Source: Nitrosopumilus sp. (GTDB lineage Archaea; Thermoproteota; Nitrososphaeria; Nitrososphaerales; Nitrosopumilaceae). From it: 64,000 nucleotides of DNA. This document shows, one piece after another, positions 1-64,000 of the stretch. Both the position numbers and the translations under genes were made by a program. Position 1 is the stretch's first letter. Each line of letters starts with the position of its first letter. The DNA is taken from the NCBI GenBank assembly GCA_018263505.1, contig JAANXA010000014.1, forward strand, positions 4,319 through 68,318. The letters run 5' to 3'. Below the pieces are notes generated by a model. The model was not told where the DNA came from. It saw nothing but the letters and a program-made list of their open reading frames with translations, and ran no database searches.

Positions 1-2
1 TT

Positions 3-749
<747 letters not shown>

Positions 750-750
750 T

Positions 751-3700
751 ATGTCTATTCAAGCAATTAAAGCAATTGATGGAATTCGTTTTTCTGTTTG
801 GTCTCCAACTGAAGTTAGAAAATACTCTGTTGCAGAAATAACTGCTCCTGAAACATATGATGAAGATGGAATGCCAGTTCAAGGTGGTCTTATGGATGGA
901 AGACTCGGAACTCTTGAACCTGGACAAAAATGTCTAACTTGTGGAAACACTGCAGCAAGATGCCCTGGACATTTTGGACATTTGGAACTTGCAGAACCAA
1001 TTTTACATATTGCATTTATTGATAATATCTACAAATTATTACAATCTACATGTCGTTCTTGTGCAAGACTCAAAGTGCCACAAGAAGATTTACAGGCTTT
1101 TAAAAATATTAAAGATAAACAAGCAGCATATACTACAATTTCTCAAAAACGTATCCCCGAACAAATTATTGAAAAAGCAAAGAAAGCAAAAGAATGCCCT
1201 CATTGCGGAAAAACACAATACGAATTAATCTTTACCAAACCAACAATCTTTGTTGAAAAAACAGAAATTGGTGAACATAGATTACTTCCAATTACAATTA
1301 GAGAAAGATTCTCACAAATTTTAGATGACGATTTAGCATTATTATCATATGATCCTGTTACTGCAAGACCTGAATGGTTTATTCTTCAAGCATTCCCAGT
1401 TCCTCCCGTAACTGTCAGACCTTCAATTATTCTTGAAACTGGAATTCGTTCAGAAGATGACTTGACTCACAAAATGGTAGATATCATTAGAGTAAATCAA
1501 AGACTAAAAGAAAGTAAGGATGCTGGAACTCCACCATTAATTGTTCAAGACTTGGTAGATTTGTTACAATATCACACAACAACATACTTTGATAATGAAG
1601 TGTCTGGAATTCCACAAGCTCATCACCGTTCTGGACGTCCATTGAAAACATTAACTCAAAGACTCAAAGGAAAAGAAGGACGATTTAGAGGTTCACTTTC
1701 TGGAAAGAGGGTTGATTTCTCAAGTAGAACTGTAATTTCACCTGATCCTAACTTGGATTTGTCTGAAGTTGGTGTACCAGAAACTGTTGCTATGAAATTA
1801 ACAATTCCTGAAATTGTAACTGAATGGAATATTGAAAGAATGAGAAAATTGGTAATAAATGGTCCTGAAAAATTCCCTGGTGTTAACTATATTGTAAGAC
1901 CAGATGGTGTAAAAATTAGATTAGATTTCGTAGAAGATCGTTCTACAATTGCTGAAACTCTTGAAATTGGATATTTGGTAGAACGACATCTTGCTGATGG
2001 TGATATTGTTATGTTCAATAGACAACCATCACTTCACCAAATGTCTATTATGGCCCATTATGTTAGAGTACTCCCAGGTAAAACATTCCGATTACACCCA
2101 TCTGTTTGTCCACCATACAATGCAGATTTCGATGGTGATGAAATGAATCTACATGTTCCTCAAAGTGAAGAAGCTAGAGCAGAAGCCATTTTGCTAATGA
2201 GAGTTCAAGATCAATTAATTTCTCCAAGATATGGTGGCCCAATTATCGGTGCATTAAGAGACTTTGTTACAGGAGCATATCTTTTAACGAAAGATGATAC
2301 CATATTAACTGTCCAAGAATTTTCAAATCTTGCAATGCTTGGTGGATATACTGAAACATTACCAAAACCTAAAACAAAAACTAAAGATGGAAAACCTGCA
2401 TACACTGGCAAACAATTATTCTCATTATTCCTTCCAAAAGATTTCAGTTATGTACTTACATCAAAATGGGCAAAAGGAACTGGTGGAAAAGAAAAAGACG
2501 TTGTAATTAAAAATGGTGAATTAATCAGTGGTGTTATTGATAAAACTTCCATTGGTGCAGAAGAACCAGAAAGTGTTTTGCATAGAATTGCAAAAGATTA
2601 TGGAAATCAAATTGGTAAAAATTTCTTAAACTCTACATTGATCATGGCAAAACAATTCATCACTCATTACGGTTTTAGTTATGGTTACGGTGACTTGGAA
2701 GTCCCAGAAAATAATGTACAACAAATCCTTGATGACATCCAAGAAACATATGATATTGTAGATGATTTAACTGATCAATATGAAAAAGGCACTCTCAAAC
2801 TCACAAGAGGTATGCGTGCTGAAGAAGCATTAGAAGCATACATTGTCAATGAATTAGGTAAAGCAAGAGATAAGGCTGGTTCAACAGCAAATAACTCCCT
2901 TGATGATTCTAATGCTGGAAAAATTATGGCTACTACTGGTGCTAGAGGTTCATCATTAAACGTAGGTCAAATGGCAGGTGCTTTGGGCCAACAATCAAGA
3001 AGAGGAAACAGAATGAATGATGGATATAACAATCGTGCTTTAACACATTACAAAGAAAATGATTCAAATCCTGATGCACATGGATTTGTAAAATCAAATT
3101 ACAGAACAGGTCTTTCTGCATTAGAATTTTTCTTTCATGCTATGGGTGGTCGTGAAGGACTTGTAGATACTGCAGTTAGAACACAACAAAGTGGATACAT
3201 GCAACGTAGATTGATCAACGCATTAGAACACATTAGATTAGAATATGATGGAACCGTTAGAGATCCTCATGGACACATTGTCCAATTTTTGTATGGTGAA
3301 GATGGAATTGATGTACAGAAAAGTGATCATGGTGAAGCATTTAACATTGTCCGATTAACCGAATCTCAAACCATTACAGATTCTGGAAAGAAAGCTGCCA
3401 AAGAAGATATTGAAACTTTAGTTAAGAAATACACAAAAACATTCAATCCTAGATTGGCAAAGAATGTGTCTGACACATTACTTAAATCTGGATTAAGTAA
3501 AGATGGTGTTGAAACTGTATGTAAGAAAGGATTATCTCTTTACAATAAAGCCAAAGTAGAACCTGGTGCAGCCGTAGGAATTGTTACTGCACAATCAATT
3601 GGTGAACCTGGTACTCAGATGACTTTGAGAACTTTCCACTTTGCAGGAATTAAAGAAAGAAATGTTACCTTAGGTTTACCAAGATTAATTGAATTAGTTG

Positions 3701-4545
3701 ATGCAAGAAAGAAACCTGTTACTCCAACTATGGATATCTATCTAGAAAAAGAATCTAAAACATCACGTGAAAAAGCAATTGAAGTTGCAAGAAATGTTTT
3801 ACAAACTAAAGTTAGTGCATTAATTGCTGATACTGAAACTGATTATGCTACAAATATCAAATTAATTTTAAGCGAAAATAGACTTAGAGAGAGGGGTTGT
3901 ACTATTTCTGAAGTAGAATCTGCATTATCATCAAATAAAAAATTCAAGATGGAAGTAACTGGTGAATTAATTACTCTAAATCTAGTTGAGGAATCTGACA
4001 CTGCAACTGTAATTGCAATTAGAAATAAAGTTCTAAACACGACTGTCAAAGGTGTTCCAGATATTGAACGAGTAACTCTTGTACAAAAAGACGATGAATG
4101 GGTAATTCAAACAACTGGTTCTAATGTTGCAAAATTACTTGAAGTAAAAGGTATTGATAAAACAAATGTTAGAACAAATAATGTATTTGAGATTGCAGGA
4201 ACTTTGGGAATCGAAGCTGCAAGAAATGCATTGATTGATGAACTTAATCACACTCTAGGTGATCAAGGATTAGAAGTTGATAATAGATACATCATGTTAG
4301 TAGCTGATTTAATGTGTTCACGTGGATATATGCAACAAATTGGTAGACATGGAATTGCAGGTACTAAAGACAGTGTTCTTGCAAGAGCTGCATTTGAAAT
4401 TACAGTACCAACAATTGCACATGCTGCACTTGGTGGAGAAATTGAACAACTCAAAGGTATCACTGAAAACGTAATTGTTGGAAGCAACATTCCAATTGGA
4501 AGTGGTACTGTTGACCTCTACATGCAAGTAAGTAAAAAGAAATAG
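751..4545 (+). CDS. rpoA: DNA-directed RNA polymerase subunit A (Rpo1), unsplit A'+A'' fusion, 1264 aa
   Basis: N-terminal Zn motifs (CLTCGN..CPGHFGH). Catalytic NADFDGDEMN. Trigger-loop region AQSIGEPGTQMTLRTFHFAG lies in the same ORF. Confidence 0.96.
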   Translation: MSIQAIKAIDGIRFSVWSPTEVRKYSVAEITAPETYDEDGMPVQGGLMDGRLGTLEPGQKCLTCGNTAARCPGHFGHLELAEPILHIAFIDNIYKLLQSTCRSCARLKVPQEDLQAFKNIKDKQAAYTTISQKRIPEQIIEKAKKAKECPHCGKTQYELIFTKPTIFVEKTEIGEHRLLPITIRERFSQILDDDLALLSYDPVTARPEWFILQAFPVPPVTVRPSIILETGIRSEDDLTHKMVDIIRVNQRLKESKDAGTPPLIVQDLVDLLQYHTTTYFDNEVSGIPQAHHRSGRPLKTLTQRLKGKEGRFRGSLSGKRVDFSSRTVISPDPNLDLSEVGVPETVAMKLTIPEIVTEWNIERMRKLVINGPEKFPGVNYIVRPDGVKIRLDFVEDRSTIAETLEIGYLVERHLADGDIVMFNRQPSLHQMSIMAHYVRVLPGKTFRLHPSVCPPYNADFDGDEMNLHVPQSEEARAEAILLMRVQDQLISPRYGGPIIGALRDFVTGAYLLTKDDTILTVQEFSNLAMLGGYTETLPKPKTKTKDGKPAYTGKQLFSLFLPKDFSYVLTSKWAKGTGGKEKDVVIKNGELISGVIDKTSIGAEEPESVLHRIAKDYGNQIGKNFLNSTLIMAKQFITHYGFSYGYGDLEVPENNVQQILDDIQETYDIVDDLTDQYEKGTLKLTRGMRAEEALEAYIVNELGKARDKAGSTANNSLDDSNAGKIMATTGARGSSLNVGQMAGALGQQSRRGNRMNDGYNNRALTHYKENDSNPDAHGFVKSNYRTGLSALEFFFHAMGGREGLVDTAVRTQQSGYMQRRLINALEHIRLEYDGTVRDPHGHIVQFLYGEDGIDVQKSDHGEAFNIVRLTESQTITDSGKKAAKEDIETLVKKYTKTFNPRLAKNVSDTLLKSGLSKDGVETVCKKGLSLYNKAKVEPGAAVGIVTAQSIGEPGTQMTLRTFHFAGIKERNVTLGLPRLIELVDARKKPVTPTMDIYLEKESKTSREKAIEVARNVLQTKVSALIADTETDYATNIKLILSENRLRERGCTISEVESALSSNKKFKMEVTGELITLNLVEESDTATVIAIRNKVLNTTVKGVPDIERVTLVQKDDEWVIQTTGSNVAKLLEVKGIDKTNVRTNNVFEIAGTLGIEAARNALIDELNHTLGDQGLEVDNRYIMLVADLMCSRGYMQQIGRHGIAGTKDSVLARAAFEITVPTIAHAALGGEIEQLKGITENVIVGSNIPIGSGTVDLYMQVSKKK

Positions 4546-4571
4546 GAGAAAATTTGAATTAGGTAACTACT

Positions 4572-4802
4572 ATGGCTGACGAAATTTCAACACTAATGGC
4601 AAAAAACAAAAACAAAAAAGTATTACTCCGATTAAGAAATTCAAAAACTATTACTGGTATTCTAAAAGATTTTGATATTCATATGAATTTAACATTAGAA
4701 GATACTGAAGAGGAATTTGAAGGAAAAACTGAAAAAGTTGGAAAAACTCTTTTACGTGGCGATAATATTTTGCTAATCTCATTACCAAAAGAAGAATCTT
4801 AA
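4572..4802 (+). CDS. Sm-like (LSm/SmAP) RNA-binding protein
   Basis: 76 aa. Sm1/Sm2-like pattern ...GILKDFDIHMNLTLED...LLRGDNILLIS. Confidence 0.8.
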   Translation: MADEISTLMAKNKNKKVLLRLRNSKTITGILKDFDIHMNLTLEDTEEEFEGKTEKVGKTLLRGDNILLISLPKEES

Positions 4803-4973
4803 ATTTTAATTACTCAAAATAACTAATTTGTAAATTATCTTTAGTTGATTATAAAAATTTATTCAATCTTTTTTAATTTTATTTGTCTTAATTGTTATTT
4901 TTTTTGATAATTATCTACGTATGAATCTTCAATAAATCTATAAAGGACTCTGAATGTGATTTGCATAAGGAAT

Positions 4974-5291
4974 ATGAGTAAAATACTTGAAAAATCATTG
5001 AAAGATGCACTCAAAGAAGAAAAATTAACAATGGGTGCAAGACAAGTTTTAAACTCCGTTAAAAATTCCAAACTAATTGTGTTATCTCAATCAGTAAAAA
5101 AAGAAATGTTTGAGAAAATTGAATCAGATGCAAAAAAAGAAAAAATACCTTTAGTAAACTTTCAGGGAACTTCAGTCGCATTAGGAAGATTATGTGGCTT
5201 ACAATTTAGAATTTCAACTCTATCTTTCACTTCACTAGATGACGCAAATCTAAAATCAATTTTAAAGGACACAGAATCTGAAAATGAATAA
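4974..5291 (+). CDS. rpl30e: 50S ribosomal protein L30e (L7Ae/L30e fold)
   Basis: Lies between rpoA and nusA-S12-S7, as in the conserved archaeal operon, with L30e-like sequence. ATG at 4974 preferred over the ORF-track start at 4956. Confidence 0.8.
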   Translation: MSKILEKSLKDALKEEKLTMGARQVLNSVKNSKLIVLSQSVKKEMFEKIESDAKKEKIPLVNFQGTSVALGRLCGLQFRISTLSFTSLDDANLKSILKDTESENE

Positions 5292-5354
5292 TTGTATATT
5301 TCTGAATGTAAGTTTAAATGAGACATTTTTTGTTGGAGATAAAAAGGAATTATA

Positions 5355-5819
5355 ATGACACAATCAATTAAACTCACCACAGATCAAATGCGTATGATGT
5401 CTTTATTCCAAAATGTAACTGGTGCAACTGCACGTGATTGCATCGATGATGAAAAACAAAATCGAGTTATCTTTGTAGTAAATAATGGAAAAATGGGCCT
5501 TGCAATTGGAAAGGGTGGAATGCACATCAAGTCATTACAAAATATTGTAAAAAGAAATGTGGAATTAGTTGAATTTGATGATGACCCTGCAAAATTTTTG
5601 GGTAGTTTGTTGAATTCCAAACTAATTTCCGATGTTAAAATAAATAACCGTCCAGATGGAACAAAACAGGCAATTGTTATGGTAGATCCTAGAAAGAAAG
5701 GCATTGTTGTTGGTAGAGAAGGTAGAAATGCAGAAAAAGCAAGACTCCTTGCAAAAAGATATTTCAATATTACTAGTGTTTTGATAAATAGTCCTGAAAG
5801 GACAACAATGGAGATATAA
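5355..5819 (+). CDS. nusA: Archaeal NusA-like transcription termination factor (two KH domains)
   Basis: GXXG KH motifs (IGKGGMHIK, VGREGRNAEK). Conserved position before S12. Confidence 0.85.
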   Translation: MTQSIKLTTDQMRMMSLFQNVTGATARDCIDDEKQNRVIFVVNNGKMGLAIGKGGMHIKSLQNIVKRNVELVEFDDDPAKFLGSLLNSKLISDVKINNRPDGTKQAIVMVDPRKKGIVVGREGRNAEKARLLAKRYFNITSVLINSPERTTMEI

Positions 5820-5822
5820 GAA

Positions 5823-6260
5823 TTGAGAAAATCACCACTTGGGTTATTTGCAGGAAGAGTACTTACTACTAAAAAGAAAAAACAACGATGGGCAATATCT
5901 ACTTACAAAAGAAGAGAATTGGGAATTGATAAAAAGGCTGATCCTTTAGGTGGAGCACCACAAGCAAGGGGTATTGTTTTAGAAAAAGTAGGAATTGCAG
6001 CAAAACAGCCAAACTCTGCAATTCGAAAATGTGTAAGGGTACAATTAATCAAAAATGGTAAAACAGTTACAGCATTTTTACCACGAGATGGTGCTATGAA
6101 CTTTATTGATGAACATGATGAGGTACATATTCAAGGGATGGGTGCAACACAAGGTGGTGCAATGGGAGATATTCCTGGTGTTAGATTCAAAGTTTTCAAA
6201 GTTAATGGTACGGCACTTCATGAATTAGTCATTGGAAAGAAGGAAAAACCAAGGAGATAG
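5823..6260 (+). CDS. rps12: 30S ribosomal protein S12 (uS12)
   Basis: [20 protein letters not shown] signature. Apparent TTG start. Confidence 0.95.
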
Positions 6261-6264
6261 AAAA

Positions 6265-6864
6265 ATGGCTGAAACTAAAAATTTATTGTTGTTTAGAAAA
6301 TGGGATTTATCAAACATCGAAGTTAAGGATCCTGGTCTAAAAACTGCAATCTCTTTAAGAAAACAAATCTTACCTTATACTTTTGGACGTTCAGCACTTA
6401 AACGATTCAATAAAGCTGATGTGAATATTGTTGAAAGATTAATGAATAAAACAATGCATTTTGGGAAAAAATATGCAAAAAATACTGGTAGAATGACTGG
6501 AAAGAAAACTAAGGTTCTCAATACTGTAAAAACAGCATTTGATATAATTTCGTTAAAAACTGGTCAAAATCCTGTTGAAGTATTAGTTAGAGCTGTAGAA
6601 TTTTCAGCACCAAATGAAGATACAACTAGAATTGTTTATGGTGGAACTGTTTACCATGTTTCAGTTGATGTTGCTCCGATTAGAAGAGTTGACTTAGCTT
6701 TAAAATTCATCTCTGATGCTATCAAAGAAGCAACATTTTCAAATCCTAAACCCATTGAAGAGCATATGGCTGAACAATTAATGCTTGCTGCAAATAATGA
6801 TCCTTCAGCTCCTTCTGTAAAGAAGAAAAATGAATTAGAAAGAATTGCACAAGCATCAAGATAG
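6265..6864 (+). CDS. rps7: 30S ribosomal protein S7 (uS7)
   Basis: S7-like sequence directly after S12. ATG at 6265 (MAETKN) preferred over the overlapping upstream ORF start. Confidence 0.92.
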   Translation: MAETKNLLLFRKWDLSNIEVKDPGLKTAISLRKQILPYTFGRSALKRFNKADVNIVERLMNKTMHFGKKYAKNTGRMTGKKTKVLNTVKTAFDIISLKTGQNPVEVLVRAVEFSAPNEDTTRIVYGGTVYHVSVDVAPIRRVDLALKFISDAIKEATFSNPKPIEEHMAEQLMLAANNDPSAPSVKKKNELERIAQASR

Positions 6865-6888
6865 AATTTTTACAAATAATTTTTAGAG

Positions 6889-6976
6889 TAGCCCGAGGCA
6901 GATTCGAACTGCCGTCTCCGCCTATCCACTCTTGAGATCCAGAGGGCAGAATCCTTGACCGCTAGACTATCGGGCT
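6889..6976 (-). tRNA. tRNA-Gln(CUG) with a ~15-nt intron at the canonical 37/38 position
   Basis: Hand fold of the reverse complement: acceptor AGCCCGA/TCGGGCT, D arm GTCT-AGCGGTCAA-GGAT, anticodon stem CTGCC/GGCGG, loop CTCTGG[intron ATCTCAAGAGTGGAT]A, T arm GGCAG-TTCGAAT-CTGCC, discriminator A. No encoded CCA. Confidence 0.75.
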
Positions 6977-7020
6977 ACCAAAACAAATTCTGATCTTTTA
7001 GAATATAATGATTTGCTGAA

Positions 7021-7350
7021 TTATTTTATTCTGACTTCATGAATTGCAGTTGCATAATCACATGTTGCCTTTAATCTCATATATGGAATTAATTTAAAAT
7101 GGATTGAATAGATATTTTTTTCCTTTAACAAAATTCCTTTTTGTAGTAATGATGCCAATCCTCTTGATGGAATATTAATTGAAATATTTTTTTCCTCACA
7201 AATTTTTTGTCTTTTATTTTGAAATTGTTTTAGTGTAAATGTAACATCATTGATTTCTAAAATTAATGGCCAAATAATTTTTGCCCACACAAATCTTCTA
7301 TTTTCTGTAGCTGATGCATACTTGCCTTTTTCACTCAACATTAATAACAA
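7021..7350 (-). CDS. hypothetical protein (109 aa)
   Basis: Only an ORF in an otherwise unoccupied interval. No recognisable motif. Confidence 0.4.
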   Translation of the reverse strand: MLLMLSEKGKYASATENRRFVWAKIIWPLILEINDVTFTLKQFQNKRQKICEEKNISINIPSRGLASLLQKGILLKEKNIYSIHFKLIPYMRLKATCDYATAIHEVRIK

Positions 7351-7376
7351 CAGTTTCTCATGTTATAACTTGATAG

Positions 7377-8081
7377 TTGTCTCAAAACGAAATTGAAGAA
7401 TCATTGAATCTATTAGAAAAAAATTGGGATGTGGATCCGATATTACGAAAATTCATGTTGGGAAAAATATCCGATGTATCTGATTATCCAGTTAAAGTCA
7501 AAAATGTTGTTTTTCATGTTCCCTATCTAAATTCAGAAAAAAAATATATCTTATGGAAATGCTTTTGGCCTGATTGTCATAATTGTTGTGATCGACAAGG
7601 TAGATTACCATTAACCTCTGATGATTTGATAACTATTGGTAAGGGTTTGAAATATCAAAAAGTTTCAGATTTCATAAAAAACGAAACATTGACTGTAACC
7701 TATAGAGAATCTGGACCTTCAGGTCAGATGACTACAATGACAACAATTAATCTAAAAAGAAAAAAAGATGAAACCGAAAAAGATGATGGAACTCATATTT
7801 CCTGTAGATTTTTAGATGATGAAGGTGGTTGCAGTATGCATCCTGAGAGACCTGGTGTGTGCTACTTGTATCCCTTTTCGACTTGGCTTGAAAATGAAAA
7901 AGGAATTGCACGAGTTCATGCCACATACCAATTTACTGGCGATTGTCCTGGATTTTATTTAGCTGATAATTTAGATCAAATGAAAGATGAATTACGAGAA
8001 TATTCTAAAATGATTTATGATTACAATATGGCATCAAATAGAACAAATCGTGAAGGGTTTGGTTCAGTTAGTTTCAGTTAA
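7377..8081 (+). CDS. YkgJ/UPF0153-type cysteine-cluster (putative Fe-S/Zn-binding) protein
   Basis: CFWPDCHNCC followed by CRFLDDEGGCSMHPERPGVCYLYPF, the pattern typical of the CxxCxxCC family. Confidence 0.7.
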   Translation: MSQNEIEESLNLLEKNWDVDPILRKFMLGKISDVSDYPVKVKNVVFHVPYLNSEKKYILWKCFWPDCHNCCDRQGRLPLTSDDLITIGKGLKYQKVSDFIKNETLTVTYRESGPSGQMTTMTTINLKRKKDETEKDDGTHISCRFLDDEGGCSMHPERPGVCYLYPFSTWLENEKGIARVHATYQFTGDCPGFYLADNLDQMKDELREYSKMIYDYNMASNRTNREGFGSVSFS

Positions 8082-9091
8082 GCTTTTGCAACTTTAAGCA
8101 AATCAGATATTTTAATATCCATTCCAAATCTATCTTCATTCTTTTTCATATAACGAAAAATTGCTAAAAAGTCTGGTAATGCTTTGAAGAAACTAAAGTC
8201 TTTGTGAATTTTTGCCCTTACAAAATTGAAAACTTTTGCATATATTTTGTAATGCTTTTCAATTGCTTTTTCATATGCTTTAAAGTCGTTCATATTCTCA
8301 ACAAAAATATCCACACATTGCATACTTGGAATTATTCCTTCACCTAACAATGCATACACAGTACCAATTGATTCCCCTACACCAACAACTTTTCCGGAAT
8401 AGTACGGTTTACATCTATCTGGTGTAGCAAGTCTTATTGGACGTCCTTTAGTTTGTAGAACTTTACCTCCATGTTTCTTAAGAAATGCATCTGTTGCTTT
8501 GATGTGATTTTTATTATAATCTCCAGCACCTATATGGGCCCATTTCTCACCCAATGGAAAATACCAAAAATATCCTGACATTCCTGGAAATGGTTCAATG
8601 TAAAAATCATCATATGGAAGTCCATTTTCATATTCTACTTTGTATTCATATGTAGGTAAAAAGAAATCTTCTTTCATCTTTGGTAAATATACTCTGTTAA
8701 ATCCTGTACAATCTACAATCATGTCGTACTCTTTTTCAAGATCTTCAAGTTTTGGAGATTTTCCATAGATTATTTTAGAATCTTTAATGAAATCTTTGAT
8801 TAATGCTAATTTGTCATATGTACACATTCCGTGTAAACCAATATCAAATTTGATATCATCACTCATTTTTACATGCATATTTTTTCCATCATGAATTAGA
8901 AAATCATCAAAATTCCTACCCGTTTTTTTACAAAATTCACGTAGGATTGGTTTTATTGTCCCCCATGCACAAATTGAATCATGTCTTTCCTCGACATTTC
9001 TTTCATACCCTACTACTTCATGTTCAGAATCTTTTAGTCTAGCTATGAGATATGACCCTGCTACACCCATTCCCATTACTGCAATCTTCAA
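8078..9091 (-). CDS. FAD/NAD(P)-dependent oxidoreductase, geranylgeranyl-reductase-like
   Basis: N-terminal Rossmann motif MKIAVMGMGVAGSYLIARL...E. Size and overall pattern resemble GGR-family flavoproteins. Confidence 0.75.
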   Translation of the reverse strand: MKIAVMGMGVAGSYLIARLKDSEHEVVGYERNVEERHDSICAWGTIKPILREFCKKTGRNFDDFLIHDGKNMHVKMSDDIKFDIGLHGMCTYDKLALIKDFIKDSKIIYGKSPKLEDLEKEYDMIVDCTGFNRVYLPKMKEDFFLPTYEYKVEYENGLPYDDFYIEPFPGMSGYFWYFPLGEKWAHIGAGDYNKNHIKATDAFLKKHGGKVLQTKGRPIRLATPDRCKPYYSGKVVGVGESIGTVYALLGEGIIPSMQCVDIFVENMNDFKAYEKAIEKHYKIYAKVFNFVRAKIHKDFSFFKALPDFLAIFRYMKKNEDRFGMDIKISDLLKVAKA

Positions 9092-9199
9092 GATAATCTG
9101 GCAATTTGTTTATCCTAATAAATACACTTTCTGAAAGTTGTTTTCATAGTAGAAAACAATGGTACTTGTTAAATATCAAAACATTGTACACATAATTAA

Positions 9200-9344
9200 G
9201 AAAAGGCCGCCTCTCGTCTGATAATAAAACATTACAGACCTTAAGGCAAGTCACTGTCATCAGAAAACTCTTGTTTCTGATCTTAAGTGTCGAGTTGTCA
9301 TCAGAAACCTTTGGTTCTGGTCTTAAACTCATAATTGCCTTTTC
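9200..9344 (+). repeat. Three tandem ~41-nt hairpin+CTTAA modules enclosed by an 8-bp helix; candidate structured RNA/leader or operator array
   Basis: gaaaaggc (9200-9207) is complementary to gccttttc (9337-9344). Hairpins: gtctg/cagac (9216-9239), atcagaaa/tttctgat (9259-9281), atcagaa/ttctggt (9300-9321). Each is followed by cttaa(g/a) at 9240, 9282 and 9322. Confidence 0.5.
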
Positions 9345-9380
9345 GTTCAATTAAATTTGGGAGTTAACTTATGTTGTATT

Positions 9381-9983
9381 ATGGATACCTTTGATGCAAT
9401 TAAAACCCGACGAGCTATTAAGAAATTTGATAGCTCACATAAAATGAGTTCTGAAGAGATTAAATCATTAATGGAACATGTAATTTTGTCTCCTACTAGT
9501 TACAATCAACAAAACTGGAGATTCATTACTGTCACAGATCAGGATATTAAAAATAAAATCTCTAAAGCTGCAAGAGATCAAGCTCAACCAAGAGATGGTT
9601 CTTTGGTAATTGTACTTTGTGGAAACATGAATGCTTGGAAAGAAGAACCATTACGTTATTGGAAAAATAATACTTTGGAAAAACAGGAACTTGTGAAAAA
9701 TTCATTATCTAAAAAATATGCTGACAGTCCACAAAATCGTCGTGATGAAGCAATTCGTTCATGTGGATTTGCAGGACAAACAATTATGCTTGCAGCAAAA
9801 CAGATGGGTTTAGATTCTTGTCCAATGGTTGGATTTGATTATGATGAATTAGCAGATATTGTCAAATTGCCTGAAGATCATCTAATTGTATTGATGATTG
9901 TAGTTGGTAAAGCATTAGAACCTGCTGGAGAACGTGGTGGACAACTCCCTCTAAATGAAGTAGTATTTGAAAATCATTTCTAG
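9381..9983 (+). CDS. nitroreductase-family flavoprotein
   Basis: MDTFDAIKTRRAIKKF N-terminus and SYNQQNWRF are typical of the nitroreductase fold. ATG at 9381 preferred. Confidence 0.85.
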   Translation: MDTFDAIKTRRAIKKFDSSHKMSSEEIKSLMEHVILSPTSYNQQNWRFITVTDQDIKNKISKAARDQAQPRDGSLVIVLCGNMNAWKEEPLRYWKNNTLEKQELVKNSLSKKYADSPQNRRDEAIRSCGFAGQTIMLAAKQMGLDSCPMVGFDYDELADIVKLPEDHLIVLMIVVGKALEPAGERGGQLPLNEVVFENHF

Positions 9984-10057
9984 GCTCCATTTTTGATTAT
10001 TTTTAATCTCAATTAACTTCAATACGCTTAAGTTTAGAATTTTTACAGTAAAGTTAC

Positions 10058-10174
10058 ATGGATAAACGTGATGGGTTAGTATTAGCTGGAATTTTAACTG
10101 CAGGTGCAGTTGCAGTATCTTTTATGGTATTAGTTGCAAATGGAATTATTGGGCATCCATTTTTGGATATTTAA
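10058..10174 (+). CDS. possible 38-aa membrane miniprotein (not in ORF track)
   Basis: ATG..TAA ORF MDKRDGLVLAGILTAGAVAVSFMVLVANGIIGHPFLDI, with one hydrophobic helix. Confidence 0.3.
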   Translation: MDKRDGLVLAGILTAGAVAVSFMVLVANGIIGHPFLDI

Positions 10175-10211
10175 AAATCTGAAAAAATAAAAAAAGAAAT
10201 TAGAAATTTTT

Positions 10212-10403
10212 CTAGAATTCTATAACTGATCCTGCTGAAATTGTATATTTCTGATTTTGTTGCTCTCCATGAACATCATACCATGCGACATTCAAATTCA
10301 CTTTGTTTCTTAATGCAGACTCTATTGTAATACAACTTGCATGTCTTAGTCTGTCTTGAATTGATTTTTTTTGTATTGTGTTTTCTTCTATTTGTTCTTT
10401 CAT
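10212..10403 (-). CDS. hypothetical protein (63 aa)
   Basis: ORF only. Confidence 0.35.
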   Translation of the reverse strand: MKEQIEENTIQKKSIQDRLRHASCITIESALRNKVNLNVAWYDVHGEQQNQKYTISAGSVIEF

Positions 10404-10582
10404 ATGTTATAACAAAATATTTTGATTTAGCAACTTGAGTAAAAATAAATTTTTGATCGCTTGATCAATTTTGACTAGAATATTTTTTGATAATTTTTTT
10501 CCTAACTACGTATCTTTTTTTTAAAATCTAAAAATTCATCTTTAATTAAAACCATTCTTGAAGAATTAACAGATTTTTTAAT

Positions 10583-11026
10583 CTAACATCCAAAATATTT
10601 TGCCCAACTACTATCTGAAAATTCACTTGTTTTACAATGTCTTGTTGATATTTCACCGTGACCTGATCTTAACATGTCCTCATTGAGTATTTTCCCATTA
10701 CACATTACTAATCCAATCACTCTATCGTAACTTCCTTTAGTCTGTAAATCATCTTCGTCTACTAAAACTGTAGAACCTATAGGACAAATATTTTCCAAGT
10801 ATTCTTTTGCCATAACCCCTTCCTCATTAAACAATTCAGGAGATAAAACTAATGCAAGTCTAATGGGTTTTTCATCTACCTTAATTGTATCCCCATCTGT
10901 AATTTGGGTAACTTTTCCTGTGATACATTGTGCTTCTCCTAAACATCCTGAGTCAATAGGTATTGTAATGACTAGAATTCCAACAACTATTAGAATTACA
11001 GGTATGGTATATTTTATTGGAATCAT
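10583..11026 (-). CDS. membrane-anchored staphylococcal-nuclease-like (SNase/thermonuclease) protein
   Basis: N-terminal TM helix, then GKVTQITDGDTIKVDEKPIRLALVLSPE and ...YDRVIGLV..., which resemble the SNase fold pattern. Confidence 0.65.
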   Translation of the reverse strand: MIPIKYTIPVILIVVGILVITIPIDSGCLGEAQCITGKVTQITDGDTIKVDEKPIRLALVLSPELFNEEGVMAKEYLENICPIGSTVLVDEDDLQTKGSYDRVIGLVMCNGKILNEDMLRSGHGEISTRHCKTSEFSDSSWAKYFGC

Positions 11027-11119
11027 ATTATTTTAAATGAAAACAGTATCTAAAAAACTTCATTCAACATCAATTCCGGTTTGATAAATTTTCTAGTTTG
11101 AGTATTTTTAATTGAAAAT

Positions 11120-11302
11120 TCAAAATTTAATTAATTTACATTCTTGTCCTTGTGCTCTGCATTCTGAACAATATAATAAAGGAATTTTTACATCTCCAAT
11201 TTTTTTAAAATTCAAATGTGCATCCATTATGTGACCACATTCAGTATTTTGACATTTTGTGTTTTTGTTGTCAAAAAATATTTGAATAGGTGATTCTTCC
11301 AT
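11120..11302 (-). CDS. small Cys-rich (zinc-ribbon-like) hypothetical protein
   Basis: 60 aa with CQNTECGH...CSECRAQGQEC. Confidence 0.45.
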   Translation of the reverse strand: MEESPIQIFFDNKNTKCQNTECGHIMDAHLNFKKIGDVKIPLLYCSECRAQGQECKLIKF

Positions 11303-11558
11303 AATTTTTTGAATTTTTTACTAGTTAAATTATTATCTACTTTTCCATATGTCTATTTTTTTGAGAAATTTTATTTTTAGATGGTACATTTTTCGAATGT
11401 ACCTAAATTCCTTTTATTGATAATATTTTACTTTTGTTACCTGACCATAGTGATGAGAAGTTATGGAAGGAGTCATCTTTGTTTGCTTCTTCTCATCCTT
11501 TTTATTTATTTTTGAATTATTTTCCAAATAATACTTCTAAATATATGTAAAAAATTGG

Positions 11559-11741
11559 ATGATTATGACAAAAACGATTAGTTGTAAAAATGCAGGAAAA
11601 GATTGTGCTTGGTCCGCATCAACAGAAACTGAAGAAGAATTGATGTCTTTAGTTACTGAACATGTTTTGGCAGAACATAAAGAAATTGAATTAACCTCTG
11701 AAAATATTTCAAACATAAAGTCATTGATCAAAGAAGAATGA
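11559..11741 (+). CDS. DUF1059-like small protein
   Basis: ISCKNAGKDCAWSASTETEEELMSLVTEHVLAEH matches the DUF1059 pattern (C..G..C...A.tEEEl...v..H....H). The start may instead be 11565. Confidence 0.65.
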   Translation: MIMTKTISCKNAGKDCAWSASTETEEELMSLVTEHVLAEHKEIELTSENISNIKSLIKEE

Positions 11742-11759
11742 TTGTTGATTTTTAAAATT

Positions 11760-14630
11760 TCATTCAATTAGTATTGCGGGTTTAAATGGTCTTGCATGTC
11801 TAGCTTTGCCTTTAGGGTCATAGATGTCTTCATCAGTTACTCCAAACACTTGAATGTCTACACCAAATTCTTTTTTACCAATACTTGATAATTCTGCGTA
11901 TAAAAATTGTTTTTCATTAAACTCTTTTGATTCTAATTTTGTTGATTTAATTTCTTCAGACTCTGAATGCAAGTCCTTGATTACTTTTTGAATAAAGTCT
12001 GGTATTTTTTTAGCATCTGTTGTTTGAGGATCTGCAATTAATTCTTTCATTACTACTCCCATATTGTTTTGACCTCCTACCATAATTTCTAAAATTTTTC
12101 TATAAACTTTAGATTTGAATTCATCAGAGTTTACATAAATTACAATTCTTTGTGGAGTAATTTTTGTTACTTTGAGAATATTTGCAATGTCCTCAATTGT
12201 TGATTTTAGTAGTTCTTCTGATTGAATTGATGTTGCATCTACATCTTCTTTTGAAAATTCAGGCCATGCTGATTTTGATACTTGTTGTGTATATCCTAAT
12301 TTTTCCCACATTTCTTCGGCAATATGTGGTGCGAATGGCGACAACATTGCAACTCTTGTTGAATTGATTTTATGTAATATTCCTGAAATATTGTTTCTGT
12401 TTTTGGCCTCTGCTCTCTTAGCATACCAACTCAAATCAGATTCAAATGAAAATAGTATGTCATGAAGACCTTCTCTTAACCTCATTTTTTCAACCGCCTC
12501 TGTTACTTGAGCAATCATACCTTGAGTTTTTGATATAATCCACCTATCTTCAGTCTCCAGATCTCCTACATCTGATGCTTTGAGGTTACTGCACTCATCT
12601 AGTAGTGATTCTAATTTGCTTTGAATTCCTGTAACACTATCCATATTGAAATCTGCATCTTGGAGTAGTTCAGCTGATGAAATAATTGCTAATCTAATTG
12701 GATCTGCTCCGTGGTCTTTGATTGCAGTTCGAAGTGGAATGATATTTCCCATACTCTTACTCATCTTTACACCATCCATCATTACTGAACCATTGACGAC
12801 AATTTCTTGTGGCCATAATTTTTTTCCAAATATTGCAACATGATTTAAGACAAAAAATGACAAGTGATTTTGTACAAGATCTCGCCCTGAATGTCTAGAG
12901 TCAACTGGGTAAAAGTATTGGAATTCTTTTTTGACCATACTGATTATATCTTCAGATAATTTTGATGTACTAACAGCTAGTGACATATCTCCTTTATCAA
13001 GTAAAATATAATCAAAGAATTCTTTTGTAAGATTTTCAGGTTTTAGAGTTCCATCATTTACAAATCTTGACATTGTATAGTATGCCATGTAAATTACACT
13101 ATCGGATAAACTCTCAACAATCCAATCTTTGTCCCATGGCAGATTAGTTCCCAACCCTTGTTGTCTTGCACATGCTCTTTCATGTAGCCAATCAATTACT
13201 TCTTTGAATTCGGTTGTTATTTTATTTGGTAAGATGTTCATTTCATCAAAACAGTTTCTTGCAGTTTCTTTCCACTCTTCATCACCGTAATTCAAAAACC
13301 ATTGATTGTTCAAAACTTTAACAACACATTCTGTTCCACAACGACATTTTACTGGAGCATTTTCAAGTACTGGGAATTTTTCTAGATATTTATTTTTCAT
13401 TAACCAATCTCTAACTTTATTTCGTCCAAACTGAACTTTCTCATTTTGGAAATCTCCACACTTTTCATTTAATTTCCCATTCGTGAATTCTTTAAGATAC
13501 AACTCATTTGTTGCCTCTTCTAATTTTTGGTCAGATTGGTCTGATACTCCCATCTTTTCACAAATTTCTTTTGCAGGAATTTCACCATACCCTTCAGTGA
13601 AAATGATTGGAGTAGGCTCAATTTTTGAGGCTAATTCATGATTTTTAGTCTTGAGATCCATTAATGCTTGATAATCCTTTGGTGCATGGGCTGGAACTGA
13701 CATGACTAGACCTGTTCCTATACCAGGTTCTACAAATTCTGCTTCTAAAATTGGAAACTCTTGATCGTTGTGTAATGCTGTGGCATACTTTCCAATTATC
13801 TCAGTTCCTGCAATGTCTCCTTTAATTGTAATTTTTTTTCCAAAGAATTCTAATTTTTTTGCACACTCTTCTGAAACAATCCATTTTTCATCATCTGCTT
13901 TGATTTTTTTGTAAATAGTATTTGGATTTGCCCAAAGATTAGTTATTCCAAAAATTGTTTCAGGACGAAGTGTTGTTACTGGAAATATATATTCACCAAA
14001 TTTGAATTTGACTAGATGATTTTTATCATCAATTTTTGGTTCAACATCTCCCATTGTATCGTGTTGTGATACTGGGTTTTGATCACGTGGACACCATCCT
14101 ACTGGGTGTGAACCTTGAATAATTTTACCATTTTCTTTAAGTGTTGTAATTTGCCATTCAATAAATTTTTGATAACCTGGAACAATTGTGGTGAACTCTC
14201 TTCTCCAATCAATAGAGTAACCCATTTCAATCATTCCAGCTTTGATTTCTTCATGGAAATAATCTGCAATTTTTATTGGTTCAACAAATGTTTTGATGTC
14301 TTCTTCTGGAACATGGTAGATGTTTCGTAACCCATCAAGAATTTCTTTTTCTTGAGATTGGATTCTTTTTGCCATTCCTAAAACTGGAGTTCCAGTATAA
14401 TGAAATCCCATTGGAAATAATACATTGAATCCTCTCATTCGATAAAATCTTGCATGTACATCAGCTAGTGTGTATGTTCTTCCATGTCCAATGTGCTGTG
14501 GAGAGTTTGGATATGGATATGCAACTGTAATGAATTTTTTTGGTTTATCATTTGGATTTGTTTCAAAGTCTTTTGACTCATCCCATTTGGTTCTCCATTT
14601 AGTTTCGATTTGGTTCCAGTTAATTTCCAT
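11760..14630 (-). CDS. leuS: leucyl-tRNA synthetase (archaeal type)
   Basis: HIGHGRTY (HIGH) and KMSKS motifs. 956 aa. CP1 editing-insertion pattern. Confidence 0.95.
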   Translation of the reverse strand: MEINWNQIETKWRTKWDESKDFETNPNDKPKKFITVAYPYPNSPQHIGHGRTYTLADVHARFYRMRGFNVLFPMGFHYTGTPVLGMAKRIQSQEKEILDGLRNIYHVPEEDIKTFVEPIKIADYFHEEIKAGMIEMGYSIDWRREFTTIVPGYQKFIEWQITTLKENGKIIQGSHPVGWCPRDQNPVSQHDTMGDVEPKIDDKNHLVKFKFGEYIFPVTTLRPETIFGITNLWANPNTIYKKIKADDEKWIVSEECAKKLEFFGKKITIKGDIAGTEIIGKYATALHNDQEFPILEAEFVEPGIGTGLVMSVPAHAPKDYQALMDLKTKNHELASKIEPTPIIFTEGYGEIPAKEICEKMGVSDQSDQKLEEATNELYLKEFTNGKLNEKCGDFQNEKVQFGRNKVRDWLMKNKYLEKFPVLENAPVKCRCGTECVVKVLNNQWFLNYGDEEWKETARNCFDEMNILPNKITTEFKEVIDWLHERACARQQGLGTNLPWDKDWIVESLSDSVIYMAYYTMSRFVNDGTLKPENLTKEFFDYILLDKGDMSLAVSTSKLSEDIISMVKKEFQYFYPVDSRHSGRDLVQNHLSFFVLNHVAIFGKKLWPQEIVVNGSVMMDGVKMSKSMGNIIPLRTAIKDHGADPIRLAIISSAELLQDADFNMDSVTGIQSKLESLLDECSNLKASDVGDLETEDRWIISKTQGMIAQVTEAVEKMRLREGLHDILFSFESDLSWYAKRAEAKNRNNISGILHKINSTRVAMLSPFAPHIAEEMWEKLGYTQQVSKSAWPEFSKEDVDATSIQSEELLKSTIEDIANILKVTKITPQRIVIYVNSDEFKSKVYRKILEIMVGGQNNMGVVMKELIADPQTTDAKKIPDFIQKVIKDLHSESEEIKSTKLESKEFNEKQFLYAELSSIGKKEFGVDIQVFGVTDEDIYDPKGKARHARPFKPAILIE

Positions 14631-14637
14631 TTTTCAT

Positions 14638-17307
14638 TTATCCTAAAATCATTGATTTTGCTTTTTGTATTGCATCGTCTTTTTTAGATGTGTCTTTACC
14701 TCCACCTTGAGCAAATTTAGCATCTCCTCCACCAGAACCGCCTAAAATTAAGGCTACCTCCTTGGCAATTTCACCTGCATTTATGCCTGATTTCTCACCT
14801 GCAAATATCATTATTCTTATGGTTGGACCTCCTTCAAAAATTCCACAAAATGCTGCTGAATTATCTTTTGCAACTAGTTTCTTTCCAAAGTTTTGATTGA
14901 AATAATCATCATAATTGTTACTTGATGTAAAACAAAGTTTTCCTTTATTGCTAATTTCTTCAGATTCTAATGATTCTCCTGCTAGAACTTTTCTAATAAA
15001 TACTGGAATTTTCTCTCTTGCTTTGTCTTTGTTTTCTTCTCTTTGTTTTTCTAGTTGTTGTTTTTCAATTGTTTGTTGTTCTTTTCTCTTTGATTCTTCT
15101 TCTTGCTCTTTGACATAATCAAATGCATTTGGTCCTGAAACAAATTCTAAACGAACAACACCATCTTGAATTCTCTTTGTCTTTGTAATTTTGATTAATT
15201 CTATTTCTCCTGTTTTCTTTACATGAGTTCCACCACAAGCTTCAACATCTTTGTCTTCAATTGATACAATTCTTACAGACTTTACTGGAACTACTCCACC
15301 TTGATAAATTCTAAATCCATATTGTTGTTCTGCAGTACCTCTATCAAAGTATTCAATCTTAACTGGATAGTTGTCTTTGATCATTTTATTTGCTGCATTT
15401 TCGATTTGTTTTACTTGTTCATTATTTAGTGATGAATGATGTGTAATGTCTAATCTTGCATGATCATCATCTTTGAATGCAGAGTGTTGCCAAACCCATG
15501 AACCTAAAACACTTCGAGCTGATGTATTGATAATGTGAGTACTTGTATGGTTCTTTGTAATGTTTGAACGTCTTGTAATATTCACTTTACCCTGAACAAT
15601 ATCTCCTTCCTTTGGAATTCCACCTTTTAATTTATGAACAATAATGTCTGCATGTTTATCAACATCGATTACCTCAAATCCTGCTATACTTCCATGGTCA
15701 GGCTCTTGTCCCCCACCTCTGGCATAAAATGATGTTTTGTCTAATACTACTTGATCATCAAATACTTTGATTACTTTGGCCTCAAATTCCATTGGATCAT
15801 CTTTGTAAAATAGAGTTTCAGTTTCTGGAAGTTGTTCTAATGGCAATTCTGTTATTGCTTTTTTCTTTTCTGATTGGTGTAAATCTGATAATTTGGAGTA
15901 AAATGATGATGGAATTTCTGTAATTGCATTTACTTCTTTGAGATATTCTGGAGTAATTCCATCTGATTCGTAAAATGTAATGAGTTCATCAACTGTTGGA
16001 GTACCTTTTTCACGAATTTTTTCTGCTTTCTTCTTCATGTGAACTTTAGATTCTTCATATCTGGCAGATTCTATTTTGAGAATTTGTTTGACATCTTCTC
16101 TTTTTTCGTCAAGTTCAGGATAGGTATCTTTTAGATAATCAATATGTGTATCAATCAAGTCATCGATGTCTAGTTTGAGATTTAATTTGCTAACTGTTGC
16201 ATTGATTCTTCGTAACATCATTCTGAGATTATATCCTCCACCAACATTACTTGGAAGTGCACCATCTGTAATTGCAAAAATTAGTGTACGTAAATGGTCT
16301 GCAATTAGATACATTCCTTCCATTGGTGTGATCATTTTAGATAACTGTTCATCTGTAATCTTTGCATTTTTTATTGCAAGACGTCTTACTTGGTTTAAAT
16401 CATCAAAATGATCAATTTCCTTTGCAATCTCTGTGAAATATTTTCTTAAAATTTCTGAATCAGAATCAATTCCAATTATGTTAAATAATTTTTCATTAAT
16501 TGGTCCAAAACAACAATCATAGGCTGTAGGTGTTCCCATTGTAATCCATGCAAATCTTTCTAATCCTGCACCCATATCGATTACTCTTTGGTCTAGTGTT
16601 GTGTGTTGACCTAACTCTCCTTGGAATTCTGTAAATACTGCATTTCCTAATTCTAATCCTCTTACAAAATATTCTAGTGATGGTCCAAAAGAACCACCAC
16701 CAGCCCAAACGTCTTCCACAAAAATTACTTCTTCTTCTTTAATTCCAAATTGATCAGTAAGTAATCTATAATCCAAATCAACACATTCATCTTTCCAATA
16801 TCCTTGATTATTTGGAACACTATGTTGTCCAATCATACAGAAACTTGAGAAATGTCTTCCAGTGACTCCTACATTTTCTAAATCTTTGAATCTTAGACAT
16901 GTTTGTGGAACAACTAAAGGATTTGCAGGGAATTCAAATACCACCTTTGAACCCATTATTCTTTGAAAATCTACGATTGATGCAATTGTAAAATACAAGT
17001 CATCTCGCCATCTACACACAACGGGATACCTACTTACCGATGTGTGATTATTTTTCACAAAAAACTCTTCTACTTGTTTCCATGCTTGTGTATAGTCAAA
17101 TCTCTTTGAGGTTGGTGGTTCTCCGATAAATGAATAAGTATCTACTCCATCATCTGGACATAAATCTCTCTCTGCATCTAAAGTCCAAAAGAATCTGCCA
17201 CATTTGGTACATGCTTTTCTAATGAAGCCTTGGTCTTGGAATAATTTGACATTATAGTATTTATCAGGATCTGATGAAAATTCTTTCAGAATTTCTTTTT
17301 TGTCCAA
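14638..17307 (-). CDS. alaS: alanyl-tRNA synthetase
   Basis: 889 aa. Class II core. Editing-domain HTSTH...CGGTHV. Apparent TTG start. Confidence 0.95.
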   Translation of the reverse strand: MDKKEILKEFSSDPDKYYNVKLFQDQGFIRKACTKCGRFFWTLDAERDLCPDDGVDTYSFIGEPPTSKRFDYTQAWKQVEEFFVKNNHTSVSRYPVVCRWRDDLYFTIASIVDFQRIMGSKVVFEFPANPLVVPQTCLRFKDLENVGVTGRHFSSFCMIGQHSVPNNQGYWKDECVDLDYRLLTDQFGIKEEEVIFVEDVWAGGGSFGPSLEYFVRGLELGNAVFTEFQGELGQHTTLDQRVIDMGAGLERFAWITMGTPTAYDCCFGPINEKLFNIIGIDSDSEILRKYFTEIAKEIDHFDDLNQVRRLAIKNAKITDEQLSKMITPMEGMYLIADHLRTLIFAITDGALPSNVGGGYNLRMMLRRINATVSKLNLKLDIDDLIDTHIDYLKDTYPELDEKREDVKQILKIESARYEESKVHMKKKAEKIREKGTPTVDELITFYESDGITPEYLKEVNAITEIPSSFYSKLSDLHQSEKKKAITELPLEQLPETETLFYKDDPMEFEAKVIKVFDDQVVLDKTSFYARGGGQEPDHGSIAGFEVIDVDKHADIIVHKLKGGIPKEGDIVQGKVNITRRSNITKNHTSTHIINTSARSVLGSWVWQHSAFKDDDHARLDITHHSSLNNEQVKQIENAANKMIKDNYPVKIEYFDRGTAEQQYGFRIYQGGVVPVKSVRIVSIEDKDVEACGGTHVKKTGEIELIKITKTKRIQDGVVRLEFVSGPNAFDYVKEQEEESKRKEQQTIEKQQLEKQREENKDKAREKIPVFIRKVLAGESLESEEISNKGKLCFTSSNNYDDYFNQNFGKKLVAKDNSAAFCGIFEGGPTIRIMIFAGEKSGINAGEIAKEVALILGGSGGGDAKFAQGGGKDTSKKDDAIQKAKSMILG

Positions 17308-17396
17308 CTATGAAAACTATTTTCCTCCGATATTAAGAATTGTCGATTAACATTATTTTCTATATTTTAAAATTGAATTAAATATTTCATCACGTA

Positions 17397-18347
17397 ATGA
17401 AAACTGCATGTTTTGATGGAAAACAAATGAAATATGTTCAAAACTATCCCTACCCAAAACCTGAAGAATCTTTAGTCAAAGTCAATTTGGCAGGAATTTG
17501 TGGAACTGATTTAGAAATTTTAGGTGGATACATGGAATATCGTGGAATATTGGGTCATGAATTTGTTGGAACTGTTAAACATTCAGATAATTCAAATCTA
17601 GTTGGGAAAAGAGTTGTAGGTGAGATAAATGTTGGATGTAATGAATGTGATAATTGCAAAAAAGATTTGCAAAGACATTGTCCTAATAGAACCGTCCTTG
17701 GAATTTTAAAACGAGATGGTGCTTTTGCTGAATTTTTATCATTACCTTCAGAAAATTTACATGTCATTCCTGATTCTATTTCTGATGAACAGGCAGTGTT
17801 TATTGAACCTCTAGCTGCTGCATTTGAAATTAAAGAACAAGTTTCTTTGAATCCTGAATGGGTTGTAGCAGTAGTTGGTGATGGAAGACTTGCACAAATG
17901 ATTTGTCAAGTACTAAAACTATCTTGTTCTAATGTTACTTGTTTTGGAAAACATCAAAGTAAATTAAAACATATGAAAAAATTATCTATATTGACTAAAA
18001 TTGGAATTGATTCATTATCTCACCAATTTTTTGATTTGGTGGTAGAGGCTACTGGAAGTAATTCAGGATTTACTGATACTATGAAACTTGTAAAACCTCG
18101 TGGAACTGTGATTCTTAAATCAACTATTGCGTCAAGAGAAAATCTTGATTTGACTCCTACCATTGTAAATGAAATTACTTTGATTGGTTCTCGTTGTGGC
18201 TTGTTCAAACCTGCTATTGATGCATTGGCAACTGGAATGATTTCAGTTGATTTTATGATTGATTCTATTTATCCCTTGGAAAATTTCTCCGATGCAATAG
18301 AACATGCAAAAAAATCTGATACTTTCAAAGTTTTTCTAAAACCTTAG
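17397..18347 (+). CDS. zinc-dependent alcohol/threonine dehydrogenase family (MDR) oxidoreductase
   Basis: GHEFVGTV catalytic Zn motif. Structural Zn CNECDNCKKDLQRHC. GDGRLA Rossmann segment. Confidence 0.85.
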   Translation: MKTACFDGKQMKYVQNYPYPKPEESLVKVNLAGICGTDLEILGGYMEYRGILGHEFVGTVKHSDNSNLVGKRVVGEINVGCNECDNCKKDLQRHCPNRTVLGILKRDGAFAEFLSLPSENLHVIPDSISDEQAVFIEPLAAAFEIKEQVSLNPEWVVAVVGDGRLAQMICQVLKLSCSNVTCFGKHQSKLKHMKKLSILTKIGIDSLSHQFFDLVVEATGSNSGFTDTMKLVKPRGTVILKSTIASRENLDLTPTIVNEITLIGSRCGLFKPAIDALATGMISVDFMIDSIYPLENFSDAIEHAKKSDTFKVFLKP

Positions 18348-18404
18348 AATTTCTCAATTAATCCATACTAACAAATTAAATACAATACAAATTCTAATCT
18401 ATCC

Positions 18405-18914
18405 ATGTTTGGGAAAAAACCAGAACTCAAAGAAGGAACTTATGTTTTTTCTGTCAAAAAGAATGGTAATTTCAATGACTTTATCTTTGCTGCAGTTACT
18501 GGAGTTGATGGGAAAAAAGTTGGTATTACTGGAGTTATTGTAAATCCTGTTGGGCTCAAAAACAAATTGGAACAAGGGAAAACTGGCGAACGTTCCCGAG
18601 AAATTCTAGAAAATCCTACACCTGATAATGTTGTGTTAGCTTTGGTCTATCGAGTAGAACATGAAAATTATTCAGGTGTTTTAGATCTTGATTCTGATAA
18701 ATGTGATTTGATTCCTCCAAAAGTCTTTGAAATGTTAGATGGTTGGATTCGTGAATCTCTTCCCGAATTTATCAATACGGTTCTTTCTTTACCTGCTGGT
18801 AACGAACGTGATGAAGCTAAACGTGTTTTAAGACAAAGAATGGATACTTTAGTGGATAAAAATTTGAAACGTACACTTTATTCTATTTGTCGTAGTCTGA
18901 AAATTTTGAACTAG
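18405..18914 (+). CDS. hypothetical protein (169 aa)
   Basis: ORF with ordinary protein-like composition. No motif recognised. Confidence 0.5.
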   Translation: MFGKKPELKEGTYVFSVKKNGNFNDFIFAAVTGVDGKKVGITGVIVNPVGLKNKLEQGKTGERSREILENPTPDNVVLALVYRVEHENYSGVLDLDSDKCDLIPPKVFEMLDGWIRESLPEFINTVLSLPAGNERDEAKRVLRQRMDTLVDKNLKRTLYSICRSLKILN

Positions 18915-18980
18915 TGTTTCTAACTTTTAGGCATAATTTCTCTATAGTTTTATATTATGCCCTAAGAAATCTTTGGTACA

Positions 18981-19283
18981 ATGGAATATGTTTACGCTGC
19001 TTTACTTCTTCACAAACTAGACAAAGAAGTTAACGAAGCAAACCTCAGTTCAGTTGTTAAGGCATCTGGCGCTGAAGTTAATGAAGCTCAAGTTAAATCT
19101 CTAGTTGCAGCATTAGCCGATGTAAATATTGATGATGCAGTCAAAGCCGCACCTGTAGCAGTTGCAGCAGCCGCACCAGCAGCAGATACAGCAGCAGCAG
19201 GTGATGAAGCTAAAGAAGAAAAGAAAGAAGAACCTAAAAATGAAGAAGCAGCCATGGAAGGACTGTCTTCACTATTCGGTTAG
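18981..19283 (+). CDS. rpl12: 50S ribosomal stalk protein P1 (L12e)
   Basis: [12 protein letters not shown]-terminus, Ala-rich hinge and acidic tail ending [13 protein letters not shown]. Confidence 0.92.
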
Positions 19284-19362
19284 AAAACTACATTTTTTTC
19301 AACTTAATTTTGATCTTTATTTTTATCAATCTTAATTAACATCTGCATACATTTTTTATTGA

Positions 19363-19995
19363 TTGGTTGATTTCACATTTTCTTTAGATGGTTTTATCAG
19401 TATTTTTGATTATTTAGGGACTATTGCTTTTGCAATTACTGGAGCTTCCAAAGCAATTTCTCACAAAGCTGATATTTTTGGAATTATTGTTTTAGCAACT
19501 GTAGTTGGAGTTGCAGGCGGTATTACACGTGATGTTATTTTTGGAAAATTTCCAATTGCATTTTCTGATCCAATATATGTGACTTTGACTGTGATTACTG
19601 GAATTGTAATGTTTCTTTTATATTCATATTTGAAAAAGAAAATGAATATTTGGTTGATAGTTGATGCTATTGGTTTAGGTGTATTTTCAATTATAGGTGC
19701 ATCTGTTGTGTTTCAAATTTTGGGATTGGACTTTCTTCCAATGCTACTTGGAGGAATGATTACTGCAATTGGTGGTGGGATATTACGTGATGTGTTTGTC
19801 CGAGAAATCCCTATTGTTTTTGTCAAAGAGGTATATGCTGTAGCAAGTATTATTGGAATCATAATTTTCTATATTATTTTATCAGTTTCTGATGAAATTC
19901 AATTTGCATCTATTATTGGAATAGTCTCTACTACTGGAATTAGATTATTGGCAATGAAATATGATTGGAATCTGCCGCGTGTTCGTGAAACTTAA
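19363..19995 (+). CDS. TRIC/UPF0126-family membrane channel protein
   Basis: Seven hydrophobic helices with the duplicated motif GG(I/G)(T/L)RD (VAGGITRDVIFG and IGGGILRDVFV). Confidence 0.8.
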   Translation: MVDFTFSLDGFISIFDYLGTIAFAITGASKAISHKADIFGIIVLATVVGVAGGITRDVIFGKFPIAFSDPIYVTLTVITGIVMFLLYSYLKKKMNIWLIVDAIGLGVFSIIGASVVFQILGLDFLPMLLGGMITAIGGGILRDVFVREIPIVFVKEVYAVASIIGIIIFYIILSVSDEIQFASIIGIVSTTGIRLLAMKYDWNLPRVRET

Positions 19996-20055
19996 CTTTT
20001 TTGAACGACTGATTGATTTGACTATTTGTATGTGAGAATTATAATTAAATTATGT

Positions 20056-20922
20056 TCATGCTGGAGTGTAATCTTTTGCCTGACTTGCCACACCCCTAGC
20101 TTGTGAATCTGCTTTCTGCAAAATTTGCTCTTTTGTTTCATTTGTCATAAATCCTGACTCTACTGATAAAGAACGTGCATATTGTGATGCTTTTTCTAAT
20201 ATTTGTGAAATATTATCTGCAGTGATATATGCTGCTTCAATTGATAATGAAACTGCTTCTTGATGTGCTTGTGCAAATTCATTTCTTATCTTCTCAATAT
20301 CAATAATCATTTCGGTTTCTGAATACTTTAATCCCTCTTCTAATGCTGTGTAAAGTGAAATTCCTGCTTCTACTGGTTTGATGTCTAATTTTCCTAATAA
20401 TGCTGCTAGTTGTGCATTAATTGCCTCACCTTTCTTTACTGGTGTACTGTCTTTTGCAATCCAAATTGTTCCTTGATCTATTTTAGTTGGAATTCCTGCT
20501 TCTTTGAATTCTGTAAGCATTGGTCCTGGAGCAATTCCTGTATTTTTTTCTGGAACTACAACATCCATACTTGCAATATCTCCACCTCTGGCATTCATCA
20601 TGATTTTATTTTTTGAAAGAAGAACGTTTAGTTTGAATGGTGACATGTTTGTAAACATGAACATAACTTGTCCTTTTAATTCCCCTATCATGTCTTTGAT
20701 TCCTGGAATGTCTAATTGTTCAAATGCTTTTTGAGCAACTTTATCTTTAATGCTAACAAACTCTACTTCTCCTTTGAGTGTTTTTCTTAATGGTAAAAGT
20801 TGTGTTGAACGAACTTTTTCTGTTTTGATTATTGCCATGACTTTGTATTTTTTTGGAAGTTCTTGTAATTGCTGAAACATTACTGTTTTTCTTTTAGGAT
20901 ATGTATTTCTATTCTCATGCAT
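20056..20922 (-). CDS. rplP0: 50S ribosomal protein L10 / P0 (uL10)
   Basis: P0-like sequence directly downstream of L1, with an 8-nt overlap. Confidence 0.9.
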   Translation of the reverse strand: MHENRNTYPKRKTVMFQQLQELPKKYKVMAIIKTEKVRSTQLLPLRKTLKGEVEFVSIKDKVAQKAFEQLDIPGIKDMIGELKGQVMFMFTNMSPFKLNVLLSKNKIMMNARGGDIASMDVVVPEKNTGIAPGPMLTEFKEAGIPTKIDQGTIWIAKDSTPVKKGEAINAQLAALLGKLDIKPVEAGISLYTALEEGLKYSETEMIIDIEKIRNEFAQAHQEAVSLSIEAAYITADNISQILEKASQYARSLSVESGFMTNETKEQILQKADSQARGVASQAKDYTPA

Positions 20923-21577
20923 ATTTCTTCTTGACCTCTTGAATTTGTTTAACTGGTTTTCCCATTGTTGTTTTTACCATTATTCTTTTGATATTTTTCT
21001 CTCCGTTTGGTAATTTTTTTTCAATTGTATTTAGAACTGCATGTGCATTAATTGCCAAATCATTATCTTCCATTGTAACGTCACCAATTTTACATGATAC
21101 TGACAATGATGCTCTTGTTCTGACTTTAATTGATGATCTAAATCTTGCTAAGAATGCATCAATTGGTGCATTAAATGGAACCGGTGTTGGCATTTTTCCT
21201 CTCGGACCTAAAAGTTGACCTAAAGTCTTACCTACTAATGGCATGACTTGTGTGTCTGCTAAAAAGAAATCATATTTGTTAATGAATTTTCTAGATTCTC
21301 TTTTGTTAGTTGCAAATTTATCTAATTCTTCAGTACCTATCACAGAATCCGCATTTGCAGCTTTTGCTTTTAATCCCATATCACCTGTAGCCATTACACA
21401 GACTGTTGCAGGTGAACTAGTCTTTGGAAGTTGAACTACTTCATTGAGAGCAAATCCTTTTTTTACATCAATATCTTTGAAATTAACGATCAACTCTACT
21501 GCCTGTGTGAATTTTCTTTCTTTTGTTGCAGCTTTTGCTTCTTTTATCATTTCAGCAAATTGTGCTTCTGTAATCAT
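20915..21577 (-). CDS. rpl1: 50S ribosomal protein L1 (uL1)
   Basis: L1 pattern ...FTQAVELIVNFKDIDVKK...GKTLGQLLGPRGKMP... Confidence 0.93.
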   Translation of the reverse strand: MITEAQFAEMIKEAKAATKERKFTQAVELIVNFKDIDVKKGFALNEVVQLPKTSSPATVCVMATGDMGLKAKAANADSVIGTEELDKFATNKRESRKFINKYDFFLADTQVMPLVGKTLGQLLGPRGKMPTPVPFNAPIDAFLARFRSSIKVRTRASLSVSCKIGDVTMEDNDLAINAHAVLNTIEKKLPNGEKNIKRIMVKTTMGKPVKQIQEVKKKYA

Positions 21578-21743
21578 TACGAATGATTTCGAGATAGCCT
21601 ACTTAAAATCGTTTAGTGAACGGAAATTTTAGGAATAATTTATTGTAAAAAATTACATATTTCATATCAATTATTTACAAATTCGATACAAATTTTTCTC
21701 ATAACCTACATATATTGAACATTATTTTTTGATTTTAAGTATA

Positions 21744-22199
21744 ATGCACAGATTTGATGATCTTGATATGAAATTGCTTTTTGAGTTAACTAATGATGGT
21801 TCAATTTCTGTTCCTATTCTGTCTCAAAAATTGGGCATTAATGCATCTGTTCTTTATAGCAGGATTAAGAGATTGATGAAGAAGAAATTAATTAAAAAAT
21901 TTACTATTGATATTGATGACTCTTTGCTCGGGATTGGTGTCAAGGCAAATGTTGGTATTAATAGAGACCCAAAATTCAAGGATGCCATTCAAAAGACTTT
22001 CATGGACACTAAAGAGGTCGTATCAATTTCAGAAGTGACTGGACGCTTTGACATGATCATAAAGGTATATGCAAAAAATCTTGAATCTCTTCATGGAATA
22101 GTAATTGATAAAATTGGAAAAATCGAGGGTATTCAAAATACTGAAACATTTGTAGAATTACAAAAAACTGACAAAGATCCTATATATTTAATTGAATAA
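21744..22199 (+). CDS. Lrp/AsnC-family transcriptional regulator
   Basis: N-terminal HTH (DDLDMKLLFELTNDGSISVPILSQKLGINASVLYSRIKRL) plus a C-terminal RAM/ASNC domain pattern. Confidence 0.85.
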   Translation: MHRFDDLDMKLLFELTNDGSISVPILSQKLGINASVLYSRIKRLMKKKLIKKFTIDIDDSLLGIGVKANVGINRDPKFKDAIQKTFMDTKEVVSISEVTGRFDMIIKVYAKNLESLHGIVIDKIGKIEGIQNTETFVELQKTDKDPIYLIE

Positions 22200-22279
22200 T
22201 ATCATAAACTTGATCTTTTAACTATGTTTTAAAATTTGAAAAATTATTTGTCACTTGAAAATTACTTAAAATTAATTTC

Positions 22280-22759
22280 TTATTGTAATTTTTCGTCCCA
22301 TTTACCTTCATTAATTTCGGCAGTAATCTCTTTAGGCGTTTTTCCTTCTATTTTTACTCCTAATGCCACACATGTACCAATGATGGTTTTTGCTACTGAT
22401 TTTAATGATGAAGCATAAGACTTTTCAAGTTTTGTATTTGCAACTTTGATAATTGAATCCATTGTAACATCTCCTGCCCATTCAGTACCTGATGCACCTG
22501 ATCCTTTTTGAATTCCTGCTTCTTTCATAATTAATGCTGCAGCTGATGGAATACCAATTTCAATTTCATATTTTTTTGTGTCACTATCCACAATAACTGT
22601 CACTGGAACTTTCATTCCTTCAAAGTCTTTAGTTTTATCATTGATTGACTTGATAACTTCCATGATGTTGACACCTAGTGGACCTAATGCAGGACCCAAT
22701 GGGGGACCAGCAGATGCTCCTCCTCCCGTTACAAGTGATGATATTTTTTGTTCTCCCAT
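22280..22759 (-). CDS. rpl11: 50S ribosomal protein L11 (uL11)
   Basis: GGGASAGPPLGPALGPLGVN signature. Follows spt5. Confidence 0.93.
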   Translation of the reverse strand: MGEQKISSLVTGGGASAGPPLGPALGPLGVNIMEVIKSINDKTKDFEGMKVPVTVIVDSDTKKYEIEIGIPSAAALIMKEAGIQKGSGASGTEWAGDVTMDSIIKVANTKLEKSYASSLKSVAKTIIGTCVALGVKIEGKTPKEITAEINEGKWDEKLQ

Positions 22760-22794
22760 AATTTTATCAACTCAAAATGAAAATTTAATCCTTC

Positions 22795-23253
22795 CTAAGC
22801 CTCACTTGATAATTTTAGGTAATTTGCGTCTACTGTAACTGGTAATTGATATGCTGCATCCAACAAAACTACTGTAGCTTCTTCTTTATCTGCATCAATT
22901 CGTGTTATTGTGGCTTTCATTCCTTTGAATGGTCCACCTGTAATTTCTACGATATTATCTACTGCTAATTGTGAAACTGTTGATTTCTTAACCAGATACC
23001 CTTCAATATCTTTGAATTCTAATTCCCCTCTTAATTGACCTCGAATATGTCTAACACCTTCGACTGCCATATATGCATCACTTGGATTGATTGCTTCAAT
23101 AACGACATATCCTTTGAGATTATCTACTAGTAAAACTGATTGAATGTTAATTTGATTCGCATTAGCTTTGGCTTCTAATAACCGCATTACCACTTTTTCT
23201 TGTCCTCCCGTGGTTCTGATTGCAAATAGATGTGATTTTATTTCTTCAGACAA
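22795..23253 (-). CDS. spt5: transcription elongation factor Spt5 (archaeal NusG)
   Basis: NGN domain (FAIRTTGGQEK) and KOW motif (GGPFKGMKATITRID). Apparent TTG start. Conserved secE-spt5-L11 order. Confidence 0.9.
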   Translation of the reverse strand: MSEEIKSHLFAIRTTGGQEKVVMRLLEAKANANQINIQSVLLVDNLKGYVVIEAINPSDAYMAVEGVRHIRGQLRGELEFKDIEGYLVKKSTVSQLAVDNIVEITGGPFKGMKATITRIDADKEEATVVLLDAAYQLPVTVDANYLKLSSEA

Positions 23254-23255
23254 TT

Positions 23256-23429
23256 TTATCTACCAAATGTAACTACCGAAAAGACAAACTGAATTGTAAA
23301 ACCAATAGCACCAACACCCAAAATCCCCATTAGCACTAATCTTAGATGTTGTTGATACTCATCTTTATCTGGTTTCTTGGCCATTTTCATAGTATTGGCC
23401 ATATTCTTCAAAGTCTGCTTAGGGTTCAT
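23256..23429 (-). CDS. secE: preprotein translocase subunit SecE (Sec61-gamma), 57 aa; not in ORF track
   Basis: Hand translation: MNPKQTLKNMANTMKMAKKPDKDEYQQHLRLVLMGILGVGAIGFTIQFVFSVVTFGR. Basic N-terminus plus a single C-terminal TM. Canonical position upstream of spt5. Confidence 0.7.
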   Translation of the reverse strand: MNPKQTLKNMANTMKMAKKPDKDEYQQHLRLVLMGILGVGAIGFTIQFVFSVVTFGR

Positions 23430-23468
23430 TGGTGGAAATTATTAAGGTGTCCTTATATTCCTTATCTC

Positions 23469-24245
23469 ATGGAACTACTAGTTGCATATCGAGATGACCC
23501 TGCAGGTTACAATATGGCAAAATTTCTTTGCAATAAAATGACTTTTGATGGTGAAGTTTTTCATGGCAATTCTTATGATTTGATAATTATTCCCTCACCT
23601 GCAATTTCAGCTGATTGGTTAGATGAAAAGTATGATTATGATGGATTTGTATTTTTATCCAAACATGCTGCAGAATCTAAGGTTTTAGCTTTAACTTGTC
23701 ATAGTACTGGAAATTTTTCTGAGGCAAAATTTGGTGGTAATAATGGAGAAATTGCAATACCTCATCCCCACATTCAAAAATCATATTTGCAACTCCTGAA
23801 GAAAAATCAAGAAAAATTTTCTGATTTTCAGATTACTATTGAGGCAACTCATCATGGTCCAACTGCTTTGAAAAAACCTTCCATCTTTATTGAAATTGGA
23901 ACCACTGAAAAACAATGGAATGATAAATCACTGTGTAATTCAGTGGCCTCTTTGGTTCATCAGGTTTTATCTGAACATATACCTGAAAATCCAGTTGCTA
24001 TTTGTATTGGTGGAACCCATTATCCTTCAAAATTCACAAAAGAATTACTTGATGGAAAATATGCTCTTGGAACTGTTATCCCAAAACATGCTTTAGATAA
24101 TCTAAATACTGAATTATTTTCTCAAATCCTTTTGAAAAATAAAACTGCAACTGTTGCATTTTTAGATTGGACTGGATTGGGACAAAACAAATCCAAAGTA
24201 GTTGATTTTCTTAAATCTACTGAACTTGAGGTCATCAAACTTTGA
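23469..24245 (+). CDS. dtdA: archaeal-type D-aminoacyl-tRNA deacylase (DtdA/DTD2)
   Basis: MELLVAYRDDPAGYNMA..., SKHAAES and TIEATHHGPT motifs are typical of the family. ATG at 23469 avoids overlap with secE. Confidence 0.78.
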   Translation: MELLVAYRDDPAGYNMAKFLCNKMTFDGEVFHGNSYDLIIIPSPAISADWLDEKYDYDGFVFLSKHAAESKVLALTCHSTGNFSEAKFGGNNGEIAIPHPHIQKSYLQLLKKNQEKFSDFQITIEATHHGPTALKKPSIFIEIGTTEKQWNDKSLCNSVASLVHQVLSEHIPENPVAICIGGTHYPSKFTKELLDGKYALGTVIPKHALDNLNTELFSQILLKNKTATVAFLDWTGLGQNKSKVVDFLKSTELEVIKL

Positions 24246-24541
24246 ATCTTAATGAAAGGATTTACAAAAAATTGTTACAAGTTCCAAGAGGACAAATCAC
24301 AACTTATGGTGAATTATCTAAATCTGTTGGGTTAAAAAATGGTCAAAGACTTGTTGGAAAAATTATGAGCAACAACCCTTACCCTGTGATAATACCATGT
24401 CATCGAGTAATTTTATCTACTGGTAAAATTGGTGGATATGCATTCGGAGAAAATGTTAAGACAAAAATGTTAAGTGATGAAGGCATACAAATTGAAAATG
24501 GAAAAATCATCGATTTAAAAAATAAATTTTATAGGTTCTAA
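24242..24541 (+). CDS. ogt: methylated-DNA-protein-cysteine methyltransferase-like (MGMT/Ogt C-terminal domain only)
   Basis: Active-site IIPCHRVI, with the helix-turn-helix TTYGELSKSVG upstream. Confidence 0.8.
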   Translation: MNLNERIYKKLLQVPRGQITTYGELSKSVGLKNGQRLVGKIMSNNPYPVIIPCHRVILSTGKIGGYAFGENVKTKMLSDEGIQIENGKIIDLKNKFYRF

Positions 24542-24999
24542 TCTTTTCTCTTTTCTTTGATTTCATCCATCAAAGTTCTTAGATGTGCTTTATTTCTAAC
24601 TGTGTTACCTCCAACTTTTTTATACAATGCCCAAAATTCTGGATTTGTTAAATCTTTTCTGTCTTTAGCTATTTTTAATAATCTTCTTAATGATCTTACT
24701 TTGGTAACGTAAACTGTTTTCTTTCCTACTCTTGCACCTTTTCTACCTTGTTTGGAACCTTGAGTTGTCCCTCTTTTATTTCTCTGATCTTTTTTGGTTT
24801 GTGCTCTTCCTCTTGATGTTCCAGTAAATGATTTTATTGTAATTGTATTTGCTGTTATTAAACTACGAATATTTTCTCTAGTGATTGCGTCTGCAATGTC
24901 CGTAAGATGATCTGTATCAAATCTAATTCTATGAACCCCTACACCTGTAACTCGTGATACGAGTCTTTTTTTAGCTTTAAGATTTACTACCACTTGCAC
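24538..24999 (-). CDS. rpl19e: 50S ribosomal protein L19e (eL19)
   Basis: Basic L19e-like sequence (KRLVSRV..VGVHRIRFD...) downstream of L32e. Confidence 0.9.
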   Translation of the reverse strand: MQVVVNLKAKKRLVSRVTGVGVHRIRFDTDHLTDIADAITRENIRSLITANTITIKSFTGTSRGRAQTKKDQRNKRGTTQGSKQGRKGARVGKKTVYVTKVRSLRRLLKIAKDRKDLTNPEFWALYKKVGGNTVRNKAHLRTLMDEIKEKRKD

Positions 25000-25381
25000 T
25001 CACTCTCGCATTAAATATTTTGAATTTCTTTTCAATTGCTTTAACTACAATCTCTTTCCTTTTCTTAGTACCTACACTATGTCCAAATCTGATACCATCT
25101 TTTTTTGGATCTAATTTCTCCAAATCTGCTAAATTATACACTAAATTATCTGTAAATCCTGATGGATGCAATCCTTTTGAAGCATTAGGTCCACCATATC
25201 CTACTTTAACAAGACCTGGTCTACCTCTGCTTTTTTGTTTTCTTTGATGATGATCAATTCCTTTTGGTTTTCTCCAATTTGTTTGGAGTCTAACATAACG
25301 CCAACTTTCCGGTCTGATAAATTCCGGATTATGTTCTTTAACTTCTTGCCTCTTTGCAATTAGTTCTTTGTTGATCGTCAT
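24977..25381 (-). CDS. rpl32e: 50S ribosomal protein L32e (eL32)
   Basis: ...FIRPESWRYVRLQTNWRKPKGIDHHQR... is the L32e pattern. Confidence 0.9.
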   Translation of the reverse strand: MTINKELIAKRQEVKEHNPEFIRPESWRYVRLQTNWRKPKGIDHHQRKQKSRGRPGLVKVGYGGPNASKGLHPSGFTDNLVYNLADLEKLDPKKDGIRFGHSVGTKKRKEIVVKAIEKKFKIFNARVSASGSKS

Positions 25382-25524
25382 GAATTAAGTCTTGAATTTT
25401 GAAATAAATACGTTCCTAGACTAAAAAAATATCTGATAAGAAAGAGATAATAAGGAAATTCAAGGCGGATCGAAATATTCATGGACAAGCCTGAAATTAA
25501 TATCATTTTTGATGGAGTATTCTC

Positions 25525-27129
25525 ATGACTGAGATTGTAGGTATTGCACCAACTGAGAAATTTTCATCACAATTAATTGCATTTGGGATTAATCCTTCCA
25601 AAGTTCACAGAAATCTTACTGTTGATCAGATGGTGAGTTTAGCAGTTGAGAGAAAAGAAGGTGTTGTCAATTCTACTGGTTCCCTTTCTGTCAATACTGG
25701 AAAATATACTGGGCGTTCTCCAGATGATAGATTCATTGTGTATGATGATAAAACTCATAATACAATTGATTGGGGAAAAATAAATCATCAATTCCCAAGT
25801 GGCAAATTTGAAAAACTTTTTGAAAAGATGAAAAATTTTGTTGATAATAAGGAACTTTTTGTTTTTGATGGTTTCGTAGGTGCTGATCCTGAAACTCGTT
25901 TACCGATTAGAGTGATTAATGATCATGTTTGGCAAAATATGTTTTCAAGTAATTTGTTTATTCGACCTAATGATCAAGAGTTAGAAAATCATGAACCTGA
26001 ATTTACTATTTTATGTATTAATGACTTTGTTGCAGATCCTGAAATAGATGGCACAAGAACTGATGTTTTCATTTTAATTGATTTGACAAGAAAAATTGTT
26101 TTGATTGGTGGAACTGAATATGCTGGTGAAATGAAAAAATCTATGTTTGGTGTGATGAATTTCTTATTGCCTGATAGAGGTATTTTCCCAATGCACTGTT
26201 CTGCAAATATTGGAGAGAAAGGTGATACTGCATTATTTTTTGGTTTATCTGGAACTGGAAAAACAACTCTTTCAGCTGATCCAAATAGAAAATTAATCGG
26301 TGATGATGAACATGGTTGGTCTGATAATGGAACTTTTAATTTTGAAGGTGGTTGTTATGCAAAATGTATCAATCTTAGTCAAGAAGCAGAACCAGAAATT
26401 TGGAATGCCATTAAACCTGGTGCACTTTTGGAAAATGTTGTATTGAACGATAATGTTCCAGATTATGATGATAACTCATTAACAGAAAACACTCGTGTAG
26501 GTTATCCTCTGGATTACATCCCTGGTGCTGTAATTCCTAGTGTTGGCGGAAATCCTAGAGTGATTGTATTTCTTACTGCTGACGCATTAGGTGTTTTACC
26601 TCCTGTTTCAAGATTGACAAAGGAAGGTGCAATGTATCATTTTATGTCCGGCTATACTAGTAAACTAGCAGGAACTGAACGAGGAATTAAAGAACCTAAA
26701 TCTGTATTTTCTCAATGTTTTGGAGCTCCATTCATGCCTAGACCAGCTTCTGTTTATGCTAAATTATTGGGTGAAAAAATTAATCAACATAATACTGTAG
26801 TATATCTGGTAAATACTGGATGGTCTGGGGGAGCATATGGTGTTGGAAAAAGAATCAAAATCAAGTATAGTAGAGCAATGGTTACTGCAGCTCTAACTGG
26901 TGCTCTTGATATTGTGAAATATAGACATGATGATATTTTCAACTTAGATATTCCTACTGAAATTGAAGGAGTTCCTTCTGAGATTTTAGATCCAAAAAAT
27001 ACTTGGATTGATAAAGACTCATACAATTTATCTGCAAAAAAATTAGCACAAATGTTTGTTGAAAACTTCAAGAAATTTGAAAATGTTTCAACTGATATTG
27101 TTGAAGCTGGTCCAAAATATTCTCAATAG
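25525..27129 (+). CDS. pckA: phosphoenolpyruvate carboxykinase (ATP)
   Basis: TGRSPDDRF, kinase-1a FFGLSGTGKTTLS and IGDDEHGW motifs. 534 aa. Confidence 0.93.
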   Translation: MTEIVGIAPTEKFSSQLIAFGINPSKVHRNLTVDQMVSLAVERKEGVVNSTGSLSVNTGKYTGRSPDDRFIVYDDKTHNTIDWGKINHQFPSGKFEKLFEKMKNFVDNKELFVFDGFVGADPETRLPIRVINDHVWQNMFSSNLFIRPNDQELENHEPEFTILCINDFVADPEIDGTRTDVFILIDLTRKIVLIGGTEYAGEMKKSMFGVMNFLLPDRGIFPMHCSANIGEKGDTALFFGLSGTGKTTLSADPNRKLIGDDEHGWSDNGTFNFEGGCYAKCINLSQEAEPEIWNAIKPGALLENVVLNDNVPDYDDNSLTENTRVGYPLDYIPGAVIPSVGGNPRVIVFLTADALGVLPPVSRLTKEGAMYHFMSGYTSKLAGTERGIKEPKSVFSQCFGAPFMPRPASVYAKLLGEKINQHNTVVYLVNTGWSGGAYGVGKRIKIKYSRAMVTAALTGALDIVKYRHDDIFNLDIPTEIEGVPSEILDPKNTWIDKDSYNLSAKKLAQMFVENFKKFENVSTDIVEAGPKYSQ

Positions 27130-27130
27130 T

Positions 27131-29149
27131 TTATCTCTTTTTTAATAATCCTACCATTCCTACAATTATTACGATACCTACAATCAAAATTATTTGTTTT
27201 TCTGGAATATTGAATTGTATGTTTTCTATATTGTTTGAAAGTGTAGTCACTTTAATTGTATTATATGCATTTGATGTAGTCCCATTTACTCTAATTTTTG
27301 CATCAATCCAATATTCCCCATTTTCATAAATTTCAATTGTTGGTTTTTTTCCTGGAACTGTTGTTGTGGTATCTGTTTTCAAATTTTTATTATTTGTGAT
27401 TGAAATTTTTGCAAAACTCCATTCTTCAGGATGTTTTACCTCAAAGAATAATTCTTGTTCTTGTTGATTGACCAAAATTGATCCTGGTGTATAATGCAAC
27501 AAAAATGGAATTGTATATTTCGATTCTGCATGATTGATAATTAATTTTCCTTCATGATCTCCATATTTTTCTTCTTTGAAATTCATTTTGATTTGTAAAT
27601 TATCCCCTTCAAGAAAATATGAAAAATCAATAAATTCAGGACCTTCAAAATTTACATCTAATTCTTTCATAGTATTACTGATGAATTTTAACTTGAATTG
27701 TTTTGAGAATTCTGAATCATATCCTGAAATACTACCTACAAAATTTGGAGGTATAATAATCAAATCTGCTTCAAAAGCATTGCCTATGTTTAATCTACCT
27801 GAACCTGCATCGGAAATTAAAAATTCTTTACCATATGCATCTGATACTGGTTCTGTGGTTGTTAATAATAGAGATTTGATTTCATGATGATGTAATTCTG
27901 GATTTTTTTGTAGTAATAATGCAGCAGCTCCACTAACATGTGGTGCTGCATAACTTGTCCCACTGGCAAAATTATATGCTGCACCATTTTTTGTGGTATT
28001 GATATATGCCCCAGGTGCTACAATTTCTGGTTTAAGATAAAATGGTGAAACTGGACCTCTTGAACTAAACGGTGCTACAAAATCTGGATTGTAAAATAAA
28101 TTCATAGATGCAGAATTTCCATTTTTTATTGATTCTATAATTTCTAAACCTTCTTCTCTGTCTATTGAAACTACTGGAATTTGTGGATTATAATCTGACT
28201 CGACAAATTCGTGAATTAATTCTCCCAAAAAAATTCCTGGTTCATTATTATACACTATCAAAGCTTGTGCACCTGCATTAGCTGAATTATTTTCTTTAAT
28301 TGAAAAGTACAATAATTCTCCTTTTACATCACTACCTCTTTCAACAATCAATATTGCATCTTTTACATTGATTTTATCCAAATCATTTTTTTTCCCATAT
28401 CCTCCAAAAACTATTTCTCCTGTTATTGGCTGTTCAATTTTTGAAGAACCTACCATTGGAATGACAGTATATGGTTTTTTATTCACTTCTAATGTTGCAA
28501 CCAAACTTGATGCAAGATTGTTATATGTTGCACCAACAGTAATTGATTCCGGATTTCTTCCTGGACTTCCTATCGTTTTGGGATTTGGACCATCATTTCC
28601 AGCTGCTGTAACTACAAAGATTTCTTTTTCTAATGCTTGATTGACTGCTTTATCGATCTTTGAATTTGTTTTATTCACTCCTAAACTAATATTGATAATA
28701 TCTGCATCATCTTCAATTGCTTTTTCAATTGCTTTGATAATTAATTCTGATGAAACTCCTTCCCCGTTTTCTGAAACTTTGTATGCTAAAATTTTTGCTT
28801 TTGGTGCAATCCCAATTGCCTGACCATCAGCTGCAATAATTCCTGCAACTTGAGTTCCGTGTCCATTGGTATCTATTGGATGTTCATTTTCATTAATGAA
28901 ATTATATCCTCCGATTACTTTTCCTTCTTCTCCCCAACCTGATAGATCTGGATGAGTATAGTCTACACCAGTATCAATAATTGCAATTTTAATTCCTTCT
29001 CCATTAATTCCATCCATTCTTGGAATGTCTGAACCTACAAATGGTCCACTTCTATCCAAATACATTTGAATTTTATTTTCATTTTCTAACTGTAAAAAAA
29101 CAAAACTTGATAAAATTATAAGTAATGATGACATAATCAATAGTTTCAC
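27131..29149 (-). CDS. secreted subtilisin-like S8 serine peptidase with a C-terminal TM anchor
   Basis: Signal/TM N-terminus. Catalytic triad motifs IIDTGVD, HGTQVAGII and GTSYAAPHVSGAAALL. PA-like insert. C-terminus IILIVGIVIIVGMVGLLKKR. Confidence 0.9.
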   Translation of the reverse strand: MKLLIMSSLLIILSSFVFLQLENENKIQMYLDRSGPFVGSDIPRMDGINGEGIKIAIIDTGVDYTHPDLSGWGEEGKVIGGYNFINENEHPIDTNGHGTQVAGIIAADGQAIGIAPKAKILAYKVSENGEGVSSELIIKAIEKAIEDDADIINISLGVNKTNSKIDKAVNQALEKEIFVVTAAGNDGPNPKTIGSPGRNPESITVGATYNNLASSLVATLEVNKKPYTVIPMVGSSKIEQPITGEIVFGGYGKKNDLDKINVKDAILIVERGSDVKGELLYFSIKENNSANAGAQALIVYNNEPGIFLGELIHEFVESDYNPQIPVVSIDREEGLEIIESIKNGNSASMNLFYNPDFVAPFSSRGPVSPFYLKPEIVAPGAYINTTKNGAAYNFASGTSYAAPHVSGAAALLLQKNPELHHHEIKSLLLTTTEPVSDAYGKEFLISDAGSGRLNIGNAFEADLIIIPPNFVGSISGYDSEFSKQFKLKFISNTMKELDVNFEGPEFIDFSYFLEGDNLQIKMNFKEEKYGDHEGKLIINHAESKYTIPFLLHYTPGSILVNQQEQELFFEVKHPEEWSFAKISITNNKNLKTDTTTTVPGKKPTIEIYENGEYWIDAKIRVNGTTSNAYNTIKVTTLSNNIENIQFNIPEKQIILIVGIVIIVGMVGLLKKR

Positions 29150-29226
29150 AATTTTTGTAATTTTTTAACAAGTAAAAATGAATTGCTTACTAAAGCAATA
29201 AATGGAATTAAAATTAAAAACAACAT

Positions 29227-29847
29227 ATGGGAAAATATACACTTCCTGAAATGCCATATGCTTATGATGCATTGGAACCTCACATTGATGCTAGAACAAT
29301 GGAGATTCATCATACAAAACATCATCAAACATACACTGACAAATTAAATGCAGCACTTGAAAACTGTCCAACTGAAATTCAAGAAAAAGATATCGTTGAT
29401 ATCTTATCTAATATCGATTCAGTGCCAGCGGATAAAAGAGGTGCAATTAATTTCAATGGTGGTGGTTATGATAACCACAGGTTATTTTGGAATAACATGA
29501 AACAAAATGGCGGTGGAGAACCTGGAGGATCAATTGCAGATGCAATCAATGATTCTTTTGGAAGCTTTGCTGACTTTAAAGAGAAATTCACATCTACCAC
29601 TGCTGTAATTCAAGGCAGTGGTTGGGGATGGTTAGTATACAATCCAACAACATCTAAAGTTGAATACAAATCGATGCCAAACCAAACTAGTCCAAGAACT
29701 GACGGATTAGTACCATTGTTGGGCTGTGATGTGTGGGAACATGCTTACTATCTAAACTATCAAAACAAAAGACCAGTATACATTGAAGCATGGTGGAATG
29801 TAATTAACTGGGATGAAGTAGAAAATAGATTCTCTAAAGCAAAATAA
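29227..29847 (+). CDS. sod: Fe/Mn superoxide dismutase
   Basis: LPYAYDALEPHID, HHTKHHQTY and DVWEHAYYL motifs. Confidence 0.95.
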   Translation: MGKYTLPEMPYAYDALEPHIDARTMEIHHTKHHQTYTDKLNAALENCPTEIQEKDIVDILSNIDSVPADKRGAINFNGGGYDNHRLFWNNMKQNGGGEPGGSIADAINDSFGSFADFKEKFTSTTAVIQGSGWGWLVYNPTTSKVEYKSMPNQTSPRTDGLVPLLGCDVWEHAYYLNYQNKRPVYIEAWWNVINWDEVENRFSKAK

Positions 29848-29931
29848 AGTTAATCTTTATTTTTCATTTTTCATTTTTTTGATTCTTACCTATGAATGAA
29901 TTTATAACCATCTGAGCAATGTTTGTTGTAA

Positions 29932-30357
29932 ATGAGTGAAGAACAGGCAGAACAATTGATGCAACAAATGCAAATGCTTGAAACATATTTTTCAGATTTA
30001 TCCCAAAGAGAACAAACATTTGTTGGAATTTTAAGAGAAACCACTGCTGCGATTGAATCCATAAAATCTCTTAATGAAAAACCTGAATCTGAAACACTGG
30101 TTCCAATTGGAATGGGTACGTATATTCCAACAAAAATTTCATCTACTCAAAAAATAGTTTTGAACATTGGTGCTGGAATAGCTGTGGAAAAAGATTTCCC
30201 TTCTGCTATTAATTATCTTGAGGCACGAATTAAAGAAGTTGAAATTGCTTTACAAGATACCTCTGTTAAAAAACAAGATGCTGCATCTAGATTAGAACAA
30301 GGAAAAGCTCAAGTCAATCAAATGATGCAAACTATGCAAAAACCGACTACTGGATAA
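29932..30357 (+). CDS. pfdA: prefoldin alpha subunit
   Basis: Coiled-coil / beta-hairpin / coiled-coil layout (..ETLVPIGMGTYIPTKI..). Conserved pfdA-ftsY adjacency. Confidence 0.82.
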   Translation: MSEEQAEQLMQQMQMLETYFSDLSQREQTFVGILRETTAAIESIKSLNEKPESETLVPIGMGTYIPTKISSTQKIVLNIGAGIAVEKDFPSAINYLEARIKEVEIALQDTSVKKQDAASRLEQGKAQVNQMMQTMQKPTTG

Positions 30358-30360
30358 ATC

Positions 30361-31710
30361 ATGTTTGATAAACTTCGTAATGCATTTTCAAATGCAGCGA
30401 AAAGTCTTGGTGAAAAAGAACTAAATGAAAAAGATATTGAAGAGATTCTTTTTGAATTAGAAATCTCATTGTTAGAGTCTGATGTTGCAACTGAAGTAAT
30501 TGATGGAATTAAAGATGATCTAAAAGAAAAATTAATCGGTTCAAAAGTTGATAAAAAAGAAATTGAAAAATTTGTGAAAGATAGTTTGATTTCTAGTATT
30601 TCTTCATTATTTGATGAGGCTGGAACTTATGATTTATTTGAAAAAATTAATGAGAAAAAACAACAAGGACAACCTTTTCTAATTTTATTTGTAGGCATTA
30701 ATGGAACTGGTAAAACAACTTCTTTAGCTAAAATGGCACATATGTTACAACAACAAAAATATTCTATTGTAATTGCTGCTGCAGATACTTTTAGAGCTGG
30801 TGCAATTGAACAATTACGTGAACATACTAATCGACTCAATCTGAAATTAGTTGCTCAAAATTATAATTCTGATCCAGCTGCTGTTGCAAGAGATGCAGTA
30901 TTGTATGCAAAATCTCACAAAACTGATTGTGTATTAATTGATACTGCAGGCCGAATGCAAACAAGTGAAAATTTAATGCAACAAATTGCAAAAATCACTA
31001 AAGTCGTAAACCCTGACATGAAAATCTTTGTAGGTGATTCTTTAGCTGGAAATGATACAGTAAATCAAGCCCGAGAATTTTTTGAACATGTAAAATTTGA
31101 TGCTTCTATTTTAACAAAAAGCGATGCTGATGCCCGAGGTGGTGCTGCATTATCTATTGTAAAAGTTACATCCACTCCTGTATTGTTTGTAGGAGTTGGA
31201 CAAGAATATCCTGATCTTAAACCATTTGATAAGACTTCTTTTCTTGAAACTGTCTTTGGTTCTTTGGATAATGTTACATTGAAAAATGAACCAACACCAG
31301 AACCTGAACCAACACCAGAACCTGAACCAACACCAGAACCTGAACCAACACCAGAACCTGAACCAACACCAGAACCTGAACCAACACCAGAACCTGAACC
31401 AACACCAGAACCTGAACCAACACCAGAACCAACACCCGAAACCCATTCAGATGATCCTTTCGAAGGAATCAAGGATGATGATATTGTCACTTATTCTGAA
31501 TTGTTTAATGTACCTCCACCAGAAAATGATAACGATGCATTTAATCTGGGTAAAAAAATTCATGAATGGATAAAAAATGGAAAATTAAAACCTGGTGAAA
31601 CAAAAAATGATGAAGAGAAGAATGATCTTGAAGAATCAGATATCCACAAACATGATAAAGAAGAAAAACCTAAAAAGAAACGAGGCAGATTTGGGTTCTT
31701 AAGACGATGA
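30361..31710 (+). CDS. ftsY: signal recognition particle receptor FtsY, with an atypical ~150-aa C-terminal extension
   Basis: The NG domain starts at residue 1. G1 GINGTGKTTS, G3 DTAGR, G4 TKSDADARGG. Then (EPTPEP)x8 and an acidic-to-basic tail ending KKKRGRFGFLRR. Confidence 0.93.
   Translation: MFDKLRNAFSNAAKSLGEKELNEKDIEEILFELEISLLESDVATEVIDGIKDDLKEKLIGSKVDKKEIEKFVKDSLISSISSLFDEAGTYDLFEKINEKKQQGQPFLILFVGINGTGKTTSLAKMAHMLQQQKYSIVIAAADTFRAGAIEQLREHTNRLNLKLVAQNYNSDPAAVARDAVLYAKSHKTDCVLIDTAGRMQTSENLMQQIAKITKVVNPDMKIFVGDSLAGNDTVNQAREFFEHVKFDASILTKSDADARGGAALSIVKVTSTPVLFVGVGQEYPDLKPFDKTSFLETVFGSLDNVTLKNEPTPEPEPTPEPEPTPEPEPTPEPEPTPEPEPTPEPEPTPEPEPTPEPTPETHSDDPFEGIKDDDIVTYSELFNVPPPENDNDAFNLGKKIHEWIKNGKLKPGETKNDEEKNDLEESDIHKHDKEEKPKKKRGRFGFLRR
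31288..31446 (+). repeat. in-frame 18-nt tandem repeat (gaaccaacaccagaacct), about 8.8 copies, encoding (EPTPEP)n within ftsY
   Basis: Seven identical units from 31288, an eighth with one synonymous change, then a truncated degenerate unit. Confidence 0.95.
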
Positions 31711-32621
31711 AACTTAAAACAAAAAATTTACTCACTTTAGCAGAATTAAATCCAAAAGAATTTTTAGGATTGATCAATGATTCAATCAAATTAAAAAAAG
31801 AATTCAAAAAGAAAGGTAACAGGCCTATTTTAAAAAATAAAACACTTACTATGATTTTTCAAAAACCATCAACTAGAACTCGTGTAAGTTTTGAAACTGG
31901 GATGTTTCAATTGGGTGGTCATGCAATAAATTTGTCATCTAATGATACACAATTATCTCGTGGTGAATCTGCTGAAGATACTGCAAAAACTCTTTCACGA
32001 TATACTGATTGTATTATGGCCCGTGTCTATGAACATGATTTGTTAGAAAAATTATCTAAACATTCTACTGTCCCCATAATTAATGGACTTTCGGATACTT
32101 TTCATCCTTGTCAAATCTTGGCAGATTTTATGACGATAAAAGAAAAAAAGAAAAAATTCAAGGGATTAAAAATTGCATGGATAGGTGATGGAAACAATGT
32201 TTGTAATTCTATGATGTATGGTGCTTCATTATCTGAAGTTTCAATGTCTATTGCAACTCCAAAAGGGTTTGAACCCGACAAAAATGTTCTAAAAGAATCA
32301 AAAAAATTAACTGATATTGAATTGACTACGGATCCTTTTATTGCAACACAAAATGCTGATGTTGTAGTTTCGGATACTTTTTCATCAATACATAATCGTG
32401 ATCCAAAACGAATGAAAAAATTCCTTCCAAAATATCAGGTAAATTCTAAATTAATGAAAAATGCAAAAAAAGATGCGATCTTTATGCATTGTCTTCCTGC
32501 AAAACGAAATCAAGAAGTAACATCATCTGTAATTGATGGAATACAATCTGTAGTTTGGGATGAAGCAGAAAATCGTCTTCATACTCAGAAAGCTTTACTT
32601 GTTGCACTGATTCACGCTTAA
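31707..32621 (+). CDS. argF: ornithine carbamoyltransferase
   Basis: STRTRVSFE, FHPCQILADF and HCLPA motifs (OTCase-type rather than ATCase-type). Confidence 0.82.
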   Translation: MKLKTKNLLTLAELNPKEFLGLINDSIKLKKEFKKKGNRPILKNKTLTMIFQKPSTRTRVSFETGMFQLGGHAINLSSNDTQLSRGESAEDTAKTLSRYTDCIMARVYEHDLLEKLSKHSTVPIINGLSDTFHPCQILADFMTIKEKKKKFKGLKIAWIGDGNNVCNSMMYGASLSEVSMSIATPKGFEPDKNVLKESKKLTDIELTTDPFIATQNADVVVSDTFSSIHNRDPKRMKKFLPKYQVNSKLMKNAKKDAIFMHCLPAKRNQEVTSSVIDGIQSVVWDEAENRLHTQKALLVALIHA

Positions 32622-32657
32622 CGTATATAAGAGCAGATTCTAACTCGATTTCTATAG

Positions 32658-33140
32658 ATGGCCTATTCCAAAATATTGCGTAGACTTAGAGAAGAAAAGA
32701 CCAATTATCGTAAACGAGGAACAATGTTGATGGGAAAACGCGATTTTATTACTGTAAATATTTCTAATCAAAATACACAAGTACAGATTTTGTCTCCTGG
32801 AATGACTGGAGATAAGGTTGTTTCATCTGCACATTCTAGATACTTACTCGAAAAAGGTTGGAAAGGTTCTAGGAAGAGTGTTTCTGCAGCATATTTGACA
32901 GGTTATTTGGCAGGGAAGAAAGCTCTTGGTAAAGGTGCAAAAGATGCAATTCTTTACACTGGAACAAAAAGATACACTCAAAGAATGGCCGCAGCTCTTA
33001 AAGGAGTTATTGATGCTGGTTTGGAAGTTCCTGCCAATGAAGAAACATTCCCTTCTGAAGACCGAATTAACGGAGAACATCTTACCGTAAAAAATGACAT
33101 TTCTAAAATGAAATCTACAATTGATGGAGAGATAAAGTAA
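32658..33140 (+). CDS. rpl18: 50S ribosomal protein L18 (uL18)
   Basis: L18/L5e-like sequence heading the L18-S5-L30-L15-secY cluster. Confidence 0.9.
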   Translation: MAYSKILRRLREEKTNYRKRGTMLMGKRDFITVNISNQNTQVQILSPGMTGDKVVSSAHSRYLLEKGWKGSRKSVSAAYLTGYLAGKKALGKGAKDAILYTGTKRYTQRMAAALKGVIDAGLEVPANEETFPSEDRINGEHLTVKNDISKMKSTIDGEIK

Positions 33141-33141
33141 A

Positions 33142-33873
33142 TTGAGTCAAGAAGCACAAACAAAAAAACCGCAAGGACAGTCAGGCGGTCCTAGAGGTAG
33201 AGGTGCACCAGTTTATGGTCGTGGTCCACCTGGAAATAAATCTGATAGTGATAAACCAAGACGTCCAAGAAGAGAACCTGTTGAAGAAGTTTGGGTTCCA
33301 AAAACAATTTTAGGTAAAAAAGTTGAATCAGGAGAAATCTCTTCACTTGAAGAAATCCTTGAATCTGGGTTAAGGATTCAGGAATCTGGAATTATCAAAA
33401 AATTACTTCCGGATTTGACAAGTGAAGTAGTAGATGTTGGTATGATTCAAAAAATGACTTCTAATGGTCAATCTACTAGATTCAAAGCAATTGTTGCTGC
33501 AGGAAATCAAAATGGTTATCTTGGAATTGGTATGGGCAAATCAAAACAAATGCGAATTGCAATTGAAAAAGCAACTAGTCAAGCTTTTCTAAATGTAAAT
33601 CCAATCAAGTTAGGATGTGGTAGTTGGGAATGTAGATGTGATCAAAAACATTCTGTTCCATTCAAAGTTAGAGGTAAGGGTGGAAGTGTAACAATTGAAA
33701 TTATTCCTGCACCTCGTGGATTAGGTTTGGTTGCAGGTGGTAAAATTAAACGATTATTAGAATTGGCAGGTCTCAAAGATGCCTGGACTACTGCAAAAGG
33801 TTCTACTCCTACCATGAGTTCAACATCAAAAGCTATTTTGGATTGTCTTAGACAGACATTCAGTCAAGGATGA
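33142..33873 (+). CDS. rps5: 30S ribosomal protein S5 (uS5)
   Basis: Basic/Gly-rich N-terminus, then ...GQSTRFKAIVAAGNQNGYLGIGMGKS... (S5 dsRBD and C-terminal domain). Apparent TTG start. Confidence 0.93.
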   Translation: MSQEAQTKKPQGQSGGPRGRGAPVYGRGPPGNKSDSDKPRRPRREPVEEVWVPKTILGKKVESGEISSLEEILESGLRIQESGIIKKLLPDLTSEVVDVGMIQKMTSNGQSTRFKAIVAAGNQNGYLGIGMGKSKQMRIAIEKATSQAFLNVNPIKLGCGSWECRCDQKHSVPFKVRGKGGSVTIEIIPAPRGLGLVAGGKIKRLLELAGLKDAWTTAKGSTPTMSSTSKAILDCLRQTFSQG

Positions 33874-34346
33874 TAAAAATGGCAAATGCAGTCCTCGTTG
33901 TTAGAATTAAAGGTCAAGCAGACTGTCCATATTGGGCAACTCATACTATGGAACTTTTAAAATTAGATAAAAAATACCGTGCAACTATTCTCCCATCAAA
34001 AGATAATTTGTTGGGAATGCTAAAAAAAGTACAACATTATGTATCTTGGGTAGATCTTGATGTGGATTTGGCAAAAGAATTGATTGATAAAAAAGCACGA
34101 AAATCTGGATATCAAAAGATTAATGATGATGATCTTAAAAAACTAGGATTTGCTAACTCTGAAGAATTGGCAACAGCTTTGAGTGAAGGAAAAACAATGT
34201 TATCAAAACTAAAACCTCTAAAACCTTGGTTTGCATTAGCACCACCAAGACATGGCTTTAAGAGAAGTACAAAGAAATTGTATGGACAAAAAGGTGTTTT
34301 GGGAAGAAACAAAGAACTTGGAACTATTGTAAGGAATATGATTTAA
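33870..34346 (+). CDS. rpl30: 50S ribosomal protein L30 (uL30)
   Basis: AVLVVRIKGQ... pattern. ATGA overlap with the S5 stop. Confidence 0.9.
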   Translation: MIKMANAVLVVRIKGQADCPYWATHTMELLKLDKKYRATILPSKDNLLGMLKKVQHYVSWVDLDVDLAKELIDKKARKSGYQKINDDDLKKLGFANSEELATALSEGKTMLSKLKPLKPWFALAPPRHGFKRSTKKLYGQKGVLGRNKELGTIVRNMI

Positions 34347-34347
34347 C

Positions 34348-34794
34348 ATGGCAACTCGATTAAGAAAAACTAGAAGACTTCGCGGTGGACGACATATGGG
34401 ATGGGGACAAGTAGGTCAACATCGTGCAAGTGGTCACAAGGGAGGTCTTGGAATTACTGGTATGCAAAAACATCACTACAGTACATTATTGAAAGAAGAT
34501 CCAGATCATTATGGTCATGATGCACCTAAAACCCCTCATCCAAATATAATAAAAAAATGGGCAAGTATTCGTGACTTAGATGATTTGTTTGCAACCTTTG
34601 GAAAAGAAGAAGGTGGAAAGAAAATTGTGGACCTTCAAAGTGCAGGTTATGATAAACTTCTTGGTGGCGGGAAGATAACTAATGCATATTCTGTCAAAAT
34701 ATCTCAATTCACAGCATCAGCTGAAGAAAAATTAAAAGCAGTTGGAGGAGAAATCGTTCAATCTGTAACAAAAGAAAATACTACTGAGGACTAG
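34348..34794 (+). CDS. rpl15: 50S ribosomal protein L15 (uL15)
   Basis: TRRLRGGRHMGWGQVGQHRASGHKGG N-terminus. Confidence 0.93.
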   Translation: MATRLRKTRRLRGGRHMGWGQVGQHRASGHKGGLGITGMQKHHYSTLLKEDPDHYGHDAPKTPHPNIIKKWASIRDLDDLFATFGKEEGGKKIVDLQSAGYDKLLGGGKITNAYSVKISQFTASAEEKLKAVGGEIVQSVTKENTTED

Positions 34795-34807
34795 GTGTTA
34801 ACTGATC

Positions 34808-36238
34808 ATGGCTGAGGGCACAATTACTTCAATTATTCGAAAAGTAGTTTTCAAAGCAGAACCTTACCTTCCACAAGTCCCTAAACCTAAAAAGAAAATT
34901 CCTCTTCCAACTAGATTGCTATGGTGTGGAGTTGCATTACTCATTTACATGGTTATGGGACAAACCCCGTTATTTGGAGCAACAGCTCCTCAATTTGATT
35001 TCCTAGCTTTTGCTAGAGTTATTTTTGCATCCCAACAAGGTACCCTTGTTGAATTAGGAATTGGACCTATTGTAACTGCAGGATTATTAATGCAATTGCT
35101 TAGAGGTTCAGATATTTTGAAATTTGACTTTAAGAAGCCTGAAGAACGAGGAATTTTTCAGACTGCAACAAAACTAGTTACTTACATTGTAATTGTAGCT
35201 GAATCTATTGTATATGCAGCAGCAGTTTATGGTCCTGGAGTTTCCGAACCATACTTTTTGTATGTGATGATAGGCCAACTCATGGCCGCATCTATCATGA
35301 TCATGTTCTTAGATGAATTAATTCAGAAAGGTTGGGGTCTTGGTAGTGGAATTAGTTTGTTCATTATGGCCGGTGTTGCTCAACAAATTCTCTGGAGTAT
35401 GTTCAGTCCATTACCTGCTGGTGATGGTGGAACTATTGGAATTATACCCTATATTGCACAATCTATAGCTGGTGGAGATGTATCTAATATATTATTCCGT
35501 TCAAATCAACTCCCTAGTATCTTTGGATTGAGTTTAACTGCTGGAGTCTTGTTGATTCTTGTATTTGTTCAGGGAATGAAAGTTGAAATTCCAATTGTAT
35601 CTACAAAATATAGAGGATTTTCAGCAGTTTATCCTATCAAATTGATGTATGTATCTAATATCCCTGTAATTTTGGCATCTGCTCTTACTGCGAATGCTGT
35701 TTTCATGTTCCAGATGTTATGGGCAAACATGAATCCACGTAACAATAATTTCTTTATGAATTTTATAGCACAATTTGATCCTACCAGTCCATCTACCCCG
35801 ATTGGAGGTTTAATTTACTATATCACTCCTCCAAGAGGACTTGATGTTGCAGCATTGGATCCTGGACGTGCTGTGGGGTATGTTTTGTTTATGATTGGAA
35901 TTGTAGTTGTATTTGGTAGATTGTGGGTTGAACTTGGAGGTTTGTCGCCAAAAAGTGCTGCTCAGAATTTGCTTGATGCAGATGTACAAATCCCTGGGTT
36001 TAGAAGATCAAACAAACCAGTTGAAGCATTACTAAACAAGTACATTCCATCAGTCACTATTATTGGATCTATGATTTTGGGTCTATTGGCCGGTGTTTCT
36101 GATGTTTTAGGTGTATTTGGTTCCGGAATTGGAATTTTACTTATGGTAGATATTCTCATCAACTATTATACACAATTAGTTAGAGAACAAGTAGAAGTTG
36201 TAATGCCGCGATTGGGTGCTTTACTTGGAAGAAAATAA
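34808..36238 (+). CDS. secY: preprotein translocase subunit SecY
   Basis: 476 aa, ten TM segments, GIGPIVTAGLLMQLL motif. Confidence 0.95.
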   Translation: MAEGTITSIIRKVVFKAEPYLPQVPKPKKKIPLPTRLLWCGVALLIYMVMGQTPLFGATAPQFDFLAFARVIFASQQGTLVELGIGPIVTAGLLMQLLRGSDILKFDFKKPEERGIFQTATKLVTYIVIVAESIVYAAAVYGPGVSEPYFLYVMIGQLMAASIMIMFLDELIQKGWGLGSGISLFIMAGVAQQILWSMFSPLPAGDGGTIGIIPYIAQSIAGGDVSNILFRSNQLPSIFGLSLTAGVLLILVFVQGMKVEIPIVSTKYRGFSAVYPIKLMYVSNIPVILASALTANAVFMFQMLWANMNPRNNNFFMNFIAQFDPTSPSTPIGGLIYYITPPRGLDVAALDPGRAVGYVLFMIGIVVVFGRLWVELGGLSPKSAAQNLLDADVQIPGFRRSNKPVEALLNKYIPSVTIIGSMILGLLAGVSDVLGVFGSGIGILLMVDILINYYTQLVREQVEVVMPRLGALLGRK

Positions 36239-36803
36239 GAAAATCATATTGGTAGGAATACCTGGTGTTGGTAAAACTAGTCTGTTGTCTCAAGTGGTTG
36301 AGTCTCTAAAAGAAAAAAATAAAGTTGTCAGTGTTGTCAATTATGGAACTTTGATGTTTGATGTTGCAAAAGAAAATGGATTGAAGGATAGAGATAATTT
36401 ACGAAAATTACCTGTTGTGGAACAACAAAAACTTCAAAAAATTGCAGCTGAAAAAATTGCTGCTCATGATGAAGAAATCACAATAATTGATACTCATGCA
36501 TTTATCAGTTCTCCTGAGGGGTATTATCCTGGATTACCTGAACATGTTTTAAAAATTATTCAACCATCTAATTTTGTTTCAGTAGCTGCAAAACCTGAAG
36601 AAATCTATAACAGACGAATGAAGGATGAATCACGAGATAGAGACAAAATTACATTAATCAATATCAAAAAAGAGTTAGAATATCAAACTGGAATGATCTC
36701 TGCATGTGCTGTAATAACAGGTGTTCCTGTCAGACACATTCTTAATGGAGAGGGAAAGATTGATGAAGCAGCAAATAAGATAATTAATGCAATAGGACTG
36801 TGA
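36216..36803 (+). CDS. adkA: archaeal-type adenylate kinase
   Basis: P-loop VGIPGVGKTS. Conserved secY-adk position. Exact start uncertain (GTG at 36216 overlaps the secY end). Confidence 0.85.
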   Translation: MLYLEENKKIILVGIPGVGKTSLLSQVVESLKEKNKVVSVVNYGTLMFDVAKENGLKDRDNLRKLPVVEQQKLQKIAAEKIAAHDEEITIIDTHAFISSPEGYYPGLPEHVLKIIQPSNFVSVAAKPEEIYNRRMKDESRDRDKITLINIKKELEYQTGMISACAVITGVPVRHILNGEGKIDEAANKIINAIGL

Positions 36804-36806
36804 AAA

Positions 36807-37436
36807 ATGGATTTTAACTTTATACTACTCTTTATTGATTCGGCCTTCTTACAACTTCCCGACTTTCTTGGAGGTGATGGAAGAATGGCTTTGGGTAGTG
36901 ATGATCCAATAATCAAAGGATTAATCATCTCTATGTTTGCAGTGACTGGGTTTGGTGTTTTACTAAATATCTTCAATTCTGCAGTTAGGAAAAAAATGGT
37001 TGATCAAACAAAACTAAAAAGAATAATGAAAGAAACCCGTGGTTGGCAAAAAGAAAGAATGGCTGCAATGAGAGCTAAAGACACTGCAAAGACTGCTGAA
37101 TTAAACAAAAAATCATCTTACATGAACAAAATGTCAATGGAAATGATGCAGATGAATATGAGACCTATGATGATCACCTTTGTTCCATTGATTTTGATAT
37201 TTTATCTTGTGTTGCCACAACTGTTTACATACACTGTAGCTATTTCCCCAATACCTCTAAATGTAATTCCTGGTGAGATGTTCCAATTAACATGTACTGC
37301 AGCACAAGCTGCAGATTCAGAACATGTGTGTACTGAAGAAAATGCATTATTCCTTTGGGCTTGGTATTTTCTTTCATCTATTGCATTTAGTGGAATTATA
37401 ATGAGACTAACTAAAACCTCAATGGATCTCAGTTGA
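36807..37436 (+). CDS. DUF106 / EMC3-TMCO1-like membrane protein (archaeal YidC/Oxa1-superfamily candidate)
   Basis: TM, then coiled-coil (KLKRIMKETRGWQKERMAAMRAKD), then an M-rich segment and further TMs. Conserved position between adk and cmk. The start may instead be the internal ATG at 36885. Confidence 0.7.
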   Translation: MDFNFILLFIDSAFLQLPDFLGGDGRMALGSDDPIIKGLIISMFAVTGFGVLLNIFNSAVRKKMVDQTKLKRIMKETRGWQKERMAAMRAKDTAKTAELNKKSSYMNKMSMEMMQMNMRPMMITFVPLILIFYLVLPQLFTYTVAISPIPLNVIPGEMFQLTCTAAQAADSEHVCTEENALFLWAWYFLSSIAFSGIIMRLTKTSMDLS

Positions 37437-37993
37437 CAAAATCTATTGTTATTTCTGGACCTCCAGCTGTGGGAAAAACAACTGTTGCAAAAGGATTAGC
37501 TGAAGAATTTGAATTAAAATATCTTAGCGGCGGTGATGTTCTAAAAGAAATGGCAAAAGATCATGGTTTTGATTCTCAAGGTGATGATTGGTGGGATACT
37601 CAAGATGGCATGAAATTTCTTAACCAGCGTGAAGAAAATTCTGAATTTGACAAAAAATTAGATAAAAAATTAATTGAATTATTCAATGAAGGCAAAATGG
37701 TAATCACTAGTTATACATTACCTTGGTTGATTAAAGATGGAATAAAAATTTGGTTGGAAGGCTCCCGTGAAAGTAGTACCAAAAGAATGCAATCTCGAGA
37801 TAATATGAGTTCAGAAGATGCCTTTGCAATTACAAAACAACGATTTGATAAGAATAAGGCATTATACAAAAAATTATATGATTTTGATTTTGGTGATGAT
37901 AAATCTGTCTTTGATGTGATAATTAACACTGATAATCTTACTGCAAAACAAGTAATTGATGTTGCAAAAGAGACTGTGAGAAAATTATTATGA
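37433..37993 (+). CDS. cmk: archaeal cytidylate kinase
   Basis: P-loop ISGPPAVGKTT. Position after adk-DUF106. Apparent TTG start. Confidence 0.85.
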   Translation: MTKSIVISGPPAVGKTTVAKGLAEEFELKYLSGGDVLKEMAKDHGFDSQGDDWWDTQDGMKFLNQREENSEFDKKLDKKLIELFNEGKMVITSYTLPWLIKDGIKIWLEGSRESSTKRMQSRDNMSSEDAFAITKQRFDKNKALYKKLYDFDFGDDKSVFDVIINTDNLTAKQVIDVAKETVRKLL

Positions 37994-38991
37994 CTTTAAA
38001 ACAACTTGAAAATTTAATCGAAGTTGATCAGGATTTTACTGATGATGCATATGGAACTTATTATGATAAAAGAACTATTGAACAGTTACTTAATTATGGA
38101 ATTATACTTTTAGACAAACCTCCTGGCCCTACAAGTCATGAAACTGTGGCTTGGACAAAAAGAATTCTAAAATTGCCCAAAATCGGCCATAGTGGAACTC
38201 TAGATCCTCAGGTATCTGGAGTTTTACCTCTGGGATTAGGTGAAGCCACAAAAGCATTAGGCGTTTTACTTTTAGGTCCAAAAGAATACCATGCACTAGG
38301 ACGCGTACATTCACTTCCTTCAAAAGATAAACTCAAAGAAGTAATTGAAATGTTTCAGGGTGAAATCTTTCAAAAACCTCCACAACGTTCTGCAGTGGTT
38401 CGGCAAACAAGAACTAGGACTATTCATGAATTTGAAGTACTAGAACAAAAAGAAAGATTACTCTTAACTCGAGTTTTATGTGAATCTGGTACCTATATTA
38501 GAAAATTATACTACGATCTTGGTGAAATTCTTGGACCTGGTGCAACAATGATTGAACTTCGAAGAACTAGAGTTGATCAATTTCATGAAATTGATGGATT
38601 AGTCACTTTACATGAACTTGCAAATGCATTTGCATTATGGGAGGAAAATAAAGATGATAGTAAACTAATGAAGATGATAAAACCTGTTGAATATGCCTTT
38701 AGTGAATTAAAATCTGTTATAATTCGTGATTCTGCAGTTGATGCACTGTGTCATGGTGCCCAACTTGCAATTCCTGGAATTTTAAAAATATCTCCAAACC
38801 TAAAAAGTGGTGATATAGTTGGAGTTTATACTCAAAAGGGTGAAGCAGTTGCTTTAGCTGAATCCACCATGTCTGAAGAAGAAATTCGTGATGCAACAAA
38901 GGGATATGCTTTTGAAACTAAGAGAATTATAATGGCTCCAAACACATATCCTAAAAAATGGAGAACTAAACCCATCCCTCCTAAGGATTAA
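37990..38991 (+). CDS. cbf5: H/ACA RNP pseudouridine synthase Cbf5 (TruB family with PUA domain)
   Basis: Catalytic motif GHSGTLDPQVSGVLP. C-terminal PUA-like region. Confidence 0.9.
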   Translation: MTLKQLENLIEVDQDFTDDAYGTYYDKRTIEQLLNYGIILLDKPPGPTSHETVAWTKRILKLPKIGHSGTLDPQVSGVLPLGLGEATKALGVLLLGPKEYHALGRVHSLPSKDKLKEVIEMFQGEIFQKPPQRSAVVRQTRTRTIHEFEVLEQKERLLLTRVLCESGTYIRKLYYDLGEILGPGATMIELRRTRVDQFHEIDGLVTLHELANAFALWEENKDDSKLMKMIKPVEYAFSELKSVIIRDSAVDALCHGAQLAIPGILKISPNLKSGDIVGVYTQKGEAVALAESTMSEEEIRDATKGYAFETKRIIMAPNTYPKKWRTKPIPPKD

Positions 38992-39010
38992 TCGGAAATA
39001 ATTTTTAAAA

Positions 39011-39454
39011 TTGTTAGCAAAAAGTCTTGTAATTTTTACTGGTGTTGGATTAATTGCAGGACTCATTTTTGGAATTTATTTAATCGATATCAAAAATACA
39101 GGCCAACTTGTTTTTGTTGATGGAAATTCTATTTCCATTGTAACTGAAAAATCTGATTTTAAATTAGGTGAAGAAATTAAAATTAAAATTATAAATTCTG
39201 GAACCACATCCTTGATATTTTCTGATACTTCACATGTTCTTAGAATTACTGGTCTGTCTGGAATCTTAATGTATACTCCTGATCCTCATACACTTTCTAC
39301 ACTTGAACCTGGAGATGAAATCTCTTTTTCATGGGATCAAATTAAGAATGATGGTGATACTGCATTAGAAGGTCTTTACAAATTATCTACTAGTGCTATG
39401 GACTCATCTGGAAATGTTGTAGAAAAATCCATCACCATCACAATTTGGAAATAA
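39011..39454 (+). CDS. hypothetical N-terminally anchored protein with a beta-rich ectodomain
   Basis: TM helix at residues ~5-25, then a beta-strand-like pattern. No motif recognised. Confidence 0.5.
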   Translation: MLAKSLVIFTGVGLIAGLIFGIYLIDIKNTGQLVFVDGNSISIVTEKSDFKLGEEIKIKIINSGTTSLIFSDTSHVLRITGLSGILMYTPDPHTLSTLEPGDEISFSWDQIKNDGDTALEGLYKLSTSAMDSSGNVVEKSITITIWK

Positions 39455-39522
39455 TTTTTTTGATAACAAAATAACACAATATATAATCAGATTTTTCCAA
39501 TTACATTTGTCGCAAGACTTGT

Positions 39523-39621
39523 GCCGGGGTCGCCTAGCCTGGTAGGGCGCGCGCCTGGAAATAATTAAACCATAAAGCGCGTTCTCGTAAGGGAACGGGA
39601 GTTCAAATCTCCCTCCCGGCG
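39523..39621 (+). tRNA. tRNA-Ser(GGA) with a 15-nt intron at 37/38 and a long variable arm
   Basis: Hand fold: acceptor GCCGGGG/TCCCGGC, D arm GCCT-AGCCTGGTA-GGGC, anticodon stem CGCGC/GCGCG, loop CTGGAA[ATAATTAAACCATAA]A, variable arm TTCTC-GTAA-GGGAA, T arm GGGAG-TTCAAAT-CTCCC, discriminator G. Confidence 0.8.
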
Positions 39622-39623
39622 CC
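39613..39623 (+). repeat. attL core (ctcccggcgcc) overlapping the tRNA-Ser 3' end
   Basis: Exact match to 44989-44999. A GC-rich 11-mer in an AT-rich genome. Confidence 0.7.
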
Positions 39624-39630
39624 TTATAAT

Positions 39631-40962
39631 ATGAATAGTAGGCGCAATGAACAAAATTTTCCCCCCTTAAATCCAACCCAACATCGTATTGGTGTGAAAG
39701 AAAAAGAGAGAGGAATCGACTGGCACAACTCAAAGAGAAGGGCGGAGCTTGCAAAGATGAGAATTCAAAGACGATTCTCAAAAGAAAATACAGCTGTTGC
39801 CTGGAGATTTGTGGACCGATTGAGGCTTGATAACATGTCCTATGGAAGAATTGAAAACTATTCTGGCTCTGTAATCAGAATACTTCATCTCAAAGATGAC
39901 AAAGAAATCAAAGACTGGTCCAAAGAAGAAATTGAAAAAGTACACATGATGATAGCAGACTCGTCATACGAAAATTCGGTCAAAAAAGATACCCTTACTG
40001 CACTCAAAAGGTTCTATCATTTTGCAGTACACAATGAAATTGTTGTCAAATCAAAAAATCAGGAGTATGATCCCAACGTTGCATGGATAACCCCTGGGTC
40101 ATTTCGTGATAAGTTTGAAAAAATACAACCCCGGGATCTTCTCACTGATGAAGAAATACTGCAGCTAATTCAGGCCGTAAAAAAGATTGGAGGAAAATAT
40201 GTGAAAAGAAACATTGCACTCGTATTTGTTCTACTTGAAGGAGCATACCGTCCGGGTGAGCTTCTTAACATTAGGATGGGAGGAATTGAATTTCATAAAG
40301 ACTTTGTGCAAATTCACACTACTGGTAAAACTGGTCCAAAGTCACTTACCCTTGTTGCGTCATACAATCCTCTCAGGGAGTGGTTAAATGAGCATCCAAA
40401 AGATGGCAATCCTTCTGCATTTCTCCTGTATCATGACAATGAAAGCGAGGTCATGAGATACTGGGCACTTGATCATCTCATAAGAAAGGCAAGGGAAAAA
40501 GCTGGAATTACAAAACGTGTATGGCCATATCTGTTTAGACACACGGCATTAACTGAGTATAGCAAAAAGCTAGGAAATATTGCTAAAATTTACGGCAACT
40601 GGTCAAAGGACTCAGACATGCTATCTCACTATGAACACCTTGCAAGCTCAGACCAGCAAGATGCTGTTTTGAAGCTTCATGGTCTTAAAAAAGACGATGA
40701 ACAAAATTCAATCTTGTTTTCCAAAGTCTGCCCTGACTGCAAGCAGCAAAACAGCAGCGACAAGTCGCATTGCATTCGCTGTGGAATGGGACTCTCAAAG
40801 GAGCTTGCACAGGTAAGGCAGGCAATGCTGGAGAAGAGACAAAACTCTGATGTTAAAACACTTGAAAGGAAATTTTCAAAGAAGATAAGGAATCTGGAAT
40901 CATTAATCATAGAACAGCGAAGATTCATCCAACAGCTTGTCAATGACAAGACTGCAAAGTGA
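39631..40962 (+). CDS. int: tyrosine recombinase / phage-type integrase with a C-terminal zinc ribbon and coiled-coil tail
   Basis: Catalytic pattern R207 (GAYRPGELL), R303-H304 (YLFRHTALT), W324, Y334 (LSHYEHL). Zn ribbon CPDCKQQNSSDKSHCIRCG at aa 367-384. Confidence 0.85.
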   Translation: MNSRRNEQNFPPLNPTQHRIGVKEKERGIDWHNSKRRAELAKMRIQRRFSKENTAVAWRFVDRLRLDNMSYGRIENYSGSVIRILHLKDDKEIKDWSKEEIEKVHMMIADSSYENSVKKDTLTALKRFYHFAVHNEIVVKSKNQEYDPNVAWITPGSFRDKFEKIQPRDLLTDEEILQLIQAVKKIGGKYVKRNIALVFVLLEGAYRPGELLNIRMGGIEFHKDFVQIHTTGKTGPKSLTLVASYNPLREWLNEHPKDGNPSAFLLYHDNESEVMRYWALDHLIRKAREKAGITKRVWPYLFRHTALTEYSKKLGNIAKIYGNWSKDSDMLSHYEHLASSDQQDAVLKLHGLKKDDEQNSILFSKVCPDCKQQNSSDKSHCIRCGMGLSKELAQVRQAMLEKRQNSDVKTLERKFSKKIRNLESLIIEQRRFIQQLVNDKTAK

Positions 40963-41051
40963 GGAATTTGAAAAATAAATTGATAGCCATTTTGAGCAGA
41001 CAGAATCATTTCTCAAATAATTTTATTAAGTTAGGAATTTTCCAGTAATAA

Positions 41052-41588
41052 ATGGAAAAGATCAATGAAGATGATGAAAATTTTGATAAAATCAAAATTT
41101 TCTCTTCTGATGATGACAAATTAAAAATTCTTGGAGAACTATTGAGTAACAAATCCAGTAGAGACATCATAAAATTACTGATAGGAAAAGAAATGTACAT
41201 AAACGAGATCGCAAAAAAATTAGATCTCAAAGTAAGTTTGGTAATACATCATTTACAAAAGATGGAAGTAATAGGTCTACTTGAAATTACAAAAAAGAAA
41301 ATTGCCAGAGAAGGAGAAACGCATCGCTTTTTTAAAATCCCGTCAGGAATGTTAATTTTTCCTAAACAATCTGAGGAAGAAGTAAACAATGGTGTTTTAA
41401 AGAAAATTTTCAAAAGGGGAATAAAATTTGCAATTATTGGGTTTGTGGCAGTATTTTCTTGGGTCTATATTCAAAACAGTCCTACAATTTATAGCGAAAA
41501 TGTAAAAGATTATAATTTTACAATTCCTTTAGCAGTGATTTTAATTGGATTGCTTATCGAAAAAATTATAAAAAAAATAAAGAGATAA
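41052..41588 (+). CDS. membrane-tethered ArsR-like winged-helix transcription factor
   Basis: wHTH pattern LKILGELLSNKSSRDIIKLLIGKEMYINEIAKKLDLKVSLVIHHLQKMEVIGLLE, followed by two hydrophobic helices (FAIIGFVAVFSWVYI and IPLAVILIGLLI). Confidence 0.7.
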   Translation: MEKINEDDENFDKIKIFSSDDDKLKILGELLSNKSSRDIIKLLIGKEMYINEIAKKLDLKVSLVIHHLQKMEVIGLLEITKKKIAREGETHRFFKIPSGMLIFPKQSEEEVNNGVLKKIFKRGIKFAIIGFVAVFSWVYIQNSPTIYSENVKDYNFTIPLAVILIGLLIEKIIKKIKR

Positions 41589-41592
41589 ACTG

Positions 41593-42786
41593 CTATAATA
41601 CGGCAGTTGCCCCTAGATGCGTTGATATTCTATCTACTGGTGACCAATATGCTTCATCCCAAAAAGACTGACCTCCGCTAATTACTCCATACAAGCTTGT
41701 ACCTGCAGAGTTTGTAACTGGAGCTCCACTATCGCCGAATGTTATATCCATTGAAGAAGCCTTTACGAGATGGTTTACTTCAGTGCCAAAAGGCCATGTT
41801 CCGTAATAAGCTGTAAAATCAGTATCAACAACAGTTCCCCATACTAGATCAGACTCATCTCCTGACATTAAGACATAGTCACCTGATTGAGAAGATGCGC
41901 TTGTTGTGCTTGATGGATCATATGTACTTCCTGCGGCAAGATAAATTACTTCATCAATGTCACTTGTAGAAGCACCTACAAATGCACAGTCGCAGGAAGT
42001 TCCATCATAGTATAATTCTGCTGTTACTGTTCCAAATGGATTTTGATTACCTGTTGGGTGATACACACTTTGTCCTACATCACCATCCGCGCAATGTCCT
42101 GCAGTAACAAATCCTGGGGCGCCAGATCTTGTTGCCTCAAATCCGAAAGTACAATCACCACTAGTATGTGCTTCAATTGAAGCTCCTCCAATTACTGGAT
42201 CACAATTGTGTCTACTTGTACAAGAAAAAGTTGTTGGTGAATCTCTAAACTTTATGGTGAATGATTCTTCATCAGGGATCAATTCATGCAACTTGTTTCT
42301 TATTTCCGCAACATTTGCTCTATTTTCTGGCGTATCTAGGATCTCAAATGACAGTTGTTTGTTTATTGCATCAGTTCCCATGCCTACTATAGGAATTCCT
42401 GAAAAGTCCGTATTTTCACGAATTTCTGCTAATTCTGCTTGTCTTTCTGGTGCAACATAATATCTGTCATTGTTTTTTTTCTCTATCTCAGCAAATTCGT
42501 CTTCAATTTTAGCCACTTCGGAATTTATTTCTTGAATTCTTTCTATATTTCCAACTGGATCACTTTTTTCAAGCTCTTGTTTTTCTGCTAATAGATGAAG
42601 ACGTTTTTCCATAATTTTAGATACTCTTTTGAGATCTTGTTGTTCTTCTACTGATAGATCAGTTTTTTTGGTTACATCTTTTACTGCTACATTTTCTGCA
42701 TCTGCAAAATGAATTCCAGCTATAGGAATTACTAATGCAACAGTCAAAGCTGCAAACAAAGCAATTTTGAAGTTCTTCGTAGTCAT
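41593..42786 (-). CDS. secreted chymotrypsin-fold serine protease, alpha-lytic/streptogrisin type (S1E), with an N-terminal pro-region
   Basis: Signal anchor MTTKNFKIALFAALTVALVIPIAG. Coiled-coil plus pro-domain-like IVGMGTDAINKQLSFEILD. Triad motifs VTAGHCADG, CDCAFV and GDSGAPV. ATG at 42786 preferred over the TTG-extended ORF. Confidence 0.8.
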   Translation of the reverse strand: MTTKNFKIALFAALTVALVIPIAGIHFADAENVAVKDVTKKTDLSVEEQQDLKRVSKIMEKRLHLLAEKQELEKSDPVGNIERIQEINSEVAKIEDEFAEIEKKNNDRYYVAPERQAELAEIRENTDFSGIPIVGMGTDAINKQLSFEILDTPENRANVAEIRNKLHELIPDEESFTIKFRDSPTTFSCTSRHNCDPVIGGASIEAHTSGDCTFGFEATRSGAPGFVTAGHCADGDVGQSVYHPTGNQNPFGTVTAELYYDGTSCDCAFVGASTSDIDEVIYLAAGSTYDPSSTTSASSQSGDYVLMSGDESDLVWGTVVDTDFTAYYGTWPFGTEVNHLVKASSMDITFGDSGAPVTNSAGTSLYGVISGGQSFWDEAYWSPVDRISTHLGATAVL

Positions 42787-42850
42787 TATTAATTTCCATA
42801 ATTGGAAATCATAAAAGAATTTAGTCAATCCAGATTGAGCTAATTCTTAT
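42776..42850. repeat. left arm of an inverted repeat (perfect 68-bp core 42776-42843)
   Basis: The reverse complement equals 43232-43299 exactly. Seven more matching nt follow a 2-nt indel. Covers the upstream region plus the first four codons of the protease gene. Confidence 0.92.
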
Positions 42851-43222
42851 ATTCAAAACATTAAATTTTCATGCCAAGTGCAAAGAAATTGTAGGAAATG
42901 ATCAATTAGAAAAATTTGTGAAAAAAATTTCTTTCGTCATTCCAAAATTAACATCTGTCATAACTGCCTGGCAGCGAAGCAGTTTATCAAATACAACACA
43001 ACCACACCATAATTGCTAGAAGGTGACTTTCAAATTATAAAGAAAATGCAAGTATCGATACTTTGATTTTTTTTTAACTGAAATATCTGCACTTGTGTTT
43101 GTTACCAACAATCTAAAATACATAAGTTCATCTATAATCGTCTTTTTACGGTGTAGTAACACGATAATGTCAGAACAAATTTTGATAAAACAAACAAAAA
43201 CAATTTTTGAGAAATTCCTATT

Positions 43223-43299
43223 ATAAGAACATTAGCTCAATCTGGATTGACTAAATTCTTTTATGATTTCCAATTATGGAAATTAATAATGACTACGAA
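43223..43299. repeat. right arm of the inverted repeat (perfect 68-bp core 43232-43299)
   Basis: See the left arm. Contains a TATA-like ttttatga 25-32 nt upstream of the ATG at 43289. Confidence 0.92.
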
Positions 43300-44200
43300 A
43301 ACAACAAAAACAATTGCATTGATGTCAATCATTGCGGGCATACTTGTTACTAGTTCTATTGTCCTGAACGCAGTACAAGTGAATGCAGCAGAGATAGAGT
43401 CTCCTAAAAGATACACTGCAGAAATTCTTTCCAGTGAAGTAAAGAATGTGTATTATTCTGGCGATACTAAAGTTCAGCGATTAGAGGTAACTATCAAAGC
43501 CAAAGAACTTCCAACCTTTGAAGAATTAGTTGAAGACAATCAAAAATACTATGATTGGCTAACCTCTAATTTCGGAAAGAGAGGTGAAATGAAGGTAGAA
43601 GAGCTAAAGGCAGAATTGAAGCAAACAGTTGACAATAGACCTGATGTAATGACCGTAAATATGGTTAGAGTAGGAGATCATTCTATTCTATTTGGAGATG
43701 AATCATATGATTCACCAATGGGAAATGCAAAAGATCCAGTAAACATGGTCTTTTATGAAGATGCTACTACCTCTCAAACAGATACTGTTATTGATTCCTA
43801 CGCAGACAATAATTGGGGTGGGGATGGAGTATCACCACAACAATATGTTCTAATCAACAATGTGCCTCATGGAGGAACTTTGGATTGGGTACAAAGTGAT
43901 CATCAACAGTACAAAGGAAACATTGTAGGTCAAAGAGAACATGTACGTTTGTTTGGCGGAGATTATGACACACACAGTGTTTACGATTATTGGTCTGTAG
44001 GTACTGCACATCAAGAAACATGGAATACTTTGTGTCTATGTCATGAGATTGATTCTTGGGAAAATGCTGAATCCGAGCTTAGGAATGATCTGGTCGGTCA
44101 AACTGGTGTAGGGAATGTTGGAACATACAATCAAGGAAATTCAGGTTACTGGCAAGGCGAATACAATAACGGCGTTGCACGTCTAATCGAGCTGACATAA
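43289..44200 (+). CDS. secreted protein of unknown function (His/Trp/Asp-rich C-terminal domain)
   Basis: Signal peptide MTTKTTKTIALMSIIAGILVTSSIVLNAVQVNA|AE. Segments DPVNMVFYED and REHVRLFGG faintly recall LssY_C-type domains, but this is unverified. Confidence 0.6.
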   Translation: MTTKTTKTIALMSIIAGILVTSSIVLNAVQVNAAEIESPKRYTAEILSSEVKNVYYSGDTKVQRLEVTIKAKELPTFEELVEDNQKYYDWLTSNFGKRGEMKVEELKAELKQTVDNRPDVMTVNMVRVGDHSILFGDESYDSPMGNAKDPVNMVFYEDATTSQTDTVIDSYADNNWGGDGVSPQQYVLINNVPHGGTLDWVQSDHQQYKGNIVGQREHVRLFGGDYDTHSVYDYWSVGTAHQETWNTLCLCHEIDSWENAESELRNDLVGQTGVGNVGTYNQGNSGYWQGEYNNGVARLIELT

Positions 44201-44229
44201 ATACTCCACCACATTATTTTTTTTAAGAT

Positions 44230-44532
44230 ATGAAAATAATCATAGCATTTCTAGTCTACGGATTTGTTGTTTCAATTCTAAATAACATATCTATGGAAAA
44301 ATCAGGAGAATACATAATTTACACATTATTGAATTGGCCAGTAGAACATTTATTCATTCCTCCGTCCTTGCTTTATTTTGCAAATGATATGGGTGATGCG
44401 TTACTACAGGATCAAATAATGATTCTACGAACTGTTGTTAGTGTAATATTTTGGGGCATACTTGGTTTCACAATTCATTCAATACGTAGAATTCTCACCA
44501 AAAACACAATCAAAATCAAATCTACGTTGTAG
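44230..44532 (+). CDS. small multi-pass membrane protein (100 aa)
   Basis: Three hydrophobic segments. Starts 30 nt after the preceding gene, on the same strand. Confidence 0.45.
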   Translation: MKIIIAFLVYGFVVSILNNISMEKSGEYIIYTLLNWPVEHLFIPPSLLYFANDMGDALLQDQIMILRTVVSVIFWGILGFTIHSIRRILTKNTIKIKSTL

Positions 44533-44988
44533 ATAGTAATAATGGCAGGATACAGGTATTTGAATCCATTTTCTCATAGTTTATAATGAATTTCATAACA
44601 CCAAAATTAATTATGATTAATTATTGAAATGTATGTTGTAGCAATAAGAATTTTATTGTAACTTAGAAACTTGACCGATTCTTATGGAGATGGAATCAAT
44701 TTGAACCTAATTTTTAAATGAATGAGGTACTTCTAGTAAAATCCTAGAAGAATCCCATCATCAATGAGTTATACTAGTAAAAGTTAAGAATTCTATTTCT
44801 GGAACAACTTTTGCATTAATTCATGACATTCATAAAACTTTTCTAGCTGGGTTACTATTGTAAAATGGTTGTTACATCACGTAGCTATGAAATGTGAAAA
44901 TACCGAAACACAAAACAGGAAACTTTTCCTATGACTTCAAACTGGTAATTTTTTCATTCATTGTGCTTGCAGAAAACATTATTAATCA

Positions 44989-44999
44989 CTCCCGGCGCC
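44989..44999 (+). repeat. attR core (ctcccggcgcc)
   Basis: Exact copy of the tRNA-Ser 3' terminal 11 nt. Located 3 nt from the stop of the flanking FAD-oxidoreductase gene. Confidence 0.7.
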
Positions 45000-45002
45000 A
45001 TT

Positions 45003-46313
45003 TCATTTTTCTAATTTTTCGATTATTTTTGAAAATTTCCATGGCCCACATTGAGCATCTGAAAATTCATTTTCGATAAACTTGTTCTTGTTTAGGTGAT
45101 TTATGACATGTGCTGCAAATGGTAATGCTCCTGTAGCTCCTGGGGAATTGTAATTCAAAATATGAAACGATTTTTCCCCATCTATCAAAATCACATCTGG
45201 AACAAATTTCCCATTTTCATCAATTACTGATGAGCGAATTCCTGCAGTTCCTTTCTCTGTAATTTTTTCTGAATCTATTTTTGGCAAAAATCTCTTCACT
45301 CTGTTTATCATTGCAGTTTTTGAAACTGATGACTGAATTTCATTAATTGCTAATTCTTGAAATTGTTTATCAAAAATTGCTTTCCTTGCCCCTGAACTAA
45401 ACATTTCAATTATTTTTGGAATGAATTCTTTGATATTTTCAACACTATCATACCCATATGGACTAAAAACTGGAACTGCATTTGGACCAATCTCACAACT
45501 TCCATCAACACGTATAATCCAATGAGGATCTAAAAATGGATAGTCTGGAAATTCAGGTACAGAATATACACTAGCTTTAGTTAAATTGTGAAATTCTTTT
45601 GGAACTCTCCAATATTCTCCTCTAAAGTGTACATCTGTGAAGCTTTTTGCAATTCCAACATCATGTGCAATGTTAATTGATTCTCCTCCTGCAGCATTGA
45701 TCAAAAATTTTGTTTTAATTTTTTTTTTTTGATTAATTGTAATTTCCCATTGATCATTTCCTTTTTTTATTTCAGTTACTTTGGAACCTAAAAGAAATTC
45801 CACTCCTTTTTTTTTACTATCTTCCATAATTGAATTAGTAAATATTGAATAATCTGTAGAACCATCTTTGTATACATAGAGAGCTGATTCACATTTAATC
45901 TCAGGCTCCATTTTTTTCATTTCTTTTTTATCAAAAAATTCAATGTCTTTGTCTTCAAGACCATTTTGTTTTCCCCATTTGAGATATTTTTCAAGAACTT
46001 TAACACCTTTTTCATCTAATGCAACTTCAATAACTCCATCTTTTTTAAATGGCAAATCTTTAATTTTGGAATATTCTTCCAACATTTCAAAACCATGGAA
46101 TGCAGCTTTTGCAAAAAGTTTTTTCTTTTCTGGGTTATACAGATATGGGGCATGAACTTTTCCTGTGTTTCTACCGCTTGTATGGACTGCAACTCTTGAT
46201 TCTTGCTCTAATACTGCAATTTTTTTTGATTTGTTAAGATGTGATAGAAAATATGATATTGATGTCCCAAGAATCCCTCCACCAATTATTATAATATCAA
46301 AATTACCTGTCAC
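45003..46313 (-). CDS. FAD-dependent oxidoreductase (DAO family; L-2-hydroxyglutarate/glycerol-3-phosphate oxidase-like)
   Basis: FDIIIIGGGILGTSISYFL dinucleotide-binding motif. 436 aa DAO-like pattern. Confidence 0.8.
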   Translation of the reverse strand: MTGNFDIIIIGGGILGTSISYFLSHLNKSKKIAVLEQESRVAVHTSGRNTGKVHAPYLYNPEKKKLFAKAAFHGFEMLEEYSKIKDLPFKKDGVIEVALDEKGVKVLEKYLKWGKQNGLEDKDIEFFDKKEMKKMEPEIKCESALYVYKDGSTDYSIFTNSIMEDSKKKGVEFLLGSKVTEIKKGNDQWEITINQKKKIKTKFLINAAGGESINIAHDVGIAKSFTDVHFRGEYWRVPKEFHNLTKASVYSVPEFPDYPFLDPHWIIRVDGSCEIGPNAVPVFSPYGYDSVENIKEFIPKIIEMFSSGARKAIFDKQFQELAINEIQSSVSKTAMINRVKRFLPKIDSEKITEKGTAGIRSSVIDENGKFVPDVILIDGEKSFHILNYNSPGATGALPFAAHVINHLNKNKFIENEFSDAQCGPWKFSKIIEKLEK

Positions 46314-46387
46314 TTTAATTCACTCTATTTTGTTTTAATCGATATTAAATTGAATCTGTAATGACCAAACTTAATATCCGATGATTA

Positions 46388-46669
46388 ATGAATTTCGTTA
46401 TGTTGCCTGATAGATGCTCTGTTTCTAAAGATGGAAAACAATGTGTCAATCCGCCCGAATTCATTGTATCTATTGTTGATGTTAAAGATGAATATATGGT
46501 AGGTGTTACTTGTGGACGACACAAGCAAGTTGTTACTGGAAAAATTGGTCATCTTCAAAAAGAAGGAAAAATGCATAATGGGAAAATTAGTTTTGAACCT
46601 GTAAAAGCAGTGGGAACTGATTGCATTCATGGTGATTCTGATGATTTCATCCAAATTGATATGAAATAA
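46388..46669 (+). CDS. hypothetical protein (93 aa)
   Basis: Its composition is more protein-like than that of the fully overlapping antisense ORF (46385-46654). Confidence 0.45.
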   Translation: MNFVMLPDRCSVSKDGKQCVNPPEFIVSIVDVKDEYMVGVTCGRHKQVVTGKIGHLQKEGKMHNGKISFEPVKAVGTDCIHGDSDDFIQIDMK

Positions 46670-46904
46670 TTCTAAAAATTAATTTTAAAAAAAATCTTGT
46701 CTGAAAAAGACAAGGAGAAAAAAATATTATTCTTCAGTTTCCTTCTTTTTTTTATCTTTTTCAGATTGTAGTTTAGCTAATTCTAATTCTTCATTCGTAT
46801 GTTTGAATTTCTTCATTCTAGTTTTATATTAAAATCTGGATATAAAAACTGCAGTTTTTTACTATGATTTACTTTCAAATTATTTTGAAACCTATGCCTA
46901 GATT

Positions 46905-47876
46905 CTAAAATCCTACTGAATAAATTGGCTTTTTTCTATTAATTCCTAAATTCAAATTCTTCACCGTAATCTTTGCCATTTCTTCCCTAGTTTCTTTTGA
47001 TGAACTTCCAATATGTGGTGCTAATACTATGTTTGGGATTTTCATAAACGGATGATTTTTACTAATTGGTTCAAATTCAAAAACATCTAGCCCTGCACCT
47101 GAAATAATCTTCTTTTCGAGTGCTAGACTAAGATCTTTTTCATTCACAATTTTCCCTCTTGCTGTATTTATTAAAAACGCAGAGTCTTTCATTTTTTTAA
47201 AAATCTCCTTGTTAAACATTTGATCAGTTTCTGATGTATGTGGAACATGAATTGAAATAATATCACTTTGTGTGATTAATTTGTTCTGTGAGACATATTT
47301 TACACCTAATGTTTTTTCTTTGTTTTTTGAGATACGATTTCTATTGTGATAAATTATTTTCATGTCAAATGCTTTAGCTCTTCTTGCAAGCGTACTCCCT
47401 ATTCTCCCAAATCCTAAAATCCCCAATGTCTTTCCTTGAAGATCCATTCCTATGTAATCATATGCACCATAAATTTGCCTCCATTTACCACTTCGAATTA
47501 TTCTATCCCCTTCTGAAACTCTGCGCACTACATCAATCATCAAGGCAAATGCCAAATCTGCAGTGGCATCAGTTAAAACTTTTGGAGTGAATCCCACTCG
47601 AATTTTTTTCTTTTTTGCATGATTAATATCAATATGATCAAAACCTACACTATACGTACTAATCACTTTAAGATTTGAACCTAAATCCATTAATTCACTA
47701 TCTATCTTATCATATGGAAAACAAATTAGTCCATCAATATTTTTAATTTTTCTCTCCAAAACATTTCTAGGAATTGGAATTTTTCCAGTATGAATTTCTA
47801 TTTGATATTTTTTCTTTAATTCTTTTAATGCAAATTCATGTAAAGTCCTAGTTAGAAACACTCTTTTTTTTTGCAT
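46905..47876 (-). CDS. D-isomer-specific 2-hydroxyacid dehydrogenase (glyoxylate/hydroxypyruvate reductase-like)
   Basis: NAD motif GILGFGRIGSTLARR. Catalytic-region pattern ...NTARG...D...L..AGLDVFE.EP... and APHIGS. Confidence 0.88.
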   Translation of the reverse strand: MQKKRVFLTRTLHEFALKELKKKYQIEIHTGKIPIPRNVLERKIKNIDGLICFPYDKIDSELMDLGSNLKVISTYSVGFDHIDINHAKKKKIRVGFTPKVLTDATADLAFALMIDVVRRVSEGDRIIRSGKWRQIYGAYDYIGMDLQGKTLGILGFGRIGSTLARRAKAFDMKIIYHNRNRISKNKEKTLGVKYVSQNKLITQSDIISIHVPHTSETDQMFNKEIFKKMKDSAFLINTARGKIVNEKDLSLALEKKIISGAGLDVFEFEPISKNHPFMKIPNIVLAPHIGSSSKETREEMAKITVKNLNLGINRKKPIYSVGF

Positions 47877-47930
47877 TGTTTTTAAGAATTACACTAAACC
47901 ATTTATACGATTTTCTTTTATTCTTTTTAG

Positions 47931-48071
47931 ATGTCTTCTAAAGTTGAAGAAGAATTTGCAATTTGTGTTGAATGTGGAAATTCTATTGAAAAATGTGTTT
48001 GTGTTTGTCCTTATTGTGGTGAACGTGATGAATGTGAATGTGCATTGTTTGATGCAGCAACTGGAGGTTAA
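47931..48071 (+). CDS. 46-aa Cys-rich miniprotein (not in ORF track)
   Basis: ATG..TAA ORF MSSKVEEEFAICVECGNSIEKCVCVCPYCGERDECECALFDAATGG, with eight Cys arranged as CxxC-like pairs. Confidence 0.45.
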   Translation: MSSKVEEEFAICVECGNSIEKCVCVCPYCGERDECECALFDAATGG

Positions 48072-48117
48072 TTTTATTGACAAATCAAATTATTATTCAA
48101 AATGTGGGTAAATTGTT

Positions 48118-50028
48118 GTGACTGAAACCGATTTTTCATGGCTAATTGGAGGTCCTCAAGGTAGTGGTGTAGAATCTGGTGCAAATATTTTTTCTCGTGT
48201 TTGTGCTGAAATTGGATATCAAGTTTTTGGTAAAAGAGAGTTTTATTCAAACATTAAAGGTGAACATAGCTACTTTACTGTAAGAATTGCAGATAAAAAA
48301 ATTCATTCTAATGTAAATGGTGTAAATTTGATGGCATCATTTGATGCTGAAACAATGTTTCGTCATTATGATGAAGTGGTCTCAGGTGGTGGAATAATTT
48401 TTGATTCTGATATTCTTGAAACTACTACTGATGCAGTTAGAACTCTTGATACTCCATTTAAAGAACGATTACATAAAGAATTAGAATCAAAAAATAAACC
48501 CTTTACTGTTGCTGGAGTTTTAGAAATTGCAAAAGAAAAAAACATTTTGTTGTTTCCTGTTTCTTTCAAATCTATTCTTCATACATTATCTGAAGAAACT
48601 GAAAATCCACGTTTGCGCGGATTAGTTAGAATGTATAATGTAATTGGTGTTTCTTTGTCTTTGGGATTGGTAAAAATGCCTACTAATTCATTACATAATG
48701 CAATTGAATCAATTTTTTCAAAAAAACCTGAAATTGCAAAAATCAATCAACAAACTGCAACTTTTTCATATAATTATGCAACAACAAAATTCGATACATT
48801 TGTTCATACTTTGCCTGGAACTGAAAAAGAACCTGGAACTCTTTTAGTTCAAGGATTTCAGGGAACTGCATTAGGAAAAATGGCATGTGGTTGTAGATTT
48901 CAACCTTATTATCCAATTACTCCTGCATCTGATGAATCTGTTTTTCTTGAATCTCATGAACTTTTAGAAATTATTGGTGATAGACCTGGTTCTATTGCCG
49001 TGATTCAAACTGAAGATGAAATTTCTGCAATGGGGATGACTATTGGTGGTGCATTAACTGGAACACGTTCTGCTACTTGTACATCTGGACCTGGATTTGC
49101 ATTGATGACTGAAATGTTAGGCTGGGCTGGAATTAATGAAGTACCTATTGTAATAACAAACTATCAAAGAAGTGGACCTTCAACTGGTTTACCAACTCGA
49201 CATGGTCAAGATGATTTACTTTTCAGTATATTTGCAGGACATGGAGATTTTCCAAAAATTGTTTATGCTTCAGGTGAAATTGAAGAAAGCTTCTATGATA
49301 CTGGAAATTGTTTTAATTATGCTGATGTTTTCCAAGTTCCTGTTATCCATATGATGGATAAATTTCATGCAAGCTCTGTGATTACTTGTAAAAAATGGGA
49401 TGCAGAAAAAATCTCTATTGATAGAGGTAAATTATTAGAAACAGTAGAAGATGGTTATAGAAGATTTGAGTTCACTGATGATGGAATTTCTCCCCGTTCT
49501 AGATTAGGAATGGACAATGGAATATTTTGGAATACTGGTGATGAATCTGATGAAACTGGACATATTTCAGAGGATCCTGTTTCACGTGTAAAAATGATGG
49601 ATAAGAGAATGTCTAGACTAGATCTAATTTTGGAGAAAATCCCAAAAGAAGAACAAGCAATTTCATTTGGCACTCATGATTTTACTGTAATATCTTGGGG
49701 TTCTGCTGTAGGCCCAGTTAAAGATGCATTAGAGATGTTAAAAAAAGATGGAATTTCAATTGGATTGATTCAATTAAAATTAATGCATCCATTTCCTGCT
49801 GATTATGTAAAATCATTACTTGATGATGTCAAAACTATCATTGATGTTGAAGCAAATCAATCAGGCCAACTAGGAAAAATTTTCAAACAAAATCTTCAAC
49901 GCGATATTGATTACTTCATCTTAAAATACACTGGACGTGCAATGACTAGTACTGAAGTTTATGATTCTCTTAAACGAATTGTTCAAAATAAAGCAGACAG
50001 ACGTGAGGTATTGATGCATGGCGCTTAA
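48118..50028 (+). CDS. 2-oxoacid:ferredoxin oxidoreductase, fused alpha/gamma subunit
   Basis: 636 aa. N-terminal gamma-like domain plus an alpha domain (YPITPASD). Followed by the TPP-binding beta subunit. Apparent GTG start. Confidence 0.9.
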
Positions 50029-50980
50029 ACCTGCTGAATATAAAACTGATGTTCATAATGATTGGTGTCCTGGTTGTGGGGATTTTGGAATTGTAAATGC
50101 AATTCAAATGGCTTTGGCAGACATGGGAGTACAAAGAGATAAGACTGTGATATTTTCTGGAATTGGATGTTCTGGAAAAACATCTCATTATATCAACACT
50201 TATGGAATTCATACATTACATGGACGAGTTCTTACATTTGCACAAGGTGCAAAGATTGCAAATCCTGAAATGACTGTAGTAGCTGTAGGTGGAGATGGTG
50301 ATGGCCTGGGAATAGGTGCAGGTCATTTTGTAGCTGCAGGTAGACGAAATGTAAACATGACTTACATAATTTTTGATAATGGTGTTTATGGACTAACAAA
50401 AGGACAAGCTTCTCCTACTTTGAAATTAGGTGAAAAAACAAAATCTCTTCCTTCTCCCAACACTAATTCTAATGTTAATCCAATTGGTTTGGCAATTGCA
50501 AGTGGATTTACATTTGTAGCTCGTGGATACTCATACGATGTTAGACATCTCAAAGATTTGATAGTTAAGGCAGTTAAACACCCTGGACTCTCTTTTTTGG
50601 ATGTTTTACAACCATGTCCTACATACAATGATCTTAATACTAGAGATTGGTATGCTGGAACTGATTTGATGGATGAGGCACAAAAAAGACATTCAAGAAT
50701 ATACAAACTTGAAGATACTGGGTATGAGCCAACTGTTCATTATAATTCTGAAATTGAATCTAATGAAAAATTATCTCAGGCATTAATCAAATCCTTAGAA
50801 TGGGGAACAAAAATTCCCATTGGAATATTTTATAAAAATGACAATACTACTCCATATACTGTTAGGTTACGAGATAAGATTCCAAATTATTTGGAAAATC
50901 CTCCATCAAAGCAGAATATATCTAAAAATGGTTTTTCAAATACTGATATCTCGAAAATCCTAAACTCATTAGAAGTTTAA
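50018..50980 (+). CDS. 2-oxoacid:ferredoxin oxidoreductase beta subunit (TPP-binding)
   Basis: WCPGCGDFG and [14 protein letters not shown] motifs. Confidence 0.9.
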
Positions 50981-51037
50981 TTTTCCATTAATGACCTAAG
51001 AAGTTATAGGCAAGTTTTATCTAATTTTATTTTATAT

Positions 51038-51472
51038 TTGAATATCTCTGATACAAATAAAATTTTTAGAAAATCTATTCTCAAAGGATTCTTTGAACCA
51101 CAATTGTTGAATTTGGATTTCAAAAAATCTTCTGTTAAACACCCCTCAATAAATGATGATGGTCTAATGCAATCTGATTTACTACATGTATTTTTTGATA
51201 TGGATACTGGCTCTGATTATCCTGATGGTGATGAATGGTTTATGGTAGATATGATATTTCCATATGATGTAAAATTATCTGATGAATTAATTGGTCCTGA
51301 TTTTTTTACTACCTTATCTGTAGATTCTGGAAAAATATTTTGGCATCATCGCGAATTAGTTCGTTTCAAGTATGGAAAATCCAAAAAATTACTTGATGCC
51401 CTTAATTTTATTGAATTAAAATATCAACAGCTGTATGACTTGTTGAAACCATTACAAAAAGATCTTAATTGA
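51038..51472 (+). CDS. hypothetical protein (144 aa)
   Basis: ORF only. Acidic/aromatic-rich. Confidence 0.45.
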   Translation: MNISDTNKIFRKSILKGFFEPQLLNLDFKKSSVKHPSINDDGLMQSDLLHVFFDMDTGSDYPDGDEWFMVDMIFPYDVKLSDELIGPDFFTTLSVDSGKIFWHHRELVRFKYGKSKKLLDALNFIELKYQQLYDLLKPLQKDLN

Positions 51473-52001
51473 TTTCTTTCCATGATTCATCTTTAAATGA
51501 AAATTTCTTATTTTGTAGTGATGATGCATCTGATAAACGCCATCTAATTGATTTGGAATCAAATTTGTAAATAATTTCTGAAATTTCTGGGGGAGTTTTT
51601 TGTGGATCAAGATGATATGGTATAAGTTCTAAAACTGAATCAATTTTCTCAACAGCATTATCAAACCATTGTCTATCTTGAGTATCTATATCAAAAATAA
51701 TTTTGGGATTTCCCGAAAAATTTATTTTAATTTTCAAAGCATTTCCGTTACCTCTTCTTCTTTTCATTTCTTTGAAAACTGATTTGATTTTTTCCCATCG
51801 TTTAAATTCAAACCACTGGAAAAATTCTTCATTAAATGCAAGTGGTATATTGATATCTAGGAAACTCACAAAATCCTCATTATTTTGTTTAATTTCATCT
51901 TGAATTATGGAAAAGTGGGAATTCAGAAATCCATGTAGGACCTCAATCTCCCATGGTGAAATCCCATAATATTGTAATGTGGTATCTAAAATTTCAGTCA
52001 C
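51465..52001 (-). CDS. hypothetical protein (178 aa)
   Basis: ORF only. Its 3' end overlaps the convergent 51038-51472 ORF by 8 nt. Confidence 0.45.
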   Translation of the reverse strand: MTEILDTTLQYYGISPWEIEVLHGFLNSHFSIIQDEIKQNNEDFVSFLDINIPLAFNEEFFQWFEFKRWEKIKSVFKEMKRRRGNGNALKIKINFSGNPKIIFDIDTQDRQWFDNAVEKIDSVLELIPYHLDPQKTPPEISEIIYKFDSKSIRWRLSDASSLQNKKFSFKDESWKEIN

Positions 52002-52105
52002 TAATTATAACCTTCAAAAATCGTAATTAAAGCTTCAACCCTGATGTTTTTCATACTTATTTGTCTTAAAATTAAAATTATATAGACAAAGTTAGAATTT
52101 CAGTT

Positions 52106-52435
52106 ATGAAGAAAGAATTTGTAGTAAAGAGTATTGATTCTGCTCCTGATGGAGCACCATATGTGGTAGTTTCATTATCTTCTATTAAAGATCTTAAAGA
52201 AGGCGGTCCTCAAAACCCTCAACCTCCTTTTGGCGGTTCAAAAGTAATGGGTTTTTCAAACATGAATGACATGATGAAAGATCTTAACAAGATGATGTCT
52301 GGAATGGGTGGCATGGGTGCACAAGGAGGTGTAACTCAATTGAAACTTGAAATGCATGAATACAAAGAGATGGGTCTTTCTGTAGGTGATAAGGTCTTTT
52401 TAGAAATGACTAAAGCTGAAACATTAGGAATTTAG
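52106..52435 (+). CDS. hypothetical protein with a Met/Gly-rich linker (109 aa)
   Basis: ORF only. MMKDLNKMMSGMGGMGAQGG low-complexity segment. Confidence 0.45.
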   Translation: MKKEFVVKSIDSAPDGAPYVVVSLSSIKDLKEGGPQNPQPPFGGSKVMGFSNMNDMMKDLNKMMSGMGGMGAQGGVTQLKLEMHEYKEMGLSVGDKVFLEMTKAETLGI

Positions 52436-52437
52436 TT

Positions 52438-53007
52438 TTACCAGATTGTGTTAAAATATTTCCAACCATAAAATGCTGCTATTGTTCCAATAACAAATAA
52501 CATTGGTTTCCAAGCAAAAACTGGAATTCCAGGTGTTGCAAGTTTAACTTTGTAATTATCTGCAATCTCTAAAACATTTTTTTTAATTTTATCATGCCAA
52601 AAATGATATTCAATTTGGTATTTTTTCAAAATTTCTTCTACTTCATACACTACTGGTGTTCTCTGTGAGAAAAGATGTTGGAGATAATCTCTTGAAACTT
52701 CGACTTCTGCATGAATTCCAATTAACCCTTTTTTCAAATCAACCATTCTGATGTGCATCTCCCATGGTTTTTTTAATTTTAGATTTAGACCATTGCCTAT
52801 TTGATCTGGTTGTTTATGTTCAAGTTTAACTTTTGTAAACCCTTCATCTGTAAAAATTTTCATCAATTCTTCAAAACTTTTTTTCACTACTACATGGAGT
52901 TGCTCAACCCCATCTTTGTTATCCACATTGATCTTGTGTTTTAATCCATCAAGAAATGAAATTGTTTTTGGGTATGTTGTGATGTATTCCATGGATTTTC
53001 TTTTCAA
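52438..53007 (-). CDS. hypothetical C-terminally anchored protein (189 aa)
   Basis: ORF with a single C-terminal TM (PMLFVIGTIAAFYGW). Confidence 0.45.
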   Translation of the reverse strand: MKRKSMEYITTYPKTISFLDGLKHKINVDNKDGVEQLHVVVKKSFEELMKIFTDEGFTKVKLEHKQPDQIGNGLNLKLKKPWEMHIRMVDLKKGLIGIHAEVEVSRDYLQHLFSQRTPVVYEVEEILKKYQIEYHFWHDKIKKNVLEIADNYKVKLATPGIPVFAWKPMLFVIGTIAAFYGWKYFNTIW

Positions 53008-53033
53008 TACCTCTATTTAAAGCAGAATTGATT

Positions 53034-53876
53034 TTAGCCTTGGGTTTTTGGAGGATTTGATAATCCTCTTACGTAAACACATTGATCTGGTGATATTGCC
53101 ATTTCTAAGGGTTTGATTTTTCTATCTGTGAGTTTTGCACCTGATCCTCTAACTATTGAAAATGGTTTTGATTCTGCACCTTCACCCATTTTGTGATTTG
53201 CAATAGTTGCAAGATTATCTACTACAGCTTGAAATGTTACTTTTAATGGATTTCCATCCAAATCTTTTTTTGATCTCATATCCAAAATTGGTTCAATCCC
53301 TGCACATGCAATTGCAACACCTGATGTCCCTATCCTTGCTGGCATTAATCTACTATCTACTAAAATAACTCCAACATGAATGAGTAATTCTAAAAATACT
53401 TTTCTACGAATTTGTTCTGCAATAAGATATGGATTTGTAGGGTATAAGATGATCTTATCTTTTTTTGCATTTGACTTGTCAATCCCTGCATTTGGTGCCA
53501 TAATATTGTTTGATGATGTAATAACAAATCCTCCTATCCCTCCAAAAACTTCATCTGATTCTCTAATTATGATTTCAGCAATTTCTGGTTTCAATCTAAA
53601 TTTTTTTGAAATCTCATAACCTTTTTTTGATGTTTTAACACCTGTAATGTCAATTATTCTTCCTTGAGAATTTGAAATATATTTTGTAGAAATAACTAAA
53701 ACATCCCCATCTTGTAGCCTTTCTTTATTTTTTTCAAGTGTTTCAAATAATGTATCAAAAACATCAAATTCTCCCTCCATTCTATCTGCTAAAAGTGGTA
53801 AAACAGTTAATTGCACATTTTTTAGTTGTTGTTTTTCTTTTTTATTGTTCTGAAAAGCTTTTAATCTGCAAGACAA
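53034..53876 (-). CDS. cofE: coenzyme F420-0:L-glutamate ligase (CofE)-like protein
   Basis: DGDVLVISTKYISNSQGR, NAGIDKSN and VILVDSR...G..GVAIA.AG patterns are typical of CofE. Start uncertain (TTG at 53876 or an internal GTG). Confidence 0.72.
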   Translation of the reverse strand: MSCRLKAFQNNKKEKQQLKNVQLTVLPLLADRMEGEFDVFDTLFETLEKNKERLQDGDVLVISTKYISNSQGRIIDITGVKTSKKGYEISKKFRLKPEIAEIIIRESDEVFGGIGGFVITSSNNIMAPNAGIDKSNAKKDKIILYPTNPYLIAEQIRRKVFLELLIHVGVILVDSRLMPARIGTSGVAIACAGIEPILDMRSKKDLDGNPLKVTFQAVVDNLATIANHKMGEGAESKPFSIVRGSGAKLTDRKIKPLEMAISPDQCVYVRGLSNPPKTQG

Positions 53877-53888
53877 ATTTTTGTGATT

Positions 53889-55160
53889 ATGAACATTGTA
53901 GAAAAAATCCTTGCTCGTGGTTCTGGAAAATCTTCAGTATCTCCTGATGATGTTGTTTTTGCAAATGTGGATAAAGTTATGGTCCATGACGTATCTGGTC
54001 CAGGTGTTCTTAAAGTATTTGATAAATTAAAAAAACAAGGAATTCCAGTTGATAAATTATGGGATCCAACTAAAGTCTGGGTTGCAGAAGATCATTTTGT
54101 TCCATCAGCTGAAAAAGTTTCTGCTGAAAATGTTGTAAAACTATCCAATTTTACAAAAAATTATGGAATTGAAAAACACTTCAAATATGGTATGGGACAA
54201 TATGGAATTTGTCATACTCTATCTCATGAAGAAGCAATGGTTATGCCTGGAGATGTTTATGTTGGAGGAGACTCTCATACTAACACTACTGGCGCATTAG
54301 GTGCATTTGCATGTGGTTTGGGCCATACTGATATTGCATATGTTTTATTAAATGGAAAAATTTGGTTCAAAGTTCCTGAGACTATTCTCTTTAAACTAAA
54401 TGGAAAATTGCCAGAACATGTAATGGCAAAAGATGTAATTTTAAAAATTATTGGAGATATTGGAACTGATGGTGGAAATTATAGAACTATGCAGTTTGGT
54501 GGATCTGGTATTGAAGAAATGTCTGTTGAAAGTAGACTGACTATGTGTAACATGACAACAGAAGCTGGAGCAAAAAATGGAATTGTTGAACCCGACCAAA
54601 AAGTAATTGATTATCTTTCTAGTAGGGGGGCAACTAATTTTAATTTGATAACTGGTGATCCTGATGCAGAATACGATGAAGTAATAGAATATGAAAGTTC
54701 AGAACTAGAGCCAACTATTGCAAAACCATTTTCTCCTGAAAATATCACAGTGGTTAGAGAAGCTCCGTCTGTTGAATTGGATAAATCCTATATCGGTTCT
54801 TGCACTGGTGCAAAATATGAGGATCTAGAAGCAGCAGCCAAAATTCTCAAAGGTAGACAGGTAAAGATAAGAACTGAAATTTTACCTGCAGCAATTTCAA
54901 TTTACAAACGAGCAATGGAAAACGGATTACTCAAAATATTCTTAGATGCTGGAGTAACAGTTGGACCTCCAACATGTGGTGCTTGTTGTGGTGCTCATAT
55001 GGGAGTTTTGGCAAAAGATGAAATCTGTATCAGTACAACTAATAGAAATTTTCCAGGAAGGATGGGTCACGTTGAATCTCAAACTTATCTTTCATCACCT
55101 ATGGTTGCAGCTGCATCAGCTGTTACTGGAAAAATCACTGATCCGAGGGACTTGAATTGA
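53889..55160 (+). CDS. archaeal-type aconitase-family dehydratase, large subunit (homoaconitase/3-isopropylmalate dehydratase, HacA/LeuC-like)
   Basis: ~420 aa. GDSHTNT, GSCTGAKYEDL and CGACCGAHMG Fe-S ligand motifs. Confidence 0.85.
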   Translation: MNIVEKILARGSGKSSVSPDDVVFANVDKVMVHDVSGPGVLKVFDKLKKQGIPVDKLWDPTKVWVAEDHFVPSAEKVSAENVVKLSNFTKNYGIEKHFKYGMGQYGICHTLSHEEAMVMPGDVYVGGDSHTNTTGALGAFACGLGHTDIAYVLLNGKIWFKVPETILFKLNGKLPEHVMAKDVILKIIGDIGTDGGNYRTMQFGGSGIEEMSVESRLTMCNMTTEAGAKNGIVEPDQKVIDYLSSRGATNFNLITGDPDAEYDEVIEYESSELEPTIAKPFSPENITVVREAPSVELDKSYIGSCTGAKYEDLEAAAKILKGRQVKIRTEILPAAISIYKRAMENGLLKIFLDAGVTVGPPTCGACCGAHMGVLAKDEICISTTNRNFPGRMGHVESQTYLSSPMVAAASAVTGKITDPRDLN

Positions 55161-55648
55161 AAGGAAACATCATAAAATATGCTAGAGATAACATCGATAC
55201 TGATGTAATTATCCCTGGTCAATACCTTAAGATACATGATTATGCTGAACTTGCAACTCATGCAATGGAAGGATTAGATCCTGATTTTCATTCCAAAGTA
55301 AAAGAAGGTGATTTCATTTTGTCTGGAAAAAACTTCGGATGTGGTTCAAGCAGAGAACATGCCCCTATTGCATTATCTCATTCTGGGGTTAAAGCTGTAC
55401 TTGCATTGTCTTTTGCAAGAATATTTTATAGAAATGCAGTTGATGGTGCATTTCTGTTACCTATTGAAATTGACCAAGATGCATATGATGGAATCTCTGA
55501 GGGTGACGAAATTGAAATTGATATATCTCAAAATGAGGTTAAAAACAATACTAAACATCAAACATACAAAATGAAACCATTTTCTGAAATTATTGGAAAG
55601 ATAATTGAAGTAGGTGGACTCTTCAAATACAAACCTGATTCAGATTAA
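55157..55648 (+). CDS. archaeal-type dehydratase small subunit (HacB/LeuD-like)
   Basis: 163 aa. [18 protein letters not shown] start/stop overlap with the large subunit. Confidence 0.85.
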
Positions 55649-55649
55649 A

Positions 55650-57065
55650 ATGGGTGATACTCTTTTTGAAAAAGTTTGGAAATCCCATGTTGTTGTAGAG
55701 CAAGAATCTGGACCTTCTCTAATTTACATTGATAGACACTTAGTTCATGAAGTAACATCTCCTCAGGCATTTGATGGATTACGAATGAATAATCGTAAGG
55801 TTAGACGACCTGATTTGACAATAGCTACTATGGATCATAATGTTCCAACAAATGATAGGTCTTTACCTATATTGGATCAAACATCATCTATACAAATTCA
55901 AACATTAGAAAAAAATTGTAACGATTTTGGAATTACTTTATTTGATATCAACAGTCCTAATCAGGGAATTGTCCATGTAATTGGACCTCAATTGGGAATC
56001 ACTTTACCAGGTTCAACGATTGTCTGCGGTGATAGTCATACATCTACTCATGGTGCATTTGGTGCTTTAGCATTGGGAATTGGTACTAGTGACGTTGAAC
56101 ATGTATTGGCTTCTCAGACAATGTGGTTGGAAAAACCAAAAACTTTTGAGATCAAAGTAGATGGGAAAATAAAAAACCCTCACGCTGTAACTGCAAAAGA
56201 CATTGTATTGTCTATTATCAAAAATATTGGAACAGGTGGAGGTACTGGAACTGTAATTGAGTATCGTGGTCAAGGAATTTCTGATTTATCTATGGAACAA
56301 AGAATGACTATTTGTAACATGTCCATTGAGGCTGGAGCTCGTGCGGGAATGATTGCTCCTGATGAAAAAACATTTGATTATTTGAGAGATAGAAAATACA
56401 CTCCCAAAAATTATGAATCTCTAGTTGAAATCTGGAGAGATTCTCTTAAAACCGACAATGATGCAAAATTTGAAAAAGAATTTACTTTAGACATTAATGA
56501 TATTGCTCCTCAAGTAAGTTGGGGAACAAATCCTGGTATGACTTGTGATGTTACTGAATCAATTCCTACTCCTGATGATTTTTCTAATGGTGATGATAAT
56601 CAAAAGAAAGGAGCACAAAAAGCTCTTGATTACATGGATCTTAAATCTGGAACCCCAGTTGAAGAAATCAAAATAGATCGTGTTTTTATTGGTTCATGTA
56701 CTAATGCAAGATTGGAAGATCTTATTGAAGCGTCAAAAGTAATTAAAGGACAAAAAATTTCGTCACACGTAAAAGCTATGGTTGTACCTGGTTCTCAAAT
56801 GGTAAAAAAACAAGCAGAAGAAATGGGTCTTGATAAAATTTTCATTGAATCTAATTTTGAATGGAGAGAAGCTGGATGTAGTATGTGCCTTGGAATGAAT
56901 CCTGATATTTTATCTCCTGGAGAACGATGTGCTAGTACTTCAAACAGAAATTTTGAGGGCAGACAAGGAACTGGTGGTCGAACACATCTTGTTAGTCCTG
57001 TAATGGCAGCAGCTGCCGCAATTGCCGGTCATTTTGTAGACGTTAGAAAACTGGATTTGAATTAA
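55650..57065 (+). CDS. leuC: 3-isopropylmalate dehydratase large subunit, bacterial-type
   Basis: [53 protein letters not shown]. About 471 aa from the ATG at 55650. Confidence 0.9.
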
Positions 57066-57368
57066 ATGGCAAAATCCTTAGGTGATTATAATATTGAACA
57101 ATCCTCTTCATCTGATATACATAATATCAAATGGACTAAAAAAGACACATCTGAAAATAAACCAAAATTAAGAAAGAAAAAAGCAATTCCTCCTACAAAT
57201 ATAATCCCAAATCAAAACACTGATAAAATTTCACCCGTTGAAAAAATCTTCAAAATTGAGGAAAATACTTCAGAAAAACCAAAAAATAAAAAAACAGAAA
57301 AAAAATTCCAAAAATCATCTGCCTCACATTGTAACATTGAACCTAGTTTCAAAAGACGAGGGCGATAA
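57066..57368 (+). CDS. Lys-rich low-complexity ORF (100 aa) between leuC and leuD; coding status doubtful
   Basis: ATG immediately after the leuC stop. A-rich sequence encoding K/N/S/E-rich peptide. An alternative-frame ORF overlaps it. Confidence 0.25.
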   Translation: MAKSLGDYNIEQSSSSDIHNIKWTKKDTSENKPKLRKKKAIPPTNIIPNQNTDKISPVEKIFKIEENTSEKPKNKKTEKKFQKSSASHCNIEPSFKRRGR

Positions 57369-57448
57369 CTTTGATTTTATTTATTTTAAATTATTTTTTG
57401 AATTTGGAAAACCAATACGCTTAATTTTAAAATTGGATGAGATTTTTC

Positions 57449-58042
57449 ATGGAACCTTTCAAAAATATTCAAAGCATTATTACTCCTCTTGATAAGGTAA
57501 ATGTTGACACTGATCAAATTATTCCTAAACAATTCTTAAAATTAGTTCAAAAGTCAGGATTTGGTAAATTTCTATTTTATAATTGGCGATTTGATGAAAC
57601 AGAAAATAAAAGATCTGATTTTGTCTTAAATGATTCTAAATATGAAAATTCTCATATTTTAGTTTCTGGTGATAATTTTGGATGTGGTTCAAGCAGAGAA
57701 CATGCAGTATGGGCATTACAAGATTATGGATTTTCTGTAATTATCGCTCCCTCTTTTGCTGATATTTTCTTTAGTAATTGTTTTAAAAATGGAATTTTAC
57801 CTATTACTTTAGATCAGGAAATTGTTGAGACTCTTTTTATTGAAACTGATTCTGTTGAAATTGATTTGGAAAATCAAATAATTGTAACTCCTTCTAGAAC
57901 AATTCCTTTTACTATTGATTCTCATAAGAAAAAAATTCTTTTAGAAGGATTAGATGATATTGCACAAACTTTTCAATTAGAAAATAAAATAATAGAATTT
58001 GAAGAAAATTCTACAGTCCCATCTGTTTTAAAATCTTTTTAA
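57449..58042 (+). CDS. leuD: 3-isopropylmalate dehydratase small subunit, bacterial-type
   Basis: MEPFKNIQSIITPLDKVNVDTDQIIPKQFLK and [13 protein letters not shown] motifs. Confidence 0.9.
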   Translation: MEPFKNIQSIITPLDKVNVDTDQIIPKQFLKLVQKSGFGKFLFYNWRFDETENKRSDFVLNDSKYENSHILVSGDNFGCGSSREHAVWALQDYGFSVIIAPSFADIFFSNCFKNGILPITLDQEIVETLFIETDSVEIDLENQIIVTPSRTIPFTIDSHKKKILLEGLDDIAQTFQLENKIIEFEENSTVPSVLKSF

Positions 58043-58730
58043 CTGTTTTTTCATTTCTTTCTAAAACCATTGGAGATTCTGCATCCATCCATTCTTTATT
58101 CCCAATATCAAAAGCACTGATTTTATCTTCTTTAGATAATTGTTGTAAAATATCAAATGATAAGTTGATCTCTTTCTGTTTTCTTTTACTCTTTATTTTT
58201 TTGATAATTTCTTTTCCTAACATGTAGATTCCTAAACATTCCGATAATTGTAACTCCATAGTTGGTTTTTCCTTGAATTCTTTAATAATCCCGTTTCTCA
58301 CTGTTGCAAATCCCGTTTCTTCTTTTCTTTTGGTTCTAGTTGCAATACATGCTGAACTTTTTTTATTTCTGAACGTTTCTCTCATTTTTTTAACATCTAT
58401 TGCACATAGATTATCTACAAACCATAACAAAAATTCTGATTCTTCTTTGAGTTTGCTTTCAATGTGTAACAAGTCTCCCCCTGTACCACTTTGTGAATCT
58501 TGAACAAAAATTATATTTTTTTGATTTCCAAAATAATTTTTGATTTGTCCACCTAATCCATTAAAATCAGAAATTATAATAATTTCTTTGATGAAACTAT
58601 ATGATTTTAGATATTTCACAATATAATCAATTAATGGCTTTCCATTAATTGGCGACATTGCTTTTGGAAAATATTCGGTATATGGTTTGCCTCTTGTTCC
58701 TTTACCGCCTGCAAGAATAACAGCTTTCAC
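58011..58730 (-). CDS. sugar-phosphate nucleotidyltransferase
   Basis: MKAVILAGGKGTRGKP (GXGTRXXP) N-terminal signature. Confidence 0.8.
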   Translation of the reverse strand: MKAVILAGGKGTRGKPYTEYFPKAMSPINGKPLIDYIVKYLKSYSFIKEIIIISDFNGLGGQIKNYFGNQKNIIFVQDSQSGTGGDLLHIESKLKEESEFLLWFVDNLCAIDVKKMRETFRNKKSSACIATRTKRKEETGFATVRNGIIKEFKEKPTMELQLSECLGIYMLGKEIIKKIKSKRKQKEINLSFDILQQLSKEDKISAFDIGNKEWMDAESPMVLERNEKTVKKILKQMGL

Positions 58731-58733
58731 AAT

Positions 58734-59183
58734 CTAACGGTATGATTTCTGCTTTCTTCTTCTTGCACCAGGTCCACCAAATTTCTTTGGCTCTTTTCTT
58801 CTGGCATCTCCACTAATTAGATATTTGTCAAAATCAGAGATTCTTTTTCTGAGATCTTCTCTAGTTGATTTTGGGAATGGATGATCTTTAGGTTCTTTCT
58901 TTGATTTAGTCCATCCTGTTAATGCTCTTGAAATTCCAGTTGCAACTGCACTTGCTTGCCCCATGAAACCTCCTCCTCGCACTCTAACTGATATATCGAT
59001 TTTGTCTCTTAAATCCCCTGTGATTTCTAATGGTGCTAAAATCACTTCTCGTGCAGTTTCTTGTGGAATCATTTCTACTGGTATGTTGTTAATTCTAACT
59101 TTTCCTTGACCTTTTGTGATGTAAATATGTGCACTAGCTGTCTTTCTAGTTGCAAAATAAATCTCAGTTTTTGGTGTTGTCAT
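58734..59183 (-). CDS. rps9: 30S ribosomal protein S9 (uS9)
   Basis: S9 pattern GGGFMGQASAVATGISRAL, with the basic C-terminus ...RRRKQKSYR. Confidence 0.92.
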   Translation of the reverse strand: MTTPKTEIYFATRKTASAHIYITKGQGKVRINNIPVEMIPQETAREVILAPLEITGDLRDKIDISVRVRGGGFMGQASAVATGISRALTGWTKSKKEPKDHPFPKSTREDLRKRISDFDKYLISGDARRKEPKKFGGPGARRRKQKSYR

Positions 59184-59677
59184 TCAGTCCACCCTATAAC
59201 TCTACATAATTCTGCCATTGTGGTATAGTTTGATGCAGTTTTTCTAATCAATGCCTTTTCAAATTGAATTTTCTCTAGTGACTTTAATTCTTTTGGAGAC
59301 CCAATGTATGTTCTTAATCTTTTATGTGCAGCAATCCCTGATGGTTTTCCTTCATATGGTAACATACCTCTGATCATTTTTCTAATGATGGTATCTGGTC
59401 TTCTGTAATGTACAGGACCATGTTTTACATTGATAATACTGTTAATTTCTAAAAATTCTCTGTATTCTTGAATTAAATTACTTCTAGTCCCGCTCATCAT
59501 AATTTTCTCACAATTCACAAGAGATACTCTATTACCTTTTATCAATAATTTTGCAACATGTGAAGATAATCTTCCTGCTATGTGATTTTCTGCATTAACT
59601 ACAATTGGTCTATCTGTTCTAACTACTGTTTCTTGTTTGGTACTTCCTTTGGATTTATTGATTCTCCCATTAGCCAA
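59180..59677 (-). CDS. rpl13: 50S ribosomal protein L13 (uL13)
   Basis: IVVNAENHIAGRLSSHVAKLL pattern. The track ORF extends to 59713, but a TTG at 59677 gives only an 8-nt overlap with L18e. Start uncertain. Confidence 0.85.
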   Translation of the reverse strand: MANGRINKSKGSTKQETVVRTDRPIVVNAENHIAGRLSSHVAKLLIKGNRVSLVNCEKIMMSGTRSNLIQEYREFLEINSIINVKHGPVHYRRPDTIIRKMIRGMLPYEGKPSGIAAHKRLRTYIGSPKELKSLEKIQFEKALIRKTASNYTTMAELCRVIGWTE

Positions 59678-60017
59678 GTAAAACCACTCCTTTTCCTGTA
59701 GGATTATCCTCAATTAATTTTGAATAATTGATTAATTTTCCACCCTTTTCAATTATTTTATTTGCTGCAGAATTTGAAATTGAGAATGAACATAATGTAA
59801 TTTTATGAGAAATATTCCCTGTTCCTAAAACTTTTCCTGGAAACACTACTGTGTCATTATCTTTTGTTAATTGTGCAATTCTATTCAAATTAATATCTCT
59901 TCTAGCAATAGATGGTTTTAATGCATATTCTGCTAGTTTTGACCATATGGGAGCATCATTTTTTGTTGATGCCTTCCTTAGATCATTTGCCATACGAATA
60001 ACAACTTGATTAGTCAT
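59670..60017 (-). CDS. rpl18e: 50S ribosomal protein L18e (eL18)
   Basis: L18e-like sequence in the conserved rpoD-L18e-L13-S9 order. Confidence 0.88.
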   Translation of the reverse strand: MTNQVVIRMANDLRKASTKNDAPIWSKLAEYALKPSIARRDINLNRIAQLTKDNDTVVFPGKVLGTGNISHKITLCSFSISNSAANKIIEKGGKLINYSKLIEDNPTGKGVVLLG

Positions 60018-60062
60018 GTGAATAATCCGACTTAAAACCCAAATATAATGTCTATGCTTAGT

Positions 60063-60728
60063 CTATTCTGAAATTTTACCGATCGTATCTTTGAATTCAA
60101 CTAATTTTTTGTTTACTTCATCCATACCCGTTAATATGATTTGTTCTGGTTCAAGTGCACCTGTTGATTCAACTGTTAGAACACTTTCTCCTTCTTTGTC
60201 TGTGTCTGTAAGTGTTGAAATATTTGATGAATTCCATTTTGCGTGTTCTGTTCCACGTCCTAATCTTGCATAACACTCTACTTTGATCTTTTGACCTGGT
60301 GCTAGTTGAACAATCGGAATGTTATCCGAAATTGGTTTTATAGAGTCATCTTCTGATGACAAATCACTGCTAAGTATTGTTCTAGTTACATCAGAGTCTC
60401 CTGAATCTAAAACTAACATTACTTTACAATTTGAACAACCAGTTTCACTGTGACACTCACATTTTGATGGTTCATTGAATCTAGACAAATCTGTTTTTAA
60501 CGGAATTAGTCCTAATCTATGTGCAAGTCCTTCATCTGGTAAGACTGATGAGTTTTCTATGATGTCAACTGTGTCAACTGCAAATACTGGAACACCATTT
60601 AAACAGATTCTTCTAAGTGCATTTGCATATTGTAATGGAATGCCTTTTAGTTTAACTGACATTTTTTTACTATCTTTACTAATAATCTCTAATGATGACA
60701 AATCTTGAAAAAAATCTTCAAAGTCCAC
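60063..60728 (-). CDS. rpoD: DNA-directed RNA polymerase subunit D (Rpo3)
   Basis: ANALRRICLNGVPVFAVD dimerisation-domain pattern. Cys cluster CECHSETGCSNCK. Operon position. Confidence 0.9.
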   Translation of the reverse strand: MDFEDFFQDLSSLEIISKDSKKMSVKLKGIPLQYANALRRICLNGVPVFAVDTVDIIENSSVLPDEGLAHRLGLIPLKTDLSRFNEPSKCECHSETGCSNCKVMLVLDSGDSDVTRTILSSDLSSEDDSIKPISDNIPIVQLAPGQKIKVECYARLGRGTEHAKWNSSNISTLTDTDKEGESVLTVESTGALEPEQIILTGMDEVNKKLVEFKDTIGKISE

Positions 60729-60916
60729 ATAAAAATCTAGCTGGTTTTACGTATAGTTATTAAAGTTTTAGAATTAAATTACTCACTGTTTTTGAAGTAT
60801 TTTGCAAGAAAATGATGGATTTGTATGGTACAATAACTTGAAGAACTTTCATTACATTCAAATTTTTGTTTTTCCTAATTACACCTTCATCTATTGCTGT
60901 GTTTTGTAATTTATAA

Positions 60917-61402
60917 TTATTCATTACCTTCATCATCTACTCTCGTTATACTATATCCTCCAATTCTTCCCCCTCCCCGATATTTTTTATAAATTACTTG
61001 ATTCCACCCTTTTACTTTAACTGTATCTAGTAGGATTACTGGATTTGAATAAGTGAGACTTTTTCTTCTCCATGGATCGCCCATATCAAGATCATATTCA
61101 TCTTCTTCAAATCCATAGATATACTCTCTTACAAATTCGATATCCATGGTAAAACTACACCATTTTTTTCCTCTTGATGAATCTCTAACTTTGATGATTT
61201 TCACAGGTTCTGAACCTGAACTGACAACAGAATTGATTTTTGAAACAATTTTTCTCCTATGTCTTATATATTTCTCAGAATTGTAATGACCAATTCTACA
61301 ATGAGCTTTTTCTGATAGACGAAATTTTACTATTTGAACCGTTCCATTCTTTTTTTTGCAGATTGGACATGGTCTTGGAAGAAATTTCTTTTTTGCAGGC
61401 AT
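60917..61402 (-). CDS. hypothetical protein with an N-terminal zinc-finger-like motif (161 aa)
   Basis: CPICKKKNG...HCRIGH near a basic N-terminus. No other motif. Confidence 0.45.
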   Translation of the reverse strand: MPAKKKFLPRPCPICKKKNGTVQIVKFRLSEKAHCRIGHYNSEKYIRHRRKIVSKINSVVSSGSEPVKIIKVRDSSRGKKWCSFTMDIEFVREYIYGFEEDEYDLDMGDPWRRKSLTYSNPVILLDTVKVKGWNQVIYKKYRGGGRIGGYSITRVDDEGNE

Positions 61403-61457
61403 CCTGATGAGTACAGAAATTAGTTCTCTTAAGTCATTTACGTTGTTTAACTGTTAG

Positions 61458-61592
61458 ATGACATCCCAAACATTCAAACAAATTGCTGTTTCTGTGGAAA
61501 ATTATTACAAATTAAAAAGACTGGGATTTGCTGGTGATTCCTTTAATGACGTTATTACTATTTTGCTAAACAAAGAAGGTATTGAAACATGA
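61458..61592 (+). CDS. 44-aa ribbon-helix-helix-like protein (not in ORF track)
   Basis: MTSQTFKQIAVSVENYYKLKRLGFAGDSFNDVITILLNKEGIET shows a strand-helix-helix pattern. Its TGA overlaps the next ATG (ATGA). Confidence 0.4.
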   Translation: MTSQTFKQIAVSVENYYKLKRLGFAGDSFNDVITILLNKEGIET

Positions 61593-61837
61593 AATCGTTT
61601 GCAAAAATATCTTCACACTTGATGAGCAAAGATCAATCCTTAGAATTAAAATTAGAAAATCAACACTACATAATGATTTTTCCCAAAGATCTAATTGAGA
61701 AATTAGGTATATTTTCAGATGAATTAAATTTCAAAATTGTACTAGATAATTCAAAAAAACTAACACTCGTTGGACCAAATATTTCCAATCTGTCCAAGAG
61801 TGATTCCATCAATCATCACAAAGAGGGAATGCTATGA
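61589..61837 (+). CDS. AbrB/SpoVT-like small DNA-binding protein
   Basis: IMIFPKDLIEKLGIFSDELNFKIVLDNSKKLTLVG resembles a swapped-hairpin AbrB motif. Confidence 0.42.
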   Translation: MKSFAKISSHLMSKDQSLELKLENQHYIMIFPKDLIEKLGIFSDELNFKIVLDNSKKLTLVGPNISNLSKSDSINHHKEGML

Positions 61838-62094
61838 CATTACACACCCCAATACATAAAGACCGTGTTGCATATTGTTCTCAAAATTATACTTGCATCA
61901 AACTAAAATGTCCTGTTTGTTTAATAAATAAAATTCCTAGACATTGCAAAATTCACAAAAATCTGGCAAGTTTGTGGTGGCATATTAAAAGAGAGCATGA
62001 GGGATTTGTTTATTCTCAATTTGATTATGATGATGTGCTAACTGCCCTAAACGGTATCACTAGAGCTATACAATGGGGTATTATTGTAAATTGA
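61834..62094 (+). CDS. C2H2-type zinc-finger protein (86 aa)
   Basis: CPVCLINKIPRHCKIHKNLASLWWHIKREH (C-x2-C...H-x4-H). ATGA overlap with the upstream gene. Confidence 0.5.
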   Translation: MTLHTPIHKDRVAYCSQNYTCIKLKCPVCLINKIPRHCKIHKNLASLWWHIKREHEGFVYSQFDYDDVLTALNGITRAIQWGIIVN

Positions 62095-62236
62095 CTTTTA
62101 CCTGTATCTGTCTAAAATTACCTGAACCATCTGTTTCTTTCATCTTTTTTTGTATTGTACAACAATTATCAAATTTTTGTATTTTATATGATGATTTGAC
62201 TGAAAATGTTTTTTTCAAAATTTTGGAGAGTAAAAA

Positions 62237-64000
62237 ATGAACTCAGTAGAATATTATAATTCTAAAGGCTATAGAACCCTGGAAATCCCTCTTAATACTA
62301 CAAATCCTAAAGCCTTAGTTCGAAAAGGATGGGATCATGAGCCTACAAATCGAAATATTTCATCTGATAGACTATTTGCAGTAATACAAGAGGGCCAAAA
62401 TCTGGTTATTGATATTGATGATATATCTCTAAATGGACTTTTGGAGAATTATTTGAATAAAACACTTGTCACAAAAACTGGAAATGGTGGTCGACATTAT
62501 TATTTTAAAGATAAATCCAGAGTTGAGAAATATACAATCAAATCTACACCGCTATACAAAAATGGAAAACATGTAGGTGATATTAAAGCAGACATGTCCT
62601 ATGTGATAGGATATGGTAGAAGTTACAAAGATCCAAAAGATCACAAAATTAAAAGTTATGACAAAATAAGTTCTGTTGATCAAATTTTAGAACTAGATGT
62701 TTATGAAATATTAAAAATATTAACAAATGCTGGAATCACCAAAACAAAATCAAGTGATAGAAAAATCGATTCTACAATTAACACTCAATTAACAAATGGA
62801 TTAGTTGTAGGTGAACGTAATAACGAATTATTCAAAACATCTTGTGATTTTTTAGAAAAAAATATATCAAAAGAAAATGTTAGAGTAATGTTAATTGAAA
62901 TCAATAATGCATCACCTAAACCATTACCTGAAAGTGAAATTGATTCAGTGTTAAACTCTGCTGACAAAAGAATTACTAATAAAAAACAACAAGAGAAATT
63001 ATCATCAAAAGAAATTGTAGAATTTGTCGCAAAACAAATAATGGAAGAAAAAGAATTTGTAACAATTTCTAGAACTAATGAGATTCTAACATGGGATGGA
63101 AAGATCTACTCTCAAGCAAATGCAGTTGCATACATCAAAAGTAAAACTGAGCAACTAGTCTATGACAATACAGAACATATCTCAAATGAAGTTGTAAACA
63201 AAATCAAAAGAAGAACTTACAAAGATATTGAAGAGTTCGACGTTAACCCTAATGAGATAACCACCCTTGATGGAGTCCTTAATCTTGAGACCTTGGCTAT
63301 TACGCCTCATTCACCTGATAATTTGAGCCTGATTTTAGTCCCATTAGCATATTCTGAGCCTAAATTTTCAATTAATAACGCAACAATCTTTGAGGATATT
63401 GAAAAGAATCTCAAAGATACACTGTTTTGGAAATTCATTACATCAAGTTTTACTGTAAAAGAAAAACTACAAGAAAAAAAAAGAGAAACAGTATTAGAAA
63501 TTTTAGCATCTATTTTCATAAAGCATCAGATTGACCAACGAGGTTTTATTTTCCTTGGGAGAGGTGATAATGGAAAGTCAGTATTCATTGAATATTTACA
63601 AATGATGTTAGGTAAAGAGAATTATTCAAATGAAACATTACATGATTTATCCACTGACAGATTTGCATCAGCATCACTCCTTGGAAAATTACTAAACTGT
63701 TTTTCAGATATTGAATCAAATGAATTGGATAGAGTTGGGATTCTAAAAGCAATACTTGCAGGTGAATGGATTTCAGCTCAATTTAAGAACGGTCAAAAAT
63801 TCAAATTCAATCCATTTTGTAAAATGGTATTTAGTTGTAATAGATTCCCAAAGGTATCAGATAATACTGAATCTTTCTTTAGGCGTTGGATAATTGTAAA
63901 GTGGGAACGTTCCTTTGAAGGTGATCCGCAAAGAGATGAAAAATTAGTTGAAAAATTATCTTCTAACCAAGAAGAATTGAATTTAGTTTTCTCAACTATT
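62237..64000 (+). CDS. replication protein: primase-polymerase (prim-pol) + PriCT-like + D5_N/SF3 (P4-family) helicase; 3' end lies outside the window
   Basis: Hand translation is open for 588 codons to the window edge. Motifs: IDIDD, GNGGRHYYF, GERNNELF, Walker A GRGDNGKS, Walker B-like LLNCFSDIES, FFRRWIIV. Confidence 0.85.
   Translation, partial: MNSVEYYNSKGYRTLEIPLNTTNPKALVRKGWDHEPTNRNISSDRLFAVIQEGQNLVIDIDDISLNGLLENYLNKTLVTKTGNGGRHYYFKDKSRVEKYTIKSTPLYKNGKHVGDIKADMSYVIGYGRSYKDPKDHKIKSYDKISSVDQILELDVYEILKILTNAGITKTKSSDRKIDSTINTQLTNGLVVGERNNELFKTSCDFLEKNISKENVRVMLIEINNASPKPLPESEIDSVLNSADKRITNKKQQEKLSSKEIVEFVAKQIMEEKEFVTISRTNEILTWDGKIYSQANAVAYIKSKTEQLVYDNTEHISNEVVNKIKRRTYKDIEEFDVNPNEITTLDGVLNLETLAITPHSPDNLSLILVPLAYSEPKFSINNATIFEDIEKNLKDTLFWKFITSSFTVKEKLQEKKRETVLEILASIFIKHQIDQRGFIFLGRGDNGKSVFIEYLQMMLGKENYSNETLHDLSTDRFASASLLGKLLNCFSDIESNELDRVGILKAILAGEWISAQFKNGQKFKFNPFCKMVFSCNRFPKVSDNTESFFRRWIIVKWERSFEGDPQRDEKLVEKLSSNQEELNLVFSTI

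Follow-up and report, generated by a model that had tools for sequence, protein, structure and literature searches.

A probable small integrative mobile element at the 3' end of a tRNA-Ser(GGA) gene in Nitrosopumilus

The tRNA-Ser(GGA) gene at 39523-39623 is an intron-bearing plus-strand gene in the window, the 64,000-nucleotide stretch of Nitrosopumilus sp. contig JAANXA010000014.1 to which all coordinates here refer, and it is the target of an integration event. Rfam (RF00005) places a tRNA at 39523-39621 with 40.4 bits, and ARAGORN run with introns allowed (-i) assigns 39523-39623 to tRNA-Ser(gga), split by a 15-nt intron at ~39559-39573. Under its default settings, ARAGORN misses the gene. 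The final 30 nt are kept across ~75 related loci, and the gene in the window is still intact after integration.

The 3' end of this gene carries the left copy of an exact 11-bp direct repeat, CTCCCGGCGCC. The attL core (39613-39623, plus strand) spans the last T-stem base, the 3' acceptor strand, the discriminator G, and CC. The attR core (44989-44999, plus strand) is followed by the original chromosomal flank, in which a FAD-oxidoreductase gene has its stop at 45003. An earlier note on this DNA had proposed an element integrated into the tRNA gene and bordered by the repeat; the tRNA is supported by both programs, and the two repeat copies are confirmed and unique in the window, with no third copy at one mismatch tolerated. 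The expected number of matches is 0.01, and two or more copies occurred in 0 of 100 dinucleotide-preserving shuffles. No larger or better repeat sets other borders. The element therein is 39624-44999, or 5,376 bp with one core copy counted. Partial matches flank the cores at 17 of 21 positions. Within the DNA covered for the closest related elements (L089, L021, and L096), attR was not located. An unrelated 6.4-kb element in L062 occupies the same tRNA with a 13-bp repeat, CCCTCCCGGCGCC.

The element's first gene encodes a 443-aa tyrosine integrase (39631-40962, plus strand; PF00589, E 5.8e-14; phrog_1 integrase, E 1.1e-19). Its catalytic set is R207, K233, Y300-x-x-R303, W324, and Y334, as located by alignment to XerA (5hxy) and by motif positions. 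The C-terminus contains a zinc-ribbon-like CxxC...CxxC motif (residues 367-385) followed by a basic tail. The consensus of pNOB8-type integrases is R...YxxR...Y (PMC8371274), and judged by this pattern the enzyme is predicted to be a classical (non-split) member of that type. It resembles pNOB8-type systems (classical, type II, lambda paradigm; PMC8371274) in that its gene stays intact on integration and its target is a tRNA 3' end, but att identity is 11 bp here versus 40-50 bp in Sulfolobales elements (PMC8371274), and the zinc-ribbon-like extension is an addition. A homology search bears out the integrase of the earlier note as an intact ORF in a large Nitrosopumilaceae family (138 homologues), the best of which are 96% identical and lie at the same tRNA.

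The second gene (41052-41588, plus strand) encodes an ArsR/SmtB-type winged-helix (wHTH) regulator (PF01022, 30.4 bits against a cutoff of 22; NF033788) whose C-terminal half is hydrophobic and membrane-anchored. It has 208 homologues in total, and those in L091, L092, L095, and L096 are 60-75% identical and adjoin the 3' side of the integrase gene.

The third gene (41593-42786, minus strand) encodes a secreted, alpha-lytic-protease-like serine protease of the S1 fold with 397 aa. Its PDB matches, at E 6e-6 to 1e-3, are alpha-lytic protease and lytic endopeptidase, the latter from Lysobacter. Like alpha-lytic protease and streptogrisin, it contains TAGHC, CDC, and GDSG motifs and a signal peptide with a long pro-region (~190 aa) ahead of the catalytic domain, in which the triad is H231/D266/S353. 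Unlike them, it shows only weak similarity to the type (best E 6e-6; Pfam trypsin matches under the gathering cutoff) and falls into a distinct family, with 498 representatives and a link to the membrane wHTH gene; the triad columns are invariant. Paired wHTH and protease genes also occur on other islands and on chromosomes of Nitrosopumilaceae, as well as on unknown contigs of ~51.6 kb. The closest protease homologue, P0125 (56% identical), has a neighbouring wHTH gene and is found on three independent contigs of 51.0-51.7 kb with nearly all unknown ORFs, which look like an uncharacterised virus or plasmid.

The remaining genes form a two-gene cassette on the plus strand. The first encodes a secreted protein of 303 aa with a signal peptide (43289-44200), which falls into no family in Pfam, NCBIfam, PHROG, or PADLOC and has only 4 homologues in a 5.8-billion-cluster search; its AlphaFold model (pLDDT 36) is unusable. 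Its conserved partner is a small two-helix membrane protein of 100 aa (44230-44532), and in L093 and L094 an ORF 42-54% identical to it directly follows the homologue of the secreted-protein gene. The cassette is also present on a 76-kb contig rich in methyltransferases and small unknown ORFs. The earlier note had listed these five genes correctly. For the protease and the secreted protein, the true starts are the ATGs at 42786 and 43289 and not the upstream TTGs of the mechanical gene list. The note's description of the cargo as unusual is somewhat too strong: the wHTH-protease pair is widespread in Nitrosopumilaceae, and the cassette is a rare orphan.

The right end of the element (44533-44988) is AT-rich non-coding DNA with 28% GC. 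Its first ~220 nt are assigned to the element backbone because the L089 element has them too: two stretches, of 175 nt (89% identical) and 60 nt (80% identical), match positions 18125-18525 of L089. A separate excisionase gene was not found, and no ORF of at least 33 aa lies wholly within 44533-44988. The RNA fold predicted for this region is not significant (z -0.54). It may conceivably contain integrase arm sites.

A perfect 69-nt inverted repeat (I1, 100% complementary) separates the protease and secreted-protein genes and surrounds a 386-bp spacer. The left arm (42776-42844, minus strand) contains 58 nt of putative promoter/operator and then the protease gene's ATG with 8 more coding nt, while in the right arm (43231-43299, plus strand) lie the putative promoter/operator of the secreted-protein gene and its start codon. 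Each arm forms a promoter-like unit: an upstream palindrome, the TTTTATGA box at -30 to -23 relative to the ATG, and, from this box to the start, a second palindrome. The arm motif also precedes secreted-protein genes of L094, L097, and L099; it does not resemble the att core. The spacer (42845-43230) is the decayed remnant of a small divergent gene, and its remnant CKEIVGNDQLEK matches the N-terminus of a 116-aa protein in L099.

L095 and L096 contain perfect inverted repeats of 62 nt around a 392-bp spacer. The window spacer aligns over its full length with that of L096, but solely in the minus-strand direction (E 9e-38, 70% identity); its orientation is thus reversed in L095 and L096 relative to the window, although all of these loci read tRNA, integrase, wHTH. 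The two arms of any one element match each other at 100%, implying that recombination or gene conversion is ongoing. When elements are compared, 59 of 62 arm positions agree but spacer identity is only 70%, and for this reason, together with the decayed gene remnant, the spacer looks neutral, unlike that of promoter-bearing invertons.

Ten contigs from other samples contain the same chromosomal site without the element. Both of their flanks are 99.1-99.8% identical to the window at the nucleotide level, and the alignment ends exactly at 39623, the last base of the attL core, and picks up again at 44986, a perfect empty site. At the junction they have ...TCTCC CTCCCGGCGCC ATTTCATTTTTC, the left side of attL fused to the right side of attR. 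Chimeric assembly of these contigs is unlikely because ten independent runs agree. At the species level, the tRNA-Ser gene lies at most 20 nt from the orthologous FAD-oxidoreductase gene in 14 of 80 Nitrosopumilus-group relatives, including the two closest (L009 and L010; flanks 81-93% identical). The empty site sought by the earlier note is therefore found both in near-identical strains and in related species. Five border-reaching contigs that carry the element (L001-L005, from Suakin Deep runs within SRR10589498-507) show integrated junctions; neither an excised circle nor an attP junction was found.

The composition of the element is foreign to the window. GC content is 39.9% in the integrase gene and 35.1% in the element versus 32.4% in the remaining window, which agrees with the G+C-richer integrase region that the earlier note had judged by eye. 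The tetranucleotide distance of the element is 0.196, making it the strongest outlier in the window (other 5.4-kb windows: mean 0.1215, sd 0.014, maximum 0.1675). For the housekeeping genes secY, cbf5, adk, and cmk, identity to L089 and L091 is 68-81%, yet for the integrase gene it reaches 96% at the nucleotide level, which indicates recent transfers. In these distant hosts the same integrase is found at the same tRNA with different cargo.

Taken together, the region 39624-44999 is very probably (about 0.9) a small integrative mobile element in a marine ammonia-oxidising archaeon of the Nitrosopumilus group, placed into the 3' end of tRNA-Ser(GGA) by its own tyrosine integrase, the reading proposed by the earlier note; the empty sites, composition, intact integrase, and absence of a better repeat all support it. 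The 11-bp core of a circular element (attP, ...TTAATCA CTCCCGGCGCC TTATAATATG-int) would recombine with its exact 11-bp counterpart at the 3' end of the tRNA (attB, ...TCTCC CTCCCGGCGCC ATTTCAT...). Because the exchange would fall inside the shared core, the tRNA gene would be regenerated at attL, and an 11-bp copy would stay at attR beside the FAD-oxidoreductase gene. The circular intermediate, the crossover inside the core, and present-day competence for excision are presumed. Since an 11-bp identity is short, putative arm sites or the flanking partial matches would have to add specificity. The conserved backbone consists of the integrase, the ArsR-type regulator with its membrane anchor, and the non-coding right end, and the cargo is exchangeable: here the protease and the orphan cassette of secreted and small membrane proteins. 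Both secreted-protein genes would be driven by identical promoter copies with palindromic operators, which are most likely bound by the wHTH protein.

The element may be real but now a fixed, immobile genomic island, the product of a single integration whose useful cargo was retained and whose integrase no longer excises. The Suakin Deep contigs gave integrated junctions only, neither an excisionase nor a replication gene was identified, and, as the truncated integrase remnant of L078 at this site shows, elements of this sort do decay in place. This possibility deserves some weight but is doubtful given the full-length integrase with all catalytic residues, the two perfect cores, the strains at least 99% identical that lack the element, and the recent transfers indicated by integrase and flank identities. 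A view of the region as ancestral chromosome deleted in relatives, with a coincidental 11-bp repeat, has nothing specific in its favour, although short-repeat deletions do occur. A chance repeat is expected ~0.01 times per window, the borders match the tRNA 3' end exactly with an integrase adjoining, the composition is foreign, and distant hosts carry this integrase at the same tRNA together with other cargo; the empty sites and the integrase versus flank identity across hosts effectively refute deletion. Origin as a defective provirus or satellite that needs a helper virus for packaging and transfer would suit the 51.0-51.7 kb virus- or plasmid-like contigs with the closest protease homologue and wHTH gene, as well as the cassette on the 76-kb contig. 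It is very improbable, as the element has no capsid, portal, terminase, or packaging genes, the integrase is its sole PHROG match, and neither the integrase nor the secreted protein has relatives among 2.9 million IMG/VR contigs.

The inverted repeats and spacer could also act as a programmed inverton that toggles or modulates the protease versus the secreted protein, through the element's tyrosine recombinase or host recombination. The Campylobacter fetus sap locus, described by Dworkin and Blaser in the 1990s, reportedly has opposed genes whose identical 5' regions bracket a recombination-invertible segment; that segment is said to carry a single promoter, so that inversion switches the expressed gene. 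The window likewise has opposed genes with identical 5' regions around an invertible segment, and the perfect repeats in three elements, the reversed spacer, the identity of arms within each element, and a tyrosine recombinase gene 2 kb away are in keeping with such a device. Unlike the sap locus, however, each arm here holds a complete putative promoter, so the orientation of the spacer need not matter. The spacer moreover looks like neutral, decaying DNA, and the arms have no likeness to the att core. An inverton is thus improbable: incidental recombination probably flipped the spacer, and this is likelier than a phase switch.

Thaumarchaeal cryptic integrated elements (CIE) range from 2.6 to 98 kb with att sites of 8 bp or longer (median 17 bp), and Thaumarchaeota have 3'-distal tRNA targets that include intron-bearing tRNAs (PMC6563490, PMC8371274). 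Lacking genes for replication, capsid, or conjugation, the element is grouped with the CIE. Like them, it has an integrase, short flanking direct repeats, a 3'-distal tRNA insertion, borders checked against relatives without the insertion, a size within their range, and no virus, conjugation, or casposon hallmark genes (PMC6563490). It differs from a typical CIE in its small size (5.4 kb versus a median of 17 kb; Krupovic et al. 2019, PMC6563490) and its lack of a replication protein, and its cargo is a regulator with a secreted-protein module. The element is a clean but ordinary case of a known class of archaeal integrated elements.

The element at window positions 39624-44999 is inserted at the 3' end of a tRNA-Ser(GGA) gene and is bounded by an exact 11-bp direct repeat. 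This repeat, CTCCCGGCGCC, occurs at 39613-39623 (attL) and 44989-44999 (attR) and nowhere else in the whole 64-kb window with up to one mismatch allowed; dinucleotide-preserving shuffles give 0.01 expected matches. A search for a larger or better boundary repeat found none and returned just 17/21 partial matches around the core. The attL copy is the 3' end of the tRNA gene itself, and the core spans the last T-stem base, the 3' acceptor strand, the discriminator G, and CC. Rfam places the tRNA at 39523-39621 (40.4 bits), and ARAGORN with introns allowed reports tRNA-Ser(gga) at 39523-39623 with a 15-nt intron, in agreement with the identity first assigned to it; the default mode of ARAGORN missed the gene. 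tRNA genes with introns have been noted as integration targets (PMC8371274). The tRNA gene is intact at attL after integration. The CCA end is encoded at the empty site (...GCGCCA in the junctions of the empty-site contig L107 and the empty-site locus L009), whereas attL reads ...GCGCCT (window 39621-39624); because the encoded A is lost at attL on integration, the terminal A must be added enzymatically. Elsewhere in the window, the anticodon region of tRNA-Gln(CTG) (6888-6976, minus strand) contains about 18 extra nt, which fits an intron of the archaeal kind.

Housekeeping genes flank the element on both sides. To its left lie the SecY-to-Cbf5 block and the gene of a 147-aa protein; to its right lie genes for an FAD oxidoreductase and a 2-hydroxyacid dehydrogenase. 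The 147-aa protein, encoded between the tRNA and Cbf5 (39011-39454), matches no Pfam family and is fast-evolving, with 61-80% identity where Cbf5 shows 88-96%, and it is syntenic in 80/80 related loci.

Empty sites were found at two depths of relatedness. At the species level, no more than 20 nt separate the tRNA from the orthologous FAD-oxidoreductase gene in 14 of 80 Cbf5-anchored loci from GTDB genomes. Among these 14 are the two closest relatives, L009 and L010, whose post-tRNA sequences (ATTTTATTTTTCTA... and TTTTTATTTTTCTA..., respectively) match the attR flank of the window. At the strain level, an exact-sequence look-up with the 147-aa flank protein returned ten contigs, one from ENA (labelled sponge metagenome) and nine from Logan (runs between SRR13694683 and SRR13694715). 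Their identity to the window is 99.1-99.8% on both flanks, with the alignment stopping at 39623 and restarting at 44986, and their junction, ...TCTCC CTCCCGGCGCC ATTTCATTTTTC, is exactly the left side of attL joined to the right side of attR. In L107, the attB junction reads ...GTTCAAATCTCC CTCCCGGCGCC ATTTCATTTTTC. Contigs carrying the element come from runs SRR10589498-507, a series (PRJNA593704) from the brine-seawater interface of Suakin Deep, a Red Sea site with an abundant Nitrosopumilus population (PMC8319295). Since the empty-site contigs are at least 99% identical to the window and the element is present in the Suakin Deep contigs, its presence or absence is polymorphic among strains that share at least 99% identity. 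Contigs from element-bearing samples that reach a border show integrated junctions, and a look-up with the membrane-protein gene for the excised form returned the integrated contig only. Three Logan element contigs, L006 (SRR10589502), L007 (SRR10589504), and L008 (SRR10589501), have their starts among the first 16 nt of the tRNA gene and do not extend into the upstream flank; these starts may reflect co-occurring strains with a common tRNA and different upstream DNA.

Composition also sets the element apart. Its G+C content is 35.1%, compared with 32.4% for the remaining window and 39.9% for the integrase gene, which had looked G+C-richer by eye. Its tetranucleotide distance to the remaining window is 0.196, and other 5.4-kb windows have a mean of 0.1215 (sd 0.014) and a maximum of 0.1675, so the element is the strongest tetranucleotide outlier in the window. 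Borders, empty sites, intact integrase, and composition thus all support the earlier reading of a tRNA-targeted integrative element.

The integrase (39631-40962) is a full-length ORF of 443 aa that matches PF00589 (E 5.8e-14) and the phrog_1 integrase. Alignment with XerA (PDB 5hxy) and motif positions give the catalytic set R207, K233, Y300-L-F-R303, W324, and Y334, and R...YxxR...Y is the catalytic consensus of the pNOB8 type (PMC8371274). The ORF is unsplit, with the core ending at 39623 and the ORF beginning at 39631. This pattern and the unsplit gene identify a predicted classical (pNOB8-type) integrase. An SSV-type (suicidal) integrase would carry attP within its gene and does not fit an ORF that is intact and lies outside the repeat. 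The top NCBIfam match, archaeal XerA, is far under its cutoff (79.5 vs 220 bits), and the N-terminal SAM-like domain PF13495 also scores under its own (E 0.008). The C-terminus contains a CxxC...CxxC zinc-ribbon-like motif followed by a basic tail.

Homology searching bore out the integrase assignment and detected 138 family members, nearly all of them in Nitrosopumilaceae. Integrases encoded right after the same tRNA in related elements share 96% (L089, L091, L092), 93% (L021), and 91% (L095, L096) protein identity with that of the window; the last two loci were the only ones returned by a JGI metagenome scan, and an IMG/VR scan with the integrase found no relative. The integrase gene is 96% nucleotide-identical between the window and L089 and L091, whereas secY, adk, cmk, and cbf5 of L089/L091 are 68-81% identical to those of the window. 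The nearest hosts, L009 and L010 (flanks 81-93%), are without the element. Together these values carry the signature of a recent transfer of the integrase gene between species.

The related elements have a common backbone consisting of the integrase, the membrane winged-helix (wHTH) gene, and part of the right-end non-coding DNA. The membrane wHTH protein is 60-75% identical to that of the window in L091, L092, L095, and L096, and 36-38% in L089; the right end at 44533-44755 is 80-89% identical to L089. The cargo is variable: L092, L095, and L096 carry one or two S1 proteases, L089 a reprolysin-like metalloprotease and an NHL-repeat protein, and L021 two ATPases and a TrmB-like regulator. No attR was found within the retrieved DNA of L021, L089, L095, and L096. 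The right-end non-coding DNA wholly contains no ORF of 33 aa or more, has no Rfam match, and its predicted RNA fold is not significant (z -0.54).

Searches of the element with Pfam, PHROGs, and NCBIfam detected no replication, capsid, packaging, or conjugation genes, and the same databases with PADLOC returned no virus, conjugative, casposon, or IS transposase hallmarks among its five proteins. Two of the five have no detectable family, so they may carry hidden functions. Thaumarchaeal cryptic integrated elements (CIE) range from 2.6 to 98 kb, use 3'-distal tRNA sites, and have att sites whose median length is 17 bp and whose shortest is 8 bp (PMC6563490). The window element resembles them in its integrase, 11-bp direct repeats, borders verified in relatives, and lack of hallmark genes, and it matches this known class as a very cleanly delimited member.

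The tRNA-Ser(GGA) gene is an integration hot spot for several unrelated integrases. Other DNA, 0.13-8.1 kb in length, lies between the tRNA and the oxidoreductase gene in 18/80 loci, and several of these loci encode unrelated or distantly related integrases (26-61% identical). In L062, an unrelated 6.4-kb element (11632-18021) occupies the same tRNA-Ser(GGA) 3' end with a 13-bp repeat, CCCTCCCGGCGCC. In L078 (8268-11222), a truncated remnant of a window-type integrase and a degenerate repeat are followed by the apparent start of another element, an arrangement that looks like tandem accretion.

The gene content of the element agrees with the earlier note and comprises an integrase, an ArsR-type wHTH protein, a minus-strand protease, a family-less secreted protein, and a 100-aa membrane protein. 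The ArsR-type winged-helix protein (41052-41588) matches HTH_5 (PF01022, 30.4 bits vs a cutoff of 22), and its C-terminal half reads as hydrophobic. In its 231-aa homologue of L089 (14650-15345), the membrane part partially matches the Pfam family of archaeal AmoA (PF12942, E 2.7e-11, residues 145-196).

The protease lies on the minus strand, with ATG 42786 as its true start, and comprises a signal peptide, a long pro-region, and a catalytic domain. The triad H231, D266, and S353 is invariant in 6 family members and is set in a TAGHC ... D ... GDSG context. PDB matches include Lysobacter lytic endopeptidase and alpha-lytic protease (E 6e-6 to 1e-3), with 5mrt, 2oua, and 3ure at E 6e-6 to 6e-5; scores for Pfam Trypsin and Trypsin_2 are under the gathering scores. 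Triad context and similarity to solved members place the protein as a predicted S1 (chymotrypsin-fold) protease of the alpha-lytic type, in a family of about 500 representatives.

The description of this cargo as unusual holds in part. It does not hold for the convergent wHTH-protease pair, which recurs beyond the element in a GmrSD island (L097, L098), next to sdh genes and argH (L099), and on three independent 51.0-51.7 kb contigs of unknown ORFs (L102-L104). It does hold for the secreted protein (start ATG 43289), for which a large protein search yielded just four homologues. The agreeing lengths of L102-L104 (Ga0309788_100146, ERZ27251120 k141_2122683, and Ga0114923_10000168) point to a complete, as yet uncharacterised virus or plasmid of Nitrosopumilaceae. 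These contigs carry the closest homologue of the protease (56%) and a wHTH gene, and their genes lie mostly on one strand, with one ORF of 1625 aa; a scan of nine larger ORFs gave no Pfam match and two weak PHROG matches.

The 100-aa membrane-protein homologue directly follows the secreted-protein homologue in 2/2 retrieved contexts (L093, L094), and the pair forms a conserved two-gene cassette. The L093 copy (10001-11247) lies on a 76-kb contig, JGI Ga0247388_10000001, which is rich in small unknown ORFs, DNA methyltransferases, and an M10 peptidase and may be another mobile element. The AlphaFold model of the secreted protein has a pLDDT of 36 (4-sequence alignment), and an IMG/VR scan with its alignment found no relative. 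The cargo is no known defence system, since PADLOC gave only generic wHTH matches for the element proteins.

The observations establish exact borders, an empty site, an intact tRNA at attL, an intact integrase, and recent horizontal spread. Integration would have proceeded through a circular intermediate carrying attP, ...TTAATCA CTCCCGGCGCC TTATAAT-ATG(int). Strand exchange would take place inside the 11-bp core, and added specificity could come from flanking partial matches or from arm sites in the conserved right end. No excision product was found in the retrieved contigs and no excisionase or replication function among the element ORFs; the element may therefore be mobile just rarely or be helped by another element. 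Its presence and absence in strains at least 99% identical from different samples lends indirect support to current mobility.

A perfect 69-nt inverted repeat (42776-42844 and 43231-43299) surrounds a 386-bp spacer, and the two secreted-protein genes diverge from it. Logan contigs break inside the arms, as expected for short-k-mer assembly at a 69-nt repeat. In each arm, 58 upstream nt are followed by the ATG and 8 more coding nt. The upstream part includes a palindrome, CAATCTGGATTG, a TATA-like box, TTTTATGA, at -30..-23 of the ATG, and a second palindrome, ATTTCCAnnnnTGGAAAT, between this box and the ATG. The box position fits a leaderless or near-leaderless transcript, and the palindromes AATTAGCTCAATCTGGATTGACTAAATT and ATTTCCAATTATGGAAAT are predicted operator sequences for the wHTH domain. 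An action of the integrase on this inverted repeat is unsupported, as the AT-rich arms have nothing in common with the GC-rich att core.

In L099, the upstream motif of the arms also stands before the protease gene and two more genes, and it is found before genes of L094, L097, and L089 as well, which identifies the arms, as judged from their sequence, as copies of a shared promoter/operator. In L099 it forms a perfect 12-4-12 palindrome. The motif, ATTAG(C/A)TCAAT(C/T)TGGATTGA..., stands before several Nitrosopumilaceae secreted-protein genes, at window 43231-43288 and 42787-42844 and at L099 9756(-), 10347(+), and 11941(+), L097 9897(-), L094 27(+), and L089 14590(-). The adjacent wHTH protein most likely binds this putative promoter/operator, and the motif-bearing genes suggest a regulon of this membrane-anchored ArsR-type protein.

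Inverted repeats that bracket a short segment could also form a programmed invertible switch. Under such a scheme, flipping of the spacer or linked gene conversion would determine whether the lytic-type protease or the orphan secreted protein, together with its membrane partner, is expressed, and a membrane-tethered ArsR-like protein would act as the regulator. Similar geometry occurs in L095 (8794-9309) and L096 (11277-11792), where 62-nt perfect arms enclose a 392-bp spacer between two protease paralogues. The window spacer aligns full length to these spacers in reverse orientation only (70%, E 9e-38), and all three loci are oriented tRNA>int>wHTH; this opposite orientation is a difference between lineages and not within one population. 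An assembly artefact is an unlikely source of it, since L095 and L096 were assembled independently and L099 has the same arrangement as the window. In L099, the promoters are non-identical and enclose a live 116-aa gene in an arrangement collinear with the window, where a remnant of that gene (CKEIVGNDQLEK) persists in the spacer. The opposite orientation in L095/L096 and the collinearity of the window with L099 imply that the spacer inverted in the L095/L096 lineage, with the arms homogenised by gene conversion.

Invertible control is the less likely reading because the promoter-like elements appear to lie in the arms rather than in the spacer, conservation is lowest in the spacer (70% vs 59/62, or 95%, for the arms), and the spacer resembles decaying DNA with a gene remnant. 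A programmed switch is accordingly improbable. To our knowledge, invertons have not been described in ammonia-oxidising archaea. Chromosomal invertons in Archaea have been called 'minimally investigated' (bioRxiv 10.1101/2023.03.11.532203). Were the switch genuine, an archaeal mobile element would be carrying a phase-variable exoproteome module in an ammonia oxidiser.

These results do not overturn current understanding. The element is a textbook-quality, precisely bounded small integrative element of a marine ammonia oxidiser. Its exact 11-bp core, matching empty site, and recently moved integrase make it a candidate for genetic tools in Nitrosopumilus, such as site-specific integration vectors; we know of no such tools for this genus at present. 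The regulator and secreted-protease module moves among chromosomes, small integrative elements, and large unknown episome-like contigs, and it is relevant to how these oligotrophs interact with proteins or neighbouring cells.

What the first reader, a model, noticed from the sequence alone, without database searches (positions are those of the whole stretch)
42776..43299. Perfect 68-bp inverted repeat duplicates the promoter, 5' end and first four codons of two divergent secreted-protein genes
The reverse complement of 42776-42843 equals 43232-43299 exactly, with 7 more matching nt after a 2-nt indel. Each arm runs from about 57-66 nt upstream of an ATG through codons M-T-T-K of the S1E protease gene (minus strand) and of the unknown secreted protein gene (plus strand). 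Each arm carries a TATA-like ttttatga 25-32 nt before the ATG, which would give near-leaderless transcripts. The two unrelated proteins therefore appear wired to identical promoters and identical signal-peptide starts. The arms flank a 388-bp unique spacer, so the segment is also a formal substrate for site-specific or homologous inversion. Inversion would not change either coding sequence, so any switching effect would have to come from directional elements in the spacer.
Basis: seen in the sequence. Interest (0 to 1): 0.7.

Follow-up and report, generated by a model that had tools for sequence, protein, structure and literature searches.

The report
Twin identical promoters in archaeal mobile element
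Two back-to-back genes for secreted proteins, carried by a small mobile element in a marine ammonia-oxidising archaeon, are driven by two letter-for-letter identical, mirror-image copies of one promoter-plus-gene-start module. Related elements show that recombination keeps the copies identical and has occasionally flipped the DNA between them, but nothing shows that it works as an on/off switch.

Summary
The inverted repeat is real. The arms are 42776-42844 and 43231-43299: 69 nt, 100% identical, 386-nt spacer, unique in the window. Each arm runs from -58 to +11 of one of two divergent genes: an alpha-lytic-type serine protease and an unknown secreted protein. Each arm holds a palindrome (TCAATC-TG-GATTGA), a TATA-like box at -30..-23, a second palindrome and ATG-ACT-ACG-AA.

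The pair lies in a candidate ~5.4-kb element integrated at the 3' end of a tRNA gene. The element comprises an integrase, a membrane-anchored ArsR-type HTH protein, the protease, the unknown protein and a small membrane protein.

The arm is one copy of a promoter/start module found before various secreted-protein genes in related Nitrosopumilus elements. A sister element with a 91% identical integrase at the same tRNA has the same layout but different cargo: a 62-nt perfect repeat and a 392-nt spacer. Its arms differ from the window's at three sites, and each difference is shared by both arms of one element. That is concerted evolution. Its spacer is inverted relative to the shared backbone.

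Nitrosopumilus sp. Nsub carries the spacer, arm and unknown gene at 100% identity, but with the spacer flipped.

Nine contigs of the sister element all show one orientation. So recombination at the arms is shown, but a programmed switch is not.

The parts
39523..39621 (+). Intron-containing tRNA gene. By my own reading it is probably tRNA-Ser(GGA). It is the integration target.
   Evidence: Rfam RF00005, 40.4 bits, E 4e-5; missed by ARAGORN. The anticodon assignment is my reading and was not checked with a tool.
39613..39623 (+). Candidate attL core CTCCCGGCGCC (3' end of the tRNA)
   Evidence: Exact 11-mer found twice in the window, 0 expected in 100 shuffles; first seen.
39631..40962 (+). 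Tyrosine recombinase (integrase), 443 aa, starting 8 nt after the tRNA-end att core
   Evidence: Pfam PF00589, E 5.8e-14. 91% aa identical to the integrase at the same tRNA in L021/L023.
41052..41588 (+). ArsR-family HTH protein with two C-terminal hydrophobic segments; candidate regulator
   Evidence: Pfam HTH_5, E 3.5e-7. The convergent HTH/protease pair is conserved in L010, L014, L015, L021-L023 and L022. The membrane segments are read by eye.
41593..42786 (-). Secreted pre-pro serine protease of the alpha-lytic (S1E) type, 397 aa
   Evidence: PDB sequence hits to lytic endopeptidase and alpha-lytic protease, E 6e-6 to 1e-3, residues 198-373. His231, Asp266 and Ser353 are invariant in 16 homologs.
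42776..42844 (-). Left arm: promoter/start module of the protease gene (-58..+11)
   Evidence: module model R1 scores 66 bits.
42825..42838 (.). Palindrome TCAATCCAGATTGA (upstream operator candidate), left arm
   Evidence: The TCAAT-N4-ATTGA core is kept in seven of the nine aligned module copies (window x2, L016, L014 x2, L009 unk, and L009 relic with one mismatch) but not in L010 or L015.
42809..42816 (-). TATA-like box TTTTATGA of the protease promoter
   Evidence: Mirror image of 43259-43266. Its position matches TATA-like boxes at about -37 to -23 before other genes of the window.
42794..42807 (.). Palindrome TTCCA-N4-TGGAA between the TATA box and the ATG, left arm
   Evidence: only two matches in the window, both in the arms; 0.23 expected.
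42845..43230 (.). 386-nt inter-arm spacer with two distinct ends: the S-end at 42845 and the u-end at 43230
   Evidence: No credible ORF, no Rfam hit, folding z-scores -0.7 and 0.0. 66% identical to the L021 spacer in reverse orientation; the ends are at least 80% conserved and the middle about 50-55%.
43231..43299 (+). Right arm: promoter/start module of the unknown secreted-protein gene
   Evidence: R1 scores 61.8 bits.
43237..43250 (.). Palindrome TCAATCTGGATTGA, right arm
43259..43266 (+). TATA-like box TTTTATGA, -30..-23 from the ATG
   Evidence: compared with other promoters.
43268..43281 (.). Palindrome TTCCAATTATGGAA, right arm
43289..44200 (+). Secreted protein of unknown function (303 aa), no known fold
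   Evidence: No Pfam hit. AlphaFold2 pLDDT 90.7. No PDB or BFVD fold match at E <= 0.001. 125 representative homologs at E <= 0.001.
44230..44532 (+). Small membrane protein (100 aa), always found downstream of the unknown gene
   Evidence: Co-occurs with it in Nsub, L009 and L016.
44989..44999 (+). Candidate attR core CTCCCGGCGCC; right end of the ~5.4-kb element

Best explanation
The two arms are inverted copies of one promoter-plus-gene-start module. The module holds an upstream palindromic operator, a TATA-like box, a second palindrome and a (near-)leaderless ATG ACN start. A family of Nitrosopumilus integrative elements places this module in front of its secreted-protein cargo genes. In the window, the two copies sit back to back in a candidate ~5.4-kb tRNA-integrated element. 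The alpha-lytic-type protease and the unknown secreted protein are therefore transcribed divergently from identical core promoters, presumably under one regulator. The membrane-anchored ArsR-type HTH protein next door is the candidate regulator. The perfect identity is not a fresh accident. Recombination between the arms (gene conversion, with occasional crossover) keeps it. That recombination also inverts the ~390-bp inter-arm segment on evolutionary time scales, and it lets cargo be exchanged exactly at the outer edge of the arms. Shown: the repeat, the module family, concerted evolution of the arms, opposite spacer orientation in related elements, and different cargo behind the same arms. 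Inferred: promoter activity, leaderless starts, co-regulation, the identity of the regulator, and homologous (RadA-type) rather than site-specific recombination.
For: (1) Repeat and anatomy. (2) Module family: promoters of a protease ortholog (L014) and a more distant protease homolog (L010), of unk orthologs (L016, L009) and of other secreted-protein genes align with the arm. They share TATAAGAATT, TCAAT-N4-ATTGA (kept in seven of nine aligned copies), a T-rich TATA region and AATGAC at the start. A sequence model built from these copies retrieves its own training copies at E 1e-10 to 1e-19 (expected by construction). More tellingly, it finds no further copy in the window and it finds copies outside the training set in the JGI loci L019-L023 at E 7.5e-8 to 1.7e-15. 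Those copies precede unrelated secreted proteins: L022 (187 aa, starts MTTKTTKT) and L020 (272 aa, starts MTTKIIKT). (3) Conserved layout: L021/L023 have TruB, a 148-aa gene, the tRNA end, an integrase (91% aa), an HTH protein (72%), a reversed protease-like gene A, a 62-nt perfect arm, a 392-nt spacer, a second 62-nt arm and protease-like gene B. (4) Concerted evolution: window and L021 arms differ at three sites (C/T, A/C and a 1-nt indel). Each state is shared by both arms of one element, while the arms are 69/69 and 62/62 identical within each element. Module copies in direct orientation are only 64-81% alike (L022 64%, L014 69%, L009 81%). (5) Inversion: the backbone of L021 is colinear with the window (15-7495 matches 33953-41462), but the arm-spacer-arm unit aligns in reverse (8780-9314 matches 43307-42777). 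The two distinct spacer ends, told apart by a 2-nt CA indel, have swapped sides. In Nsub the spacer plus arm (418 nt) and the arm plus unk plus membrane-protein gene (1287 nt) are both 100% identical to the window, but the spacer's S-end abuts the unk gene instead of the u-end. (6) Mobile-element context: an 11-nt direct repeat of the tRNA 3' end lies 5.4 kb away with 0 expected. Integrase and HTH are 85-89% nt identical between window and L021, against 72-79% for the flanking host genes. This fits the thaumarchaeal cryptic integrated elements, which have att sites as short as 8 bp and integrate into tRNA genes in 57% of cases (PMC6563490). (7) TATA-like boxes about 23-37 nt before the ATG are seen before several other genes of this window.
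Against: No transcription data are available, so promoter activity, leaderless starts and co-expression are all inferred. The regulator is a guess based on gene neighbourhood. Only two independent elements (window type and L021 type) have the inverted layout. Two separate, recent inverted duplications could mimic concerted evolution, though that needs the same event twice with the same inner boundary. Cargo differs on both sides between the two elements, so 'spacer inverted' is defined relative to the integrase-HTH backbone only. The Nsub contig comes from a metagenome bin and could be chimeric at its left junction. The attR is only 11 nt, no empty site in a related genome was examined, and no second copy of the core was found in the sister-element loci searched (L021, L023).
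Confidence: 0.6

Rival explanations
1. Programmed invertible switch (inverton). The ~390-bp segment between the arms is flipped at appreciable frequency, possibly by the element's tyrosine recombinase. Flipping swaps two different upstream regulatory ends (S-end and u-end) between the two cargo genes, so it changes which secreted protein is made or how it is regulated.
For: Perfect inverted repeats flank a short intergenic segment about 1.8 kb from a tyrosine recombinase gene. Both orientations exist among related elements, once at 100% sequence identity. The two spacer ends next to the arms are distinct and better conserved (at least 80%) than the spacer middle (about 50-55%), so an asymmetric element just upstream of -58 is possible. 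The integrase is more conserved than the neighbouring housekeeping genes. Archaeal invertons are barely explored (PMC10028968).
Against: The TATA-like box, both palindromes and the start codon lie inside the arms, so inversion leaves each core promoter unchanged. The spacer has no ORF, Rfam hit or unusual fold. Nine distinct contigs of the sister element from at least eight samples all show one orientation and mostly run straight through the repeat. The arms (62-69 nt) are long enough for homologous recombination. The integrase sits exactly at the tRNA att site, as an ordinary integrase would. The higher conservation of the integrase is equally explained by recent horizontal spread.
Confidence: 0.15
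2. One-off recent inverted duplication or single conversion event with no continuing process. The promoter and first codons of one gene were copied once onto the other, and the identity simply has not yet decayed.
For: Sharp boundaries of the identical tract. The unk ortholog L016 carries a very similar promoter of its own, whereas the promoter of the protease ortholog L014 is more diverged. This suggests a copy from unk onto the protease. 69 identical bases cannot date the event.
Against: The sister element has the same layout with its own perfect 62-nt arms and the same inner boundary. All three arm differences between the elements are shared by both arms. That would require the same event to happen independently twice, or ongoing homogenisation. 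Orthologs of both genes already carry the module, so the duplication itself is old.
Confidence: 0.15
3. Miniature transposable element (MITE or IS remnant): a 524-bp unit with 69-bp terminal inverted repeats inserted between two genes.
For: Formally it is a short unit bounded by long perfect terminal inverted repeats.
Against: There is no target-site duplication at the outer edges: GAAGTTC on the left, AACAACA on the right. There is no other copy in the window, only one hit in 185,579 species genomes (Nsub, the same locus), and none in the viral or metagenome scans with the 21-mer. The arms contain the start codons and conserved N-termini of both genes, which orthologs without a perfect repeat also have.
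Confidence: 0.02
4. Assembly artefact: a chimeric or fold-back join in the metagenome-assembled genome.
For: The window comes from a MAG. No second assembly of the window-type element spans both arms, so the two-arm arrangement of this particular element rests on one assembly.
Against: Independent short-read assemblies reach the protease-arm junction (five contigs) and the arm-unk junction (L018) and break exactly as expected at a repeat. The same two-arm layout is assembled through, with k=141 and other assemblers, in nine contigs of the sister element. Both reading frames continue as proper signal peptides.
Confidence: 0.03

Closest known systems
Arm-to-arm gene conversion in large palindromes and inverted repeats (human Y-chromosome palindromes, PMC3723533; plastid inverted repeats, from my own knowledge)
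   Same: Two inverted arms are kept (near-)identical within a genome while they diverge between lineages. Inversion of the spacer occurs rarely as a by-product. Both patterns are seen here.
   Different: The scale is 62-69 bp rather than kilobases. The arms are promoters plus the first codons of two unrelated genes. The setting is an archaeal mobile element. The recombination machinery was not identified here.
Invertible promoters / invertons (fimS type; Bacteroides capsule loci; PhaseFinder and PhaVa surveys, PMC10028968)
   Same: A short intergenic segment is flanked by inverted repeats, lies next to surface or secreted-protein genes, has a tyrosine recombinase nearby, and is found in both orientations among relatives.
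   Different: In invertons the promoter lies inside the flipped segment and the repeats are usually much shorter (from my own knowledge). Here the promoters are the repeats, and flipping changes only what lies upstream of -58. No within-population mixture was seen at contig level.
Mycoplasma multigene inversion systems (vsa, vsp, vpma loci with Xer-like recombinase; recalled from my own knowledge, not tested here)
   Same: Several surface or secreted-protein genes in both orientations share conserved 5' ends including the signal-peptide start. They lie next to a tyrosine recombinase gene, and recombination occurs within the shared 5' region.
   Different: Those systems have a single expression site, and inversion decides which gene is expressed. 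Here both genes have complete promoters. Only two genes are involved. Site-specific recombination is not shown.
Cryptic integrated elements of Thaumarchaeota (Krupovic et al. 2019, PMC6563490)
   Same: A small element with an integrase, a wHTH-type protein and hypothetical cargo, integrated at the 3' end of a tRNA gene (intron-containing targets are known), with a very short att repeat.
   Different: As far as I read that paper, it does not describe a twin-promoter unit or secreted protease cargo.
Divergent (bidirectional) promoter regions with a shared operator, such as regulator/target pairs in bacteria and archaea (general knowledge)
   Same: Two divergent genes are probably controlled together through palindromic sites.
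   Different: The usual case is one shared intergenic region. Here there are two complete, identical promoter copies about 390 bp apart.

Membership tests
Inverton / invertible promoter switch | Inverted repeats flank a short DNA segment | tested here: met
   69-nt perfect arms with a 386-nt spacer; 62 nt and 392 nt in the sister element.
Inverton / invertible promoter switch | A directional functional element (promoter, terminator or coding part) lies inside the flipped segment | tested here: inconclusive
   The core promoter motifs are in the arms, not the spacer. The spacer has no ORF, Rfam hit or unusual fold. The two spacer ends are distinct and conserved, so an upstream element cannot be excluded.
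Inverton / invertible promoter switch | Both orientations coexist within one population or clone | not testable with these tools
   No read-level data are available. As a proxy, nine contigs of the sister element from at least eight samples all show one orientation. Both orientations occur only between different elements or genomes.
Inverton / invertible promoter switch | A dedicated recombinase acts on the repeats | not testable with these tools
   A tyrosine recombinase lies 1.8 kb away, but it sits at the tRNA att site as an integrase would. The arms show no similarity to the att core (my reading).
Thaumarchaeal cryptic integrated element (PMC6563490) | Encodes an integrase | tested here: met
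   PF00589, E 5.8e-14.
Thaumarchaeal cryptic integrated element (PMC6563490) | Flanked by a short direct repeat, one copy being the 3' end of a tRNA gene | tested here: met
   CTCCCGGCGCC at 39613-39623 and 44989-44999, 0 expected by chance. The tRNA is from Rfam. No empty site was examined. No second copy of the core was found in the sister-element loci L021 and L023.
Thaumarchaeal cryptic integrated element (PMC6563490) | No viral, conjugative or casposon hallmark genes | tested here: met
   Pfam finds only the integrase, an ArsR HTH domain and weak trypsin-like hits among the five genes.
Thaumarchaeal cryptic integrated element (PMC6563490) | Evidence of mobility independent of the host chromosome | tested here: met
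   Integrase and HTH are 85-89% nt identical between window and L021, against 72-79% for the flanking host genes.
MITE / IS-derived element | Target-site duplication and multiple dispersed copies | tested here: not met
   No duplication at the outer edges. No other copy in the window. One locus in the genome collection.
Concerted evolution of inverted repeats by gene conversion | Arms are more alike within a genome than orthologous arms are between genomes, with derived states shared by both arms | tested here: met
   69/69 and 62/62 within elements. Three fixed differences between elements, each shared by both arms. Only two elements were available.
Peptidase subfamily S1E (alpha-lytic protease / streptogrisin type), for the left gene | Chymotrypsin-fold domain with a His-Asp-Ser triad, similarity to alpha-lytic protease, and a long N-terminal pro-region | tested here: met
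   PDB hits to lytic endopeptidase and alpha-lytic protease, E 6e-6 to 1e-3, over residues 198-373. His231, Asp266 and Ser353 are invariant in 16 homologs. About 165 residues lie between the signal peptide and the protease domain. The Pfam trypsin hits are below the cut-off.

The most novel reading that the evidence does not exclude
The arm-spacer-arm unit is a true archaeal inverton of an unusual design. The repeats themselves are the two promoters. Recombinase-driven flipping of the ~390-bp segment swaps two different upstream control regions (S-end and u-end) between two secreted-protein genes. This would give a mobile element of ammonia-oxidising archaea a heritable, reversible choice of which secreted factor responds to a signal. 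It would be the first such switch in Thaumarchaeota.
Probability: 0.12. Interest if true: 0.75.

Novelty: new variant of a known kind. Interest (0 to 1): 0.45.

Why it matters
Almost nothing is known about promoters, regulators or mobile-element cargo expression in ammonia-oxidising archaea, which have no genetic system. This locus offers a compact, conserved promoter/operator module, found in about a dozen copies and variants across related loci, with a candidate membrane-anchored regulator next to it. That makes a concrete target for in-vitro transcription and DNA-binding tests. It also shows on a very small scale that archaeal mobile elements use a fixed 'expression platform' behind which secreted-protein genes are exchanged: S1 proteases of several subfamilies, an unknown-fold protein, and in strain Nsub a serpin as neighbour. 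Inverted promoter copies are homogenised by recombination, and the DNA between them flips now and then. One relative, Nsub, is a sponge symbiont, so secreted proteases and serpins on such elements may bear on host interaction. If read-level data showed mixed orientations, it would be the first inverton candidate in this phylum.

Tried and rejected
1. MITE/IS reading: rejected. There is no target-site duplication and no other copy, and the arms contain conserved start codons.

2. Assembly artefact: rejected on independent contigs.

3. Functional RNA or small ORF in the spacer: nothing found with the ORF listing, folding of both strands (z -0.7 and 0.0) or an Rfam E-value scan.

4. Exact 21-mer of the arm in metagenome and viral collections: no hit. 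In species genomes it hit only Nsub. The degenerate module pattern found nothing in viral contigs.

5. Protein-based scans of viral contigs for both cargo families: no relatives. blastn of the element against phage records: no match.

6. Function of the unknown protein: Pfam on 47 family members (one stray hit), and PDB and BFVD fold searches with a confident model, all negative.

7. 'Whole cargo block inverted' instead of 'spacer inverted' in L021: not supported. Protease-like A keeps the conserved convergent position next to the HTH gene and is, if anything, closer to the window protease (87 bits) than B is (68 bits).

8. L009 390-aa and L010 407-aa proteins as integrases: no Pfam support, so not claimed.

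9. A further module copy in the window, for example before the HTH or integrase gene: none.

10. Look-up of the window protease by exact sequence, in both the 397-aa and 411-aa versions: not on record.

11. Deriving the Nsub arrangement by a single simple event from the window or L014 arrangements: I could not settle between 'inversion then rearrangement' and 'deletion between direct copies in an L014-like ancestor'.

12. An origin-of-replication reading (the arm dyad TTCCA..TGGAA recalls archaeal ORB half-sites, from my own knowledge) was considered but not tested. Single module copies sit before single genes in other loci, which fits promoters better.
Full report
OBSERVATION. The repeat is in the sequence as described. 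The repeat finder reports arms 42776-42844 and 43231-43299: 69 nt, 100% complementary, 386 nt apart. The arm occurs exactly twice in the window even with three mismatches allowed, and none is expected in shuffled sequence. The ATG of the minus-strand gene is at 42786 and that of the plus-strand gene at 43289. Each arm therefore spans -58 to +11, which covers M-T-T and two bases of the Lys codon. Outside the arms, identity drops at once to 50-60%, except that on the inner side TATAAGA(A) follows a 2-nt indel. Short-read assemblies of a set of public runs confirm both outer junctions. Five contigs coming from the protease side stop 19-30 nt inside the left arm. One contig from the other side stops 30 nt inside the right arm. 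That is how k=31 unitigs behave at a repeat (the value of k is from my own knowledge of Logan).

CONTEXT. The window is from a Nitrosopumilus MAG, going by the name a source gives to the identical protease P0005. Upstream of the pair lie three features:
- An intron-containing tRNA gene at 39523-39621. Rfam finds it; ARAGORN misses it.
- A tyrosine-recombinase gene starting 8 nt after the tRNA-end att core (39631-40962; PF00589, E 5.8e-14).
- An ArsR-family HTH protein with two C-terminal hydrophobic segments (41052-41588).

The last 11 bases of the tRNA, CTCCCGGCGCC, recur once at 44989-44999, directly before an FAD oxidoreductase gene. None is expected by chance in this 32% G+C sequence. This delimits a candidate ~5.4-kb integrated element holding the integrase, the HTH protein, the protease, the unknown protein and a 100-aa membrane protein. 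It matches the 'cryptic integrated elements' of Thaumarchaeota. Those range from 2.6 to 98 kb, have att sites as short as 8 bp, and integrate into the 3' ends of tRNA genes in 57% of cases, intron-bearing ones included (PMC6563490).

The left gene is a pre-pro serine protease. Residues 198-373 match lytic endopeptidase and alpha-lytic protease structures (E 6e-6 to 1e-3). His231, Asp266 and Ser353 are invariant among 16 homologs.

The right gene has no Pfam family. Its AlphaFold2 model is confident (pLDDT 90.7) but matches no fold in the PDB or BFVD. It has 125 representative homologs.

THE ARM IS A COPY OF A FAMILY-WIDE MODULE. Protease orthologs at 77% and 73% identity also start with MTTK. 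The upstream DNA of the 77% ortholog (L014) aligns with the arm and with the adjoining end of the spacer. The unk ortholog at 77% (L016) carries a closely similar promoter of its own: TTCAATCTGGATTGACTAAATTgTTTTATGATTTCCAgTTgTGG.

In L014 a second module copy, 69-71% identical and in direct orientation, lies beyond the HTH gene and drives an ORF starting MTTKTIKT. In L009 two direct copies, 81% identical over the -70..+11 module region and 86% over the 94-nt repeat that the repeat finder reported, precede an unk homolog and an orphan 29-codon signal-peptide ORF.

An alignment of nine copies shows these common parts:
- TATAAGAATT;
- the palindrome TCAAT-N4-ATTGA (kept in seven of the nine copies; not in L010 or L015);
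- a T-rich TATA-like region;
- AATGAC at the start codon.

A sequence model of these copies finds no further copy in the window. A degenerate pattern drawn from the module retrieved five JGI contigs, and the model detects the module in all of them (E 7.5e-8 to 1.7e-15). In those contigs the module precedes other secreted proteins: a 187-aa protein in L022 starting MTTKTTKT, and a 272-aa protein next to a Cas1 gene in L020. TATA-like boxes 23-37 nt before the ATG are seen before several other genes of the window. The box at -30..-23 in the arm therefore fits a (near-)leaderless promoter, but this is inference.

A SISTER ELEMENT WITH THE SAME ARCHITECTURE. Contigs L021 and L023 are colinear with the window from SecY through TruB, the 147/148-aa gene, the tRNA end, the integrase (91% aa) and the HTH gene (72% aa). 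After the HTH gene come, in order:
1. a convergent protease-like gene A;
2. a 62-nt arm;
3. a 392-nt spacer;
4. a second 62-nt arm, 100% complementary to the first;
5. a second protease-like gene B.

The cargo on both sides is only 23-38% identical to the window's protease and unrelated to unk.

Integrase and HTH are 85-89% identical at the DNA level, whereas the flanking chromosomal genes are 72-79% identical. The element is therefore younger than the split of the hosts, which means it moves.

CONCERTED EVOLUTION AND INVERSION. In a four-way alignment of the arms, the window and L021 differ at three positions (C/T, A/C and a 1-nt indel). Every one of these differences is shared by both arms of the same element. 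Arms are identical within each element (69/69 and 62/62) but diverged between elements. That is the signature of homogenisation by gene conversion. In contrast, module pairs in direct orientation are only 64-81% alike. Identical direct repeats would delete the genes between them, whereas identical inverted repeats only invert.

The inner boundary of identity is the same in both elements (ATTAGCTC, next to the 2-nt indel). The outer boundary depends on the cargo: ATGAC in L021 and ATGACTACGAA in the window.

The spacers are homologous (66% overall; at least 80% near the arms and about 50-55% in the middle) but lie in opposite orientation relative to the colinear backbone. The two recognisable spacer ends have swapped sides.

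Nitrosopumilus sp. Nsub, a sponge symbiont (PMC7848895), carries the spacer plus arm (418 nt) and the arm plus unk plus membrane-protein gene (1287 nt), both at 100.0% identity to the window. There the spacer's protease-side end abuts unk, only one arm is present, and a serpin gene is the left neighbour. Recombination at the arms has therefore happened very recently in that lineage, unless that contig is chimeric.

IS IT A SWITCH? The core promoter motifs lie inside the arms, so flipping leaves them unchanged. The spacer has no credible ORF, no Rfam match and no unusual fold. Nine distinct contigs of the sister element, from at least eight samples and several assemblers, all have the same orientation and nearly all run through the repeat. 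That argues against frequent flipping. The one hint of asymmetry is that the two spacer ends just upstream of -58 are distinct and better conserved than the middle. Archaeal invertons have hardly been surveyed: one study reported 12 candidates in 42 datasets, none of them thaumarchaeal (PMC10028968). I therefore keep the switch as the minority reading (about 0.12-0.15).

MECHANISM PREFERRED (confidence 0.6). This is a twin-promoter expression platform of a mobile-element family. Two identical, divergent, probably leaderless promoters with the same palindromic sites co-express two secreted proteins. The conserved, membrane-anchored ArsR-type HTH protein is the candidate regulator, because it always lies next to the protease gene and, in L014 and L022, directly beside a module copy. 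Homologous recombination between the arms keeps them identical, occasionally inverts the spacer, and allows cargo to be replaced at the arm edge. The structural and evolutionary statements are shown. Transcription, regulation and the recombination pathway are inferred.

COMPARISON AND NOVELTY. The behaviour is that of palindrome arms kept identical by gene conversion, with rare spacer inversion (Y-chromosome palindromes, PMC3723533). The anatomy resembles an inverton, and it resembles the Mycoplasma multigene inversion loci (recalled, not tested). It fails or leaves open their defining features: a directional element inside the flipped segment, a single expression site, and mixed orientations within one population. 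The carrier fits the thaumarchaeal cryptic integrated elements. I rate it a new variant of known kinds, of moderate interest (0.45).

Noticed in passing
window 43289-44200 (and homologs P0002-P0004, P0035-P0158): The unknown secreted protein belongs to a family of 125 representative clusters. Its AlphaFold2 model is confident (pLDDT 90.7) but has no fold match in the PDB or BFVD and no Pfam family. D149, P150, W176, H218, H241 and H252 are invariant, which might mark a metal site. A ~100-aa membrane protein gene follows it in every locus seen.
   Followed up: partly
L001 (Nitrosopumilus sp. Nsub, LQMW01000023) 7070-7340: A dense array of palindromic iterons GGCTAATTTAGG / GGCCTAATTTAGG lies in an intergenic region about 2 kb from the shared block. 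Its function is unknown; an origin- or partition-like site is possible.
   Followed up: no
L001 8158-9456 versus window 41593-42786: In Nsub a serpin (PF00079, E 2e-102), which is an inhibitor of S1 proteases, sits divergently from the unknown gene where the window has an S1 protease. The serpin does not carry the module.
   Followed up: partly
L009 8944-9033: An orphan 29-codon ORF that encodes only a signal peptide (MTYKNAKTMKIVLFASLIAAIVIPTSAYQW*) lies behind a full module copy. It looks like a relic of cargo loss or exchange.
   Followed up: partly
L019 329-1186 and L020 1065-1931: A Cas1 homolog (PF01867, E 7e-35 in L020) lies next to a module-driven secreted-protein gene. This may be a casposon-type element carrying the same promoter module.
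   Followed up: no
N-termini of P0004, P0008, P0016, P0028, P0030, P0031, P0033, P0036, P0037; L001 12034-12954: One signal-peptide type, M(T)TKN.KTILFASLIAAMILPFS, recurs in many members of the two unrelated families (protease and unknown). In L009 and L010 about 120 nt of signal-peptide coding DNA is ~88% identical (by eye from the alignment) between an unk homolog and a protease homolog on different contigs. This suggests exchange of 5' ends or a lineage-specific secretion signal.
   Followed up: partly
window 39523-39621: An intron-containing tRNA gene is detected by Rfam but missed by ARAGORN. The integrase start codon lies 8 nt after the tRNA-end att core (39623).
   Followed up: yes
L010, L011, L012 (contigs of 51.0-51.7 kb from three metagenomes); L009 (76 kb): Contigs of almost the same length and gene order, full of small unannotated ORFs, were recovered from three different metagenomes and carry the protease/HTH pair. 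They may be complete viral or plasmid genomes of Nitrosopumilales.
   Followed up: no
window 41052-41588 and homologs in L010, L014, L015, L021-L023, L022: An ArsR-type HTH protein with two predicted membrane segments is always convergent with, and at most about 40 nt from (in L010 overlapping, in L014 with an 80-aa ORF between), an S1 protease gene, even when the proteases are only 26-30% identical. A membrane-bound regulator paired with a secreted protease might form a signalling pair.
   Followed up: no
L023 6616-12496, L024, L026, L031: No second copy of the att core CTCCCGGCGCC was found within about 6 kb to the right of the sister element's cargo in L023, the locus searched. The right flank (282-aa, 92-aa genes and so on) is unrelated to the window's right flank. 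That element is therefore longer or its attR is degenerate.
   Followed up: partly

Follow-up and report, generated by a model that had tools for sequence, protein, structure and literature searches.

A probable recently mobile, plasmid-like element inserted between SBDS and rpoD in a sponge-associated Nitrosopumilus

Comparison of the rpoD locus of Nitrosopumilus sp. (NCBI MAG458), a sponge-associated ammonia-oxidising archaeon, with contigs from near-identical strains reveals that the DNA immediately upstream of rpoD is an insertion. It begins at position 60757 of the 64,000-nucleotide stretch analysed here (the window), of which it forms the last 3,244 bp (60757–64000), and it continues for at least 2,350 bp past the window's end, giving a recovered total of at least 5.6 kb. 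Its target is the divergent promoter spacer, 61 bp long, that separates the SBDS-exosome operon from the rpoD-L18e-L13-S9 operon. That the segment is inserted relative to near-identical strains is beyond reasonable doubt, and we consider it probable that the insertion is a recently mobile, plasmid-like element with its own replicase, belonging to the thaumarchaeal "cryptic integrated elements" (CIEs; Krupovic 2019), a kind already described in these archaea.

The left host flank of the element is formed by rpoD (60063–60728, minus strand; RNA polymerase subunit D, with a GTG start codon and the Pfam domains RNA_pol_A_bac and RNA_pol_L), the first gene of its operon. There are several lines of evidence for the insertion. 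First, six metagenome contigs (L193, L195, L196, L198, L199 and L201) carry the locus without the element; they encode an RpoD protein identical to the window's, match the window with 99.63–99.91% identity over 1.1–10.7 kb, and have SBDS in divergent orientation 61 bp from rpoD. Second, the alignments of these contigs to the window all stop at 60756, which places the left element edge at 60756/60757. The 28 bp between the rpoD start codon and this point (60729–60756) are host spacer, identical across all empty-site contigs and in a relative with 89.5% identity (L006), and the start at 60729 given in a preliminary description of this DNA is thus to be moved to 60757. Third, the filled junction is present in two other contigs, L001 (element 97.4% identical) and L002 (99.9%), and L003 and L004 stop 30 nt into the host flank at the same junction. 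Finally, in samples SRR988536/7 and SRR10589498/504/506 each of the two junctions coincides exactly with a break of the k=31 contigs, the pattern that a mixture of the two alleles would produce.

It is these empty-site contigs, and not base composition, that identify the segment as an insertion; its G+C content is 0.29–0.31 compared with about 0.32 for the window, and is not distinctive. Such a composition might also be expected of a segment that the lineage has conserved, whether ancestral or domesticated, but strains that are at least 99.6% identical in the flank lack the element, as do the related species: not one of 80 Nitrosopumilaceae species representatives has an element gene within 10 kb of rpoD. 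The preliminary description had raised conservation across the genus as a counter-indication to its mobile element, and none is seen in these 80 loci; the ancestral reading is refuted by the empty sites and we give it virtually no credence.

The same 80 representatives define the ordinary arrangement of the locus. In 78 of them rpoD is preceded by a divergently oriented SBDS gene; S11 is not the upstream neighbor of rpoD in any of those 78 loci, which do not have the canonical S13-S4-S11-rpoD-L18e-L13-S9 cluster, and the S13-S4-S11 linkage is therefore absent from the Nitrosopumilaceae. Two possibilities had been offered at the outset, that an element had inserted between S11 and rpoD or that the lineage lacks this linkage. 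The second is borne out, and of the first the insertion stands but its site does not, the element lying between SBDS and rpoD and not between S11 and rpoD. The more general proposal of an integrated plasmid- or virus-like mobile element directly upstream of rpoD is upheld by the presence of SBDS at that place in near-identical strains and with the loss of homology at 60756. A tRNA search near the element found none nearby, in keeping with the earlier account. In other species extra genes have repeatedly come to lie in the SBDS-rpoD spacer, and that of L036 contains IS-type transposase genes.

The empty site reads GGTTT-TACGTATAG-ATAAATAC. Contigs assembled at k=31 stop right after TACGTATAG on the rpoD side and start exactly at TACGTATAG on the SBDS side (L203 and L209), and no SNP in the known strains accounts for the break before TACGTATAG. 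From these start and end points we infer a 9-bp direct repeat, TACGTATAG, on either side of the element, representing an att core or a target duplication, with its left copy at 60748–60756. The repeat rests on the start and stop points of de Bruijn contigs, the recovered sequence ending short of the right junction, and the SBDS contigs looked up for that junction either have the empty site or begin at TACGTATAG. Such a repeat would be expected from site-specific recombination with a very short att core, in which a tyrosine integrase would catalyse both integration and excision. A 9-bp duplication would also fit a transposon moved by a DDE-type transposase, since target duplications of this length are typical of several transposase families, and the IS-type genes of L036 occupy the same spacer. 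We nonetheless regard a transposon as very improbable: there is no transposase in the 5.6 kb, those relatives with an identifiable recombinase all carry tyrosine integrases, and site specificity is suggested by the shared insertion position of element copies that are 2.6% apart.

The element opens with a terminal non-coding arm of 160 bp (60757–60916); a 58-aa ORF in this arm (60760–60936, minus strand) is probably spurious. No other segment differs as much between the window and L001, the arm having 90% identity and a 7-nt indel as against 96.5–99.6% in the genes. It has no family match and no integrase similarity in any frame, and a search for terminal repeats shows it to be dissimilar to the ends of L213, L214 and L216; an integrase fragment of the kind left by the Int(N)/Int(C) split integrase of SSV1-type proviruses is absent from the left border, as represented by these 160 bp. 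The intergenic regions contain no iterons or inverted repeats above chance, and a scan for sigma-70 promoters and terminators was uninformative for archaea. Toward rpoD the last bases of the arm are TTTAATAA (−36 to −29 relative to the rpoD start), which would take the place of the native TATTTAT at the same distance. Inspection of the sequence suggests that this AT-rich element end could substitute for the native TATTTAT, such that the essential rpoD operon would stay transcribed.

The largest gene of the element codes for a replicase (from 62237 to beyond 64000, plus strand; protein P0195, 701 aa, with the first 588 of its 701 codons in the window). Searches with Pfam, PHROGs and NCBIfam give a domain order of predicted AEP primase-polymerase, PriCT_1, D5_N and SF3 helicase. 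The helicase (DUF5906/SF3) scores 75.8 bits against a gathering threshold of 27.6, PriCT_1 (PF08708) 42.3 against a cut-off of 21.1, D5_N 24.9 against a gathering threshold of 22.4, and TIGR01613 (P4-family primase C-terminal domain) 118 against a cut-off of 108.7; Prim-Pol (PF09250) falls just below its gathering threshold (18.7 versus 22.8 bits), and several homologues carry a precomputed PF09250 match. The protein also matches PDB 7OLA (entry title: DNA primase) with an E value of 1e-12. Across 30 aligned homologues the AEP motifs D59/D61, G82/G85/H87 and D115 are invariant, as are G441, G443, N445, G446 and K447 of the Walker A sequence GRGDNGKS. All catalytic motifs are kept in the copies from the window's genome and L001, and in the part of the gene that contig L004 covers, and the window-genome replicase is apparently intact. 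In samples SRR988536/7 the primase has 1–4 single-base indels, which could be decay or sequencing error. By analogy with other such elements, the replicase would initiate and unwind the element's own replication.

In four metagenomic 'Nitrosopumilaceae spindle-shaped virus' genomes (27–36 kb), ORFs match the helicase half of the replicase (aa 254–691) with 40–42% identity, and the same family is found on IMG/VR contigs L179–L182, as might be the case if the insertion were proviral, derived from a spindle-shaped or another thaumarchaeal virus whose structural genes lie past the window. The chances of this appear slim. The other 10 element proteins have no match in the viral genome BK067790 and none in the IMG/VR loci, the closest relatives (L086 and L089) appear to be about 6 kb and without capsid genes, and the 4.4 kb of contig that remain at most are far too short for a virus of 27–36 kb, unless the contig ends inside the virus. 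Neither virion-morphogenesis nor conjugation genes were detected in the recovered 5.6 kb, and the paper on Nitrosopumilaceae spindle-shaped viruses does not mention the helicase.

The genes between the arm and the replicase are those recognized in the preliminary description, a Zn-finger ORF and three small ORFs ahead of the prim-pol/SF3 helicase gene, although not all of their assignments hold. ORF161 (60917–61402, minus strand) is transcribed divergently from the replication operon and encodes a conserved, putatively Zn-binding protein with a CxxC...C..H motif. It is no orphan, as had been thought, having 49 representative relatives with invariant P9, P13, C15, G20, H39, Y40, G132 and W133; its AF2 model has a pLDDT of 82, and a fold search against PDB and BFVD returned no match. 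The three small ORFs had all been taken for DNA-binding proteins, a description that suits ORF44 weakly, ORF86 by its motif, and ORF82 not at all. ORF44 (61458–61592, plus strand) may be RHH/VapB-antitoxin-like, matching PF02697 (VapB/RHH-like) with an E value of 1.3e-4, below the Pfam gathering score, and is 59–62% identical to genes in the same position in L095 and L300. ORF82 (61589–61837, plus strand) is a small protein without a family match, 98.8–100% identical in amino acid sequence across L001–L005, and its single-sequence AF2 model (pLDDT 51) is unusable. ORF86 (61834–62094, plus strand) contains a C2H2-like zinc-finger motif, CPVC...H...H, and its homologues are directly upstream of the helicase gene in four related elements (L122, L149, L093 and L116). 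We infer that ORF161 is the element's regulator, and the RHH-like and C2H2-like small ORFs are likewise putative regulators. A PADLOC scan of the nine intact element proteins found no defence genes.

As the preliminary description anticipated, the other boundary lies outside the window. Extension past 64000 through L001, L212 and L214/L215 yields about 2.35 kb, and the locus tags MAG458_00551 to 00554, the last of which is ORF47, show that these contigs truly continue the window's sequence; L214 and L215 end at an identical base. The integrase that was also anticipated is not found in this additional sequence, and tblastn with three family integrases and Pfam searches detect no integrase or remnant anywhere in the recovered 5.6 kb. 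Past this part the 70,767-nt source record (MAG458) continues for at most 4.4 kb, and scans of genome, metagenome and viral collections for the continuation returned only relatives of 50% identity or less.

Related elements, whose primases are 44–69% identical, are small and bear integrases. The integrase gene is upstream of the primase in about 22 loci, and downstream only, on the opposite strand, in L103, L122 and L149. In L095 and L300 the order is int, an ORF161-like gene, an ORF44-like gene and, further on, the helicase. Because int abuts the ORF161 homologue in these two elements and the window has host DNA at that position, the circular form is predicted to have its attP between these two genes, so that int would be at the right end beside SBDS; by this analogy we judge the chances of such an arrangement to be roughly even. 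The right side would then read as a tyrosine recombinase gene followed by ...TACGTATAG-ATAAATACTAAATTC and SBDS, and the hypothetical circular junction would be the right end followed by TACGTATAG and TTATTAAAG. It is possible, if on balance doubtful, that the element has lost its integrase or is served by one in trans.

Loss of the integrase is central to a different interpretation, in which the insertion is a defective remnant that integrated once and is no longer self-mobile, with the polymorphism arising from an old segregating insertion, homologous locus replacement, or mobilisation in trans by a co-resident element. The 5.6 kb lack an integrase even though L095 and L300 have one directly beside ORF161, the primase is frameshifted in two samples, and an integrase-bearing element with a 1.1-kb module in common is present in the sponge metagenome of L001. 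We think a remnant rather unlikely all the same, given that the replicase is intact in the window's genome, L001 and the available part of L004, that the junctions are precise, that up to 4.4 kb of contig lies beyond the recovered part, and that L103, L122 and L149 show a downstream integrase to be possible in the family.

The 1.1-kb module raises a further question. It consists of ORF109-ORF83-ORF178, sits behind the primase in the window's genome, and is common, at 98–100% identity, to the integrase-bearing element L213, where it sits behind the integrase and ORF256; L213 and L216 both stop 81 nt after ORF178, in two different flanks. Sharing of this module may indicate a locus chimera or tandem array rather than one simple element. 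The locus would then be composite, with at least two elements in tandem at one site or a recombinant between them, and the window would hold the first unit only. Thaumarchaeal proviruses have been found integrated in tandem at a single intergenic site (PMC6563490), and the different positions of the module and the common end point in L213 and L216 are consistent with such a history; even so, the 5.6 kb contain no internal TACGTATAG and no integrase fragment at the module boundary, and we consider a composite locus unlikely. Quite unlikely too, in our estimation, is an integrase-less 'hitch-hiker' that has its own replicase and depends for integration and excision on a co-resident tyrosine integrase of the L213 type. 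Such an element would have exchanged the 1.1-kb module with the L213 type at 98–100% identity and would persist within the essential rpoD operon's core promoter by means of a substitute TATA box supplied by its arm, and ORF161 would be a new Zn-binding fold that controls elements of this sort in Nitrosopumilales and Nitrososphaerales alike.

Little is known of the mobile DNA of ammonia-oxidising archaea, and most elements are defined from single genomes and by short att sites that are hard to verify. The filled and empty alleles in sponge-metagenome strains that are more than 99.6% identical provide a natural before-and-after pair, which locates the insertion at single-base resolution and shows that the element has been mobile recently. 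The alleles also reveal that an insertion of several kilobases is tolerated in a 61-bp bidirectional promoter between two essential operons, that of rpoD and ribosomal proteins and that of SBDS and the exosome. The general picture of what such elements are is unchanged by this locus.

We favor assignment to the CIEs on the basis of several shared features. The named examples NitKor_MY1-E1 and NitAQ6f-E4 (PMC6563490), compared here by description, are likewise small, reside in Nitrosopumilales hosts and encode a primpol-SF3 helicase fusion, as some CIEs do. The target is intergenic, as it is for 15 of 68 thaumarchaeal integrated mobile elements (iMGE), and the very short repeat deduced here (9 bp) is close to the 8-bp minimum reported for iMGE att sites, for which the median is 17 bp (PMC6563490). 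Virion and conjugation genes are missing from the recovered part, the accessory genes are highly variable ORFans, and presence and absence can be compared directly, with empty sites at 99.6–99.9% flank identity and no occupied site in the 80 species representatives. The principal difference is that the integrase is by definition the sole conserved CIE gene (PMC6563490), and none is found in the 5.6 kb.

Among individual elements, L086/L087 (JGI Ga0117917_1001369; primase P0002) has a replicase of the same family with 69% identity, a small-ORF operon upstream of the primase with a divergent gene to its left, and ordinary Nitrosopumilus host genes alongside (P-II, urea transporter and urease). 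L086 runs from an integrase through three small ORFs and the primase to one or two further genes and the host urease genes, and L089 has the same layout. L086/L087 differs from the element described here in having its own 366-aa tyrosine integrase at the left end, and in a divergent gene and small ORFs without detectable homology to ORF161, ORF44, ORF82 or ORF86. L095 (Nitrosopumilus chromosome OZ252092) and L300 (Nitrososphaera MAG JBBRRH010000018) have ORF161 homologues (31–43% identical by tblastn) and ORF44 homologues that are head to head and are followed by a D5_N/SF3 helicase gene, but a tyrosine-integrase or integrase-like gene abuts the ORF161 homologue (that of L095 reaches Pfam Phage_integrase and its L300 counterpart is a weak match only), the helicases match only replicase residues 239–690 and have a different N-terminus, and the insertion sites are others, L095 lying beside citrate synthase. 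Comparison with six genomes that lack the L095 element puts its left edge near position 4760 of L095, with homology not resuming within 16.5 kb, and a repeat search for its att site gave nothing convincing. More distantly, the replicase resembles the P4-family/D5-like primase-helicases of phages, plasmids and SaPI-type islands (TIGR01613; 7OLA), with which it shares D5_N and an SF3 helicase with Walker A, as well as an N-terminal primase domain in the same general architecture; identity to the bacterial examples is only 23–27%, and its N-terminus is a predicted AEP primpol with a PriCT_1 linker and not a bacterial DnaG/TOPRIM-type primase. The conserved core of int, ORF161, ORF44 and helicase is common to elements of both Nitrosopumilus and Nitrososphaera, and it includes in ORF161 a protein without a recognisable fold relative.

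The window, of low G+C content (~32%) and from a member of the Nitrosopumilaceae, carries on its minus strand the genes for S9 (58734–59183), L13 (59180–59713), L18e (59670–60017) and rpoD (60063–60728). Beyond rpoD lie ORF161 (60917–61402, minus strand), the plus-strand genes ORF44, ORF82 and ORF86 (61458–62094), and a primase-helicase replicase whose open frame runs from 62237 past the window end; the inventory of the preliminary description is thus correct. Elsewhere, the sole tRNA found in the window, an 89 nt tRNA-Gln(CTG) at 6888–6976 (minus strand), may contain an intron, and a lysine-rich 100-aa ORF between two aconitase-family (leuC/leuD-like) genes (57066–57368, plus strand) is also called in all related contigs, without any Pfam match. 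L192, from a strain sharing 96.7% identity with the window, has an extra gene of ~1 kb (L192:13746–14748; 240 aa, weak Zincin_1 match) that is absent at window 53850–53855, another small presence/absence difference.

Several comparisons place the insertion precisely. First, in the closest species representative (L006; rpoD 95% identical in amino acids, 89.5% in nucleotides) a 60-bp spacer separates rpoD from a divergent SBDS-Rrp4-Rrp41-Rrp42-L37ae operon, and homology with the window ends ~30 bp upstream of rpoD. Second, six contigs retrieved by look-up of the exact RpoD protein (L193, L195, L196, L198, L199 and L201) are 99.63–99.91% identical to the window across 1.1–10.7 kb, have SBDS and rpoD 61 bp apart, and all stop aligning at 60756. 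The empty site reads GCTGGTTTTACGTATAG joined to ATAAATACTAAATTCTCTTTACATCATTTAACAATG on the SBDS side and the filled site GCTGGTTTTACGTATAG joined to TTATTAAAGTTTTAG; 60757 is therefore the first base of the element, with 28 bp of spacer between it and the rpoD start codon. Third, the filled junction is found on independent sponge-metagenome contigs, L001 (element 97.4% identical) and L002 (99.9%). Finally, none of the 80 Nitrosopumilaceae species representatives has element genes within 10 kb of rpoD, so that this synteny comparison gives no sign of genus-wide conservation, and the proposal of a mobile element directly upstream of rpoD is borne out by near-identical contigs that lack it.

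The target is nonetheless not the one first envisaged. A divergent SBDS gene is the upstream neighbor of rpoD in 78 of the 80 species, so that, with or without the element, the family lacks the S13-S4-S11-rpoD linkage. The preliminary description had offered either insertion between S11 and rpoD or a lineage without that linkage; the latter holds, and insertion holds too, but at SBDS/rpoD. Between SBDS and rpoD the spacer measures no more than 100 bp in 36 species (shortest ~60 bp) and 0.1–7.5 kb in 42, and contains IS-type transposase genes in one (L036:3735–9998) and transporter and HTH genes in another (L074:2569–10013). This variable length and gene content show the spacer to be a recurrent insertion hot spot.

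The break points of Logan contigs, which come from a k = 31 assembly and terminate wherever it branches, bear on the right end. On the element side, L003 and L004 start at 60727, with exactly 30 nt of the common flank ahead of the element, the rpoD-side contigs L194, L197 and L200 stop at 60756, and the SBDS-side contigs L203 (SRR988537) and L209 (SRR988536) start precisely at TACGTATAGATAAATAC, all of which fits a model with both alleles coexisting. A strain SNP does not explain the L203 and L209 breaks, since all empty-site strains seen, among them the more distant L006 and L192, carry identical bases ahead of TACGTATAG. The break points are most simply read as filled and empty alleles present together in these samples, in which case the right junction would read element-TACGTATAG-ATAAATAC. 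From these start and stop points, and with the left junction alone observed, we infer a 9-bp direct repeat flanking the element, within the length range reported for thaumarchaeal integrated elements (minimum 8 bp, median 17 bp; 15 of 68 intergenic; PMC6563490). Such a repeat would leave the SBDS-side AT-rich box (ATAAATAC) untouched. Read toward rpoD, TATTTAT occupies about −35 to −29 relative to the start codon at the empty site, and the element's own TTTAATAA occupies −36 to −29 at the filled site; judged by sequence inspection, both promoters are plausibly preserved despite the insertion.

The 701-aa replicase (P0195) exceeds the Pfam gathering scores for DUF5906/SF3 helicase, PriCT_1 and D5_N, with Prim-Pol slightly under, scores 118 bits with TIGR01613 (P4-family primase; cut-off 108.7), and has PHROG DNA-primase families among its matches, the best at E 2e-54. 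The AEP motifs (D59/D61, G82/G85/H87, D115) and Walker A (G441–K447) do not vary among 30 aligned homologues. Marine and terrestrial thaumarchaeal metagenomes commonly contain this family, which was found in 74 clusters, 118 metagenome stretches and 8 species genomes. Single-base indels split the primase ORF, equivalent to window 62237 onward, in L212 (four; SRR988537) and L003 (one; SRR988536); the gene may be turning into a pseudogene in those populations, or the indels may be sequencing errors in homopolymers. The helicase half is 40–42% identical to ORFs in four metagenomic 'Nitrosopumilaceae spindle-shaped virus' genomes; the viral helicase (BK067790.1 20834–22498, L218, and IMG/VR loci L179–L182) matches the C-terminal 440 aa, without the primpol half. 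No other element gene has a match in BK067790, the one spindle-shaped virus genome compared. This replication module is common to plasmid-like elements and putative viruses of these archaea.

ORF161 belongs to a small family of 49 representatives (50% clustering), which is conserved between Nitrosopumilus and Nitrososphaera elements. The N-terminus, MPAKRKLLPxPCPxC..GT.Q...CRIGHY, is conserved with several invariant positions, as is a C-terminal invariant GW. Its AF2 model is confident (pLDDT 82, pTM 0.70) yet found nothing with Foldseek in PDB and BFVD (best E 1.3 and 0.16, TM ≤0.21). The protein may have a new Zn-binding fold. Lying divergent to the replication operon, and beside the integrase in relatives, it is a candidate regulator.

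Joining L001, L212 and L214/L215 continues the element ~2.35 kb past 64000. This stretch completes the primase and then carries MAG458_00551 (109 aa, Zn-ribbon-like), a Zn-ribbon ORF of 83 aa that is not called in the annotation and that five related elements also have, MAG458_00552 (178 aa, weak HTH), MAG458_00553 (104 aa, minus strand), MAG458_00554 (47 aa, minus strand) and a promoter-like spacer. Extension, as earlier advised, thus shows that the element continues, but neither an integrase nor the end repeat TACGTATAG occurs in this ~2.35 kb, and the element is consequently at least 5,594 bp long. The 1.1-kb ORF109-ORF83-ORF178 module (L214:1–1107, downstream of the window end) is 98–100% identical to part of a second, integrase-bearing element (L213:1151–2334; L216:1–716). 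L213 and L001 come from one sponge metagenome, and in L213 the module comes after an integrase C-terminus and an unrelated divergent 256-aa gene; L213 and L216, both from sponge metagenomes, end 81 nt past ORF178 in two different flanks. This identity points to module exchange between co-resident elements or to a second active element, and the window locus could itself be a chimera or tandem array.

Related elements indicate where an integrase might lie. At about 22 loci a recognisable integrase precedes the primase in the same orientation; in L103, L122 and L149 it is found only downstream on the opposite strand, the last two loci also having ORF86 homologues. In a Nitrosopumilus chromosome (OZ252092, L095) and a Nitrososphaera MAG (L300), ORF161 and ORF44 homologues are head to head as here. 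Directly beside the ORF161 homologue (L095:6062–6532; L300:8001–8387) both have a tyrosine-integrase(-like) gene, which reaches Pfam Phage_integrase in L095 and is matched only weakly in L300, at 26% over 76 aa. In the window, host DNA begins 160 bp from ORF161, with no detectable integrase remnant there. Two readings of the integrase gene follow. We give about even chances to an attP between int and ORF161, whereby integration would have left int at the opposite end of the element, beside SBDS; the promoter-like, divergent spacer past ORF47 (MAG458_00554) is compatible with a plus-strand gene next, and this is the reading we favor. Loss of the integrase is plausible but less favored.

The closest relative, L086 (primase 69% identical), begins with a tyrosine integrase and a divergent ORF; three small ORFs, the primase and one or two more genes come next, and then host P-II and urease genes. 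L089 is similarly laid out. We consider it probable that the insertion is an integrated element that has moved recently and belongs to a known kind, the thaumarchaeal cryptic integrated elements (CIEs; PMC6563490) with a primpol-S3H replicase. Three features are new here: an insertion point fixed to the base, for which the same natural populations carry both the filled and the empty allele; the integrase missing from its usual position; and a target within the bidirectional promoter that separates two essential operons.
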